Assembly: GCA_021613535.1 (NCBI GenBank)
Contig: CP075495.1
Coordinates: forward strand, 15,004,001 to 15,068,000
DNA length: 64,000 nucleotides
Source: Adineta vaga
Taxonomy: Eukaryota > Animalia > Rotifera
Reading direction: 5' to 3'
Below the pieces are notes generated by a model. That model was not told where the DNA came from and searched no databases. It worked only from the letters and a program-made list of their open reading frames with translations. A program made the translations under genes and the position numbers. Position 1 is the first letter of the stretch, and every line of letters begins with the position of its first letter. Shown piece by piece: positions 1 through 64,000 of the stretch.

Positions 1-393
1 TTGAATTGAGATGGTTGCCATGAGATATTCACTTGTAACATAAAATGTAAATTCAATAAAAGTCCACCAAGTACAGTACATATGTGTAGCTGGCTCGACA
101 TAACCATGACTGTAAAAACGAAGATTGAGTGGAAGAGTGATTGTCAATTGCATAAAGTTAACAATTAATAAGATTAATAAAGCACGATTATGTGGTGCTT
201 GTCGAATAGTAGGATTTTTGATAAAAAAGTAAAAGATGAAAAGAGAAAGAATAAATGCTGGAATTTGTAAAACGAGTAAAATAGAAAATTTAGTTCGATG
301 TAGGACTAGTTTTGTATCGACGAATGTTTCTATGTCATCCATATTGTTGTTTACAAGAAGAGAATGATGAATCAAATGAATATAATAGATCAT
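1..393 (-). CDS. Class A (rhodopsin-like) GPCR, 5' part, running off the window edge
   Basis: Absent from the ORF track because the frame is open to base 1. Manual translation from ATG 393 or 342: MDDIETFVDTKLVLHRTKFSILLVLQIPAFILSLFIFYFFIKNPTIRQAPHNRALLILLIVNFMQLTITLPLNLRFYSHGYVEPATHMYCTWWTFIEFTFYVTSEYLMATISIQ. This gives TM1-TM3, the conserved Cys at the top of TM3 and an A-x-S-I-Q lead-in to the DRY position. Confidence 0.8.
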   Translation of the reverse strand, partial: MIYYIHLIHHSLLVNNNMDDIETFVDTKLVLHRTKFSILLVLQIPAFILSLFIFYFFIKNPTIRQAPHNRALLILLIVNFMQLTITLPLNLRFYSHGYVEPATHMYCTWWTFIEFTFYVTSEYLMATISIQ

Positions 394-1300
394 TGAGGGT
401 ATCTATTTTAGTGATACCATGCAGAAATAGTTGTTAACGGTAAGAGTTTGTTTTGAATAGAAATGTATAGATAATGTCGGCTCGCATCAAACTCATTTAC
501 TCTTATTCATTGTGCTGATGCTATATTCATGAGGCGAAAGATGTTCCGCTTTTGTTAGAAATGAGAAGAAAAGTGGAAGATGGTTCATTTTTACCAGGAG
601 AGAAAAAACTATCATCTGACTGTATTTCTATATCTGTTTAAAGCTATATTAATTGAAATCATTTTCTAAGAATTGTGACACTTTTTTATTGAGTTTTTTG
701 TATTTGCGCATTTAAATTTCAAGATGTCAATCTCTCGAGGAGACAATATTTTTATAATTATCATTCAAAACTGAGTAAAGTTCTTGGTTTCCGGATGTTA
801 ACAAGAGCTATTCAATATATTCTCAGAATCGTTGCCACGTTACTGTTTAACAAATATTTTTCGATTTCAAGATTTAACTATAGAAATATGTTAATAATTG
901 TTACCAAATATTCCAATACAGAACAAATATATCAATGCTTTTTTTGTCGTCCTCTTTCATCGTATGATAAATTTAATCAGATAGAAAATACAAAAAAAAA
1001 CAACCTACCGCTTTATGCTTTTCGTAATTGCCTTTCTTTTTGTCAGATTATTGCTGATCTCAATGTTAAAACGAAATCTTTTTTCTTTCTACTAAATCAA
1101 GTTCATGTCCGAATATGCAATGAATGTCCTCTTTTGTGATTAAAAGAATGAGACAAGAGCTTTAAGAACATAATAATCTTGCCTCATCAGCTTCGATTTT
1201 GTGTACAAAAATAGCACAAGATTCAGTTCTTCCGGCAAGAATTTTCTCTGAACAATAAGAAAATTAAAATCTGGCTCGAACGTCGAGTAGTAAACATGTA

Positions 1301-1420
1301 CCTTTTTTATTTAAATATACACTGTAAAAATGAGCCACAAGAGAAGGCCAATTAGCATAATAATTCGTACACGGCAAAACAACGGAAATCGTAATAACCA
1401 GTAGCACGCAGTAGATATGA
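1301..1420 (-). pseudogene. Orphan exon paralogous to exon 1 of the membrane-protein gene at 4344-5741
   Basis: LVAHFYSVYLNKK-G|gtacat matches LVAHFYNGYVNDK-G|gtaatg at about 5654-5695, with the donor at the same position. No downstream exons were found. Confidence 0.45.
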
Positions 1421-2063
1421 GACTGATCGAATAATTTTATTGACTGTGCAAATGAAGATAGAATCGAAAAAGTTATATAAGAGGCATCCGATGAATCCAA
1501 TGACGAAAGAAAAAAGCAGATATTTCTCTTATAATGAGGAACAGTCGATTTGTCCATGTGTTGACAAAAATTACTTTTTTGTAATAATGAAGAAACGCTC
1601 AAAACGGTCAAAAGTTAATGATATAGAAGCAGATTTTAATATTGGATCAGAAAAAACTTCCAGATCTGTATTAAACGTTTTGAAAAATCTATAGTACGTA
1701 TTTCGGTAAGAAGGATGTGGGTGTAGATGTCGATGAAGACACAGTAAGAGCAAACCACACCAACACTCATACTCTTATCCTCATCCACACCCGTTCGTTC
1801 ATTCATTTACATGTTATTCTTTTCAAAATATGTTTCCTATATTTAGAGTTTATATTTTTGATTAATAAATATAAATGAGTAGTGCTCTCATCGGACTTTG
1901 TTTCTCATGTATCATCAAGTTATTCATTTGATATAATTGTAGAAAACAATCTCTTTTATTTTTATCTTGTTTATTTGATAAATCAGTGAAATAAGTAAGC
2001 AAAAGAATTTATGCGTACAAAAATTCTTCTCGAGGATAAAGAAAAGCAAAGTTTTTTTTGAAA

Positions 2064-2351
2064 TTAATTATTGTTAATAAATTTAGCCAATTCATCTTTT
2101 GAACTTTGATGAATAATTGATTTGCCGACTGTACTAGCATAAGCAGCTTTATCAAGAGCATATGGATAAAGCATTTTGGCAACTTTTAATTTGTCCGAAT
2201 CATGAACAATTAAACCAACTAATCTTGCTGCTTGACATGATTTAATCCTTTTCGCTGCATTAATGCTTCTTTCAATTGCAGTCACTTTATTACTGGAAGA
2301 ACCTGGTTTGCTTACTTCATCGACTAAAGTATTGAAACTATTATCATTCAT
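2064..2351 (-). CDS. Small DUF4476-like helical protein (95 aa), intronless
   Basis: From ATG 2351: MNDNSFNTLV...SCQAARLVGLIVHDSDKLKVAKMLYPYALDKAAY...SSKDELAKFI. This follows the DUF4476 pattern (M-x-D-x-x-F; D-x-x-K-L-x-x-A-K-x-L-Y; S-S-K-D-E-L). Confidence 0.65.
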   Translation of the reverse strand: MNDNSFNTLVDEVSKPGSSSNKVTAIERSINAAKRIKSCQAARLVGLIVHDSDKLKVAKMLYPYALDKAAYASTVGKSIIHQSSKDELAKFINNN

Positions 2352-3522
2352 TGTGAATATGATCAAAAATGATGAAAATAAGCTGCTTTTAAAGACTAAT
2401 TTGATCGTATGATCAATATTTATCTTGGTATTGCTCCTGATCAATCATAAACAACAAGGAAACAAAGAAATGATATCGTAAAAGTGTCCATTAATTCATA
2501 ATCTTCAAATATTTTAACTATATGAAGATATAATTGCCGAAGGGGCACGACTTTATCCACCGTCATAATACTTGAAATATTTACTATGCAATATAATTTT
2601 ATATTTTTACAAGTCAGTATAACCAGTTGTAAAATGACGTCTTTTTCTTTTCTTATCGTTTAGTTTTTTTAACAATGAGTACAAGATTTCGAATTGACAG
2701 TGTTGAAATGTCAAGTGATAAGTATTGATGCAAAACTTTGATACTCCAATACAAGAAATGTTAAAAACAGATAAATAAAATTTCCCGATATAGAGCATGA
2801 AACTGAATTAGACATCATGATGCAAATAATGGACACACCCACACCCTTAATTAATATTAGTTCGAAAACATGCAATTACGGGAGCTGACCTCATATATTT
2901 CATTCAAATTCTAAAAGTGTGTGTTATTGCGTTTTGAACTTTTTGCGTATTTATATTTAAAGTTGTCAACTAAATGTAATTCTTCAGAAGACAATACTTC
3001 CGATGATTATCCTTGAAGTATGAATAGAAAAGAAAGTAGGTTTGAAAAACCTTATTTTTTCTTGATATTAATAACAAGAATTATTTTATATCTATCTATT
3101 CTATTTTATTATTAAAAAAATATAAACTATAGATGAAAAGAAATCGTTTTTGTTTTCAAGGTTTAATTATACACAAATGCTATTAATATTTGATGATTTT
3201 CACTAAACATTTAGATATACAGAACAAATACATATCAGCCTTTTTTTCTGTTCTGCTATTCAACATAGGATATGACAAACACTTTTTCGTCGTTCTTTTT
3301 CGTCACATGGTAAGTCAAAACATATTCTTCAATTAAGATAATATGCTTGAATAGCCAAGCGTTTTTCTATATTTAATAAACATGCATTTAATGAACGAAA
3401 AGTGCCATTCTTAAAAATCATTTCTTGTATCGTCGGAAACGATTGTTACATTCATTCATGTATCTTTTGTTGAAGGTCTTTCTTTTTGTTTCTTTGAAGA
3501 CTTGTAACAATTATCAGACATC

Positions 3523-4014
3523 ATGCTGACTGTCAATACAATTAAACCAGGAACTGTTTTCGCATGGTTTATGTTAATGATGATAATACGACGTATAGTT
3601 TTACTGCTTGTTGCTGGCTTTTCAGGATGGAATCGACCATTTCAACCAGATACTCGAGTACCTGAAGATAAAATTTTGAAAAGAGATCAAATCGAACCAT
3701 CAAATAGTACAATAAATCCAGTAGTTTTTACAAAAGATATTCGTGTTAATAAAACAATTGGCAATGATTCAGAAAATGATACATACTTCATCATTCTTCT
3801 ATTCGCTACAGCCGTTTTCTCTGATACTGTCAGTGGTGATGGTACAAGAACGATTATATACGGAGTTATTTATCTATTTTTTCGTATAATTTATGCCATT
3901 ACATATATTTTAGCATTACAACCATGGCGAACAATTGCGTATATTTTTGGTTTAGCTTGTACATTAGCTTGTAGTTTAGATTTAGTGATTACATTATCAC
4001 GTCGAACATATTGA
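3523..4014 (+). CDS. MAPEG-family membrane protein (MGST1/PTGES-like), copy A
   Basis: 163 aa with 4 hydrophobic segments. NDSEN sits at the NDLEN position, and FRIIYAITYILALQPWR resembles the MAPEG R-x-x-H/Y...QP-x-R segment. Confidence 0.8.
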   Translation: MLTVNTIKPGTVFAWFMLMMIIRRIVLLLVAGFSGWNRPFQPDTRVPEDKILKRDQIEPSNSTINPVVFTKDIRVNKTIGNDSENDTYFIILLFATAVFSDTVSGDGTRTIIYGVIYLFFRIIYAITYILALQPWRTIAYIFGLACTLACSLDLVITLSRRTY

Positions 4015-4343
4015 TCAATAACGAATTGAAAGTTATTGAATTTGTGATAGATGTATAATAATCAAGCTTTAATGAAATAAAAGATCATATTATAATGTTT
4101 GAATCATTGTTTTTATTAGGATGAGAGTTTAGGCAAAGATGGAGGAGAGACACCATAACAAGTAACGAACGAATCAATGAGAATTTAATTTTTGACATTA
4201 AATACCATACTAAGATTCGTATCTTCTAAAACAAAGAATTATATTGAAAAAAAAGTCAATTTATTGAGATATTTAAAATAAAACATTTTCATATGAGAAA
4301 GAATCAAATATAGTTATTTTTGAAAATAATAATGAACATTTTG

Positions 4344-5741
4344 TTATTCAACAGAAACTATTGTTCTTTTTATTTTCGTTGGTTGTGATCGATAAAGACT
4401 TGCAATAAAAAGCAATGCAAATAATGCTGCATATTCAATCAAGTCAGGTGGTACTAGAAATTCATGATAATAATAATAACCGAAAATAACCAGTGGTACA
4501 AATGAATAAATATAATGATATATAATAAGAAGAACAATATTGATCAACAACCATGTTGAAAAAAGATAAATTTTTCGAGTAGTTTTGAATAATTTGTCAA
4601 CACTTTCAACAGCAATTTCACGTCCTGTACCCATTAATAATATCAAAAACATTGTTGACGAGATATATTGTTGTCTTATTTTTCTATCCATATCACCGTG
4701 TATGAACACAAAAATAGGTGGTAAAATATAAAGAACCAAGATAATAATAGTGCGGAGCCATTGAATTTTGAATGAAGAGTATAGATACTTAACGTCCCTA
4801 ATCATAATTTCATATGAAGCACCAAGAAAAGGTAGAGAAACTTCATGATCTCGAAAATTATGCCAAGGTTGCCAATCATTTTCATCTGAAATAACATTTA
4901 ATAATATTCAGACAAAAAATGGTAAAATAATTTGAAATCATCGAATATGATTAAAACAGTTTCTCATTGTATTTCGCATTTCTTTTACTTATAATATTTC
5001 TATAGTCAAAACAGTTTTGTTACTAATCTTACCTAGACATTTGAATGGTTCATTAATTACAAATAAGATAAAAAATAAATCATAATACAGTGTCCAAGGT
5101 GGACGAATCCACGTAATAAACATAAATTTTTTGCTGTTATAATAAGCATATGAACTAAACATAATCAATAGACTACAACTTAATAATTTCTTTTTCCGTC
5201 TTTTAATTTGATTATGTTCAATAGATCGAATCCATCGTTCAATAAACAATGACCAACATAAAATAATGAACGAAAATGTTTGATTATGAAAACTAATAAG
5301 CATACCAAGAATGGCAATTATCATCATGAAATAATCCATTTGATACAAACTGCATAGTTTAATTGCTGAGAGAAGAAATGTTATCCATGCATGTGATAAT
5401 GAACGAGAAAAAGCCACAAGAGATGCGTAACTTGTTGTATAATAAAGCATAATATTATAAATTCGATCTTTGTAATCAATAGATCTATATGTATGATGTA
5501 GTTGAATGTAGAGTAAAATATCTGTGAGTATGGTGAAGATGAAAACAGCAATATAGTCATCTTAATATAAAAAGAACAATATTATGTATGATTATACATA
5601 AGAGTATTGAAAATGTTCCGTATCATTCTGCTTGTAAAAATACTACGCATTACCTTTATCATTCACATATCCATTGTAAAAATGAGCCACTAAAAGGCGA
5701 ATAATAATAACAATAAAATAACTAATACATAAGCACTTCAT
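4344..5741 (-). CDS. Unknown multi-pass membrane protein, 3 exons, copy A
   Basis: Exons 5741-5654, about 5560-5033 and 4885-4344 join in frame through GT-AG introns (MKCLCISYF...NDK/DDYIAVF...KCL/DENDWQPWHNFRD...SVE). Many hydrophobic segments. Confidence 0.65.
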
Positions 5742-6269
5742 GTTAGAGACCAGTTGTTTTTTTGTATGAAACGAAATGTCGATCATCAGCATATATACGA
5801 GAAAGTAACAAAGATGTGTTTATTCCGTGCAAATAACCATGCATACACATGTATGCAGATAGTGAACAATTCCTTAGACAAATATATTTATCATACGATT
5901 AAAATCATGTCCGTCATTGTCACATTTCGAGCAGAAGGTCATTGAGAGGTTACATGCTTCATTTCTTCATTTACGATGAAGAGTTAACCAACAAAATCTG
6001 TGCGAACATACGATGATTGCTGATATTCACACAAACGTACTGTAAGAAAGGTGAGATGCATTTTAAAATTATCACATTTAAGCTGGTATGAGTTTATTAT
6101 CTATATGACTAGTTAAATGAATGAATATCTGTTACAAAAGAATAAAAGGTTTTAAATCATAATTGTCCTCCGTAATCGTTCAAAGATTGATTAAAATGTT
6201 TTATTAAGTCGTCTCTAAATGAAAAGAAAAGAACTTAGAATTTCAAGAACACACTATCAGTAAAAATAA

Positions 6270-6790
6270 TTACTTATGTACGTAATACAGTTTAAAACAT
6301 ATAATCAATAAAATGATTGTTATCCAGAAAATGTCATAGATAACACAGCAGACCATTGATGTTATTTTAATTCCGGTAACGCAACATATGATGAAAATAA
6401 ACAGAGAAATGGCTATCAAAGCTAAAAAGAATGGTAAATATCCAATCGAATCCTTCACATATGTAAAAGCCTAAAAAAACATGAACAATATGAATTTAAT
6501 CATTAATTTATATATCCAATAATTACATAAAAAGCCACTGCTGTTGTACCCATTGATGTGCCAGCACGAGTAAATTCAAATCAAAAATCCATTGAAAACT
6601 TTGAAGAAAATCTTAACTTTCTTAAGATACTGTATCCTACTTGTCCTTAATTAGAACACATTGTGAATTGGTATCCATTGTCTTCCAAAATGTTGTTTTC
6701 CATTCGTTCAATTTTCGTTTGTGTTTTCAATAGATTCGACTGATAGATGGTGCTGGTATTTGTATATATATTTCGAATGTACTTTTTAAA
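6270..6790 (-). pseudogene. Disrupted small membrane-protein gene, copy A
   Basis: The frame ...MENNILEDNGYQFTMCSN*GQVG...SMDF*FEFTRAGTSMGTTAVAFY|AFTYVKDSIG... has in-frame stops and ends in a two-TM exon. Confidence 0.45.
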
Positions 6791-7370
6791 CTACTGTTAA
6801 TTATCGGTTCTTTTATCAATTAACAAAGAGAAATTAATGAATCCATCAAGTCTTTTTTTCCAAGATTGTTTTTGTATTTAATTATAGACAACTTTTATCA
6901 ATAGTTTGTCACTAAATAGGTGACGCAGAACAAATATACAATTATTGATTATTTTTTTTTCATTTCGCATATTTTATTATGTTTTTCGTTCTTTCAGTCA
7001 TATAGTAAATCAGTGTATTCTGTAATTTAGGTGTTTTGTCTCAATATCTAATCAGTTATTTTTCCTCGTGTTTTTTGTGTGAATAAATGTGACCAATAAA
7101 GATTCGAGTGATTTAATCATAAAATGATAAATGATCAGTTCGATTGGATATAACTCCTTGAAGAAAATATTAACTAGATTTGATTTCATATAATTTCGAT
7201 TTTATTCGATGAAAAATAAATCCGAAAAAAAAGAATAATTCCTCCATTGTTGGAAACGAGTGTTCATGTCTTTTTGTTGAAGGTCACCTTTTTCAAATAG
7301 AAAGAACTTAAAAAGAGAATGTAACTACAAATTTATTTTCTTTAAAGACTTGTAGCAATTATCAGAAATC

Positions 7371-7795
7371 ATGGTGACTGTCAATACAATTCGATCAGGA
7401 ACTGTTTTCGCATGGTTTATGTTAATGATGTTATTAAGACGTATAGTTTTGCTGCTTGTTGCAGGCTTTTCAGAATGGAATCGACCATTTCCACCAGATA
7501 CTCGAGTACCTGAAGATAAAATTTTGAAAAGAGATCAAATAATTCGAAAGATGTTTATGTTAATAAAATAATTGAGAATGATACATATTTCATTATTCTT
7601 CTATTCGCTACGGCCGTTTTTTTCTGATATATTGTCAGTGGTAATTGTACAAGAACGATTATAAACGGAATTATTTATTTTGTTTTTTCGTATGATTTGT
7701 ACCATTACGTATATTTTAACATTACAACCATAGCGAACAATTTCGTATATGTTTGGTTTAGCTTGTAGTTTAGATTTAGTTATTACATTATCACT
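7371..7795 (+). pseudogene. Degraded MAPEG paralog, copy A
   Basis: The first 58 aa are nearly identical to the 3523 gene. After that come deletions, frameshifts and TGG>TAG, while DNA similarity continues to about 7795. Confidence 0.85.
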
Positions 7796-7984
7796 GACTA
7801 AATATATAATTTTCTAATCATTGAATGATTGTATTTTTAATTCGTTGTTTCTCTCCTTTTTTTTCTTCATTTTCCTCGTGGTAAATGATTCAGTAACAAG
7901 TGCTGTAAATATTCATTGAAGCGTATCATAGAAACGTGAACGAATATGTAAATCGTTTTTATTTATTAAATTTATATTAACGAT

Positions 7985-10030
7985 ATGTTATCAAAGGTAA
8001 AAACGTCGTGGAAAGTCAAACTAGCAAAACACTCATTGAGTAAACGAAATCGATTGAATAGACAATCTTTTGATGATAATCAAGAACAAGAACGAAAAGA
8101 GGATGATAATCAAGAAGATATTACATTGATTTGGTTAAGCAAGAATGAAGTAGATCAATCAATAATTTCATCTCTTCGAAATTCAATCAATTACATTCAA
8201 GTAAAAATTGACAAAGGATTTCAAGATTAAAATCATTGTTTTCTTCATATTTAGATTTTTTATGATGAAGACGAAGTTGTGTCATATGTGGAATCAATTA
8301 TCGAAGAAAAGATTGTATTAATTCTCGATTATATTTCTGATCATCTTTTGGCAATTTTAGAATCATTAAAACAAGTTTATGCTGTTTTTCTTTATACATC
8401 GATTGCACCGGTTGAGTTACCTTTACAAATAACTAATCATTGTATGACTGAAGGACAATTAATTGATGAAATCAATCGTGTTTATCATCAATTAAGTAAA
8501 CAAATGGTGATCTTTTCGATTTATAATCAAAAAAATAAGGAAAAAGCTGATTTAACTCGTGAAGCTGGTTCATTTCTTTTTTTTCAATTATTCAAAGCCG
8601 CATTTACGAAACTTCCTAAAAATTCTGAATCAAAAAAATTACTGATTACTAAATGTCGTCAATACTATGCAAGAAATACGAAAGTACTCGAAGAAATAAA
8701 AGATTTTGAAATGAATTATAAATCAAATGATGCATTAGAATGGTTTATAAATAAATCATTTATTTATCGTTTAATTAATAAAGCATTACGAACCGAAAAT
8801 ATTCGATCATTATGTTCTTTACATTTTTATATTGGTGATTTATCCAAACAATTAAACAAAGAATTTCATAAATTTAAAAAACAAAATTCAACATCAATAA
8901 TTAAATGTTATCGAAGTTTTCAAATTATACGAAATGAAATTCAACATTTTCAATATAATATCGAAAACTTAATCTTAACCAATGGATATCTTTCAGCGAC
9001 ACGACGTCAACATGTAAATTCTGATGTTGTCATGAAATCCAATGAAGAGAAAGTCTTATTTGAATATACAATTGATTTAAATGTCGTTAAATCAATTGTG
9101 TTTGCGGATATATCTGAATTTAATCAATTAGATGATGGCGAAAATGACATACTTTTCGATATAGGTACTGTTTTTAAGATAGATTCATGTACATATGATG
9201 AAAAAGACAAACAATGGATTGTAAATGTGCATGCTACTGATGAAGGTGTTGATATTGCATCGGAATATATTGAATATCAAAAATCAAAAATGGTGAATTC
9301 AAATTTAATCTTAATGCTTGGCCATTTAATTATTGAAATTGGTGATTATAATAAAGCGGAAAAATATTTCGAAGCGATTTTACATTCACCAATACCAAAT
9401 GATGAAGAAATTTCGTGTATTTACTATCATATAGGACGAATTCATCGTTTAAAAGGTGATCATACACATGCACTTGAATATCTTCATCAAGCTTATAGTA
9501 CACATTCTCAAGCCAAACCATCACGTTTAGTTAGTGCTGCTAAAGCATTAAATGCAATTGGAATTGTTTATCAAGAACAAAATAATACTCAACAAGCAAT
9601 TGAAACATTTGAAAATGTTTTAAAAATCTATGCAAAAACTATTCAAGGATATCATCCAGATGTTGCTGGAACATTAATCAATCTTGGGAATGTTTATTGT
9701 GAACAGGAACAATATTCTGATGCTCTATCTTGTTTTAATCGTGCACAAAGAATCTATGATTCTAATTTACCAGTTAATCATCCGAATGTTGCTATGCTTT
9801 GGAATAATTTGGGAAATTTATATTATCAACAATTGAAATTAGATTTTGCTTCAGATGCTTATCAACGTGCTTTAGCAATTTATGAGAAAATTTTATCTCC
9901 TAATCATCCAGATATTGTACGAAATAAACAGAATTTATCTAAAGTACAAACTATGCTTGGTGATCAATCTCAATTGGATTTAAAATGGAAATATGGTGGT
10001 GTAGATAATAGACAATTCGTTGAAGATTGA
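7985..10030 (+). CDS. Receiver-like N-terminus + ADP-ribosyltransferase-like domain + TPR repeats, copy A
   Basis: Exon 7985-8200, intron 8201-8254 (gt..ag), exon 8255-10030 in frame. ART-like motifs: WF...FIYRLINKALR, CYRS, NGYLSAT, ENDILF-x-x-G-x-x-F. C-terminal kinesin-light-chain-type TPRs (HPDVAGTLINLG, HPNVAMLWNNLG). Confidence 0.85.
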
Positions 10031-10904
10031 TATATTGGTAATTGATGGAAGAAAAGCGATAAAATAAAACGAAGAACGTTCCCTGAGAAATGTTTATAAG
10101 AGTTTAAAATTAATACTCTATAACAAATGTTATTTTTTGTAATTATAAACGATGAAACTTTACTAACTTGTTCGTCAATTCAAGTCTCTTCATAACTATT
10201 TGATTTAATTTCGTTAAGAATATTCAGATTTTTTCTGTTCGTGAAATTGAATAAATACATGACAAGAAGAAATTCATTGTAAAGAAATATTCGAATCATT
10301 ATTAGGGCAAGAAATAATTTTGTACCAACTTTGTGAGTCATCAGAGATGTTGGAATCTTCCAAAAGTTTCTCTTGATAATAACATAATTTTAACGACCTT
10401 TGATTTTCAGATAGAAAGGAGATTTTATCATAAAGATAAGTTCTCAAGTATAAAATGAAAACTATTTCATCATTGATTCAAAGTGAATTTGTCTGCAAAT
10501 ATTAAGGTAAGTTTTACTCTTTTCAATGATATATACGAAATAAACATTTCAAGTTATAAATATTTTGTTTTCATTTCTTTTTGCTGCTCTGACATTATGA
10601 TGTATGCATGTATATTGCAGTCTATCCTTATCTTATTGTAAGAATTATCAATTTCTTGTTTATTGACAAAGTTTCTGTTATATAACCAATCGTTATATCC
10701 TATTTTGATCACTGATTAGTGCGTCAGTGAGTAAACGTGCATGATATCCTGAGAAAAAAAATGTATTATACATAAGAATATTAATAACATTTTTTGTCGC
10801 TTTGCAGTTATTTTTTAAAGACAACGTTAATTGAATTTTATATATTTTATAATTTTTACTGTATTTTACACTTATTGATTCTTACAGGTATTTGATTTGA
10901 CTCA

Positions 10905-12851
10905 ATGGTTCAGTTTACGATCCTTTTCTCACATAGCAAGACTAAAGAGTATGAAGTCGATGAAGAAGTATGTATAAGTTTAAAATATGTTGACATATAC
11001 ACATAGTTGATTGATTATTGTACATTGTAGATGACCATTCGACAGTTCAAAGAACGTCTTTACAAAGAACTAGATATACCAGTCGACCAACAAAGCCTAA
11101 TATTTAAAGGCAAAGTTTTAGGAGATAATATGAAATTTACTGATATTGGTATGATATTGTTAGTTAAAATTAATTAAAGAGTAGTAATTATATATTCAAT
11201 AGATGCGCAAAATAGTACGATTCATGTTATTGAACGTATCAATTCAATACCATCATCGACAGAAAATGTGGCTACTTCTACGGTGACTGTTGGAGCATTT
11301 GCTTCTGCTAGCAAAGATGACGGTAAAGACGTGCGCCATAATCTTCTTGATGTAGTTCTACTGATAATATAGAGATTTGATGATAGCTAAACTGTCCAGA
11401 TGTGAGTTGAAAACGTTAAAAGAAGAGTTTTAATGCGTTGATATTGACATCCTTGCAAGTTTCTTGTTTTGATGAATTGTCGCTGGAAACTTACGATTTT
11501 GAACGTCCTTAATCATTTTTTGTGTCGACTAATCAAGAATTTAAAACGCATGAGAATCATTTTAACTAATTTATTTGATTAATTCATCGGTGATCTTCTG
11601 AAATTTAAAAAAGAGCAAGCTCTGTTGAAAGATTATTATTTTAACTTTCCAAACATTGACCATGGCATGACGGCAGATTTAGCAACCGCAGAAGATTTTA
11701 CGAAGAAATTACTTGGCGATTTACCTCCAGGAGATTCTGTGAATAAAAGTACTCTTTATCATGTTATAAATAAATTAATCGGAAATAAAAATCAGCCATG
11801 TCTATTTTATGATTCTTCGAAAGGTATGCGTCTTCATGATACAACTATTCATTTAACGGATATCAATTGTGAAGACAAACCGATTGTATTAACATTGAAA
11901 AGTTTTTACGGATTACGAGGTTATGAAAATAGTAGAAATGATGTGGAACTCATTCAGCTATTAAATAAATACATTAAGAATAACTATCTACATCCAATTC
12001 TCGATGACATATTAGAACGTTTATCAAAAGCGCATAGCATTGCTAAAAGTCAAGTTTCAATCAAACAGATATTTCTCGGTTCAACTAATGTAGTTTATAC
12101 CGTATCATGTTTAACCGAAGATTTTGTGAACCAATTACAGGATTTATCAGATAGATTAAGAGAAGAATTTGATGAATTCGAAAGTGCAAGAATTCACCCA
12201 CTTTTATATCGACCATCCTTCGATATCAACTGTTTCGACGAACGTGGTGATAAATGTTATGGGCAGACACAGGCCAGTTTTCAAGTAGGTCCACCTCAAC
12301 GTGAAAAAACTTATAAAACGCCAGTTGGCTGGACAAGATTCGGCTTAAAAGTATTGGACAAATATGAAGATCGTACATGGCTACATCCATTCCATGATCC
12401 TGGAAATTGGTACAGAGCTTTCCATGGAACAGGTCGTGTAACTTCTGCGGATTTCAACAATACAGCAGCTACTTCTAATAGTGAATTTGCACCTGTAGAT
12501 GCTATGGCTAGTATTTTCAGAAATGGATTCCGTGTGGCTAGAATAGCTGCCTATGGACCAGGAGTTTACTGTTCACCAGATCCAGCATTTTCCGAAAATG
12601 GATATGTGGGTATAGTGACAATTCTAACTCAGCAAGGAGAAAAAAGATTTAAATGTATGTTACAAGTAGCTGTTAATCCCGATGGTTTAGAAACTACTAG
12701 CCATTCAGGAATCTGGGTTGTTCCAGAACCAGAAAACATTCGACCATATGGTATATTGATTAAGAAAGCAGAAGGAAACGTGCTTCTCCCAGAAGATATT
12801 CCTGATCCTTTTATAATTGTTCGGTCAGCGTTTCAATGGCTTTTCTCATAG
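10905..12851 (+). CDS. Ubiquitin-like domain + NEURL4/PARP-like ADP-ribosyltransferase domain protein, copy A
   Basis: Three short 5' exons encode a Ubl (MVQFTIL...EVDEE|MTIRQFKERLYKELDIPVDQQSLIFKGKVLGDNMKFTDI|DAQNSTIHVI). The last exon has FHGT, YGPGVYCSP, MLQVAVNP and IRPYGILIK. The splice acceptor near 11589 is uncertain. Confidence 0.7.
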
Positions 12852-13829
12852 TGCTTAACAAGACAAAATTTGAAGAAGACGATTGACTGCACGATTTCTC
12901 CGATGCCTATTTTTGTTTCTAATCCAATAAAACATATAATATAACTAAATATTTTGATCTGAAACTAACACTGTATTCATTGATGCTTGTTTCAACATTT
13001 AAAGTCGTTAGTAAAGTAGTGTACCTATATTCTGTTTAGAAAACTACGACGAAAAAGAGATATAAGTGTCTGTTAAATAATGCAGAGACACACTAACACA
13101 AGCAAATTTAGATACGAAAGTTCATTAATATTGTTGATCAGTACGAAATGCAAATAGTTTGTTTTAGACGAACAGATTTATTTAAAACATATATGTGACT
13201 GCTAAAAGATAAAAAAATCGATATACTTTTATGTCATTTTATAATCATTGAGGGTAATATTTACAACTGAGAGAGATTTTGCATCATAAATAAATTTGAA
13301 TAAACAAATCGGGACAAATTTTTGTCTTGAGCTGATGAATTCTAATTACTTTTTTCTGTTAGATGAATCGAATGAATCGAACATTTGCTGTTCTCACCCT
13401 ATTCAATTGTGAAAGAGATGCTTTTAACGATATCTATGACGATATCGTTCTATCGGTTTTTCTTGGTTATTCTCTTTCTTTCATCTATATATATATATCT
13501 TATATATTTGTTCTCTTTTTGTTGATTGCACATATATAAATGCGTGTTTCTGTCTGTAAAAGATGCGGTTTAAGAAGAAGAAAGAAATAAATGCGTAGTT
13601 CCGTCGGCCCGTGCGTCTCTTCCATCAAAAATCGTCACAATGCTTTTCGATCTTATTGCTTTCATCAGAACCCTATAACCATAATTAACGCTCTTAATTC
13701 GTTTTTTATTGTTTATAGATGATGTGAAAAAAAGCTCGAAAGCAATGATTTAGAGAAATATTTATTTTTGGTCATTTATTCTTACACATTTACCTTCACT
13801 ACACACAACGCTAGTTATACAATATAAAA

Positions 13830-14434
13830 ATGGTTATAGCAAACGGTCTTTATATTATCTGGCTCGATAAACATATCGGAGTAACAGGCAATTATTTGGA
13901 TTTTAAAGAACGATTTAAATCTAATCTTCAAGCAATAGCTAACATGCTACCAAATGGAATCAATGAACTTATATATTATTTTGAAAACAATGTCGCTCCA
14001 ATTCATTTTGTATCGACATCTGAGGACGCATTGGCTTTGATTCAATATCATCCGGTGCACTTGGGAAAGAAATTATTCCTACGATTGTTCCGAAGTATCC
14101 ACATGTTCAATCTTATTATATTTTTTGTCTAAATATGGTACATATGAGTGAATGGATTTTAGAATCTGGTTATGAATCTATAATGCAAATGTTTGATCAT
14201 GAAACGGATCTTCTTCTTGCATTGGTTCGTGATACATCAAAGGATATTATTAAATTAGGTGAAAGTTATATGCAAGTCAACGATGGAAAAAACGCTCGTA
14301 AATGTTTTGTGACAGCTGAAACATTGGAAATGCAAGCAAATACGATCAATATATGTCGTGCACCACTGATGACTCGTTTACAATTGCTTCAAGGAGAGAA
14401 TGGACTTATTGCACAAGCACGTCAACTGCAGTAG
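13830..14434 (+). pseudogene. Receiver-like protein, frameshifted copy A
   Basis: A 28-bp deletion at about 14050, relative to the intact 29372-30007 copy, splits the ORF in two. Confidence 0.85.
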
Positions 14435-14963
14435 TAAAACTTGTTATGATCGCACACATAAAACATAATTTACCATTAGAATCAGATTTTTCGTGATGTT
14501 TTCTGACTACTGCAAGACTATAATTATTGCATTAAAAAATAAAATGACATGTTGCTCAATCAGTACATTTAATCACAAAAGTATATTGTATTTTGAGATT
14601 TTATGACTCATTCAGTATTATCATACACAATTGTCCTTGTATGACGTGCAAGTAAACGACGTAATATGACGATGCAAAGAAGAAAAAGGGAGAGAAATTA
14701 ATGTTTATGTTTTTGTTATACTTGTACTTTGATATAAATAATGTTACGGATGATCGATCATAATTCAATGATTGCGATAATTATCAACATACAATAAAGC
14801 AATTATTTTTGAATCTCATTATTTCACTCGAATTTATATACGAGCGTAAGTTAGATCGAAAGGTAAAATTTATCTTTAGCAAAATATACTGCGGATAAGA
14901 TTATTCTCTCGTTGTTTCATCCAACAGCTGTGATCTATTTTTAAAATACATTTTATATACATA

Positions 14964-16140
14964 ATGACGTCGAATGATCTAGGACATATAAGTAAATATA
15001 CATAATTTTGCGAACTATTTTGTATTCCAATATGACAATTATTCTTTAGACAATCTCAGTCGAGCACAAATCAATGCACTTCGACAAGCATGGAAAAGTT
15101 TAATTGAAGCTGTAAATAAGGAGATCTCATCGGGGAAACATATTGCTGATTCGATCTATGGTGATGAATTATTTCGTGCAATTGGTTATGATAATCCCGA
15201 TGTTCTTGTTTTACGATGGCTGCGTTCTCGTAAATGGGATGTTCAAGCTTGCGTTCATCAAATTATAGAAACATTGAAATGGCGACGTGATTGGGGTGTT
15301 CAAGAACTTGTTGCTAAAGGTGAACGAGGGATATCAGAAGAAGAGATTTCAACAAATAAAACATATTTTATGGGTCATGATAAAATGGGTCGACCAGTTT
15401 GTTGTATTCATCCAAAAGAACATATCAAAGGACAATTTCCTCATGAATTTAGTGAACGATTAACTGTTTTTTGTGTTGAAACCTATCGTAAATTACTTCA
15501 ACCACCTATCGAATCTGTGACAGTTATTTTTGATATGGCTGGATGTGAAACAAAAAATATGGATTTTCATCAAGTGAAATTTCTCATTCATTTACTTGAT
15601 AATTATTATCCTGATTCGCTTGCTCTTATTCTTATTGTCAATTTTCCTTGGCTTCTAGGTAAGAGTTGGACATTGATTAAATCGTGGTTGAATCCAACTG
15701 TACAAAAGAAAGTGAAATTTATTCATAGTAATGAAGAATTATTTGAATTTATTGATCCATCTGTTCTTCCAAAACGATTAAATGGTACTCAACCAGATTT
15801 CAAATATAAGCCACCAACAGATGAAGATAATGCCATGTATGCTGCTTTTCGTGCTGATACGGAAGGAAGAGCTTTAGCTGAAACAGCTCATCGAGATGCT
15901 GTTCGAAATTTTCTAGATTCAACATTACAATGGGCAAATGGTGATGAAACTCGTCGAGTATTATCTGAAAAACGAAAAGCACGAAAACAACTTCGAAATG
16001 CATTCGAACAATTATCACCTTATATAAGTACTCGTACTCACTATCATCGTGTTGGTGTGATTAAAGAACCTATTTTTGAACTTGCCTATGAACGATTAAA
16101 ACCAAAACAAAATGAACCATTAGGTTTAACATATTTTTAA
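14964..16140 (+). CDS. CRAL-TRIO/Sec14-family lipid-binding protein, copy A
   Basis: Exon 14964-14991 plus exon 15050-16140. Motifs: PDVLVLRWLRSRKWDV...LKWR, GHDKMGRPV, VIFDM, YYP and W-x-x-IKSWLNP-x-x-x-KKVKF. Confidence 0.9.
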
Positions 16141-16732
16141 ATTATGCTGCTTTTATTTCTGTTGAACATGATTTATTATATTTAAGATGTACAAAATATG
16201 ATACTGATCTAATAAAATCTACATAGAATTTTTTAATAGTAAAAGATACTTTTTTTTCTCTCAACAGACTATTTAACCTAGTCTAAGAGAACATGTGACA
16301 GGATATTAAATAACACAAAATAGATATATGACGTATAAAAATACTTGCCGATTTCTGTAAGACAATACGTTCATTGTTTAGTCATATTATCGTTAACACT
16401 AATCTAAAGACAATGACAGTTGACAACACCACTATAATTAACTTTTTTAGAATATATGCGAAACAAAGAATGTTGTCATATGAAATGCAATCAATATGAA
16501 AAGACAATTGAACAACTTCCTTTCGAGAATACCAATCTGTTTTCACTCAATTTTCATTCCAGTTTAATCTCTAGTTTAATGTACTGTTTTAGTAATTATG
16601 ATAAAATAATGATAATGATCAAGTCCTTAGTACGTCGCCTCACTTTCTTCAAGACTCAGTAGTCCTTATAGTGGAAAAAGTGAAAAAGTATAATAAATAG
16701 ATTCACCGAGGAATACTTCGCTTATCAAAATT

Positions 16733-17926
16733 CTACTTTATAAAGTAATAATTAGTACATATTTGCCACTTTTTTATTGCTTGCGTAGTTTTGATTCTTG
16801 AGGGTGTGGGTGCTGTTATATTACTACTGATATTATTTTCTAATTGTAACAATCCTGTGGAAGCCGTTGTATGTCTCGGTATTGTCTCCCTGATCGTGTT
16901 ATATGTTGTTGAGTTCTGCAAATTGAAACGTTCTACAAAATTTCAGCATGGCTCTGAACGCGTTCTTAATCCAACATTAGTTGTTGTTTCTAAAAGATTT
17001 GCGGTGACGTTGTTTGTAGTCGCACCATTATTACATCGAACAGTAAAGTGACAGTAACCACTGGGAAAACAACTCCAAATTATACTGATCACTGCGTACA
17101 GTAAATAGAATATTAAAAGCCCTAGAAAGAGTCAGTTTATAACATATCATAATTGATTGGAATCTTCAAAAACAGCAATAATTTGATTTTTAATCAAAAC
17201 TATACTCGGTTAGGAGATTCTCACCGATTGAAAATGACACAAGATAATGTAAAATGGTCAGTACTCATCTTTAATAAACGATTCGAAACTCAGTCCTAAT
17301 ATAAACGTGTTAGATGGTTCTGTTTTACCGGGTCATCTTTCAGTCGTCCGTCATTTCATTTCCCTGACATATTTTTCCAATAACAATTTTTCTCTAGAAA
17401 AAAAAAGATTCTGAAATTAGCATATAGATCGTGCTTTTCATGTTTCTTATGATTCAGACATAGAAATCTCAAGATTAAAAATATGTTTTTCTAAGTGGGT
17501 TGCACATCCACACCCTCACCCATATTGTGATTTAGAAGAAAACAAGAGAAAAGTAAATAACATACTGCCTTTCAAAAGTAAATAAATGAACGATAAAATC
17601 GAATTAGTACACGTTACTTGACATTAGCTCGATCATCTTTGCTGTGTCATAAGTCCGGTTCATATCGAATTGAATAGAAGAATAAGTAGTGGTCAGAAAT
17701 CTTTGTTGTTTTGTTCTCGTCGTCATCGTTGGTAACAGTTCTGTATCAAAGTTAGTTGAAGTAGGATCGTCGTCAGATTGACATAGTTGTTAGAGAAAAA
17801 CATTGACTAACAAATCTTTACTCTAGTAATAAATAGCACATATCTAAACATTCAATTACACACAACTTGCAGAAAAATATACGAAGAATGATTGATTGTG
17901 ATAAAACAGTAAGAAAGTTCTTTCAT
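16733..17926 (-). pseudogene. Possible degraded multi-exon membrane-protein gene (copy B about 32300-33500)
   Basis: Exon-like segments with a Cys-rich part (WSCFPSGYCHFTVRCNNG) are conserved in both copies. They carry stops and indels, and no continuous frame could be built. Confidence 0.25.
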
Positions 17927-19348
17927 TCTTTTAGCACACGTTTTATACTTTTCCTCGCTCTGTTAGATAAAATGATATTGATATTACCGAAAAAGGAACG
18001 GAAGGAAATCAATAGTCGTGTCGTCATAGTCGTTTTTTTCTGTTTTTTATTATGTTAAAAATGAAACTGTTGCTTTTCTTTTTTTAATTAAAATCTAACG
18101 TGAGAACTAGTATGAATACAACAGAATCATACGATGATCTCTTATATCTCAGTCTAAAGTTAGAGAAAAAAAGAGACTTTATTTCAAACGGTAATCAGAG
18201 GACTCAAAGCTCTACAATGTATAATATATGTCAAGAAAATATACTGTTAATGTATTGAAATTTCTTGTAATGTGGAACGATCTAAATATGTAGATGTAAA
18301 ACTAAATCATGTCTGCCTGTCGTTTTAGAATTAATTTAATTAGTTGGCGTACTTCGCGCACACGTATTGGCACTGGAATTCGGTTTTCACTTTACTGGTA
18401 ATTTTATATTTTTACAAGTCAGTATAACCAGTTTTGTAAAATGACGTCTTTTTCTTTTCTTATCGTTTAGTTTTTTTAACAATGAGTACAAGATTTCGAA
18501 TTGACAGTGTTGAACATGTCAAGTGATAAGTATTGATGCAAAACTTTGATACTGCCAATACAAGAAATGTTAAAACAGATAAATAAAATTTCCCGATATA
18601 GAGCATGAAACTGAATTAGACATCATCGATGCAAATAATGGACACACCCACACCCTTAATTAATATTAGTTTCGAAAACATGCAATTACGGTGAGCTGAC
18701 CTCATAATTTCATTCAAATTCTAAAAGTGTGTGTTATTGTGCGCTTTTGAACTTTTTTGCGTATTTATATTTAAAGTTGTCAACTAAATGTAATTCTTTC
18801 AAAAGAAAGGACAATACTTCCGATGATTATCATTGAAGTATGAATAGAAAAGAAAGTAGGTTGGAAAAACCTTATTTTTTCTTGATATTAATAACAAGGA
18901 ATTATTTTATATCTATCTATTCTATTTTATTATTAAAAAATATAAACTATAGATGAAAAGAAATCGTTTTTTTGTTTTCAAGGTTTAATTATACACAAAT
19001 GCTATTAATAATTTGATGATTTTCACTAAACATTTAGATATACAGAAACAAATACATATCAGCCTTTTTTTTTCTGTTCTGCTATTCAACATAGGATATG
19101 ACAAACACTTTTTCGTCGTTCTTTTTCGTCACATGGTAAGTCAAAACATATTCTTCAATTAAGATAATATGCTTGAATAGCCAAGCGTTTTTCTATATTT
19201 AATAAACATGCATTTAATGAACGAAAAGTGCCATTCTTAAAAATCATTTCTTGTATCGTCGGAAACGATTGTTACATTCATTCATGTATCTTTTGTTGAA
19301 GGTCTTTCTTTTTGTTTCTTTGAAGACTTGTAACAATTATCAGACATC

Positions 19349-19840
19349 ATGCTGACTGTCAATACAATTAAACCAGGAACTGTTTTCGCATGGTTTATGT
19401 TAATGATGATAATACGACGTATAGTTTTACTGCTTGTTGCTGGCTTTTCAGGATGGAATCGACCATTTCAACCAGATACTCGAGTACCTGAAGATAAAAT
19501 TTTGAAAAGAGATCAAATCGAACCATCAAATAGTACAATAAATCCAGTAGTTTTTACAAAAGATATTCGTGTTAATAAAACAATTGGCAATGATTCAGAA
19601 AATGATACATACTTCATCATTCTTCTATTCGCTACAGCCGTTTTCTCTGATACTGTCAGTGGTGATTGTACAAGAACGATTATATACGGAGTTATTTATC
19701 TATTTTTTCGTATAATTTATGCCATTACATATATTTTAGCATTACAACCATGGCGAACAATTGCGTATATTTTTGGTTTAGCTTGTACATTAGCTTGTAG
19801 TTTAGATTTAGTGATTACATTATCACGTCGAACATATTGA
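19349..19840 (+). CDS. MAPEG-family membrane protein, copy B
   Basis: Identical to the 3523 protein except one G>C substitution. Confidence 0.8.
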   Translation: MLTVNTIKPGTVFAWFMLMMIIRRIVLLLVAGFSGWNRPFQPDTRVPEDKILKRDQIEPSNSTINPVVFTKDIRVNKTIGNDSENDTYFIILLFATAVFSDTVSGDCTRTIIYGVIYLFFRIIYAITYILALQPWRTIAYIFGLACTLACSLDLVITLSRRTY

Positions 19841-20169
19841 TCAATAACGAATTGAAAGTTATTGAATTTGTGATAGATGTATAATAATCAAGCTTTAATG
19901 AAATAAAAGATCATATTATAATGTTTGAATCATTGTTTTTATTAGGATGAGAGTTTAGGCAAAGATGGAGGAGAGACACCATAACAAGTAACGAACGAAT
20001 CAATGAGAATTTAATTTTTGACATTAAATACCATACTAAGATTCGTATCTTCTAAAACAAAGAATTATATTGAAAAAAAAGTCAATTTATTGAGATATTT
20101 AAAATAAATCATTTTCATATGAGAAAGAATCAAATATAGTTATTTTTGAAAATAATAATGAACATTTTG

Positions 20170-21564
20170 TTATTCAACAGAAACTATTGTTCTTTTTATT
20201 TTCGTTGGTTGTGATCGATAAAGACTTGCAATAAAAAGCAATGCAAATAATGCTGCATATTCAATCAAGTCAGGTGGTACTAGAAATTCATGATAATAAT
20301 AATAACCGAAAATAACCAGTGGTACAAATGAATAAATATAATGATATATAATAAGAAGAACAATATTGATCAACAACCATGTTGAAAAAAGATAAATTTT
20401 TCGAGTAGTTTTGAATAATTTGTCAACACTTTCAACAGCAATTTCACGTCCTGTACCCATTAATAATATCAAAAACATTGTTGACGAGATATATTGTTGT
20501 CTTATTTTTCTATCCATATCACCGTGTATGAACACAAAAATAGGTGGTAAAATATAAAGAACCAAGATAATAATAGTGCGGAGCCATTGAATTTTGAATG
20601 AAGAGTATAGATACTTAACGTCCCTAATCATAATTTCATATGAAGCACCAAGAAAAGGTAGAGAAACTTCATGATCTCGAAAATTATGCCAAGGTTGCCA
20701 ATCATTTTCATCTGAAATAACATTTAATATTCAGACAAAAAATGGTAAAATAATTTGAAATCATCGAATATGATTAAAACAGTTTCTCATTGTATTTCGC
20801 ATTTCTTTTACTTATAATATTTCTATAGTCAAAACAGTTTTGTTACTAATCTTACCTAGACATTTGAATGGTTCATTAATTACAAATAAGATAAAAAATA
20901 AATCATAATACAGTGTCCAAGGTGGACGAATCCACGTAATAAACATAAATTTTTTGCTGTTATAATAAGCATATGAACTAAACATAATCAATAGACTACA
21001 ACTTAATAATTTCTTTTTCCGTCTTTTAATTTGATTATGTTCAATAGATCGAATCCATCGTTCAATAAACAATGACCAACATAAAATAATGAACGAAAAT
21101 GTTTGATTATGAAAACTAATAAGCATACCAAGAATGGCAATTATCATCATGAAATAATCCATTTGATACAAACTGCATAGTTTAATTGCTGAGAGAAGAA
21201 ATGTTATCCATGCATGTGATAATGAACGAGAAAAAGCCACAAGAGATGCGTAACTTGTTGTATAATAAAGCATAATATTATAAATTCGATCTTTGTAATC
21301 AATAGATCTATATGTATGATGTAGTTGAATGTAGAGTAAAATATCTGTGAGTATGGTGAAGATGAAAACAGCAATATAGTCATCTTAATATAAAAAGAAC
21401 AATATTATGTATGATTATACATAAGAGTATTGAAAATGTTCCGTATCATTCTGCTTGTAAAAATACTACGCATTACCTTTATCATTCACATATCCATTGT
21501 AAAAATGAGCCACTAAAAGGCGAATAATAATAACAATAAAATAACTAATACATAAGCACTTCAT
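20170..21564 (-). CDS. Unknown multi-pass membrane protein, copy B
   Basis: Same exons as 4344-5741; the ORF-track translations are identical. Confidence 0.65.
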
Positions 21565-22092
21565 GTTAGAGACCAGTTGTTTTTTTGTATGAAACGAAAT
21601 GTCGATCATCAGCATATATACGAGAAAGTAACAAAGATGTGTTTATTCCGTGCAAATAACCATGCATACACATGTATGCAGATAGTGAACAATTCCTTAG
21701 ACAAATATATTTATCATACGATTAAAATCATGTCCGTCATTGTCACATTTCGAGCAGAAGGTCATTGAGAGGTTACATGCTTCATTTCTTCATTTACGAT
21801 GAAGAGTTAACCAACAAAATCTGTGCGAACATACGATGATTGCTGATATTCACACAAACGTACTGTAAGAAAGGTGAGATGCATTTTAAAATTATCACAT
21901 TTAAGCTGGTATGAGTTTATTATCTATATGACTAGTTAAATGAATGAATATCTGTTACAAAAGAATAAAAGGTTTTAAATCATAATTGTCCTCCGTAATC
22001 GTTCAAAGATTGATTAAAATGTTTTATTAAGTCGTCTCTAAATGAAAAGAAAAGAACTTAGAATTTCAAGAACACACTATCAGTAAAAATAA

Positions 22093-22613
22093 TTACTTAT
22101 GTACGTAATACAGTTTAAAACATATAATCAATAAAATGATTGTTATCCAGAAAATGTCATAGATAACACAGCAGACCATTGATGTTATTTTAATTCCGGT
22201 AACGCAACATATGATGAAAATAAACAGAGAAATGGCTATCAAAGCTAAAAAGAATGGTAAATATCCGATCGAATCCTTCACATATGTAAAAGCCTAAAAA
22301 AACATGAACAATATGAATTTAATCATTAATTTATATATCCAATAATTACATAAAAAGCCACTGCTGTTGTACCCATTGATGTGCCAGCACGAGTAAATTC
22401 AAATCGAAAATCCATTGAAAACTTTGAAGAAAATCTTAACTTTCTTAAGATACTGTATCCTACTTGTCCTTAATTAGAACACATTGTGAATTGGTATCCA
22501 TTGTCTTCCAAAATGTTGTTTTCCATTCGTTCAATTTTCGTTTGTGTTTTCAATAGATTCGACTGATAGATGGTGCTGGTATTTGTATATATATTTCGAA
22601 TGTACTTTTTAAA
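22093..22613 (-). pseudogene. Small membrane-protein gene, copy B (one fewer stop than copy A)
   Basis: CGA at 22406-22404 where copy A has TGA (6583-6581). The upstream TAA is shared. Confidence 0.45.
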
Positions 22614-23193
22614 CTACTGTTAATTATCGGTTCTTTTATCAATTAACAAAGAGAAATTAATGAATCCATCAAGTCTTTTTTTCCAAGATTGTTTTTGTAT
22701 TTAATTATAGACAACTTTTATCAATAGTTTGTCACTAAATAGGTGACGCAGAACAAATATACAATTATTGATTATTTTTTTTTCATTTCGCATATTTTAT
22801 TATGTTTTTCGTTCTTTCAGTCATATAGTAAATCAGTGTATTCTGTAATTTAGGTGTTTTGTCTCAATATCTAATCAGTTATTTTTCCTCGTGTTTTTTG
22901 TGTGAATAAATGTGACCAATAAAGATTCGAGTGATTTAATCATAAAATGATAAATGATCAGTTCGATTGGATATAACTCCTTGAAGAAAATATTAACTAG
23001 ATTTGATTTCATATAATTTCGATTTTATTCGATGAAAAATAAATCCGAAAAAAAAGAATAATTCCTCCATTGTTGGAAACGAGTGTTCATGTCTTTTTGT
23101 TGAAGGTCACCTTTTTCAAATAGAAAGAACTTAAAAAGAGAATGTAACTACAAATTTATTTTCTTTAAAGACTTGTAGCAATTATCAGAAATC

Positions 23194-23618
23194 ATGGTGA
23201 CTGTCAATACAATTCGATCAGGAACTGTTTTCGCATGGTTTATGTTAATGATGTTATTAAGACGTATAGTTTTGCTGCTTGTTGCAGGCTTTTCAGAATG
23301 GAATCGACCATTTCCACCAGATACTCGAGTACCTGAAGATAAAATTTTGAAAAGAGATCAAATAATTCGAAAGATGTTTATGTTAATAAAATAATTGAGA
23401 ATGATACATATTTCATTATTCTTCTATTCGCTACGGCCGTTTTTTTCTGATATATTGTCAGTGGTAATTGTACAAGAACGATTATAAACGGAATTATTTA
23501 TTTTGTTTTTTCGTATGATTTGTACCATTACGTATATTTTAACATTACAACCATAGCGAACAATTTCGTATATGTTTGGTTTAGCTTGTAGTTTAGATTT
23601 AGTTATTACATTATCACT
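23194..23618 (+). pseudogene. Degraded MAPEG paralog, copy B
   Basis: Same lesions as 7371-7795. Confidence 0.85.
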
Positions 23619-23807
23619 GACTAAATATATAATTTTCTAATCATTGAATGATTGTATTTTTAATTCGTTGTTTCTCTCCTTTTTTTTCTTCGTTTTCCTC
23701 GTGGTAAATGATTGAGTAACAAGTGCTGTAAATATTCATTGAAGCGTATCATAGAAACGTGAACGAATATGTAAATCGTTTTTATTTATTAAATTTATAT
23801 TAACGAT

Positions 23808-25853
23808 ATGTTATCAAAGGTAAAGACGTCGTGGAAAGTCAAACTAGCAAAACACTCATTGAGTAAACGAAATCGATTGAATAGACAATCTTTTGATGAT
23901 AATCAAGAACAAGAACGAAAAGAGGATGATAATGAAGAAGATATTACATTGATTTGGATAAGCAAGAATGAAGTAGATCAATCAATAATTTCATCTCTTC
24001 GAAATTCAATCAATTACATTCAAGTAAAAATTGACAAAGAATTTCAAGATTAAAATCATTGATTTCTTCATATTTAGATTTTTTATGATGAAGACGAAGT
24101 TGTGTCATATGTGGAATCAATTATCGAAGAAAAGATTGTATTAATTCTCGATTATATTTCTGACCATCTTTTGGCAATTTTAGAATCATTAAAACAAGTT
24201 TATGCTGTTTTTCTTTATACATCGATTGCACCGGTTGAGTTACCTTTACAAATAACTAATCATTGTATGACTGAAGGACAATTAATTGATGAAATCAATC
24301 GTGTTTATCATCAATTAAGTAAACAAATGGTGATCTTTTCGATTTATAATCAAAAAAATAAGGAAAAAGCTGATTTAACTCGTGAAGCTGGTTCATTTCT
24401 TTTTTTCCAATTATTCAAAGCCGCATTTACGAAACTTCCTAAAAATTCTGAATCAAAAAAATTACTGATTACTAAATGTCGTCAATACTATGCAAGAAAT
24501 ACGAAAGTACTCGAAGAAATAAAAGATTTTGAAATGAATTATAAATCAAATGATGCATTAGAATGGTTTATAAATAAATCATTTATTTATCGTTTAATTA
24601 ATAAAGCATTACGAACCGAAAATATTCGATCATTATGTTCTTTACATTTTTATATTGGTGATTTATCCAAACAATTAAACAAAGAATTTCATAAATTTAA
24701 AAAACAAAATTCAACATCAATAATTAAATGTTATCGAAGTTTTCAAATTACACGAAATGAAATTCAACATTTTCAATATAATATCGAAAACTTAATCTTA
24801 ACCAATGGATATCTTTCAGCGACACGACGTCAACATGTAAATTCTGATGTTGTCATGAAATCCAATGAAGAGAAAGTCTTATTTGAATATACAATTGATT
24901 TAAATGTCGTTAAATCAATTGTTTTTGCGGATATATCTGAATTTAATCAATTAGATGATGGTGAAAATGACATACTTTTCGATATAGGTACTGTTTTTAA
25001 GATAGATTCATGTACATATGATGAAAAAGACAAACAATGGATTGTAAATGTGCATGCTACTGATGAAGGTGTTGGTATCGCATCGGAATATATTGAATAT
25101 CAAAAATCAAAAATGGTGAATTCAAATTTAATCTTAATGCTTGGCCATTTAATTATTGAAATTGGTGATTACAATAAAGCGGAAAGATATTTCGAAGCGA
25201 TTTTACATTCACCAATACCAAATGATGAAGAAATTTCATGTATTTACTATCATATAGGACGAATTCATCGTTTAAAAGGTGATCATACCCATGCACTTGA
25301 ATATCTTCATCAAGCTTATAGTACACATTCTCAAGCCAAACCATCGCGTTTAGTTAGTGCTGCTAAAGCATTAAATGCAATTGGAATTGTTTATCAAGAA
25401 CAAAATAATACTCAAGAAGCAATTGAAACATTTGAAAATGTTTTAAAAATCTATGCAAAAACTATTCAAGGATATCATCCAGATGTTGCTGGAACATTAA
25501 TCAATCTTGGGAATGTTTATTGTGAACAGGAACAATATTCTGATGCTCTATCTTGTTTTAATCGTGCACAAAGAATCTATGATTCTAATTTACCAGTTAA
25601 TCATCCGAATGTTGCTATGCTTTGGAATAATTTGGGAAATTTATATTATCAACAATTGAAATTAGATTTTGCTTTAGATGCTTATCAACGTGCTTTAGCA
25701 ATTTATGAGAAAATTTTATCTCCTAATCATCCAGATATTGTACGAAATAAACAGAATTTATCTAAAGTACAAACTATGCTTGGTGATCAATCTCAATTGG
25801 ATTTAAAATGGAAATATGGTGGTGTAGATAATAGACAATTTGTTGAAGATTGA
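23808..25853 (+). CDS. Receiver-like + ART-like + TPR protein, copy B
   Basis: Same 2-exon structure as copy A with a few amino-acid substitutions. Confidence 0.85.
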
Positions 25854-26718
25854 TATATTTGTAATTAACGAAAGAAAAGCAATAAAATAAAACGAAGAAC
25901 GTTCCCTAAGAAATATTTATGAGAGTTTAAAATTAATACTCTATAACAAATGTCATTTTTTGTAATTATAATCGATGAAACTTTACTAACTTGTTCGTCA
26001 ATTCAAGTCTCTTGATAACTATTTGATTTCATTTCGTTAAGAATATTCAAATTTTTTCTGTTCGTGATATTGAATAAACACATGACAAGAAGAAATTCAT
26101 TGTAAAGATATATTCGAATCATTATTAGGGCAAGAAATAATTTTGTACCAACTTTGTGAGTCATCGGAGATGTTGGAATCTTCCAAAAATTTCTCTTGAT
26201 AATAACATAATTTTAACGACCTTTGTTCTTTAGATAGAAAGAAGATTTTATCATAAAGATAAGTTCTCAAGTATAAAGTGAAAACTATTTCATCATTCAT
26301 TCAAAGTGAATTTGTCTGCAAATATTAAAGTAAGTTTTACTCTTTTCAATGATATATACGAAATGAACATTTCAAGTTATAAATATTTTGTTTTCATTTC
26401 TTTTTGCTGCTCTGATATTACGATGTATATTGCAGTCTATCCTTATCTTATTATAAAAATTATCAATTTCTTGTTCATTGACAAAGTTTCTGTTATATAA
26501 CTAATCGCTGTATCCAACTTTAATCCTTGATTAGTACGTCAGTGACTTAACATGCGTGATATCCTTAGAAGAAAATGTATTATACATAAGAATATTAATA
26601 ACATTTTTTATCGCTTTGCAATTGTTTTTTAAAGACAATATTAATTGAATTTTATATATTTTATAATGTTTACTGTATTTTACACTTATTGCTTCTTACA
26701 GGTATTTTATTTGATTTA

Positions 26719-28618
26719 ATGGTTCAGTTTACGATCCTTTTCTCAGATGGCAAGACTCAAAAGTATGAAGTCGATGAAGAAGTATGTACAAGTTTAAAAT
26801 ATGTTGACATACACACATAGTTGATTGGTTATTGTACATTGTAGACGACCATTCGACAGTTCAAAGAACGTCTTTACAAAGAACTAAATATACCAGTCGA
26901 GCAACAACGCCTAATATTTAAAGGCGAAGTTTTAGGAGATAATATGAAATTTACTGATATTGGTATGATATTGTTGGTTAAAATTAATTAAAGAGTAGTA
27001 ATTATATATTCAATAGATGCGCAAAATAGTACGATTCATGTTATTGAATGTATCAATTCAATACCATCATCGACAGAAAATGTGGCTACTTCTACAACGA
27101 CTGTTGGAGCATTTGCTTCTGCTAGCAAAGATGATGGTAAAGATGTACGACATAATATTTTTGATGTAGTTTTACTGATAGTATAGAGATTTCATGATAG
27201 CTAAACTATCAAGATGTGAGTTCAAAAGGTTAAAAGAAGAGTTTTGATATGTTGATATTCACATTCTTGCAAGTTTCTTGTTTTGATTAATTGTCGCTGG
27301 AAACTTACATTTTGAACGTCCTTAGTCATTTTTTGTGTCGACTTATCAAGAATTTAAGACGCATGAGAATCATTTTAACTAATTTATTTGATTAATTCAT
27401 AAGTGATCTTCTGATATTTAAAAAAGAACAAGCTCTGTTGAAAGATTATTATTTTAACTTTCCAAACATTGATCATGGCATGACGACAGATTTAGCAGCC
27501 GCAGAAGATTTCACGAAGAAATTACTTGGCGATTTACCTCCAGGAGATTCTGTGAATAAAAGTACTCTTTATCATGTTGTAAATAAATTAATCGGAAATA
27601 AAAATCAGCCATGTCTATTTTATGATTCTTCGAAAGGTATGCGTCTTCATGATACAACTATTCATTTAACGGATATCAATTGTGAAGACAAACCGATTGT
27701 ATTAACATTGAAAAGTTGTTACGGATTACGAGGTTATGAAAATGGTAGAAATGATGTGGAACTCATTCAACTATTAAATAAATACATTAAAAATAACTTT
27801 CCACATTCAATTCTCGATGACATATTAGAACGTTTATCAAAAGCGCATAGCATTGATAAAAATCATGTTTCAATCAAACAGATATTTCTCGGTTCAACCA
27901 ATTAGAGGGTTTATCCAATAGATTAAGAGAACAACCCGATGAATTCGAAAGTGCAAGAATTCACCCACTTCTATATCGGCCATCCTTCGATATCGATTGC
28001 TTCGACGAACGTGGTGATAAATGTTATGATCAGACACAGACCAGTTTTCAAGTAGGTCCACCTCAACGTGAAAAAACTTATAAAACGCCAGTTGGTTGGA
28101 CAAGATTCGGCTTAAAAGTATTGGACAAATACGAAGATCGTACATGGCTACATCCATTTCGTGATCCTGGAAATTGGTACAGAGCTTTCCATGGAACAGG
28201 TCGTGCAACTTCTGCGGATTTCAATAATATAGCAGCTACTTCAAATAATGAATTTGCACCTGTAGATGCTATGGCTAGTATTTTCAGAAATGGATTCCGT
28301 GTGGCTAGAATCGCTGTCTATGGACCAGGAGTTTACTGTTCACCAGATCCAGCATTTCCCGAAAATGGATATGTGGGTATAGTGACAATTCTAACTCAAC
28401 AAGGAGAAAAAAGATTTAAATGTATGTTACAAGTAGCTGTTAATCCCGATGGTTTAACAACTACTAGACATTCAGGAACCTGGGTTGTTCCAAAACCAGA
28501 AAACATTCGACCATATGGTATATTGATTAAGAAAGCAGAAGAAAACGTGCTTCTCCCAGAAAATATTCCTGATCCTTTTATGATTGTCCGGTCAATGTTT
28601 CAACGGCTTTTCGCATAG
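26719..28618 (+). pseudogene. Ubl-ART gene, frameshifted copy B
   Basis: A deletion of about 46 bp at about 27898 relative to copy A (12086-12131) gives an immediate TAG. The ORF is split into 27438-27905 and 28121-28618. Confidence 0.85.
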
Positions 28619-29371
28619 TGCTTAACAAGACAAAATTTGAAGAAGACGATTGACTGCACGATTGCTCCGATGCCTATTTTTGTTTCTAATCCAATAAAAC
28701 ATATAATATAACTGGATATTTTGATCTGAAACTAGCACTGTATTCATGAATGCTTATTTCAACATTAAAATTCGTTAGTAAAGTAGTATACCTATATTCT
28801 GTTCAGAAAACTACGACGGAGAAAAAGGTACACGTGTCTGTTGAATGATGAAGTGGCACACAAACATAAGCACACTTAGATATGAAAGTTCATTGATGTT
28901 GTCGATCATTAAGAAATGCAAATACTTTGTTTTATAGGAGAGCAGATTTGTTTAAAATATATATGTGACTGCCAAAAGATAAAAATCTATTTACTTTTAT
29001 GTCATTTTATAACCATTCAAGGTAAAATTTACAACTGATAGAGATTTTTGATCATAAATAAATTGGAATAAACGAATCTGGACAAATTTTTGCCTTGAGC
29101 TGATGAATTCCAATTACCCTTATCTTTTAGACGAATTAAATGAATCGAGTATTTGCTGTTCTCACCCTATTCGATTGTGAAAGAGATGTTTTTCGATCTG
29201 ATTGCTTTCATCAGAGCCCTGAGACCATAATTAACGCTTTTTTTTCTTTTCTGTTGACAAATGATGTGAAAGAAAAACACGGAAGTAAATGTTTAGAGAA
29301 ATATTTATTTTTGGTCATTTCTTCTTACACATCTACCTTTACTACACACAACGCTAGTTATATAATATAAA

Positions 29372-30007
29372 ATGGTTATAGCAAACGGTCTTTCTATTAT
29401 CTGGCTCGATACACATATCGGAGTAATAGGCGATTATTTAGGTTTCAAAGAACGATTTAAATCTAATCTTCAAGCAATAGCCAACATGCCACCAAATGGA
29501 ATCAATGAACTCATATATTATTTTGAAAACAATGTCGCTCCAATTCATTTTGTATCGACATCCGAGAATGCATTGGCTTTGATTCAATATCATACTGATA
29601 AAAAAATAGTATTTATATCATCCGGTGCACTTGGGAAAGAAATTATTCCTACAATTGTTTCTGATTATCCACGTGTTCAATCTTATTATATTTTTTGTCT
29701 AAATATGGCAATTATGGCTGAATGGGCTTTGGAATCTGATTATGACTCTGTAATGCAAATGTTTGATCATGAAACGGATCTTCTTCTTGCATTGGTTCGT
29801 GATATATCAGTGGATATTATTAAATTAGGACGAAGTTATATGCAAGTCAACGATGGAGAAAACGCTCGTAAATGTTTTGTAACAGCTGAAACATTAGAAA
29901 TGCAAGCAAATGCGATCAATATATGTCGTGCACCACTGATGACTCGTTTACAATTGCTTCAAGGAGAGAATGGACTTATTGCACAAGCACGTCAACTGCA
30001 GCAGTAA
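29372..30007 (+). CDS. Stand-alone receiver-like (CheY-fold-like) protein with a C-terminal TPR-like helix pair, intact copy B
   Basis: 211 aa. IIWLD-x-HIG, KIVFISSGALGKEIIP and YIFC give a beta/alpha pattern like the N-terminus of the ART-TPR protein. The C-terminal LGRSY...ARKCF-x-x-A is TPR-like. Confidence 0.7.
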   Translation: MVIANGLSIIWLDTHIGVIGDYLGFKERFKSNLQAIANMPPNGINELIYYFENNVAPIHFVSTSENALALIQYHTDKKIVFISSGALGKEIIPTIVSDYPRVQSYYIFCLNMAIMAEWALESDYDSVMQMFDHETDLLLALVRDISVDIIKLGRSYMQVNDGENARKCFVTAETLEMQANAINICRAPLMTRLQLLQGENGLIAQARQLQQ

Positions 30008-30533
30008 AACTTGTTATGATCGTACATATAAAAACATAATTTTCCATTAGAATCAGATTTTTCGTGATGTTTTCTGACTACTGCAAGACTATAATTATTG
30101 CATTAAAAAATAAAATGACATGTTGCTCAATCAGTACATTTAATCACAAAAGTGTATTGTACTTTGAGATTTTATGACTCATTCAGTATTATCATACACA
30201 ATTGTCCTTGTATGACGCCAATTAAGCGACGTAATATGACGATGCAAAGAAGAAAAAGGGAGAGAAATTACTGTTTATGTTTTTGTTATACTTGTACTTT
30301 GATATAAATAATGTTACGGATGATCGATCATAATTCAATGATTGCGATAATTATCAACATACAATAGAGCATTTATTTTTGAATCTCATTATTTCACTCG
30401 AATTTATATACGAACGTAAATTAGATCGAAAGGCAAAATTTATCTTCAGCAAGATATACTGTGCATAAGATTATTCTCTCGTTGTTTCATCCAACAGCTG
30501 TGATCTATTTTTAAAATATATTTTATATACATA

Positions 30534-31710
30534 ATGACGTCGAATGATCCAGGACATATAAGTAAATAGACATCATTTTGCGAACTATTTTGTATTCTAA
30601 TATGACAATTATTCTTTAGATAATCTCAGTCGAGCACAAATCAATGCACTTCGACAAGCATGGAAAAGTTTAATTGAAGCTGTAAATAAGGAGATCTCAT
30701 CGGGGAAACATATTGCTGATTCGATCTACGGTGATGAATTATTTCGTGCAATTGGTTATGATAATCCTGATGTTCTTGTTTTACGATGGCTACGTTCTCG
30801 TAAATGGGATGTTCAAGCTTGTGTTCATCAAATTATTGAAACATTGAAATGGCGACGTGATTGGGGTGTTCAAGAACTTGTTGCTAAAGGTGAACGAGCG
30901 ATATCAGAAGAAGAAATTTCAACAAATAAAACATATTTTATGGGTCATGATAAAATGGGTCGACCAGTTTGTTGTATTCATCCAAAAGAACATATCAAAG
31001 GACAATTTCCTCATGAATTTAGTGAACGATTAACTGTTTTTTGTGTTGAAACCTATCGTAAATTACTGCAACCACCTATCGAATCTGTGACAGTTATTTT
31101 TGATATGGCTGAATGTGAAACAAAAAATATGGATTTTCATCAAGTGAAATTTCTTATTCATTTACTTGATAATTATTATCCTGATTCGCTTGCTCTTATT
31201 CTTATTGTCAATTTTCCTTGGCTTCTAGGTAAGAGTTGGACATTGATTAAATCGTGGTTGAATCCAACTGTACAAAAGAAAGTGAAATTTATTCATAGTA
31301 ATGAAGAATTATTTGAATTTATTGATCCATCTGTTCTTCCAAAACGATTAAATGGTACTCAACCAGATTTTAAATATAAGCCACCAACAGACGAAGATAA
31401 TGCCATGTATGCTGCTTTTCGTGCTGATACGGAAGGAAGAACTTTAGCTGAAACAGCTCATCGAGATGCTGTTCGAAATTTTCTAGATTCAACATTACAA
31501 TGGGCAAATGGTGATGAAACTCGTCGAGTATTATCTGAAAAACGAAAAGCACGAAAACAACTTCGAAATGCATTCGAACAACTATCACCTTATATAAGTA
31601 CTCGCACTCACTATCATCGTGTTGGCGTAATTAAAGAACCGATTTTTGAACTTGCCTATGAACGATTAAAACCAAAACAAAATGAACCATTAGGTTTAAC
31701 ATATTTTTAA
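30534..31710 (+). CDS. CRAL-TRIO/Sec14-family protein, copy B
   Basis: Same exon structure as copy A, intact. Confidence 0.9.
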
Positions 31711-34700
31711 ATTATGTTGCTTTTATTTCTGTTGAACATGATTTATTATATTTAAGATGTACAAAATATGATACTGATCTAATAAAATCTACATAGAATT
31801 TTTTAATAGTAAAAGATACTTTTTTTTCTCTGAAGAGACTATTTAACCTAGTCTAAGAGAACATGTGACATGATTTTAAATAACACAAAATAGATGTATA
31901 ATGTATAAAAATACTTGCCGATTTCTGTAAGACAATAATTTCATTGTTTAGTCATATTATTGTTTACACTAATTTAAAGACAATGGCAGTTGATAACACC
32001 ACTATAATTGACTTTTTTTTAGAATATATGCGAAACAAAGAATGTGTTCATATGAAATGCAATCAATATGAAAAGACAATTTAACAGTTTCCTTTCGAGA
32101 ATACCAATTTGTTTTTACTCAATTTTTATTTCTGTTTAATTTCTAGTTTGAGGTACTGTTTTAGTAATTATGATAAAATAATGATAATCATCAAGTCCTA
32201 AGTACGTCGCCTCACTTTATTCAAGACTCAGTAGTCCTTATAGTGGAAAAAGTGAAAAAGTATAATAAATAGATTTACTGAGGAATACTTCGGTTATCAA
32301 AATTTTACTTTATAAAGTAATAATTAATACATATTTGCCACTTTTTTGTTGCTTGCGTAGTTTTGATTCTTGAGGGTGTGGGTGCTGTTATATTACTACT
32401 GATATTATATTTTCTAATTGTAACAATCCTGTGGAAGCCTTTGTATGTCTCGGTACTGTCTCCCTGATCGTGTTATATGTTGTTGAGTTCTGCAAAATGA
32501 AACGTTCTACAAAATTTTGGCATGGCTCTGAACGTGTTCCTGATCCAACATTAGTTGCTGTTTCTAAAAGATTTGCGGTGACGTTGTTTGTAGTCGCACC
32601 ATTATTACATCGAACAGTAAAGTGACAGTAACCACTGGGAAAACAACTCCAAATTATATCGATCACTGCTTACAGTAAATAGAATATTAAAAGCCCTAGA
32701 AAGAGGCAGTTTATAACATATCATAATTGATTGGAATCTTCAAAAACAGCAATAATTTGATTTTTAATCAAAACTATACTCGATTAGGAGATTCTCACCG
32801 ATTGAAAATGACACAAGATAATGTATAATTGTCAGCACTCATCTTTAATAAACGATTCGAAACTCAGTTCTATTATAGACGTGTCAGATGGTTCTGTTTT
32901 ACCGGGTCATCTTTCAGTCGTCTGCCATCCCGCTTCGCTGACATATTTTTCCAATAACAATTTTTCTCCAGATAAAAAAGATTCTGAAATTAGCATATTA
33001 ATTGTGCTTTTCATGTTTCTTATAACTCAGACATAGAAATCTCAAGATTAAAAATATGTTTTTCTAAGTGGGTAGCACATCCACACCCTCACCCATATTG
33101 TGATTTAGAAGAAAACAAGAGAAAAGTAAATAACATACTGCCTTTCAAAAATATATAAATGAAAGATAAAATCGAATTAGTACACATTACTTCAGATTAG
33201 CTCGATCGTCTTTGCTGTGTCATAAATACGGTTTAAATCGAATTGAATAGAAGAATAAGTAGTGGTCAGAAATCTTTATTGTTTTGTTCTCGTCGTCATT
33301 GTTGGTAACAGTTTTGTATCAAAGTTAGTTGGAGTAGGATCGTCGTCAGATTGACATAGTTGTTAGAGAAAAACATTGACTAACAAATCTTTACTCTAGT
33401 AATAAATAGCACATATCTAAACATTCACCTACACACAACTTGCAGAACAAATATACAGAGAATGATTGATTGTGATAAAACAGTAAGAAAGTTCTTTCGT
33501 TCTTTTAGCACACATTCTATACTTTTCCTCGCTCTGTCAGATAAAATGATATTGATATTACCGAAAAGGGAACGGAAAGAAATCAATAGTCGTGTCGTCA
33601 TAGTCGTTTTTTTCTGTTCTTTATTATGTTAAAAATGAAACTGTTGCTTTTCTTGTTTTAATTGAAATCTAACGTAAGAACTGGTATGAATACAATAGAA
33701 TCATACGATGATCTCTTATATCTCAGTCAAAAGTTAGAGAAAAAAAGAGACTTTATTTCAGACGGTAATCAGAGGACTAAAAACTCTACAATGTATAATA
33801 TATGGCAAGAAAATATACTGTTAATGTATTGAAATTTCTTATAATGTGGAACGATCTAAATATGTAGATGTAAAACTAAGTCAAGTCCGTCTGTCTGTCC
33901 TTTTAGAATTAATTTAATCAGTTGGCGTACTTCGCGCACACCCTATTGGCACTGGAATTCGGTTTTCACTTTACTGGTTACACTTGTTTTTATTCTATGC
34001 TAAAATTCTAAAATTTTGAAATAAATCATTCGATTTCTTTTTTGCAAAGTTGTATAAAATAGATTGAATTGAATGAAACTAATCTTGAGGATGATGGTAT
34101 GAGTACGGCGTTTCTGTCCATCTAAAATCTTTACTCAAACACACTCACACCCTCCAGAATATTTATGTACAACGTTTTTATTTGATAATCGGGGAACCGG
34201 AATTGTTATACAAAACCGGCCAGATTTTTTGTCATTTTTTTGGCAGTATTTAACAATTCTTGTCTGCCCGGGTGTACACTGAAGATAAAAAAATGAATTC
34301 TGTTTTCTTTATTTTAAACCTCAAAGTGAAAAATGCGTTCTTTTCCACAACTTATGAAAACAAAAAGTGATTTGAAGAACTACACAAATTTTATTTTAAC
34401 TTAAAAGCATCTTGTGACAAGCAAAACAAAAAGAGTTTAAGAATATTTCATCGTGTAACGATGTTTCTTGTTCAATTCTACATTATGCGAGACTCTTTTC
34501 ACTTGATCAAATTGAAACATCTCTAAATTTGTTTCTTCGATTGCATCCGGATAGTTTTTCTTTTCAAGAAGCTCATTTTGACTAACAATTTACATCAGTT
34601 CCTACAATCCAGGGGTCCCATTAAATCGAATCGTATTTTCTAGAATTTGAATTGTTATTATGTCTGACGTTAAGAGAGGTCACTGGGATTTATTTTATCT

Positions 34701-35827
34701 ATTAAGGATTTATCGAGACTTACTGTTTGTATCAGTATTTCAGGCCATCCTTATCCGTCCGTTCGCCCTTATCTTCGCATACATCTTCACCCATACTGAG
34801 TTCTTATTATCATCAGGAAGTATGTGAGATGTATTTCAAAATGTATAAAGATTTATTAGAAATTTCAAAAACTCAATAATTTTCATAGTAAGAATTCCAG
34901 GAAAACCAAAAAAGCAAAAATTTTGGCGGATGCTTTTTAATGATTGTATGGATCAATTGTAAAGACATGATGTGGAGAATAAAGACCAGCATTAATACCA
35001 ATCACATCTTTTCTTCAAGCAACACAGATCGATAATGCTACAAAAATGTTACTTTTCCTTTTGAATAACGTAAAATTATAACCATTAAAAAATTCTGGAC
35101 CTCTTGTACTATTAAAGAATATCGATTTTTTGACGATAGATGAGCTTTATAGCAAATTGAATAACAACAGAATGCTTTTGTTGACTTCGCGTGAACGTTA
35201 GATTTTGGCTTGTATAAGAGCAAAGTTATGTACCAAAATAAAGTCGATATTATCCTTTTTCGATCGGTTCAGATGTTGCTTCTTCTTCCACAAAAGAAAA
35301 AATGCCGTATTCAGATGAAAATGATGTAGATAATTCAAATGATACGAAGCTAACAGATCGAAACTATCGTCTGTTTATCATTGATTAGTTAGTTAGTTAA
35401 AAGACCTCTACATCAGTTGAATCAACTGATTAAAAGTGGCGCATTGTTCTTTTTTGTTTTTCTTTTATAGTGTCAACTGTTTATTCAAGGTTTGGATATA
35501 TTTCATGATTTTTTTTCAAAAAAAACCTGTAAAATATTCCCTCGATCAACCACTAAACGAATAGCAACTAAGACAACAAATCAAAATACAACGATGAAAT
35601 AAAAGAATGAATTAACTACGTCTTTGTTTTCATCTAACAACACTCACACCTGCGTGCTCATCCACTCTCGATGAAAAATACATTTAAAAAAGAAACGTTT
35701 CTTTTTCTTCTACAAAAACCTTCAAACTTTCGATATAATACATAGAATTTGATTATTTTTTATTCATAAAAGATATTCTTGATTGAAAAGAAAAAAAATG
35801 ACATTCAATAAAAAAAAATTATCTTTC

Positions 35828-37040
35828 TTAATTCGATGGTTCCCACCGAGATTGAACAGAACTTGTACCAAAATAATAAAATCGTTCTTCTCTCTTACTC
35901 CATCGTTTGATCCAACCAAATGGTAGTTGAATACCTGAATCAGGTTCATCAGATGATGATGAAGATCGTCGTTCCACACTGACACAATCATGTGCTTCTT
36001 TCCAATCATCGTCACTGATTCTCAAGTCAATCTATGAAAAAAAAGGAAAACCTCTTCATCATCATCGTCAATATGTTCAATAAGCCAAAGACGTTTGCTT
36101 AAAGCTTGAATTTCTCTTTGTATCAATCGTTGACTTGTATCAGCAATGTATTGTTGAAATTCTGAGTCCAATAAACATTTCAATGGTACAACTTCTAGAA
36201 TATCTTCTGTTTTCTCATATTTCAATAAATGATCAAGATGATCAATAATTCTTTGATTGACAGATGATTTCAATTGATAACAAACGAGAAATCGTTGAGA
36301 AGATGAAGGATCAAGTGTAAATGGACGAAGAATACAAATTGATTTAAATGAATAATAAAGTAAATAAATTAAACCAGTTGTAAAACGTGTTAATGTATCT
36401 GTTAATTTACATATAAAATGACCATTTTCATGAAGTTTCGTCAATGCATTGCGACATGATATTAACATCTGACGTTTGTTATATTTTTCAAGATAACGTT
36501 GATTGATTTTTTGATTGATTGGTAAAATTGAAAGATCAGAACAAAGGAGATGAACTTTCGAATGAATCAAATCAGTTGATGGTTTATATTGAATTGATGA
36601 ACTCATTGGAAACGAGTTTTTCAGATCGGATATGATGAAACCATGAACATTATTTTGTTGTTGCCAAACAAGATATTCAGCAAAACCAGTTAATGATATA
36701 TTATCAATAAGAAATGAAAAAGGAGTTGAATCATTTGATTGTAGTGATGTCTGTTAAAAGAAAAATTAGATTCAGAACATCTTATTATTGTTACTTACTA
36801 ATTTGAAAAGCTTATCGAGTAATGCTAAATGAAATGCTGTTTGAGAATGAATAAAAATAACATCAATATTTCGATAGTTTTCATCTTTATTTAATAATTT
36901 CAGTTGATCAATGATAAATATTTTGGTTTTGAATGAATTGTCTTTGAGAACTTTCTCTAAATATTTTTTACATCTCTTGTACAAGGGTTCTAAATCATCG
37001 AATACTACATATGATGATAATGATCATCGACTAAAATGTT
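35828..37040 (-). pseudogene. 5'-truncated copy of the CMTR gene tail (degenerate CMTR1-like domain + WW)
   Basis: 35880-36790 is nearly identical to 45850-46790, including introns. 36800-37040 is homologous but diverged. There is no catalytic N-terminal domain or G-patch upstream. Confidence 0.8.
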
Positions 37041-37199
37041 TTTATTTTAATTTAATAGCGCTTTATAGTGAGGGGCTATATATATCACATTCGTTCGATA
37101 TTTAACAAGCGAATAGTAAATTTCTTTCGATTATTTCTGTTTTCTTTTCTTTATTTAGTCGTGAGAATTTTCTTTTATAAAAGAATTCGTTGTTATATA

Positions 37200-37874
37200 A
37201 CTAGATCAAATACTCAGAAAGAAATCCACTATGAACAAAGTAAAATAACTATTAAAAGGATAAAACATTTCTCTTTTTATTTTCCATCTAGTTTTCAAGT
37301 GATAATAGTGCGATGTTACTGTTGATACTGATGGTCTTATTGTTGGTGATATTGCTGGTCCTATTACTGGTCATATTGATAGTCATAATGTCGACGATAA
37401 TATTATCAATAAAGGCGACGATGATGATGATGATGAACTATCTTCACAAGTAAGATTTATTTATAAATATACCGTCGAAATGTCTATTTATCTTTTAGGA
37501 AATTTTGTATAAAATCGACATAATTAAAGGAGAAGTACGTAAGCAACAATGAACGAAAAAGATTTATTTTTTTTGTTTAAGATCCAACGTCCAAAAGAAA
37601 AAAAAGGAAGAAGAACATAAAGATTTTATTCAAAAGAAACCGGCACATTTTGAAGAACATCAAAAATTACAACAAGATATTGATACTTCATTTGAAAAGA
37701 AAGGTTCTGTAGATGAGAATCTTAAAATATGGAAAGAAGAATTAAGTAAGTAACGATGATGAAGTTCTTGATTATTATCATTATTATTATGACTGTTTTT
37801 TAGAAACGGCTAACAACAAACTACTCGACATGAAGGAAAATCTATCAAGTACCAAAAATGATAGTGAATCTTGA
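37200..37874 (+). pseudogene. Small multi-exon acidic/coiled-coil gene, probably disrupted
   Basis: A series of about 55-nt GT-AG introns separate exon-like segments (DDDDDELSSQ|EILYKIDIIKGE|...FEEHQKLQQDID...KEEL|..ESstop). There is an apparent frameshift in an A-run near 37600. Confidence 0.35.
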
Positions 37875-38047
37875 CTATATTTAATTGCACATTGAAAGAT
37901 TGGATATTTCAATCAGATGTTCTTCTCTTTCATTGTTAAATATTCATTTTAAAATAAAGTTTTAAGTTTTATCAACATGATATGCAACTTTTTACATTAC
38001 GAAATCTCTTTCCCGTTTTCGTTTATATTGAATAGATCAGAATAGAA

Positions 38048-41000
38048 TTAGATATTTATTAAAGGAAAATAAGTATAGAAATCTTTTGAATGAGCCAGTG
38101 GTATAAACATAATTAATTCCTTGATATTAACACAATTATGCCTTGTTTCTTCTCTTGTAAAATCTTCTGTAACGGTTCTTAATTCGTTATAGATGACCGT
38201 TAATTTGGATAGATATGGAATATATGTCTTTTTCTCATTTAAAAATTGTTCAACATAATCGATATTTGCACATAGTAAATCAAGTGACATAAGATGAGGA
38301 TATTCAGCAATTTCATATAATTGATTATTGTCACATGAAAGCATATTGAAATTATCTGGTGATTTTGAACCAGAATTCAGAATGCGAAAATTCTTCAAAA
38401 GTGGAAAAGCTCGAGCAACGCGAAGAAAGAATTGTTCATTGGATGGAATTATGTCATGTACCAGTAAATATTCAACACGACTAAATATAATATTTGGAAA
38501 TATGTGACCAATATCTTCTAGTTGATCAAATAGAAATGGAACTGTGAAAATATGACACACAGTTTCTGTAATGTTAATCTTATTGACAAGACAAACTGCA
38601 TGGTCTTGTCTGATATTTGTAAATGTCCGTTGAATATCTTCATCAGATATATGTGTTAAATCATTTGTTTCGTTATAAGTAGAAATATAAAAAGTGAATG
38701 ATTGTAGTTTTGGCATATGGGCAAGTATTTCATTTTGAATATGAACTCCATCAATAAATACGCTTCGGTTCTTTATAGGAAGATATAATGTCAATTTTTC
38801 CAGTAATGACATACGACGAAGGAGTGGAAGGATTTTATTATCGTACGAACAAGTTGGATGAAAAGTTTGTAATGAGAAACATTTCAAATTAGGTAAATCA
38901 TCCTAGAAAATCATAATATTGATTAAACTACTCGTTTTATCCTTTTTGAACTTTTCTTCGAAATATTTTTTTTTTGGTAACAAAGCTTTATTGTAAAAAA
39001 GAACAACACTGTAACATAAAGTCAACGGAAGGTATTGTACTTCTACATAAGCTGGAGTAGAGAAAAAAAAAAAGGACACATGACGTATGTCTTTTGTCCG
39101 TGACATAGTAATAAGAACGAGAAAAATTTTATATGCCAATAGTGAGTGTAGATGGGGTGACGCGTGTAAAGTCTTACATATGTGGTAGAAGAAAAAGAGA
39201 AAGAAAACAGAAAACAGAAGATATAGTGGTACTATATGGATAGATTGGAGAGGAAGAGAAAAGAAGCTGGATTGTATGTGACATGTTTTAAATCAGCAAA
39301 TATATTGACTCGATTTCATATTGCATGTAAGAACGAGCAAAGAATTTACTGGATATTGTAAGGATCAGCAAAGACGTTGACTCGATATCATATTGTATAT
39401 AAGAACGAGCAAGGAATTTACTGGATATTGTAAGGATCAGCAAAGACGTTGACTCGATATCATATTGTATATAAGAACGAGTAAAAGAATTTGCTGTATA
39501 CATGAATCGGTTTAAAGATTGGCTCGATATTATATTATATATAAGAATGCGATCAATAAATAACTGAATAGAACGAAAGAACGATACAGCATATAGATTG
39601 AATCGACTTCTTATTTTGTATAAGAACGAGTTAAACGAAGTAGCTGAATAGTATATTTGATTGCGATATATCGTTTTTTACATCGATTCGACTGACACAA
39701 GAATAGTCTATTCTCTCGATGTTACTATTATATGTAATGGTTGGTGATTTCTTTTTTAAATTTTGTCTAAGATGCATTGTAGATGATTCTTCAGTGTAAT
39801 GTCGTTGTTTGTTGTTGCCTTTTGAAGTGTATGTTTAAGGTCCTATTGCATAATCTTTGATTTTTGGAATGTTGCTGATCTTGTGGATATATTTGACAGA
39901 TGTATATATGGGTAGTCCGAGTGCAGCTCTAATTGCTTTATTCTGCATGATTTGTAAACGGTCCCATACTTTTGATCAGCAGTAAGGAGAATAGGATGTC
40001 CATAAATGATAACTGTGCGTACAATTGATTTGAAAATATTTATCATCGTCTTGTTGTTGGGTTCATATGCTGTTCTCGAAAGATATCGAAGTAGACCGAT
40101 CCGAGGAGCAATCTTGCTTTCAATATGTTCGAGATGTGCTCGCCATTTTAATCTTTTATCTATAATTACACCCAAGTAACGTGTGGAGTCCAGTGGTTTG
40201 ATGATGGTGTCTTCAACTTTAACTTTCACTGGATTCTTGTAGTGTTTTCTTGGATGTATGCTGAAGTGTATCAGCTCTGTCTTAGTTGGTTGAAGTTTTA
40301 ATTTCCATGACTTGCACCAACTTTCGAATGCATCTATGGATTGTTGTAATCTGGTGTTAAGATTTGTTAAGGTGTTGCCAGATGTCCATAATGCAGTGTC
40401 GTCGGCGAACAACCCATGTTCTGTATGAGTTGGTATTCCATTCATCGAATCTGCCGTATACATAATATAAAGTAATGGTGATAACGGAGATCCTTGTGGT
40501 GTACCGCTCTTCAGATTAAACGGACGTGATAATATATTTTCGATTTCAATTGCAGCCGTTCTATTGCTTAAGAATGAGATCAGATAGTTGATGATGAAAC
40601 AGGGAAGACGTAGATCATTAAGCTTGTATATCAAACCATCGTGCCATACCGAATCAAATGCGGCTTTGATGTCGAAAAGAATGACAGCTGAGTGACGTCG
40701 TCGACGTGGTCGTCTAAGTTGTCCTGCAGCGTATCTTTCTAATCGCACGATGTTGTATATAGTGCTTTTACCTGGTCTAAATCCGGCTTGATGTTGTGGT
40801 AAGATGTTTCGTCGTTCAAGTTCGAGCATTAAACGTTGTTTGATTATTTTCTCCAATAGTTTGCCTAAGCAACTAAGGAGACTAATCGGTCGATAGCTAG
40901 ACGGTTGTTGTTTGTCTTTCTTTGGCTTTAATAGAAGAATAATATTAGCCTTTTTCCACATTGCTGGAATATAACCTTGTTTCAAAATTGCATTAAACAG

Positions 41001-44000
41001 ATTTGTTAGATGCTGTACCAGTAATTTTGAATGATTCTTCAAACATCGGTTATGAATGTTGTCTGGACCAGTGGAGCTATTTCTAAGTTGTCTTATATGA
41101 TTTTTGACTTCTTTTTCTTTGATTTGCTTCCACTTTGGTGTGTTTGAAGAGGTTATAGTTTTACTTTTGACTTTGTTTGCTTGGCGTGTTACTTGATCAT
41201 GAAGTGGCAACGTATCAGCAGTGTGAGAGTAGACTTCATTTTCGAAGTAATCTGCAAATAAGTCTGCTTTCTCCTTGTCTGATGTTGCAGTTGTATTGTT
41301 GTATTTCATGATGTTGGCGTAGGTTTGCTTGATCCTTTTGTTGTGGAACTTGCGCACCGTCAGCCAAACTTTGTCCGAATACATTTTCTTATGGCATAAA
41401 GATGACATTAACTTGTTGAAGTTATTTCTTCTGTCGTTTCTAAGTGAATTTGTAAGCAAGACTTTGGAATTGTAATATAGATGTTTATCTAAGTTGTTTC
41501 CAGTCTTCTTCCATTTTCGATATGCTTGATGTTTTTGTTTTATCAGGCTTATCGATACTTCACTTGGTGTATACGTTCGGATCATCTGCTTTGTTTGTGG
41601 AACGGCTTCTTTTGTTGCTTCTAGTATACTAGTGGTAATGAATGATGTATATTCTTCTATGTCTGCTGTTGAATCTAAATGATGATCATTTTTCCACAGC
41701 ATCAGTTGTTGATCTAACTTGCACCTAAATTTTGACCATTTTGCTGCTTTGAAATTAAATAAAATTCTTGACGAAGCCGGTTTGGGTTCAGCTCCGCAAG
41801 GAATATCAAATGTTAATGGTTTATGGCCATTTAATGCACCGATTGTTGGATGAGTCTCAACGTTTGATATGAATGAAAGAAGTGGTTGACTTGCTAATCC
41901 AATCTAGTTTAACTTCATAATCATTTTTTTCGAAAGTTGGACTATCATCGTCGACACAATCAATAAGACCATCTTTAAATAATTCTTGCAGCTGTCTTCC
42001 TCTAGCATTAGCTTGTTGTGATCCCATATTATATAATGTTGCATTAAGATCACCCATGATAATGCAGTTGTTGTTGACGTTATAAAGTTCGTGGAATAAG
42101 TTGATATCGATCTTTGCTTTTGGTGGTACGTAAATGGAGGATATTAGTATTGATTTGAATGATTTAGTTCGAATCTCTACTGCTATCGCTTCATTCTTGC
42201 AGGTTGTTTTGTTTAGTACTTCTTGACACTTGATATGTTGTTTCACTGCTAGTAATACTCCACCCCCAGCTTGTCCTATTCGATCATTTCTGAAGATGTT
42301 ATAACCAAAAAGCGTGAATGGTCTTTCGCTCTTTAGATTAGTTTCATTAACAGAGATAATATCGTATTTGGAGAATCTGGCTAGGAGTTCATCTTTGTGT
42401 TTGGTAATTGAGTTAATGTTGATATGGCATAAACTAAGCATCGTTGCTGCTTGTTTTAAGTGTTTTCTTGTCGTTTATAGATGCATCAGGAGAGTTGTTG
42501 GAAGAAAGGGCTCTCTTGTTTGTATTGGATCCTTCTTTTGTATTTTGTGCGTCTTTTGATGTAGTAGAAGTTGATGGCATAGTAGGTTTATTTGAAGTGA
42601 CATTCTCTGTTGTAGACGATTTGTCAGCTTCATTCTGTTTTTTTTTGGTTTTGGTTTGATGATCTTAACTGCTTGACTTTGTTCGTTGGAATCAGAGTCT
42701 GAATCAGTTAATATATATTTTTCTTCATTATTACGATCGAGGAGTCCGAATGATTTTTCGATCTTCTTGATCTTCTGATGTAGTGCTTTGAATAGTCGAT
42801 TGGTAGTTTTTTCGATGATGGTTTCCATTTTGCTGGTAAGAGCATTAATGATATCGTCGAATAAATTGTCCGTTAATAGTTGTTTTTGTGTTTGGTTGAA
42901 TTGTGATAGAGGTGGGAAGTCATGTGTGCTGTAGATTGATGGTGCTTGTGTTACTTGTTTGCTTGTTGTTGCATATTGGTTAACCATGTTTTGCATCTTC
43001 TTTTCTTGTTCTCTATAATGTGAACATTCTTTGGAAGTAGCAATATGATTACCTTTACAGTTGTAGCACTTGACTGCGTCATCTGTAACAGTACATTTGT
43101 CGTTGCTATGATTTTCACCACATCGACTACATACTTGTTGCTTGGTTTTGCAGTATTTGGCTACATGGTTGTATTTTAAGCAAATGTAACATTGCACCGG
43201 TTTGGAATTTTGTGTGGCTGGTTCAGCGGTGAAGTGCATGCAATCCACTTGTAAACCAGTTTGCACAAAGATATTTCGATTTGTTGCATCGCTAAATGAT
43301 ATCTTGACTGTTCGTGTTGGAGTCTTACCATCTTTGCTTGTTAATCGAATAACTTCTGTTACTTCAAGACCAACGTTCTTTAGTGCTTCAGTTATTCGAT
43401 CGTTTGGTAGTTCTAGATCGACTCTTTTTACGAAGGCGATCTTTTCTGTGTCCTTGATTCTTTGTATAGATCTTGGAACGTATACCGTGGCTGATGGTTG
43501 ACCGTTTGACGATAATATTGATGAAAAGTCGTTTAATATGTTGTTGAACGATTTAACATCTCTTGCATATAATGTGAATATTCCATTTCGTCCAAGTTGG
43601 ATGTCATGGATATTGACTTCAGCAAGATGTTGCTTCAATATATCATTTAGCTGCAATTTGTTTAAGTTAACACCCTCTAGAATAAGAGGGGCGATACTAA
43701 ATGTTGGTTGGCTTGATTTTAAAGCATATGGTCCTGCTTTGCCATCTTGTGTTGTTCGTTGTGGGCTTTGTATGCTTTGTGAGCTTTGTGGCCCTTGTTT
43801 TCGTTGTGTGGTGGTTGCTCTTTGTTGGTTGTCCACGCTGTGATAGCGTCTCTGTTGACCACCGCCACCCCTTCCTCTCTTGGAAGGCATTAAAATCAGC
43901 ACCAGTTGTTGATAATTTGATGTAGATTGTTTTTGTTTTCTTGTTTGGGTTGATGAAGTACAGAGGATCTCGATGAAAAACCAGTTTTTTTAAGTCCTAG

Positions 44001-45410
44001 GACTTTTTAGCTGGTCGAAAGAAAAAGTAGAAAGACGAGAGATAAGATATATATGTTTATTTCACTTGGACGAATGCGACTGATCGCGACCAAGTCAACT
44101 AGTGTTCTTCGAAATATAACTTATATGCATGTGTTATCGGAAAGAATTATACTATCAAAACATTGTTCTATTTTCCGTTTTTCGATCAAGGAAACTAAGA
44201 ATATCACCTCCTGTGAGGATTGACCGTACTAGCATAGTAGATGTTGCTTAATGAGAATGTTCACCAAAGAAAATTCTTAAGTGTCCGAGTAGATTTTCAC
44301 CAATGTAGCTTCTTTAGGTCTTTTTTCTCTCTAAGAGAGATGCCTGTGCATATAGGGCACCTCACTTCTCGCTACGCTCTTCATGATAGTTTACCATTTC
44401 TACTATACTATCCGATTCTTTTGAGACAAAAACTTCACAGACTCTTCAAGAAGATTATTGTCATTCAATAGTGTCAGAGAAAAGTAATTATTTTAAATGT
44501 CTATTAATGTCATAAAAACGGTCAAACACTCGCGTGTTCAATCCGATCGAATAAGCGCACAAAATTGGTAACAAGTTTCATCTAATTACTATTTCTCAAG
44601 ACTTACCCTATTGTGAATGATTGGCGAAGGATTACGTATAGAGGAAATCTCAACAATCAATATTTCTAAATGTTTGAGTCGACCATCAAGAAGATACAGA
44701 CAATCATCCAAATTAAGTACATTAATACATAAATGAGTCAGATTTGCAGCGACGAAAGAAGTTGATGGTAAAGAGCAGAGTGATAAAGTTGGATACGATA
44801 AGTAGGATGTTTTACAGATACTTAGTTGTCTTAAACTCTTGAAAAAATGTAAGATGTGTTCATAAACGTTTTTAGTATAACTTTTAGTTGATCGTATCTT
44901 GTCCTTTTCGTCATTATTTATTAAAATTAGGTTTTCTAATTTGGTTTTGAAAGATACACCGGAGTGGTGAAAAATCTAGAAATGTTAATGAAAGATTTCT
45001 AATTGATAATATCGAATACCATTCGTTCATTTACCTGAAAAATGCGCTGAAACTATTTCTCTTTTAAAATCGAAAATTTTCAGCTTAGTTAAATTTGGAT
45101 AATCTGTAGCCATTAGAACTCGTTCCATAAATACTGGTTTAACAACGAAATATGTGACATTGATACACATTCTTGGTAATATATTGGTACAAATTTGATT
45201 GAGTCGGAGTTGATTCATTGAAGTAGCATTATTATCAATCGATACAAAATCGAGCATCTGACCAAAGATTTTTTCTTGTGCAAAAATGTTTAATCGTTGA
45301 TTATTAATATTTAATAATGTGTAAAGAACATCAACATTGTTCAGTTTTCTTAGAATCATAAGTAAGATTTCATCAGGTAGATCTAAAAGTTGAATATTAC
45401 ATCGATTCAT
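38048..45410 (-). CDS. F-box + LRR-like protein, 3 exons, LINE in intron 2, +1 frameshift in exon 2
   Basis: Exon 1 (45410-45034) has the F-box LLDLPDEILLMILRKL. Exon 2 (44975-44607) contains DDCLYLLDGRL. Exon 3 (38902-38048) runs DDLPNLKCFSL...YFPL. Exon 2 is 369 nt with a phase-1 start and phase-0 end, so it is 1 nt too long (extra A near 44933). Confidence 0.7.
39290..39650. repeat. About 72-bp tandem repeat (about 5 units, decaying) in the LINE 3' UTR
   Basis: The anchor aagaa(c/t)g recurs at 39329, 39401, 39473, 39543 and 39622. Confidence 0.85.
39757..42441 (-). CDS. LINE ORF2, AP-endonuclease + reverse transcriptase (frameshifted)
   Basis: EN motifs: HININSI, SVNET, GGGV, SIYVPP, GDLNA. 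RT motifs: YRPISLL, QAGFR, FDIKAAFD, GTPQGSPLSP, FADD, YLGV. Frameshifts at about 41895, 39970 and 39840. Confidence 0.9.
42436..43902 (-). CDS. LINE ORF1, gag-like with three zinc knuckles
   Basis: Knuckles: CYICLKYNHVAKYC, CSRCGENHSNDKC, CYNCKGNHIATSKEC. A likely frameshift lies in the A-run near 42640. The alternative frame ends ...KTSSNDA*, overlapping the ORF2 ATG. Confidence 0.85.
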
Positions 45411-45797
45411 ACCTAGATTTGATATGTCATTGTGCCCAAAGACTAAAGGTGTATTTATATAGATATGTATGCGTATAGTTTGTTTTTAACCAATCTGATC
45501 ATTATGAAATAGAATAGATGACCTCTTTAAAAAAAACAAGAAATAGAAATATTTTATATTGTTGTAATAGATAAAGTTTTGAAATATTAAAATATGAGTT
45601 TTTTCCTTCACTTCTGGAACTGGTGCAAATTAATTTAGTGTAGGTAGTCGTCAATTCAGATAAAAAGGTGTTGAATATTTATAAAATAATTAGATATTTT
45701 TTAAGAATACACTCATGATCAATATACGATAGACTAAAATCATTTAAAATAAAGAAAAATGTCAATAATGGATTAAAAAAAAAGGATTATAATATGT

Positions 45798-48700
45798 TCA
45801 GTTCGGTGGTTCCCAACGGGATTCATTTGTATTTGTATTGAAATAATAAAATCGTTCTTCCCTCATACTCCATCGTTTGATCCAACCAAATGGTAGTTGA
45901 ATACCTGAATCAGGTTCGTCCGACGATGATGAAGATCGTCGTTCCACACTGACACAATCATGTGCTTCTTTCCAATCATCGTCCTTGATTCTCAAATCAA
46001 TCTATGAAAAAGATCAAATGAAAATAATGTTTGAGAAAATGAAAAAGAAAACCTCTTCATCATCATCGTCAATATGTTCAATAAGCCAAAGACGTTTGCT
46101 TAAAGCTTGAATTTCTCTTTGTATCAATCGTTGACTTGTATCAGCAATGTATTGTTGAAATTCTGAGTCCAATAAACATTTCAATGGTACAACTTCTAGA
46201 ATATCTTCTGTTTTCTCATATTTCAATAAATGATCAAGATGATCAATAATTCTTTGATTGACAGATGATTTCAATTGATAACAAACGAGAAATCGTTGAG
46301 AAGATGAAGGATCAAGTGTAAATGGACGAAGAATACAAATTGATTTAAATGAATAATAAAGTAAATAAATTAAACCAGTTGTAAAACGTGTTAATGTATC
46401 TGTTAATTTACATATAAAATGACCATTTTCATGAAGTTTCGTCAATGCATTGCGACATGATATTAACATCTGACGTTTGTTATATTGTTCAAGATAACGT
46501 TGATTGATTTTTTGATTGATTGGTAAAATTGAAAGATCAGAACAAAGAAGATGAACTTTCGAATGAATCAAATCAGTTGATGGTTTATATTGAATTGATG
46601 AACTCATTGGAAACGAGTTTTTCAGATCGGATATGATGAAACCATGAACATGATTTTGTTGTTGCCAAACAAGATATTCAGCAAAACCAGTTAATGATAT
46701 ATTATCAATAAGAAATGAAAAAGGAGTTGAATCATTTGATTGTAGTGATGTCTGTTAAAAGAAAAATTAGATTCAGAACATCTTATTATTGTTACTCACT
46801 AATTTAAAAAGTTTATCCAGTGATGCTAATTGAAATGCTGTTTGAGAATCAATAAATATTCCATGAATATTTCGATAGTTTTCATCTTTATTCAATAATT
46901 CTAGTTGATCAGCAAGGAATATTTTGGTTGTAGATAAATTATCTTTTTGAACTTTTTCATAATATTCTTCACGTTTCTTATATAATGATTCTAAATCATC
47001 AAATTTCACATATAATGACGATAAAACTGAATGTAAGCCCGATGCAATTGTAATGGATTTTGGATTTAATGAGAGAGGAGATGAACGAATTGAGATAGGT
47101 TGATCATAATTGAAAAATAAAGGTTCATCAACGACTTTTGGTAATTTCAAAGAAGAAGAAGATGATGATGATAATAGTATTGTAGTTGTTTGATTATGAT
47201 GACCTAGACCAAGGCGAGAGTTGAGCATAATTGTTTCGATGGGTGTTGATCGACCTTGGCCATGAGTGCCTAAACCTTGTCCTTCGATATGACCCATTTT
47301 TTTCATCATTTTCATTGCCAAAGATTCTTGTTGCTCATTATTGTTTGAAGAAACTGTCTCTATTTTATCGATCTCGTCATCACCATCTGTTGTTGTTGTC
47401 GTTGCTCTAAAATTCTTACTTCCAATAGTAACAGTTTTCCCTTGACCTAATGCACGTCTCTTGTTGGATTTGTCTTCTTCTGTTTCTTCTTCTGCATTAT
47501 CATTATCATTAGTTTTGGAATTTAATAAGAATTCTTCTCGAGAACGTTTTTTCTCTTGTCGATAAGCAAGATTCCCACCATCACGTTGTTTTAATCCACC
47601 TTTGACAGTTGAAGCACTATTTCCTAATGCTCTTGCTGAGCCATCTAGTTCAACATTATTAACAATACGTCTACGTTGTTCATAATGATAATCAATTGAA
47701 CAAAGTCGTCGAAATTCTTTAACAATATCAGTATTTAATCGATATATGGCGTGTTCAACATTTCGATTCCAAATTCTTTCTAAATCAAGATTGCGTTCAA
47801 GTGCTTGAATTTGTTTTATTGTAAAATATTCTGCAAATTTGATTAATTCATCAAGAAATGATTGTGGAATTGATTGTCGTGATATCAAAGCTTTACCAGA
47901 CGGAAATGTTGGCGAAACAAAGGAAAGTAATGATTGAATAATTTCAGGATGAATACCACGAAAGCCAAGTGCAATGATGTATGTTTCACCATTTGGTGCA
48001 CGTGACGATGCTGGTTTAAATATACTTAATTCTTTGAAATAAAGTGATAAAATATAAAGAAGACAAACTGTGTCACATTCAAATAAACTAAACATCTTTA
48101 AAACAAGTGAACCACCTTTGATTAATACTTTCATTGCACAAATCGCTTCTGTATAATGTAATTCAGAGACAATTGATTCTTGTTCGTTGGGATCACCAGA
48201 TGTATCAACTGATCCATCTCCAGTGACAAGATGAACACCAATTGAGTTTGATTCTTTCTAATTAATAGAAAACCTTTTTATTATTATCAATATATCGATA
48301 TAAAACAATGAGTTTACTTGTATTTTTTCCAATAGACCTTCAATATTATTTGGACTAAGAATATTTCCACTATTATCTCGGCCAAAATACCACTGATTCA
48401 ATGTTTCAACAATAAATCGATCATCGTCAACCATTGCTTCTTGATCGTTACCTTCATAATATGGATTAAGAGAAAGACCTGTCCATTGCCAATGTCGTTG
48501 AGATGAACGTGAATCTCTTCTTTCATAAGTTTTAGTATAATAGAAATTAGTGGCACAAATAAATGCACCTGGTGCTTCACAAACATGAGCACTTCGAAAT
48601 GATTCATTTTCAGATAAATCTATTGAAATCGAGATTCAGTTATAAAGAAATAATTCGTAAAGTTGTGTTTACCTTTAGGAATAAGAGTTGGATATTGAGA

Positions 48701-49105
48701 AAAGATTTCAGCCATTTTAATCCAAGCATTTGTACACATTTCAATATGATTTTGATCTCGTAATGACCAAACAATTCGACCTGTCATATTTGTCTTTCCT
48801 GTAAGTTTTTTCCATTCTTTAATATCTTTTTCATTTAAACGATTTCTTGTATCATTCAATTTTGTTTTTAATTGCATTAATTCTTCGATTTCCCATCGAT
48901 TCTCTCGAAAAAGATTGTCTCGTAATAGTAATGAATGATCTTTGAGTGAAGTTATCATTGAAAAACTTTTCTTTTTACGAAATAATTCGTCTCGTCCTTG
49001 ATTAACAAGACGAGATTCATCATCAGTGAGAGGAATTGGTCTGTCACGATTATAATTTGGATAATTATTATACCTTCCACGTGATCCTCTATTATAATTT
49101 GACAT
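45798..49105 (-). CDS. CMTR2: Cap-specific mRNA 2'-O-methyltransferase (CMTR2-type) fused to G-patch, degenerate CMTR1-like MTase and WW domain, about 1031 aa
   Basis: Exons 49105-48673, 48619-48318, 48257-46800, 46751-46053 and 46001-45798 sum to 3096 nt in frame. CMTR2 motifs: EMCTNAWIKM, HVCEAPGAFI, LNPYYEGND, LVTGDGS, GGSLVLKMF, KPASSRAPNGETY. G-patch: MKMMKKMGHIEGQGLG...RLGLG. WW: LPFGW...YYFN...SRWEPP. Confidence 0.88.
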
Positions 49106-49594
49106 TATCGAATTAATATCTTAATAAAATATAATAAATCTAAAAACAAATCAAATGTAGAAGAAAAATTATTTCGATGATTACGAACAGTTAGAATAAA
49201 TTTATATTAGAGAAATGTGTATGATACCGAATTTTTTCACCTGATGTTTGTCGAAGAATGTAATGATGTTTTCTCCATCATACTGTTAATATTTGTTTTC
49301 TTTCTACCTACAAAACTATTTGATTCTTTTTTGGACAAACATTGAAATTTCATGAAAAATAAATTCAAAAAATAGAATTCAATAAAGAGAGAAAGAATAA
49401 CTATATTTTCAAAGCAATAAATCATGAGATGTTTATCAGGTATGACTCAATTCTTTTCGTTTGATATAACAAAGTTGAGTAAGTTGATAAAAATGTCTCA
49501 TGTAATAAATTCAAAAAATGAGATAAAGAATGAAAAAGTCTCTTTTATTCTTTTCTCTTACGGAGCAATGTTTTTTTTTCGTTGCAACATTGTC

Positions 49595-51372
49595 AAATAA
49601 CCAATGGGAACTTTTTAAAATGCTTTTTTTTCTCTTTGCTGAATCAGTAAATAAATAATCTGTCAGTATTATTCAAGGGTAAGTCAAACAAATACTTCAC
49701 TTTCGTAGTCTACAAAAATAGATGACGAGCAAACTGATTAATAAAACAGAAAAGAAACCTTAAAAGAGAATAATGAAAAAAACATAGGAAGCATTGAAAT
49801 ATTTATCAAGTTTCTTCGAATATGCATTGCCAAATGACAATATTCTTCACTGGAAGTGACACTTAACGGTTACTTTTTAAAAAAAAATTTTTTCTTTTCC
49901 GATTCAAAAACCATTATTTCTCACGCCTCAAGTACTAGTATCAATTATATAATGGTAAAATTTTATGCAAAAAGTAATTACTTCTGACAAGCAACTATAA
50001 AGTGCCACCACTTTTTTTTACGCAGATAATTTGAAAGAAAAAAAATCACTGTTTACATAGAAAACTCAGGACATCAAAAGCAAATAATAGTAGACTCAAT
50101 TCTTTTTTTTTCTCGCACCTTCTCTTCGATAACTTTGTGAAGGAAAATGAAAAAACTCTTTATGAAAACCTAGACTATCTGGATGAGACAATGTCGTCAA
50201 TAATTAATTCACTGTTTTGCTGCGTTGTTTGTAAAGTGTTTGTTCTCTTCAGTTTGTTTTTGTATGACACTGGGAAAAAACTGACATAATTAAAGGTATA
50301 AAAACACTATCAAACGTCCATTTCTTATCATTGTTGAAAGATAACAGAGTATGGCTTCAAATCAAGAACCTAGAGACTACTACGGTCCAAATCGTCGACC
50401 ACGATCAAATTATAATACTAATAATTCATATGGAAGAGGACGTAACAGCAATCGAGGATCATTTCAAAGTCACCCTCATCATTACGAAAGTGATTCAAGA
50501 TCTGAAGAATATATGTCCGATCAGCAAAATCATCGAAGACAACGCCAGTTTGATAATTCTTCAACAGTTGAACTAAAACCAATTGATGATGAAAAAAAAG
50601 CTTATGCTGTGAATCTTCAACTAGACCCAGTTGAAATGGGTATCATAGCTCGAAATAATCGGTGGCATCAAGAATTCAAAGGTTTAGGCGCATTTAATCG
50701 TTATTTTGGTTTATTATCATCAGAACATGGTTTTGGTTATACACTTCCTGATATTTGGGATGGCTATTTTCATATAACACTTGCTAAATTTACTACTAAA
50801 ATATCAGCGGAAAAATTCAAAGATAAATTTCAACAATTTCGATATCCGATTGAAACGATTCCTTATATTCCGGATGTTGTTTTCCATACATCAACTATTG
50901 AAAGAATTCCGGGACCAAATCGTGGCAGAGGTCGAGAGAACATTGATTTTATTGTCTTGCCTATTGACATTACTCCTGAAGTTCGATCATTTTATGAAAG
51001 GATTCAATTATTACTTGATGCAATTAAAGAACTAGCCGGCAATCCAGAAGATTGGATCACAACAGAACTTAAGAAACTTCATGTTACTATAAGAAAATAT
51101 TCAAATATTGATTATAATCTTTATCCACTAAATAATATTCGAATTCAAGAATTTCCACTCGAATTTCGATGTTCATATGTCGGTGTTCGAGAACCACGAG
51201 ACACAACAATTAATCGAATCATGCAGAATGAAGATTTGTTTCGTGAATGGTTGTCTGGTGTAACTGAAATCCGGAGACATTGTTCAGGCTGTCAAACATT
51301 AATTACAACAAGGGATTGGCAAGGTTTCTGCTTTGCATGTGGAAACTACGAAATTATCAATCCTCTTTGGTC
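49595..51372 (+). repeat. About 1.8-kb duplicated block (promoter + 2H gene), copy 1
   Basis: Nearly identical to 61767-63545; identity ends abruptly after cctctttggtc. Confidence 0.9.
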
Positions 51373-51460
51373 TACTACTGGCACCAATTCCAATCTGCAA
51401 CCTATTCCGAATGATACTCTTAGTCTACTAGTTGAAGACTTATCCCTTAACGGTAACTAA
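50351..51460 (+). CDS. 2H-phosphoesterase-superfamily protein with R/G/N/Y-rich N-terminus and C-terminal Zn ribbon, copy 1
   Basis: Intronless 369 aa. Two h-H-x-T-h motifs (FHITL, LHVTI) lie about 100 aa apart. CSGC-x12-CFAC near the C-terminus. Confidence 0.7.
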   Translation: MASNQEPRDYYGPNRRPRSNYNTNNSYGRGRNSNRGSFQSHPHHYESDSRSEEYMSDQQNHRRQRQFDNSSTVELKPIDDEKKAYAVNLQLDPVEMGIIARNNRWHQEFKGLGAFNRYFGLLSSEHGFGYTLPDIWDGYFHITLAKFTTKISAEKFKDKFQQFRYPIETIPYIPDVVFHTSTIERIPGPNRGRGRENIDFIVLPIDITPEVRSFYERIQLLLDAIKELAGNPEDWITTELKKLHVTIRKYSNIDYNLYPLNNIRIQEFPLEFRCSYVGVREPRDTTINRIMQNEDLFREWLSGVTEIRRHCSGCQTLITTRDWQGFCFACGNYEIINPLWSTTGTNSNLQPIPNDTLSLLVEDLSLNGN

Positions 51461-51714
51461 AAAAGAAACAAAATTCATTAATTTTATATTTTAACCACTA
51501 TTATTATATAAATAAAATATATTTCCATCAATAATATCATTTTCTTTTATATCGTCATAAAAAATACTTGCTAAAAGAATCTAATAAATAGTTGTAAGTC
51601 AAATAACAAACCTATGTTATGGTTTTTATAATGATAAAAATATCATGATAGAAATTTATTGATTTATTCGATAGTATTATCAATTGATCATTCTTCGATA
51701 ACACGAAAAAAACA

Positions 51715-52700
51715 TCATTTTCCTTTCTTATCATCACATGGCGTACTCATAATCAAAAAATGTTGATGATAAAACCAATGAAAATAAAGATGAGGTTTTG
51801 TATGAAAAAGATAATTTCTAATACCATTTGTTTGAATTGATTTCTTATAAATTCTTTGTTGTGATATACCAATTGTATAAAAAGAATTTTTCTCGTCAAT
51901 TACCAACCATTCTGAGTATTTTTCACTATTTTCTTCCTTCACTAAGGAGAAAAGATCAAGTTTACGAAAAGGAAAATATTCAATAGGAGCTTCTGTTCGT
52001 TTTAAATGCGTTAAATTGAAATCAGTTTGTCGATAATCAATAACCCATTTTTGTTGATTTAAAAATACATTCATTGCTAAATGTTCTCCATTTTGACTAC
52101 ATGTGATTAGTCGAATTTCATCAATATAATTATAATATAGACTCCTTTTATTCTATATGATAACCACGATTTAAAAATAAGAATTCATTCTTTTTTATTG
52201 TAATAAATCGTAGTCTATTTTTTTGCAGTCGATGATGTCGTCTGTCTTTATAATCGACTGATTTAATTTGGTCAATAATCAGTGGCCTATCTAGGATAAA
52301 TGTTGTTCGATTGCCTCTTTTAATTTTTCTAATCGATAAAGAAAATAAACGACACCATGATAGAATCAAATATGTTTGTCTCATTTCACACCATAAAATA
52401 TAATTCACTGGTCCCCATAAAAATCCATCCCAAATTTGTTCATCTAATTTATTGATATTATCATAAGGTTTTAATGTACTATTTTCATATAATAAGATTA
52501 AATCATATTCAAAGCAAACAGCCATATGCTCATATTGAATTTCATCTGTTTCTAAAGGAATTTCATATTCAGATAGATTATTTAATATTCTTTCAATTGT
52601 TTGAGTAGTTGCTGTTGGATCGGCACTTTCCTCTTCGTATTCTAAAATTTTCAAAAAATTATAATGAATATTTTGAATATCAAAAACCGGTCTCTTCTAA
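51715..52700 (-). CDS. Unknown beta-rich protein segments, either a C-terminal extension of the kinase locus or a separate gene
   Basis: Two coding-like ORFs (52148-52654 and 51715-52074) lie immediately downstream of the kinase on the same strand. Splicing is unresolved. Confidence 0.4.
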
Positions 52701-52781
52701 TGTCAAGCAAAAGAATTTTATAAATAAATATCTCTCCCATTTTCATATTTCTAACTAAATTTCATCTAGAATAAAATCATA

Positions 52782-54620
52782 CGATTATTTGATGTTAATC
52801 TTCTATAATCAATTGAATCAATATCATTCTTCATATTATTTTCTAGAGTTCTTGTATCTGGTCTATCGTTTGGTTCTTGTTGTAATAATCGACAAATGAG
52901 ATTTTGATACTAAAATATCAATTTTTACTTGTCAATACAAATCAAACAATTTATTTTTACCTTCAGAGAATTTGTTCCAAGTTTCTTGTTCATATCATCA
53001 GAAAATCTTATTTTAACTTCACGAATATCTTCTAGTGCCTAAAAATAAATCATCGAATCGATGAAAAAGATTTCTTATAACTTTTCTTACATTATTCCGT
53101 TCCATTTCATTTCCAAATTTACATAATAATTCAAATAAGATAATACCCATTGCGTAAATGTCTATTGTTCGTCATATTTTGTTCGAGACTTTTATAAAAC
53201 TTTGTTCCTGTACGATATGATTGATCTATTTCGTCATTATGAATATCAGATGAATTTAAGTTTTCTTCTCTAACCAATCCAAAATCACCTATTTTTATAG
53301 TTTTATCATCGCTGCTAGAGAAATAGATATTTGGAGGTTTTAAATCTCGATGAATCTAAACAAATCAAACAATACTAGATCGATAGTTTTATAAGAAGAA
53401 AATTTCGAATGATATAAAGATAATCTTACTATATTTTTCTCATGAATATATTTAATGCCTTGAACAATTTCATAAAAAATTCGAAGTCCTTCTACTCGAC
53501 CAATTGGATATTGAGAATCTTCTGATCTTAAACGTTGTGCTAAGGTTTCTTGAGTACATAATTCCATTATTATGATTAAAACATGTTTTTCAAGTTCATT
53601 TGATGACTATCAAAAATAAATGATAAATAAAAAAAGAATAAAAAAAAACCTTAACATACGTCCTCTTCATCAGAGATGAAACTGCTTTCTGTCGCATCCG
53701 ATGTACCACTTTTTGTATTTGTTTGATCAGTTTCAGTATTACTATCATTAGTAGAATACTTAAACTGAACAGAATTGTTCAAACTCTGTGATTGATAATT
53801 TCTTCCGTTGTTTATCTGAATTGATTGAATCGAATTCATCGAATCTATGCTTTTCCTATTCTGTGTACTTTCCTCAGTAATATCTGATTGATCGGAGAAT
53901 AAATTTTTTAAATATTCTTTCGGTAATTTTTCTTTCCATGCACTTTTATAACCAACAGTATTTTTATGCTTGAATTGTGCCATGGCAAGCACTTCTTTTG
54001 CTGCAGCATTCTTTTTAAGTCTAAAAATAAAATTCAGATTACGTATATAGTGAAACATCTATTTAGTGGCACCTCCTTATACTAGCCAATCGAAAGTTCA
54101 CCCAAGTGATTTTGTCCTAGGAATGAGCCTCTCTTTAGTCAGTGTGAGAATGAATGATAGATAGACTCTATACTCTTACCTACACCTATAATCTCACTCT
54201 AATAGTCGTTCAATGGTTAGAACTAAACTATAGAAAAGAGGAAGAAAATAGTAAAAAAAATCCTATAATGGACACCTCCATAAAGTGACCGCTTTTTTGG
54301 ATGCGGTAGCATCCACAAGAAAGAGACTTTATTGTGATAAAATGAAAAACTTGCGTAAAAATCTGATTGATTAATATGGAAACTTATCAATCAATTTGAT
54401 TTCATAAGAAATGATCGGCTTGATAATAATTCATGTTATTTTCTTTCATATTGATACTTATCTGAATGATCATATAAGAAAAATAACAGTTTATTTACCC
54501 TTTCTGGCTAACTAATTTGGCTGCATAAGATTGGCAATCGACTTTACTCACACAGCTTCGACAACAAATCCAAAACCACGTTCTCCCAAAAATTTTTCAG
54601 TAACATAATTGTCAAAAAAT
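52782..54620 (-). pseudogene. eIF2-alpha kinase (PERK/PKR/HRI-like) pseudogene, multi-exon
   Basis: Motifs: FFDNY...LGERGFG...SKVD...YAAK; KEVLAMAQFKHKNTVGYKSAWKE followed by a long S/T/D-rich insert; IIMELC; IHRDLKPPNIYF; KIGDFGLV; GTKFYKSLEQ; DIYAMGIILFEL; PNDRP. Frameshifts at about 54550 (extra TG) and about 53170. Confidence 0.8.
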
Positions 54621-56030
54621 CTATTTAAAACAAAAAAATTCTATTAAACACCCTCAAGATTTCGTATCATTACCGCAAATAATAACGATATGAAAGAATA
54701 CATAGAACTAATGTAAATATTTTCGAATGAAATAGTGAAAGCAAAAGCATCTTTTATGTTTTGTTTTGTAGAAGAAAAGATTTCATATAAAAATGAAATA
54801 TTAATTCTATCAAGGTAATCACAAAAAGAAATGAAACATCACTTGTTGAAAAGGATATTTACACACGAAAATTCTACAAGTAGAAAGTGTAGTCATACTG
54901 GTAATGAGATGTTAAGAGACAGATTGAAAATAAAATCGAAATCATCTATTCAGCTTACATAGGGTTATCCAATAGTGGTGGCAACGACAGTTTAGTTCCA
55001 CATATTGAGAGATGAGAGTGCATCTTCAAAACGCTGAATATGTGCCAGTGCTGATTTGATCATACTTCAACCAGTATCATAAAAATAACATTTTTGTTAA
55101 GAAAACCCTCAAAAAATATTTTTTGATAGTTACAAAAACTGAATAAAAATAATGTAGAAATCAATATTAGAAAAACTAACAATACACGATTCGATGCAAC
55201 TGCATCTCTTCTTTCTAATAGTGAAAATTACAATTGTCTATCATGTTTCTATCAAGCGTTATTCAAAAAATACTGACTAATATTCGTATTACCGTAACAT
55301 ATGCAAATAAAACAGCTCTTATCGAAAATTTTACTTTTACGATATTGATTGAAATATGATCAAATAGCATAGAAAAAAAGAGCATTTTTTTCTCCATCAT
55401 CCTACGTTAAAAGAAATTTTTATCAACCTTAATATGTGGTACTAAACTGTTGTTGCCACCACTTTTTGATAACCCTACGTATACATATATATGTATATAT
55501 ATATATAAGAAATATTTCTACCATAATCATAATTCGATGTTCTATTTCACTCTGATTAATTATATTTCCTATTGGTTCAGTTATACGAATCCTTTCTATG
55601 ATTTAACTTTGAACACAAATTTCAAATATAAAATAAAACTATATGCGTGACTATATTTTCTAGAAAAGAACATACATGTCTAAAATCAATAAAAATAATT
55701 ACACATTTCATTATTATGTTTCTATCTTCACTTTCATTCTTACAAAAAAAACTATTTGTCTGAAATAGTTTTTGTTCTATTCTTTTCAAATTATTGATAA
55801 AACTCGTAATGCTCTTTTTCTATTGACTTGTTCTACGACGAAACTTTCATCCTTTTATAAAAGTAGAGAAAAATAACAACGGAAGATTTTATTTTATTCA
55901 ATAATAGGATTTTAGTGCATTTTCTAACCAAAACATGCTTCAAAAAAGATAAATTTTATTATTGAAAATATCGCTTTTGATTGTATATTCTCGTCGTTTT
56001 GTTGTTTGGTCATACAAATTTCGATTCTTT

Positions 56031-56909
56031 TCAATTCGACTCTATCTTATTATAGAGCTTGTCGCTTGCTCGAGTTAAATTGATCATATCGAGGTACATT
56101 TCTAAATTTGCTTTCTTGATTGCATTTTCATAGTTTTTCTTTTCAAGAAGATCACTTTGACTAACACTTTCTGTGATTTCATACGGCTCATGTGTTCCAT
56201 GTCTTCGAATCGTATTTTCTAAAGCTTGAATTGTTGTTATGCTTAATGCTGAATTTTCAAATTCGTGAAATTCCAGATATTCACCCGTTGCATCAAATTG
56301 ACCACAGAGATTGTCATGAGATCTGACAATCGTATCCATCAATTGTAAAGCCTTTTGTCCTTTAGCCAACGAAGGATCTCTTGATTTAACTGTGAAAACA
56401 CGATGTGGTGGATAATGATCAGCAAAAACACCAATTGCATCTTGTCGTAAAGCAACACCAATCAAAGCTGCAATACCCATTATCATTTGATGTGAACCGT
56501 ATAGAATAAGGCCTGTATAAGGTTCAAGACCCCATGTACTTTTAGAAAAGGTAGGCTTATCTGTGACTTCATGTTCAACCTCTAAATGATTGATGAAAAT
56601 TTTCACAATTGAAGCCAATTGAGAATGCATTTTTTGAGTTTTTGCGAATGATGGGGGTTTGCTTGTATAAGAACCAGGTTGTGTGCCAATATGAAGTCGA
56701 TATTTTCTGTCTTCAGTCGGTTCAGATGTTGTTGTTGATGTTTCATTCTCAACGGAAGAATTGGTCTCATATTCAACTGGAGATGATGTCGATAAATCAA
56801 ACCCAAATTCTTGTGATTCTTGTTCTTCTACGTTATTGTCTTTTTCAACAAGAACCGATGTATCTTGTTTAGAACCAAATAAAAGTACTTGATTAAGATT
56901 ATCTTCCAT
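56031..56909 (-). CDS. Unknown protein, 292 aa, intronless, acidic low-complexity N-terminus plus alpha/beta domain
   Basis: Long ATG-initiated ORF with higher GC than its flanks; no recognised family. Confidence 0.65.
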   Translation of the reverse strand: MEDNLNQVLLFGSKQDTSVLVEKDNNVEEQESQEFGFDLSTSSPVEYETNSSVENETSTTTSEPTEDRKYRLHIGTQPGSYTSKPPSFAKTQKMHSQLASIVKIFINHLEVEHEVTDKPTFSKSTWGLEPYTGLILYGSHQMIMGIAALIGVALRQDAIGVFADHYPPHRVFTVKSRDPSLAKGQKALQLMDTIVRSHDNLCGQFDATGEYLEFHEFENSALSITTIQALENTIRRHGTHEPYEITESVSQSDLLEKKNYENAIKKANLEMYLDMINLTRASDKLYNKIESN

Positions 56910-57489
56910 TTATATTGGATAGGTATAGAATTAATTAGTTAATTAAAAAAATTTAAAACCAATTGAATCAGCCGAAGAAACTATTAAAGTGCTACATTTT
57001 CTTTTTTTTTTTGTTCCCCTTTTATATTTTTACTTGTACAGCTATGTCTTGTATTTTTCCTTATTTTTCTCTCTCGAGAAACTTGAAAAAAGACTCTTTC
57101 GATCGATCGTTAGACAAACAGCAACCAGAACAACAAACTACAATACAATGACGCACTAGAATAAACTAATTGCGTTTCTTTTTTTATTTACCAGTTTCTG
57201 CGTTAGTATTATAGGTGACATTATTTGCAGATTGTTGAGTACAAATTTATGAAGAAACATAATCTGAAACTTTTCTGCATTGTGAAATGATCAATCTGGA
57301 GAACATTGCATCTGAATTGTTGGTTATAGTTGAATTTGTCAACAGTTGAAATTACTTTTTAATTAAAAAAAGAATCATTTTTTTCTGTAAAAGTAGTCTG
57401 CATTATGGAAACAATGTTTAAAAAATTGATTATTTATTATTAGAAAAAAAATATTTTTGTTTCAAACAAAAGAAAATGTCAGTAAATAA

Positions 57490-58000
57490 TCAAAAGTATT
57501 TCTCTTCGCTCAGTGGTTCCAAACAAGATTGATCAGAACTTGTATCAGAATAATAAAATCGTTCTTCTCTCTTACTCCATCGTTTGATCCAACCAAATGG
57601 TAGTTGAATACCTGAATCAGGTTCGTCCGACGATGATGAAGATCGTCGTTCCACACTGACACAATCATGTGCTTCTTTCCAATCATCGTCCTTGATTCTC
57701 AAATCAATCTATAAAAAAGATCAAATGAAAAGAATTATTGAGAAAATAAAAAAGAAAACCTCTTCATCATCATCGTCAATATGTTCAATAAGCCAAAGAC
57801 GTTTGCTTAAACCTTGAATTTCTCTTTGTATCAATCGTTGACTTGTATCAGCAATGTATTGTTGAAATTCTGAGTCCAATAGACATTTCAATGGTACAAC
57901 TTCTAGAATATCTTCTGTTTTCTCATATTTCAATAAATGATCTAGATGATTTCTATTGATAACAAACGAGAAATCGTTGAGAAGACGAAGGGTCAAGTGA
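57490..58000 (-). pseudogene. Third, shorter copy of the CMTR tail (end of exon 4 + WW exon)
   Basis: Nearly identical to 45845-46320 with a 26-bp internal deletion. The second WW tryptophan is lost (SCLEP). Confidence 0.85.
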
Positions 58001-58157
58001 ATGAGGATGAAGATTGAAATGGACTTTTGATTTGTAATCTAGCGTAGAACCTTAAAAAAATGAAGTTATGAATATTATCTACATCGATAGTATCAGTCGA
58101 AAGATATACAGTTTGCAAGGATACGGTTTTTTATTGAAACTACTCAGAAAATAATTC

Positions 58158-59330
58158 TTATTCAATCTTTTTAACCGATGCAGATGTTTTTTGATTGAGT
58201 TCAGTTAGTTTTTTATCGTAGGCTGATTTCAACATATTATCGAGTTTTTTGTACTGTTTATTTTCGATTTCAGTCCAGAGTTGTTGTAATTGTTCAAGTG
58301 TTATACAACGCCTGACTTTGCTACAATAATTAACTTGTTCAATAGTTTCAGGCGGCATTGCTTCCGAACTAGTTAATTCACATGATGTTTCATTACATAG
58401 AAATGGAACATCCTCAACATTAATTCTTTGATGAAATAGTTTTAAACCCGATCTTTTTTCAAGATCCTTAATTGATACTGCAAAATCAGTTAATGGACGA
58501 TTTCGATCGATTGGTTCATTTGGTACAACGAAGCAGCCAACAGCCATTTCATGTTGATCTTTATTTTCAACTAAAATACATTTGAATAAATGAGTAGGTA
58601 CATGGACTTCATTCGGACCAATAACTGCATGTGTCATTTGTTTGCAGGGAATATTTAAATCATTGTTATCCTTCTAAATATATATATATATATAAATATA
58701 TATAAAAGATTGAATTTTTAAAATGACTATGTATTTTAATAAAATCACCTTTTCTTTGTCCTCGACGGGAATAAACAAAGGGCCAGTTATAATATGAACA
58801 AAATCAAATTTATCAGCTAACTGTCGCGCAAATTGTTCAATTCGATACCAATAATTCGCATTATTATCAAGATCTTGGGGAACAATATTAGCTGATAAAA
58901 TAAATGTTTCATCAATAGCTTGTCGATCAGTAAATTTATGATCACCAGCTGGTGCCATATGACCTCTTGACCAACCAGAATCAAAATAATCTTCGTTTGT
59001 AGCTCGAAATTGTTGTGGAGCTTGTTGACATTCACTCTTAAATTCAGATCCAGCACGCTTAATAGTTGGTAAAAGAGAACGACTCGATAAGAAATCACGT
59101 GACAGTGAATAACCAACCCATGATGGAATTCGTCGTACATAATCAATTGATGTGATATATTGCTGATAAAACTCAAGGTTCTGAGACGAAGGTAAACCAT
59201 ATTTTATAAAATTTAAATAAGGATGTTGTTCAATGTCATTTGATGATTTAGTCTTGAGACGAGTGATCACGCTTGAGACAAATAAACCAGTGACGGTACC
59301 CGTAGAGAAAAAGAATACATATCGTTTCAT
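58158..59330 (-). CDS. EXOG: EXOG-like mitochondrial endo/exonuclease (EndoG family), 2 exons, about 365 aa
   Basis: SGWSRGHMAPAG has the SRGH of EXOG rather than the DRGH of EndoG. Also ANIVPQ...NN-x-x-Y-W, ITGPLF, VPTHLFK and a C-terminal wing-like helix (AYDKKLTEL). Intron 58748-58674 keeps the frame. Confidence 0.88.
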
Positions 59331-60061
59331 TTCGTCTTTCTAGAATGAATTTAGTGAACATTTATATGCTTAAATAATTAGAATATATTTAAATAGATCA
59401 ATTACATTATTCACTTCATAATACAAATTTCAAGATATAAACTTGACAATATACAAAGTATATAGAATCATTCTACAGTATTTTCGTCAGATCATACAAA
59501 CTTCTTCTACATTTATATCTAAGCTCTTCAAGTATATATATTTTGATTATCACACAATTTTTATTTTTTTTGTCTGTAAATTTTATTATACAATGATGAA
59601 ACTAAAAGTTTTACTCACGTGAAAATATCACTCAATTAATTGTCTCCCATTCACAATTGTGCCTAGAAAATGATGTGAGAATCAAACAAAAGATTCTTTG
59701 CATTTATTACTATTCTTTTACTTTATTTGACATACTGTCATGACAACAATCGATAGATAGTATGCATAAAAGGTTGATAAGAAGAAACAGAATGGGATAA
59801 AAACGAATGTGACAAAATAAACTCACATTTTGTTAAATTGAATTCATAATCGGCGAAAATACTATCTTTTTCGAGTCTTTTTTTCTAGAAAACAATCTGA
59901 AAAATTTTGCAAACCTATATTGTGTGAAATGATTATCTTTCGATATCATCGTCTCTTTATCTGATCTATTCTTGCATGCATCTTTTGTCTTCTATTATTT
60001 TCTGTTAATCAATTACATGCGGGTACATTTGGTTTCTACATCATTTTGAAGTATCATTTAC

Positions 60062-60124
60062 AGGATGTGTGTGGGTGTGGGCGGCTGTGGCTGTTTGACA
60101 GATGTAATAATCACACCCACACCC
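60062..60124. repeat. Short inverted element built from TGTGGG/CCCACA-like hexamers (representative of a dispersed family)
   Basis: gtgtgtgggtgtgggcggctgtgg...cacacccacaccc. Relatives at 1713-1792, 17495-17521, 33068-33094, 61330-61390 and 61716-61764. Confidence 0.6.
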
Positions 60125-60259
60125 AAAATGCCCCTTGTCCCCCGCTGGATAAAAGCCTGGCATCTCATGATACTGAGCACTCGAGAATGAATGACAGATA
60201 GGCTCTATATTCTTACCTAAACCGATAATATCACTCTAATAGTCGTTTAATAGTTAGAA

Positions 60260-61260
60260 TTAAGGAAGTGGCTATGTGCACTTAGGTGTACAGTGTACAT
60301 AGCCACATGACTATATGCACCCAGCTACATATAATAGACTGGTCAGCATAAATCAAGCATTATAATAAAATTAGTATACAAAAATCAACTTAATTTAAAT
60401 AAAGAATAACTATTTTGCAAAAATTTCTAGTATAATCTGTTCAAAAAGTTCGTTTGTGTGAATGCTTTGTTTTATAAATAATTCGAGAACGCAAACAACT
60501 AGAGATCTGCAGGTTTCATCAAATGAAAGAGAGAGAATTATGATATCTTTTTCTATGATATTTTGTAAGATAAAGTTCTTCTGAAATTCATCGTCGCCAA
60601 AAAACATGAAAAAAGAATGCATCTAAGTGACTTGTAATCCATGATTCAGGATATAATGCGCTTTCTCACCTTTCACAACATTTTCATTGCAATATTTACT
60701 TGTTACGATAAAAAATACGAAAATGTGATGAAATATCAGTCCAAAACCCTATTATTTGTGTATCCACATACGCGATTTTGTTTGGTCAACGTTACGTCGC
60801 AATAAGATAACCATTTGTATTGTATCCTGAATCATAGATTTCAAATCTGTCTTTCTAAATCAAAGACTATAATTGAAACTTCATGTCGATTACCAGTCAC
60901 TTAGATGCATTCTTTTTTCATGTTTTTTGGCGCCGATGAATTTCAGAAGAACTTTATCTTACAAAATATCATAGAAAAAGATATCATAATTCTCTCTCTT
61001 TCATTTGATGAAACCTGCAGATCTCTAGTTGTTTGCGTTCTCGAATTATTTATAAAACAAAACATTCACACAAACGAACTTTTTGGACAGATTATACTAG
61101 AAATTTTTGCAAAATAGTTATTCTTTATTTAAATTAAGTTGATTTTTGTATACTAATTTTATTATAATGCTTGATTTATGCTGACCAGTCTATTATATGT
61201 AGCTGGGTGCATATAGTCATGTGGCTATGTACACTTGAGTGCACATAGCCACTTCCTTAA
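60260..61260. mobile_element. Non-autonomous foldback/MITE-like DNA transposon with about 365-bp inverted arms and TTAA flanks
   Basis: ttaa-ggaagtggctatgtgcac at 60260 is mirrored by gtgcacatagccacttcc-ttaa ending at 61260. Arms are about 60264-60632 and 60897-61256. No transposase. Confidence 0.9.
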
Positions 61261-61766
61261 AACAATCGATTCTATTAAATTCTATCGATGAAATGATTTT
61301 TATTTTACGTGATGTTATATTCATTATTAGAGGGTGTGGGTAGGTGGATGAAGACAAGATTATCACCACACCCATCCTCCGCTCACACCCTCTTGTTTTC
61401 CTCATCTTTTGTAGTGTTGGTATGGCTATGTTTTGAACTTTTTATTATTTTTCTCTCCTAACAAACATGAAAAATTTCTCTCGATCAATCATTAAACAAA
61501 CAACAAACACAGCAACGAAGCACAATACTACAAAGTATTGGGATAAATCCACTATGCTTCTAGTTTTGTTTGTCACAGCTACCTCAGTATTATGAACGAC
61601 ATTATTTGTACATTGTTCATTACAAATGTATGAAGCAATATATTCCGAGAGTTTTCTGCAATACTAGATGATCAACTTACAAAATATTCTATCTCAATTG
61701 TTGATTACAGTTGAAGGGCGGGTGAGGATGAGTGTGTGGGTAAGAGAGAGAAACACCCGCACCCTA

Positions 61767-63545
61767 AAATAACCAGTGAAAACTTTTCAAAATGCTTTTT
61801 TTTTCTCTTTGCTGAATCAGTAAATAAATAATCTGTCAGTATTATTCAAGGGTAAGCCAAGCAAATACTTCACTTTCGTAGTCTACAAAAATAGATGACG
61901 AGCAAACTGATTAATAAAACAGAAAAGAAACCTTAAAAGAGAATAATGAAAAAAACATAGGAAGCATTGAAATATTTATCAAGTTTCTTCGAATATGCAT
62001 TGCCAAATGACAATATTCTTCACTGGAAGTGACACTTAACGGTTACTTTTTAAAAAAAAATTTTTTCTTTTCCGATTCAAAAACCATTATTTCTCACGCC
62101 TCAAGTACTAGTATCAATTATATAATGGTAAAATTTTATGCAAAAAGTAATTACTTCTGACAAGCAACTATAAAGTGCCACCACTTTTTTTTACGCAGAT
62201 AATTTGAAAGAAAAAAAATCACTGTTTACATAGAAAACTCAGGACATCAAAAGCAAATAATAGTAGACTCAATTCTTTTTTTTTCTCGCACCTTCTCTTC
62301 GATAACTTTGTGAAGGAAAATGAAAAAACTCTTTATGAAAACCTAGACTATCTGGATGAGACAATGTCGTCAATAATTAATTCACTGTTTTGCTGCGTTG
62401 TTTGTAAAGTGTTTGTTCTCTTCAGTTTGTTTTTGTATGACACTGGGAAAAAACTGACATAATTAAAGGTATAAAAACACTATCAAACGTCCATTTCTTA
62501 TCATTGTTGAAAGATAACAGAGTATGGCTTCAAATCAAGAACCTAGAGACTACTACGGTCCAAATCGTCGACCACGATCAAATTATAATACTAATAATTC
62601 ATATGGAAGAGGACGTAACAGCAATCGAGGATCATTTCAAAGTCACCCTCATCATTACGAAAGTGATTCAAGATCTGAAGAATATATGTCCGATCAGCAA
62701 AATCATCGAAGACAACGCCAGTTTGATAATTCTTCAACAGTTGAACTAAAACCAATTGATGATGACAAAAAAGCTTATGCTGTGAATCTTCAACTAGACC
62801 CAGTTGAAATGGGTATCATAGCTCGAAATAATCGGTGGCATCAAGAATTCAAAGGTTTAGGCGCATTTAATCGTTATTTTGGTTTATTATCATCAGAACA
62901 TGGTTTTGGTTATACACTTCCTGATATTTGGGATGGTTATTTTCATATAACACTTGCTAAATTTACTACTAAAATATCAGCGGAAAAACTCAAAGATAAA
63001 TTTCAACAATTTCGATATCCGATTGAAACGATTCCTTATATTCCGGATGTTGTTTTCCATACATCAACTATTGAAAGAATTCCGGGACCAAATCGTGGCA
63101 GAGGTCGAGAGAACATTGATTTTATTGTCTTGCCTATTGACATTACTCCTGAAGTTCAAACATTTTATGAAAGGATTCAATTATTACTTGATGCAATTAA
63201 AGAACTAGCCGGCAATCCAGAAGATTGGATCACAACAGAACTTAAGAAACTTCATGTTACTATAAGAAAATATTCAAATATTGATTATAATCTTTATCCA
63301 CTAAATAATATTCGAATTCAAGAATTTCCACTCGAATTTCGATGTTCATATGTCGGTGTTCGAGAACCACGAGACACAACAATTAATCGAATCATGCAGA
63401 ATGAAGATTTGTTTCGTGAATGGTTGTCTGGTGTAACTGAAATCCAGAGACATTGTTCAGGCTGTCAAACATTAATTACAACAAGGGATTGGCAAGGTTT
63501 CTGCTTTGCATGTGGAAACTACGAAATTATTAATCCTCTTTGGTC
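61767..63545 (+). repeat. About 1.8-kb duplicated block, copy 2
   Basis: Matches 49595-51372. Confidence 0.9.
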
Positions 63546-63642
63546 AAGTTTCGGTAATAATTCTAGTTTACGTCAAATTCAGCAAGCAAATTCTGAAAAT
63601 AGTGTTCTAAATCAATTAGTTGAAAATATATCTCTGAAATAA
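62524..63642 (+). CDS. 2H-phosphoesterase/Zn-ribbon protein, copy 2
   Basis: 372 aa with 5 substitutions versus copy 1 up to INPLWS, then a different C-terminal tail. Confidence 0.7.
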   Translation: MASNQEPRDYYGPNRRPRSNYNTNNSYGRGRNSNRGSFQSHPHHYESDSRSEEYMSDQQNHRRQRQFDNSSTVELKPIDDDKKAYAVNLQLDPVEMGIIARNNRWHQEFKGLGAFNRYFGLLSSEHGFGYTLPDIWDGYFHITLAKFTTKISAEKLKDKFQQFRYPIETIPYIPDVVFHTSTIERIPGPNRGRGRENIDFIVLPIDITPEVQTFYERIQLLLDAIKELAGNPEDWITTELKKLHVTIRKYSNIDYNLYPLNNIRIQEFPLEFRCSYVGVREPRDTTINRIMQNEDLFREWLSGVTEIQRHCSGCQTLITTRDWQGFCFACGNYEIINPLWSSFGNNSSLRQIQQANSENSVLNQLVENISLK

Positions 63643-63899
63643 TCCTTCATTAGCATATCAAAACTAAAAAAACTTTAACTTTATTCTGATTCAAACCTAT
63701 GGTTTTTTATTAAAAGAAGAATTAAAAAAGATATTTGGTTAAAGAATGAAATATTACTATTTATGATAGTAATCGCTTTCTTTCGCATGAAACTCATTAA
63801 TTGATTCAAATTGATTATGAGGCAAATTATAATAAATTCCACTTCGATTTCTGTTTACTATTTTATTTGATATAAATCAATTTCATTTTCTAGATTAAC

Positions 63900-64000
63900 A
63901 TGTCTAACAATAAGAGAAACAAAAAATATACACAAGACGCTGACGGTTGGAATCATCCTAATTCAAATGTCGAAGATAATACATGTACAACGAACAAGTC
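63900..64000 (+). CDS. Possible start of a gene running off the window
   Basis: The ATG at 63900 opens a stop-free frame (MSNNKRNKKYTQDADGWNHPN...) to the edge; too short to identify. Confidence 0.3.
   Translation, partial: MSNNKRNKKYTQDADGWNHPNSNVEDNTCTTNK

What the first reader, a model, noticed from the sequence alone, without database searches (positions are those of the whole stretch)
45798..49105. CMTR2-CMTR1 chimeric cap methyltransferase: motif-intact cap2-type MTase + G-patch + degenerate cap1-type MTase + WW
Seen: the N-terminal domain has CMTR2-type motifs with an intact K-D-K-E tetrad (WIKM, VTGDG, VLKM, NGETY). A G-patch, a second Rossmann MTase and a terminal WW follow. Known: G-patch (DHX15 binding) and WW (Pol II CTD binding) belong to CMTR1 and are absent from canonical CMTR2. 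The second domain resembles CMTR1 motifs as I recall them: GFAEYLVWQQQNHVHGF vs GFSEYVLWRKKWHAKGF; GHFICK; GLIYLLYYSF; VVPL...EF-x-x-Y. It has lost the SAM loop (DVCAGPGG), the first catalytic K and the final E (SQRF). No guanylyltransferase-like domain is evident. Inference: a cap2 enzyme carrying a CMTR1-like module as a targeting scaffold. It could be a lineage-specific fusion or a relic showing that the inactive C-terminal domain of CMTR2 came from CMTR1.
Basis: partly seen in the sequence, partly recalled or inferred. Interest (0 to 1): 0.85.

Follow-up and report, generated by a model that had tools for sequence, protein, structure and literature searches.

The report
Rotifer's borrowed, ancestral-style cap methyltransferase
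This rotifer has a third mRNA cap-methylating enzyme whose closest relatives are fungal, and its layout (shared with many single-celled eukaryotes) suggests that the dead back half of the animal cap2 enzyme is a worn-down cap1-type enzyme.

Summary
This is one five-exon, 1031-codon gene, and all four splice joints appear in transcript-like contigs. It encodes a motif-intact CMTR2-type methyltransferase, a G-patch, a dead CMTR1-like methyltransferase and a WW domain.

It is not a lineage-specific fusion. G-patch-bearing CMTR2 also occurs in Endogonales fungi, choanoflagellates, amoebozoans, a malawimonad, chlorophytes, a ctenophore and probable sponges. The dead domain groups with ordinary CMTR2 C-domains (98/92).

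This third copy is sister to Endogone/Jimgerdemannia (100/100); grouping it with animals is rejected (AU p=2e-8). It was most likely transferred horizontally before the sampled bdelloid genera split; the donor is not settled. A 2H-phosphoesterase-like gene sits beside it in four other bdelloid loci checked.

Likely function: a cap-adjacent 2'-O-methyltransferase targeted via DHX15 and the Pol II CTD (inferred, untested). The proteins are in databases; I found no paper on the layout or the transfer, and no earlier scan note on this gene elsewhere in this genome.

The parts
48673..49105 (-). Exon 1: R/G/N/Y-rich head, start of the CMTR2-type MTase, first catalytic Lys (48718)
48318..48619 (-). 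Exon 2: CMTR2-type SAM-binding motif I with His/Glu (48587-48567)
46800..48257 (-). Exon 3: rest of the active MTase (D 48218, K 48098, E motif 47993-47979), linker, G-patch, start of the dead MTase
47640..48925 (-). Active-type CMTR2 (cap2) Rossmann MTase domain, approximate limits across exons 1-3
47544..47561 (-). Basic cluster aligning with the human CMTR1 N-terminal NLS region (putative NLS)
   Evidence: alignment; NLS at residues 2-19 per PMC6071836; function inferred
47199..47327 (-). G-patch (His at the aromatic position; glycines and GLG leucines kept)
   Evidence: Pfam PF01585 E 4.7e-13
46080..47130 (-). Degenerate CMTR1-like MTase (K->Q at 46838-46824 motif, SAM loop lost at 46706-46674, D and K kept, E->Q at 46301-46290), approximate limits
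46053..46751 (-). Exon 4: core of the dead MTase
45798..46001 (-). Exon 5 with WW domain (45896-45804) and stop
   Evidence: Pfam PF00397 E 7.4e-10
35782..37017 (-). 5'-truncated duplicate of the 3' third of the gene; last intron shrunk to about 20 nt; probable pseudogene fragment
57460..58013 (-). Shorter 3' duplicate with a 26-nt deletion and damaged WW end; pseudogene fragment
50351..51460 (+). Head-to-head intronless 369-aa 2H-phosphoesterase-like gene with four conserved cysteines; linked to the orthologue in other bdelloids

Best explanation
The gene is an expressed, horizontally acquired extra CMTR2 that keeps an old, widespread eukaryotic layout: active MTase, (NLS), G-patch, dead CMTR1-type MTase, WW. 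It came from a non-animal eukaryote, probably Endogonales fungi or a source shared with them, before the sampled bdelloid genera split, and gained four short introns later. SHOWN: anatomy, splicing, motif states, distribution, tree position, and the two native paralogues. INFERRED mechanism: domain 1 binds SAM and capped RNA and 2'-O-methylates cap-adjacent nucleotides (N2, possibly also N1/N3); the dead domain supports RNA binding, as the human CMTR2 second domain does; the G-patch binds DHX15/Prp43, which unwinds structured 5' ends or regulates the enzyme; the WW docks on the phosphorylated Pol II CTD. The result would be a nuclear, co-transcriptionally targeted cap2-type enzyme, supplementing a native CMTR2 that lacks these handles.
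For: Identity of the first MTase domain (Rotaria orthologue) is 52-55% to Endogonales versus mostly 36-44% to animal CMTR2. In the ML tree, exon 3 lies in a bdelloid clade sister to Endogonales (100/100) and animals form a separate clade (100/98); grouping with animals is rejected, AU p=2.2e-8. The second domain and full-length trees give the same pairing. Native intron-rich CMTR1 (C2:13.79 Mb) and animal-type CMTR2 without a G-patch (C1:8.40 Mb) are present with intact motifs. The fungal genes and one Didymodactylos copy are intronless. All CMTR2 residues shown by mutagenesis to matter in PMC3941023 are identical or K->R. dN/dS against Rotaria is about 0.16 (active half), 0.11 (G-patch), 0.29 (dead domain) and 0.11 (WW exon). 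Exon 4 scores 135 bits against a CMTR1 profile and 45 against a CMTR2-N profile; for animal CMTR2-C the profile E-values are 3e-27 and 7e-14. The fold of domain 2 best matches CMTR1, Z 32.1, rmsd 2.3 A over 299 residues. G-patch/DHX15 and WW/CTD roles are shown for human CMTR1 (PMC6071836).
Against: There are no biochemical data. Bdelloids and Endogonales are sisters, not nested, so the direction of transfer is not shown. No other fungi appeared among the listed hits, and the fungal genes are intronless among intron-bearing neighbours, so the fungal copy may itself be acquired. The G-patch aromatic residue is His here. The CMTR1 profile was built from hits found with exon 4, which inflates that one comparison. 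AU tests reject neither C+N (p 0.14, 0.24) nor C+CMTR1 (p 0.31). CMTR position specificity is loose in animals (PMC9479742).
Confidence: 0.7

Rival explanations
1. Same gene and function, but the donor was a third, unsampled eukaryote that supplied both bdelloids and Endogonales, or the gene moved from rotifer to fungus.
For: Sister rather than nested position. Only Endogonales among listed fungi. Fungal copies are intronless beside intron-bearing genes. One short domain-2 tree nests the fungi with Didymodactylos (98/80). Unnamed environmental proteins with the full four-part layout exist (P0187, P0192).
Against: Bdelloid monophyly is 100/99 on full-length proteins. Bdelloids are known recipients of foreign genes (PMC4632278). 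No closer relative turned up in metagenome or viral scans; viral relatives are 23-35% identical and lack a G-patch.
Confidence: 0.3
2. No transfer: an ancient opisthokont paralogue kept only in bdelloids and Endogonales and lost everywhere else.
For: The layout is old and CMTR genes are often lost or duplicated (PMC3113572).
Against: It needs many independent losses. Bdelloid-fungal identity (54-61% for Didymodactylos/Rotaria versus Endogone) is far above the 36-45% typical between major lineages in this family. Bdelloids already hold the vertical animal copy.
Confidence: 0.05
3. A bdelloid-specific fusion of CMTR2 with a CMTR1 copy.
For: Domain 2 is visibly CMTR1-like, and bilaterian CMTR2 lacks a G-patch and WW.
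Against: The same layout occurs in fungi, choanoflagellates, amoebozoans, a malawimonad and chlorophytes. Domain 2 groups with all CMTR2 C-domains (98/92). Bdelloid domain 2 + CMTR1 as one clade is rejected, AU p=0.02. The native CMTR1 is separate and intact.
Confidence: 0.01
4. The G-patch and WW are kept, but the protein's selected role is not co-transcriptional mRNA cap2 methylation: it acts on a special RNA class (snRNA, spliced-leader or foreign RNA), perhaps together with the linked 2H phosphoesterase, or has a non-catalytic role.
For: Native CMTR1 and CMTR2 already exist, so plain redundancy explains long retention poorly. The 2H gene is linked in A. vaga, A. steineri, two Rotaria species and Didymodactylos. 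Human CMTRs methylate TMG-capped snRNA in vitro (PMC3113572). A methyltransferase-independent role of CMTR2 is reported (PMC13343190, abstract only).
Against: Linkage may be ordinary conserved synteny (a CRAL/TRIO gene is also nearby in both Adineta). One R. socialis assembly lacks the 2H gene within 10 kb (L034). No substrate data.
Confidence: 0.25

Closest known systems
CMTR2 / hMTr2 / FTSJD1 (cap2 2'-O-methyltransferase)
   Same: Active N-terminal Rossmann MTase with K-D-K-E, His in motif I, conserved cap-binding residues; inactive second Rossmann domain in the same chain.
   Different: Has a G-patch and basic cluster between the domains and a C-terminal WW; the second domain is much less decayed; it branches with Endogonales, not animals; it coexists with a native CMTR2.
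CMTR1 / hMTr1 / FTSJD2 (cap1 2'-O-methyltransferase; PDB 4N48, 8P4E)
   Same: The back half repeats the order NLS, G-patch, MTase fold, WW; fold Z 32, rmsd 2.3 A.
   Different: That MTase lacks the SAM loop, first Lys and last Glu; there is no guanylyltransferase-like domain; a CMTR2-type MTase precedes it. UniRef auto-names several orthologues 'methyltransferase 1', which is misleading.
Endogonales FtsJ-domain proteins (Endogone sp. FLAS-F59071; Jimgerdemannia RUP49154.1, RUS24368.1)
   Same: Same FtsJ-G-patch-FtsJ(-WW) layout; closest non-bdelloid relatives in every tree.
   Different: Intronless, 53-55% GC; uncharacterised; no shared gene neighbours.
ESM Atlas cluster 'CMTR2' (G-patch 96%, FtsJ 96%, 56 members, commonest Rotifera)
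   Same: The family is already clustered in databases.
   Different: Automatic name only; no description found in the searched literature.
ASFV EP424R and giant-virus single-domain MTases
   Same: Structural relatives of domain 1.
   Different: Single domain, low identity, no G-patch; not the donor.

Membership tests
CMTR2 (cap2 MTase) | N-terminal Rossmann MTase with K-D-K(-E) catalytic residues | tested here: met
   K117, D235, K275 equivalents and the E motif present
CMTR2 (cap2 MTase) | Motif I His with shifted acidic residue (H142/E145) | tested here: met
   Exon 2, 48587 and 48578 (feature per PMC3113572)
CMTR2 (cap2 MTase) | Cap/RNA-binding residues K74, L77, W85, T89, K307 | tested here: met
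   R, L, W, T, R (two conservative changes) (PMC3941023)
CMTR2 (cap2 MTase) | Second, inactive Rossmann domain in the same chain | tested here: met
CMTR2 (cap2 MTase) | Groups with CMTR2 catalytic domains, apart from CMTR1 | tested here: met
   The Rotaria orthologue's domain 1 lies in the CMTR2-N clade, 100/100; window exon 3 is sister to the A. ricciae orthologue
CMTR2 (cap2 MTase) | Methylates the second transcribed nucleotide | not testable with these tools
   needs an assay
Animal (vertically inherited) CMTR2 orthologue | Branches within Metazoa | tested here: not met
   AU p=2.2e-8; a separate animal-type copy exists
CMTR1 (cap1 MTase) | G-patch directly before the MTase domain; C-terminal WW | tested here: met
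CMTR1 (cap1 MTase) | Intact SAM loop and K-D-K-E in the post-G-patch MTase | tested here: not met
CMTR1 (cap1 MTase) | Guanylyltransferase-like domain (animal CMTR1) | tested here: not met
   No Pfam hit; only about 40 residues between MTase and WW
CMTR1 (cap1 MTase) | Second domain is phylogenetically derived from CMTR1 rather than from domain 1 | tested here: inconclusive
   Favoured in one tree (88/91), unresolved with bacterial outgroups; AU p 0.14-0.31; similarity and fold favour CMTR1
G-patch DHX15/Prp43 cofactors | G-patch consensus with conserved glycines, hydrophobic and aromatic positions | tested here: inconclusive
   Pfam 49 bits; both GLG leucines kept; aromatic position is His here (Tyr/Phe in most orthologues)
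G-patch DHX15/Prp43 cofactors | Binds and stimulates DHX15 | not testable with these tools
   needs a pull-down
Bdelloid horizontally acquired genes | Strongly supported grouping with non-metazoans; integrated in the host genome and expressed | tested here: met
   host-like GC (29-32%) and short spliced introns

The most novel reading that the evidence does not exclude
The ancestral eukaryotic CMTR2 was a cap2 enzyme joined to a whole CMTR1-type protein and recruited co-transcriptionally through DHX15 and Pol II. Most animals lost those handles, which made cap2 largely a later, cytoplasmic step. Bdelloids regained the ancestral mode by horizontal transfer, possibly as a two-gene RNA-end module with the adjacent 2H phosphoesterase.
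Probability: 0.3. Interest if true: 0.75.

Novelty: new variant of a known kind. Interest (0 to 1): 0.55.

Why it matters
1. It gives a concrete origin for the unexplained, essential dead domain of human CMTR2. Across eukaryotes there is a graded series: G-patch + CMTR1-like domain + WW (bdelloids, Endogonales); G-patch + decayed domain (choanoflagellates, algae, amoebae, ctenophore, probable sponges); decayed domain only (cnidarians, bilaterians).

2. It adds a second G-patch-bearing enzyme family. A 2018 paper knew CMTR1 as the only annotated one (PMC6071836).

3. It is an apparent eukaryote-to-animal transfer of core mRNA-processing machinery, retained under purifying selection beside both native paralogues. 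Foreign genes in bdelloids are mainly described as enzymes for catabolism and stress responses (PMC4632278).

4. It offers a natural protein for testing whether cap2 methylation can be made co-transcriptional.

Tried and rejected
Two separate genes, or an annotation artefact: rejected. The active MTase half and the G-patch share one exon, the exon 3-4 joint is spliced, and orthologues are full length.

Contamination of the rotifer assembly: rejected (chromosome-scale contig, host GC, spliced introns, orthologues in three genera). Rotifer contamination of the fungal assemblies: unlikely (53-55% GC, fungal sequences form their own clade).

Viral donor: 32 viral loci are 23-35% identical and lack a G-patch; none is close.

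Bifunctional cap1+cap2 enzyme: no second domain examined keeps a full SAM loop plus K-D-K-E; the closest are environmental P0309/P0126 with K-D-R-E.

Shared synteny with the fungal loci: none. A cap-metabolism cluster (RAI1-like, EEP nuclease, DcpS near the A. steineri orthologue): not conserved in this genome.

Uninformative searches: the C-terminal half of the Endogone protein returned only four fungal-type hits; the first bacterial outgroup scan found nothing; paper searches for bdelloid cap methyltransferase HGT and for choanoflagellate CMTR2 found nothing. The AU test of fungi nested in bdelloids did not finish.

Operator rules: the spliced model was searched and placed in trees exon by exon. 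The joined protein was never built; full-length Rotaria and Endogone orthologues stood in for folding and searches. Locus L084 (and, more weakly, L118, L136, L147) from the metagenome scan looks vertebrate and may be human: it was scored once in a bulk comparison before this was noticed, then deleted from the working folder and not used further.
Full report
OBSERVATION. The minus strand holds five exons (49105-48673, 48619-48318, 48257-46800, 46751-46053, 46001-45798) separated by GT-AG introns of 53, 60, 48 and 51 nt. Their lengths sum to 1031 codons plus stop. Contigs from probable RNA runs skip exactly these four introns and cover about 45750-49140, with nothing on the flanks. The runs are only guessed to be RNA and no one contig spans the gene. 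Pfam finds FtsJ and G-patch in exon 3, FtsJ in exon 4 and WW in exon 5. Against a primate CMTR2, the residues tested in PMC3941023 map as K74->R, L77, W85, T89, K117, H142, E145, D235, K275, K307->R. The second domain matches human CMTR1 at E 1.7e-20; it lacks the first Lys (Q), the GPGG loop and the last Glu (Q), and keeps the middle Asp and Lys. Exon 3 also aligns to CMTR1 residues 14-129, including the basic NLS region and the G-patch.

HOST AND PARALOGUES. The genome is 100.8 Mb in six contigs. Orthologues come from Rotaria, Adineta and Didymodactylos, with A. ricciae closest, so the host is a bdelloid rotifer, consistent with Adineta vaga (an earlier scan note also says so). The genome has a separate intron-rich CMTR1 at C2:13.79 Mb with G-patch, intact SAM loop, K-D-K-E and a WW-like end. 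It also has an animal-type CMTR2 at C1:8.40 Mb with intact motifs and no G-patch. The window gene is therefore a third CMTR, present as one full copy. Two broken 3' fragments lie at 35782-37017 and 57460-58013.

DISTRIBUTION. FtsJ + G-patch CMTR2 proteins occur in Endogone and Jimgerdemannia, three choanoflagellates (Didymoeca, Choanoeca, Mylnosiga), two amoebozoans (Planoprotostelium, Protostelium), the malawimonad Gefionella, five chlorophytes, the ctenophore Bolinopsis, proteins that group with the sponge Oscarella, and many unnamed eukaryotes. Among named animal CMTR2s in my set, 1 of 21 has a G-patch. The terminal WW is narrower: bdelloids, Endogonales and at least two environmental proteins. 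The ESM Atlas already holds the family as a 56-member cluster. The layout is thus old and widespread, and is most simply read as ancestral, with loss of the G-patch in cnidarians, bilaterians and Oscarella (inference).

ORIGIN OF THE BDELLOID COPY. Domain 1 of the Rotaria orthologue is 52-55% identical to Endogonales proteins and mostly 36-44% to animal CMTR2. In an ML tree (LG+C20 PMSF, 42 rows; 27 near-duplicate, partial or compositionally odd rows left out), window exon 3 falls in a bdelloid clade (98/84) sister to Endogonales (100/100), while all other animals form their own clade (100/98). Forcing the bdelloid copy with animals is rejected (AU p=2.2e-8). Domain 2 and full-length trees repeat the pairing, with bdelloid monophyly 100/99. 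The Endogone, Jimgerdemannia and one Didymodactylos genes are intronless; the Adineta and Rotaria genes have introns at matching positions, so introns were probably gained afterwards. Viral relatives are distant and lack a G-patch, and metagenomes gave no closer non-bdelloid relative. Horizontal transfer before the sampled genera split is the best reading, in line with PMC4632278 (nearly half of bdelloid foreign genes predate the family split, over 60 Mya). The direction is not shown: the two groups are sisters, and no other fungus appeared among the listed hits.

ORIGIN OF THE DEAD DOMAIN. Nearly all CMTR2 second domains tested score higher against a CMTR1 profile than against a CMTR2 catalytic-domain profile (exon 4: 135 vs 45 bits; Oscarella 128 vs 52; Xenopus 66 vs 35; Bombus is an exception at 13 vs 16). 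Profile-profile E-values for animal C-domains are 3e-27 vs 7e-14. Caveat: the CMTR1 set was retrieved with exon 4. An AlphaFold model of the Rotaria second domain (pLDDT 80, pTM 0.82) matches CMTR1 residues 172-523 at Z 32.1 and rmsd 2.3 A, ahead of ASFV EP424R at Z 24.8. In one tree all C-domains, including exon 4 and animal CMTR2-C, form a clade (98/92) joined with CMTR1 (88/91). A bdelloid-specific capture of CMTR1 is rejected (p=0.02). With bacterial RlmE outgroups the base is unresolved, and AU tests reject neither alternative. So the back half of CMTR2 is a CMTR1-type module in order, sequence and fold. Whether it arrived by fusion with a CMTR1 paralogue or by duplication of the MTase domain inside a CMTR1-like ancestor is open. 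Werner et al. (PMC3113572) derive CMTR2 from a cap1-MTase gene duplication and describe its C-domain as inactive and essential; in the passages I read they mention a G-patch only for CMTR1. My paper searches found no description of this layout or of the transfer.

MECHANISM. Shown: motif states, expression and purifying selection on all parts (dN/dS vs Rotaria about 0.16, 0.11, 0.29 and 0.11 for the active half, G-patch, dead domain and WW exon). From known biology: human CMTR2 needs both domains in one chain for RNA binding and methylation (PMC3941023); the CMTR1 G-patch binds DHX15 and its WW is needed for Pol II CTD binding (PMC6071836); CMTR2 is mainly cytoplasmic and position specificity is loose (PMC9479742). 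Inferred: domain 1 methylates cap-adjacent riboses, domain 2 supports RNA binding, and the G-patch and WW deliver the enzyme to DHX15 and nascent transcripts, making a nuclear cap2-type enzyme (about 0.55 for this targeting step alone). The His at the G-patch aromatic position may weaken helicase binding, though it recurs in A. ricciae, Choanoeca and Gefionella.

NEIGHBOUR. An intronless 369-aa gene at 50351-51460, head-to-head with the CMTR gene, has two HxT motifs and four conserved cysteines. It has no Pfam hit and only lead-level 2H-phosphoesterase look-alikes. Its homologue lies head-to-head with the orthologue in A. steineri, R. socialis (one of two assemblies within 10 kb) and Rotaria sp. 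Silwood2, and two copies lie upstream in Didymodactylos. All three copies in this genome are here. Co-transfer, functional pairing and plain synteny are all possible.

VERDICT. Real, expressed and conserved; a CMTR2-family member of a non-animal subtype; not a new fusion. The interest lies in the ancestral layout that links CMTR2's dead domain to CMTR1, and in the horizontal gain of a core capping enzyme. New variant of a known kind; interest 0.55.

Noticed in passing
window 50351-51460 (+), 62524-63642 (+); third copy at G000:C2:15067909-15068823: 2H-phosphoesterase-like gene with four conserved cysteines and no Pfam hit; linked to the CMTR orthologue in Adineta, Rotaria and Didymodactylos; no viral homologue found.
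   Followed up: partly
L230 (Adineta steineri orthologue locus) 3128-3868, 16916-18046, 23324+: RAI1/DXO-like, EEP nuclease and DcpS genes lie within 10 kb of the CMTR orthologue, a cluster of RNA-end enzymes; these neighbours are elsewhere in the window's genome.
   Followed up: partly
window 35782-37017 and 57460-58013: Broken 3' duplicates; the middle of the 36-kb copy is near-identical to the gene while its ends are clearly more diverged, suggesting gene conversion. Run X5 covers only this 3' third, so a truncated transcript may exist.
   Followed up: partly
window 46003-46060: A second joint at the last intron (56 nt skipped, two other letters between) in three runs; probably an allele or a paralogous copy.
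   Followed up: no
window 2594-18399 vs 18399-33978: Tandem segmental duplication of about 15.8 kb at 94-97% identity (TPR protein, CRAL/TRIO protein and others); one 408-aa ORF is split in the second copy.
   Followed up: no
window 39292-43902 (-): LINE-type retrotransposon (gag-like ORF, endonuclease-like ORF, reverse transcriptase) with a short tandem repeat at its 3' end.
   Followed up: no
window 58158-59330 (-): Endonuclease G-like DNA/RNA non-specific nuclease gene (PF01223).
   Followed up: no
P0309, P0126 (environmental eukaryotes): CMTR2 proteins with a cold-shock domain and G-patch whose second MTase keeps K, D, E and a glycine-rich SAM-like loop (second K->R): the least decayed second domains seen.
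   Followed up: no
P0005/P0006 and P0001/P0175: Two diverged copies of this gene in Didymodactylos and in some Rotaria and Adineta species.
   Followed up: no
L084 (also L118, L136, L147): Vertebrate-like, possibly human, contigs returned by the metagenome scan; dropped once noticed.
   Followed up: no
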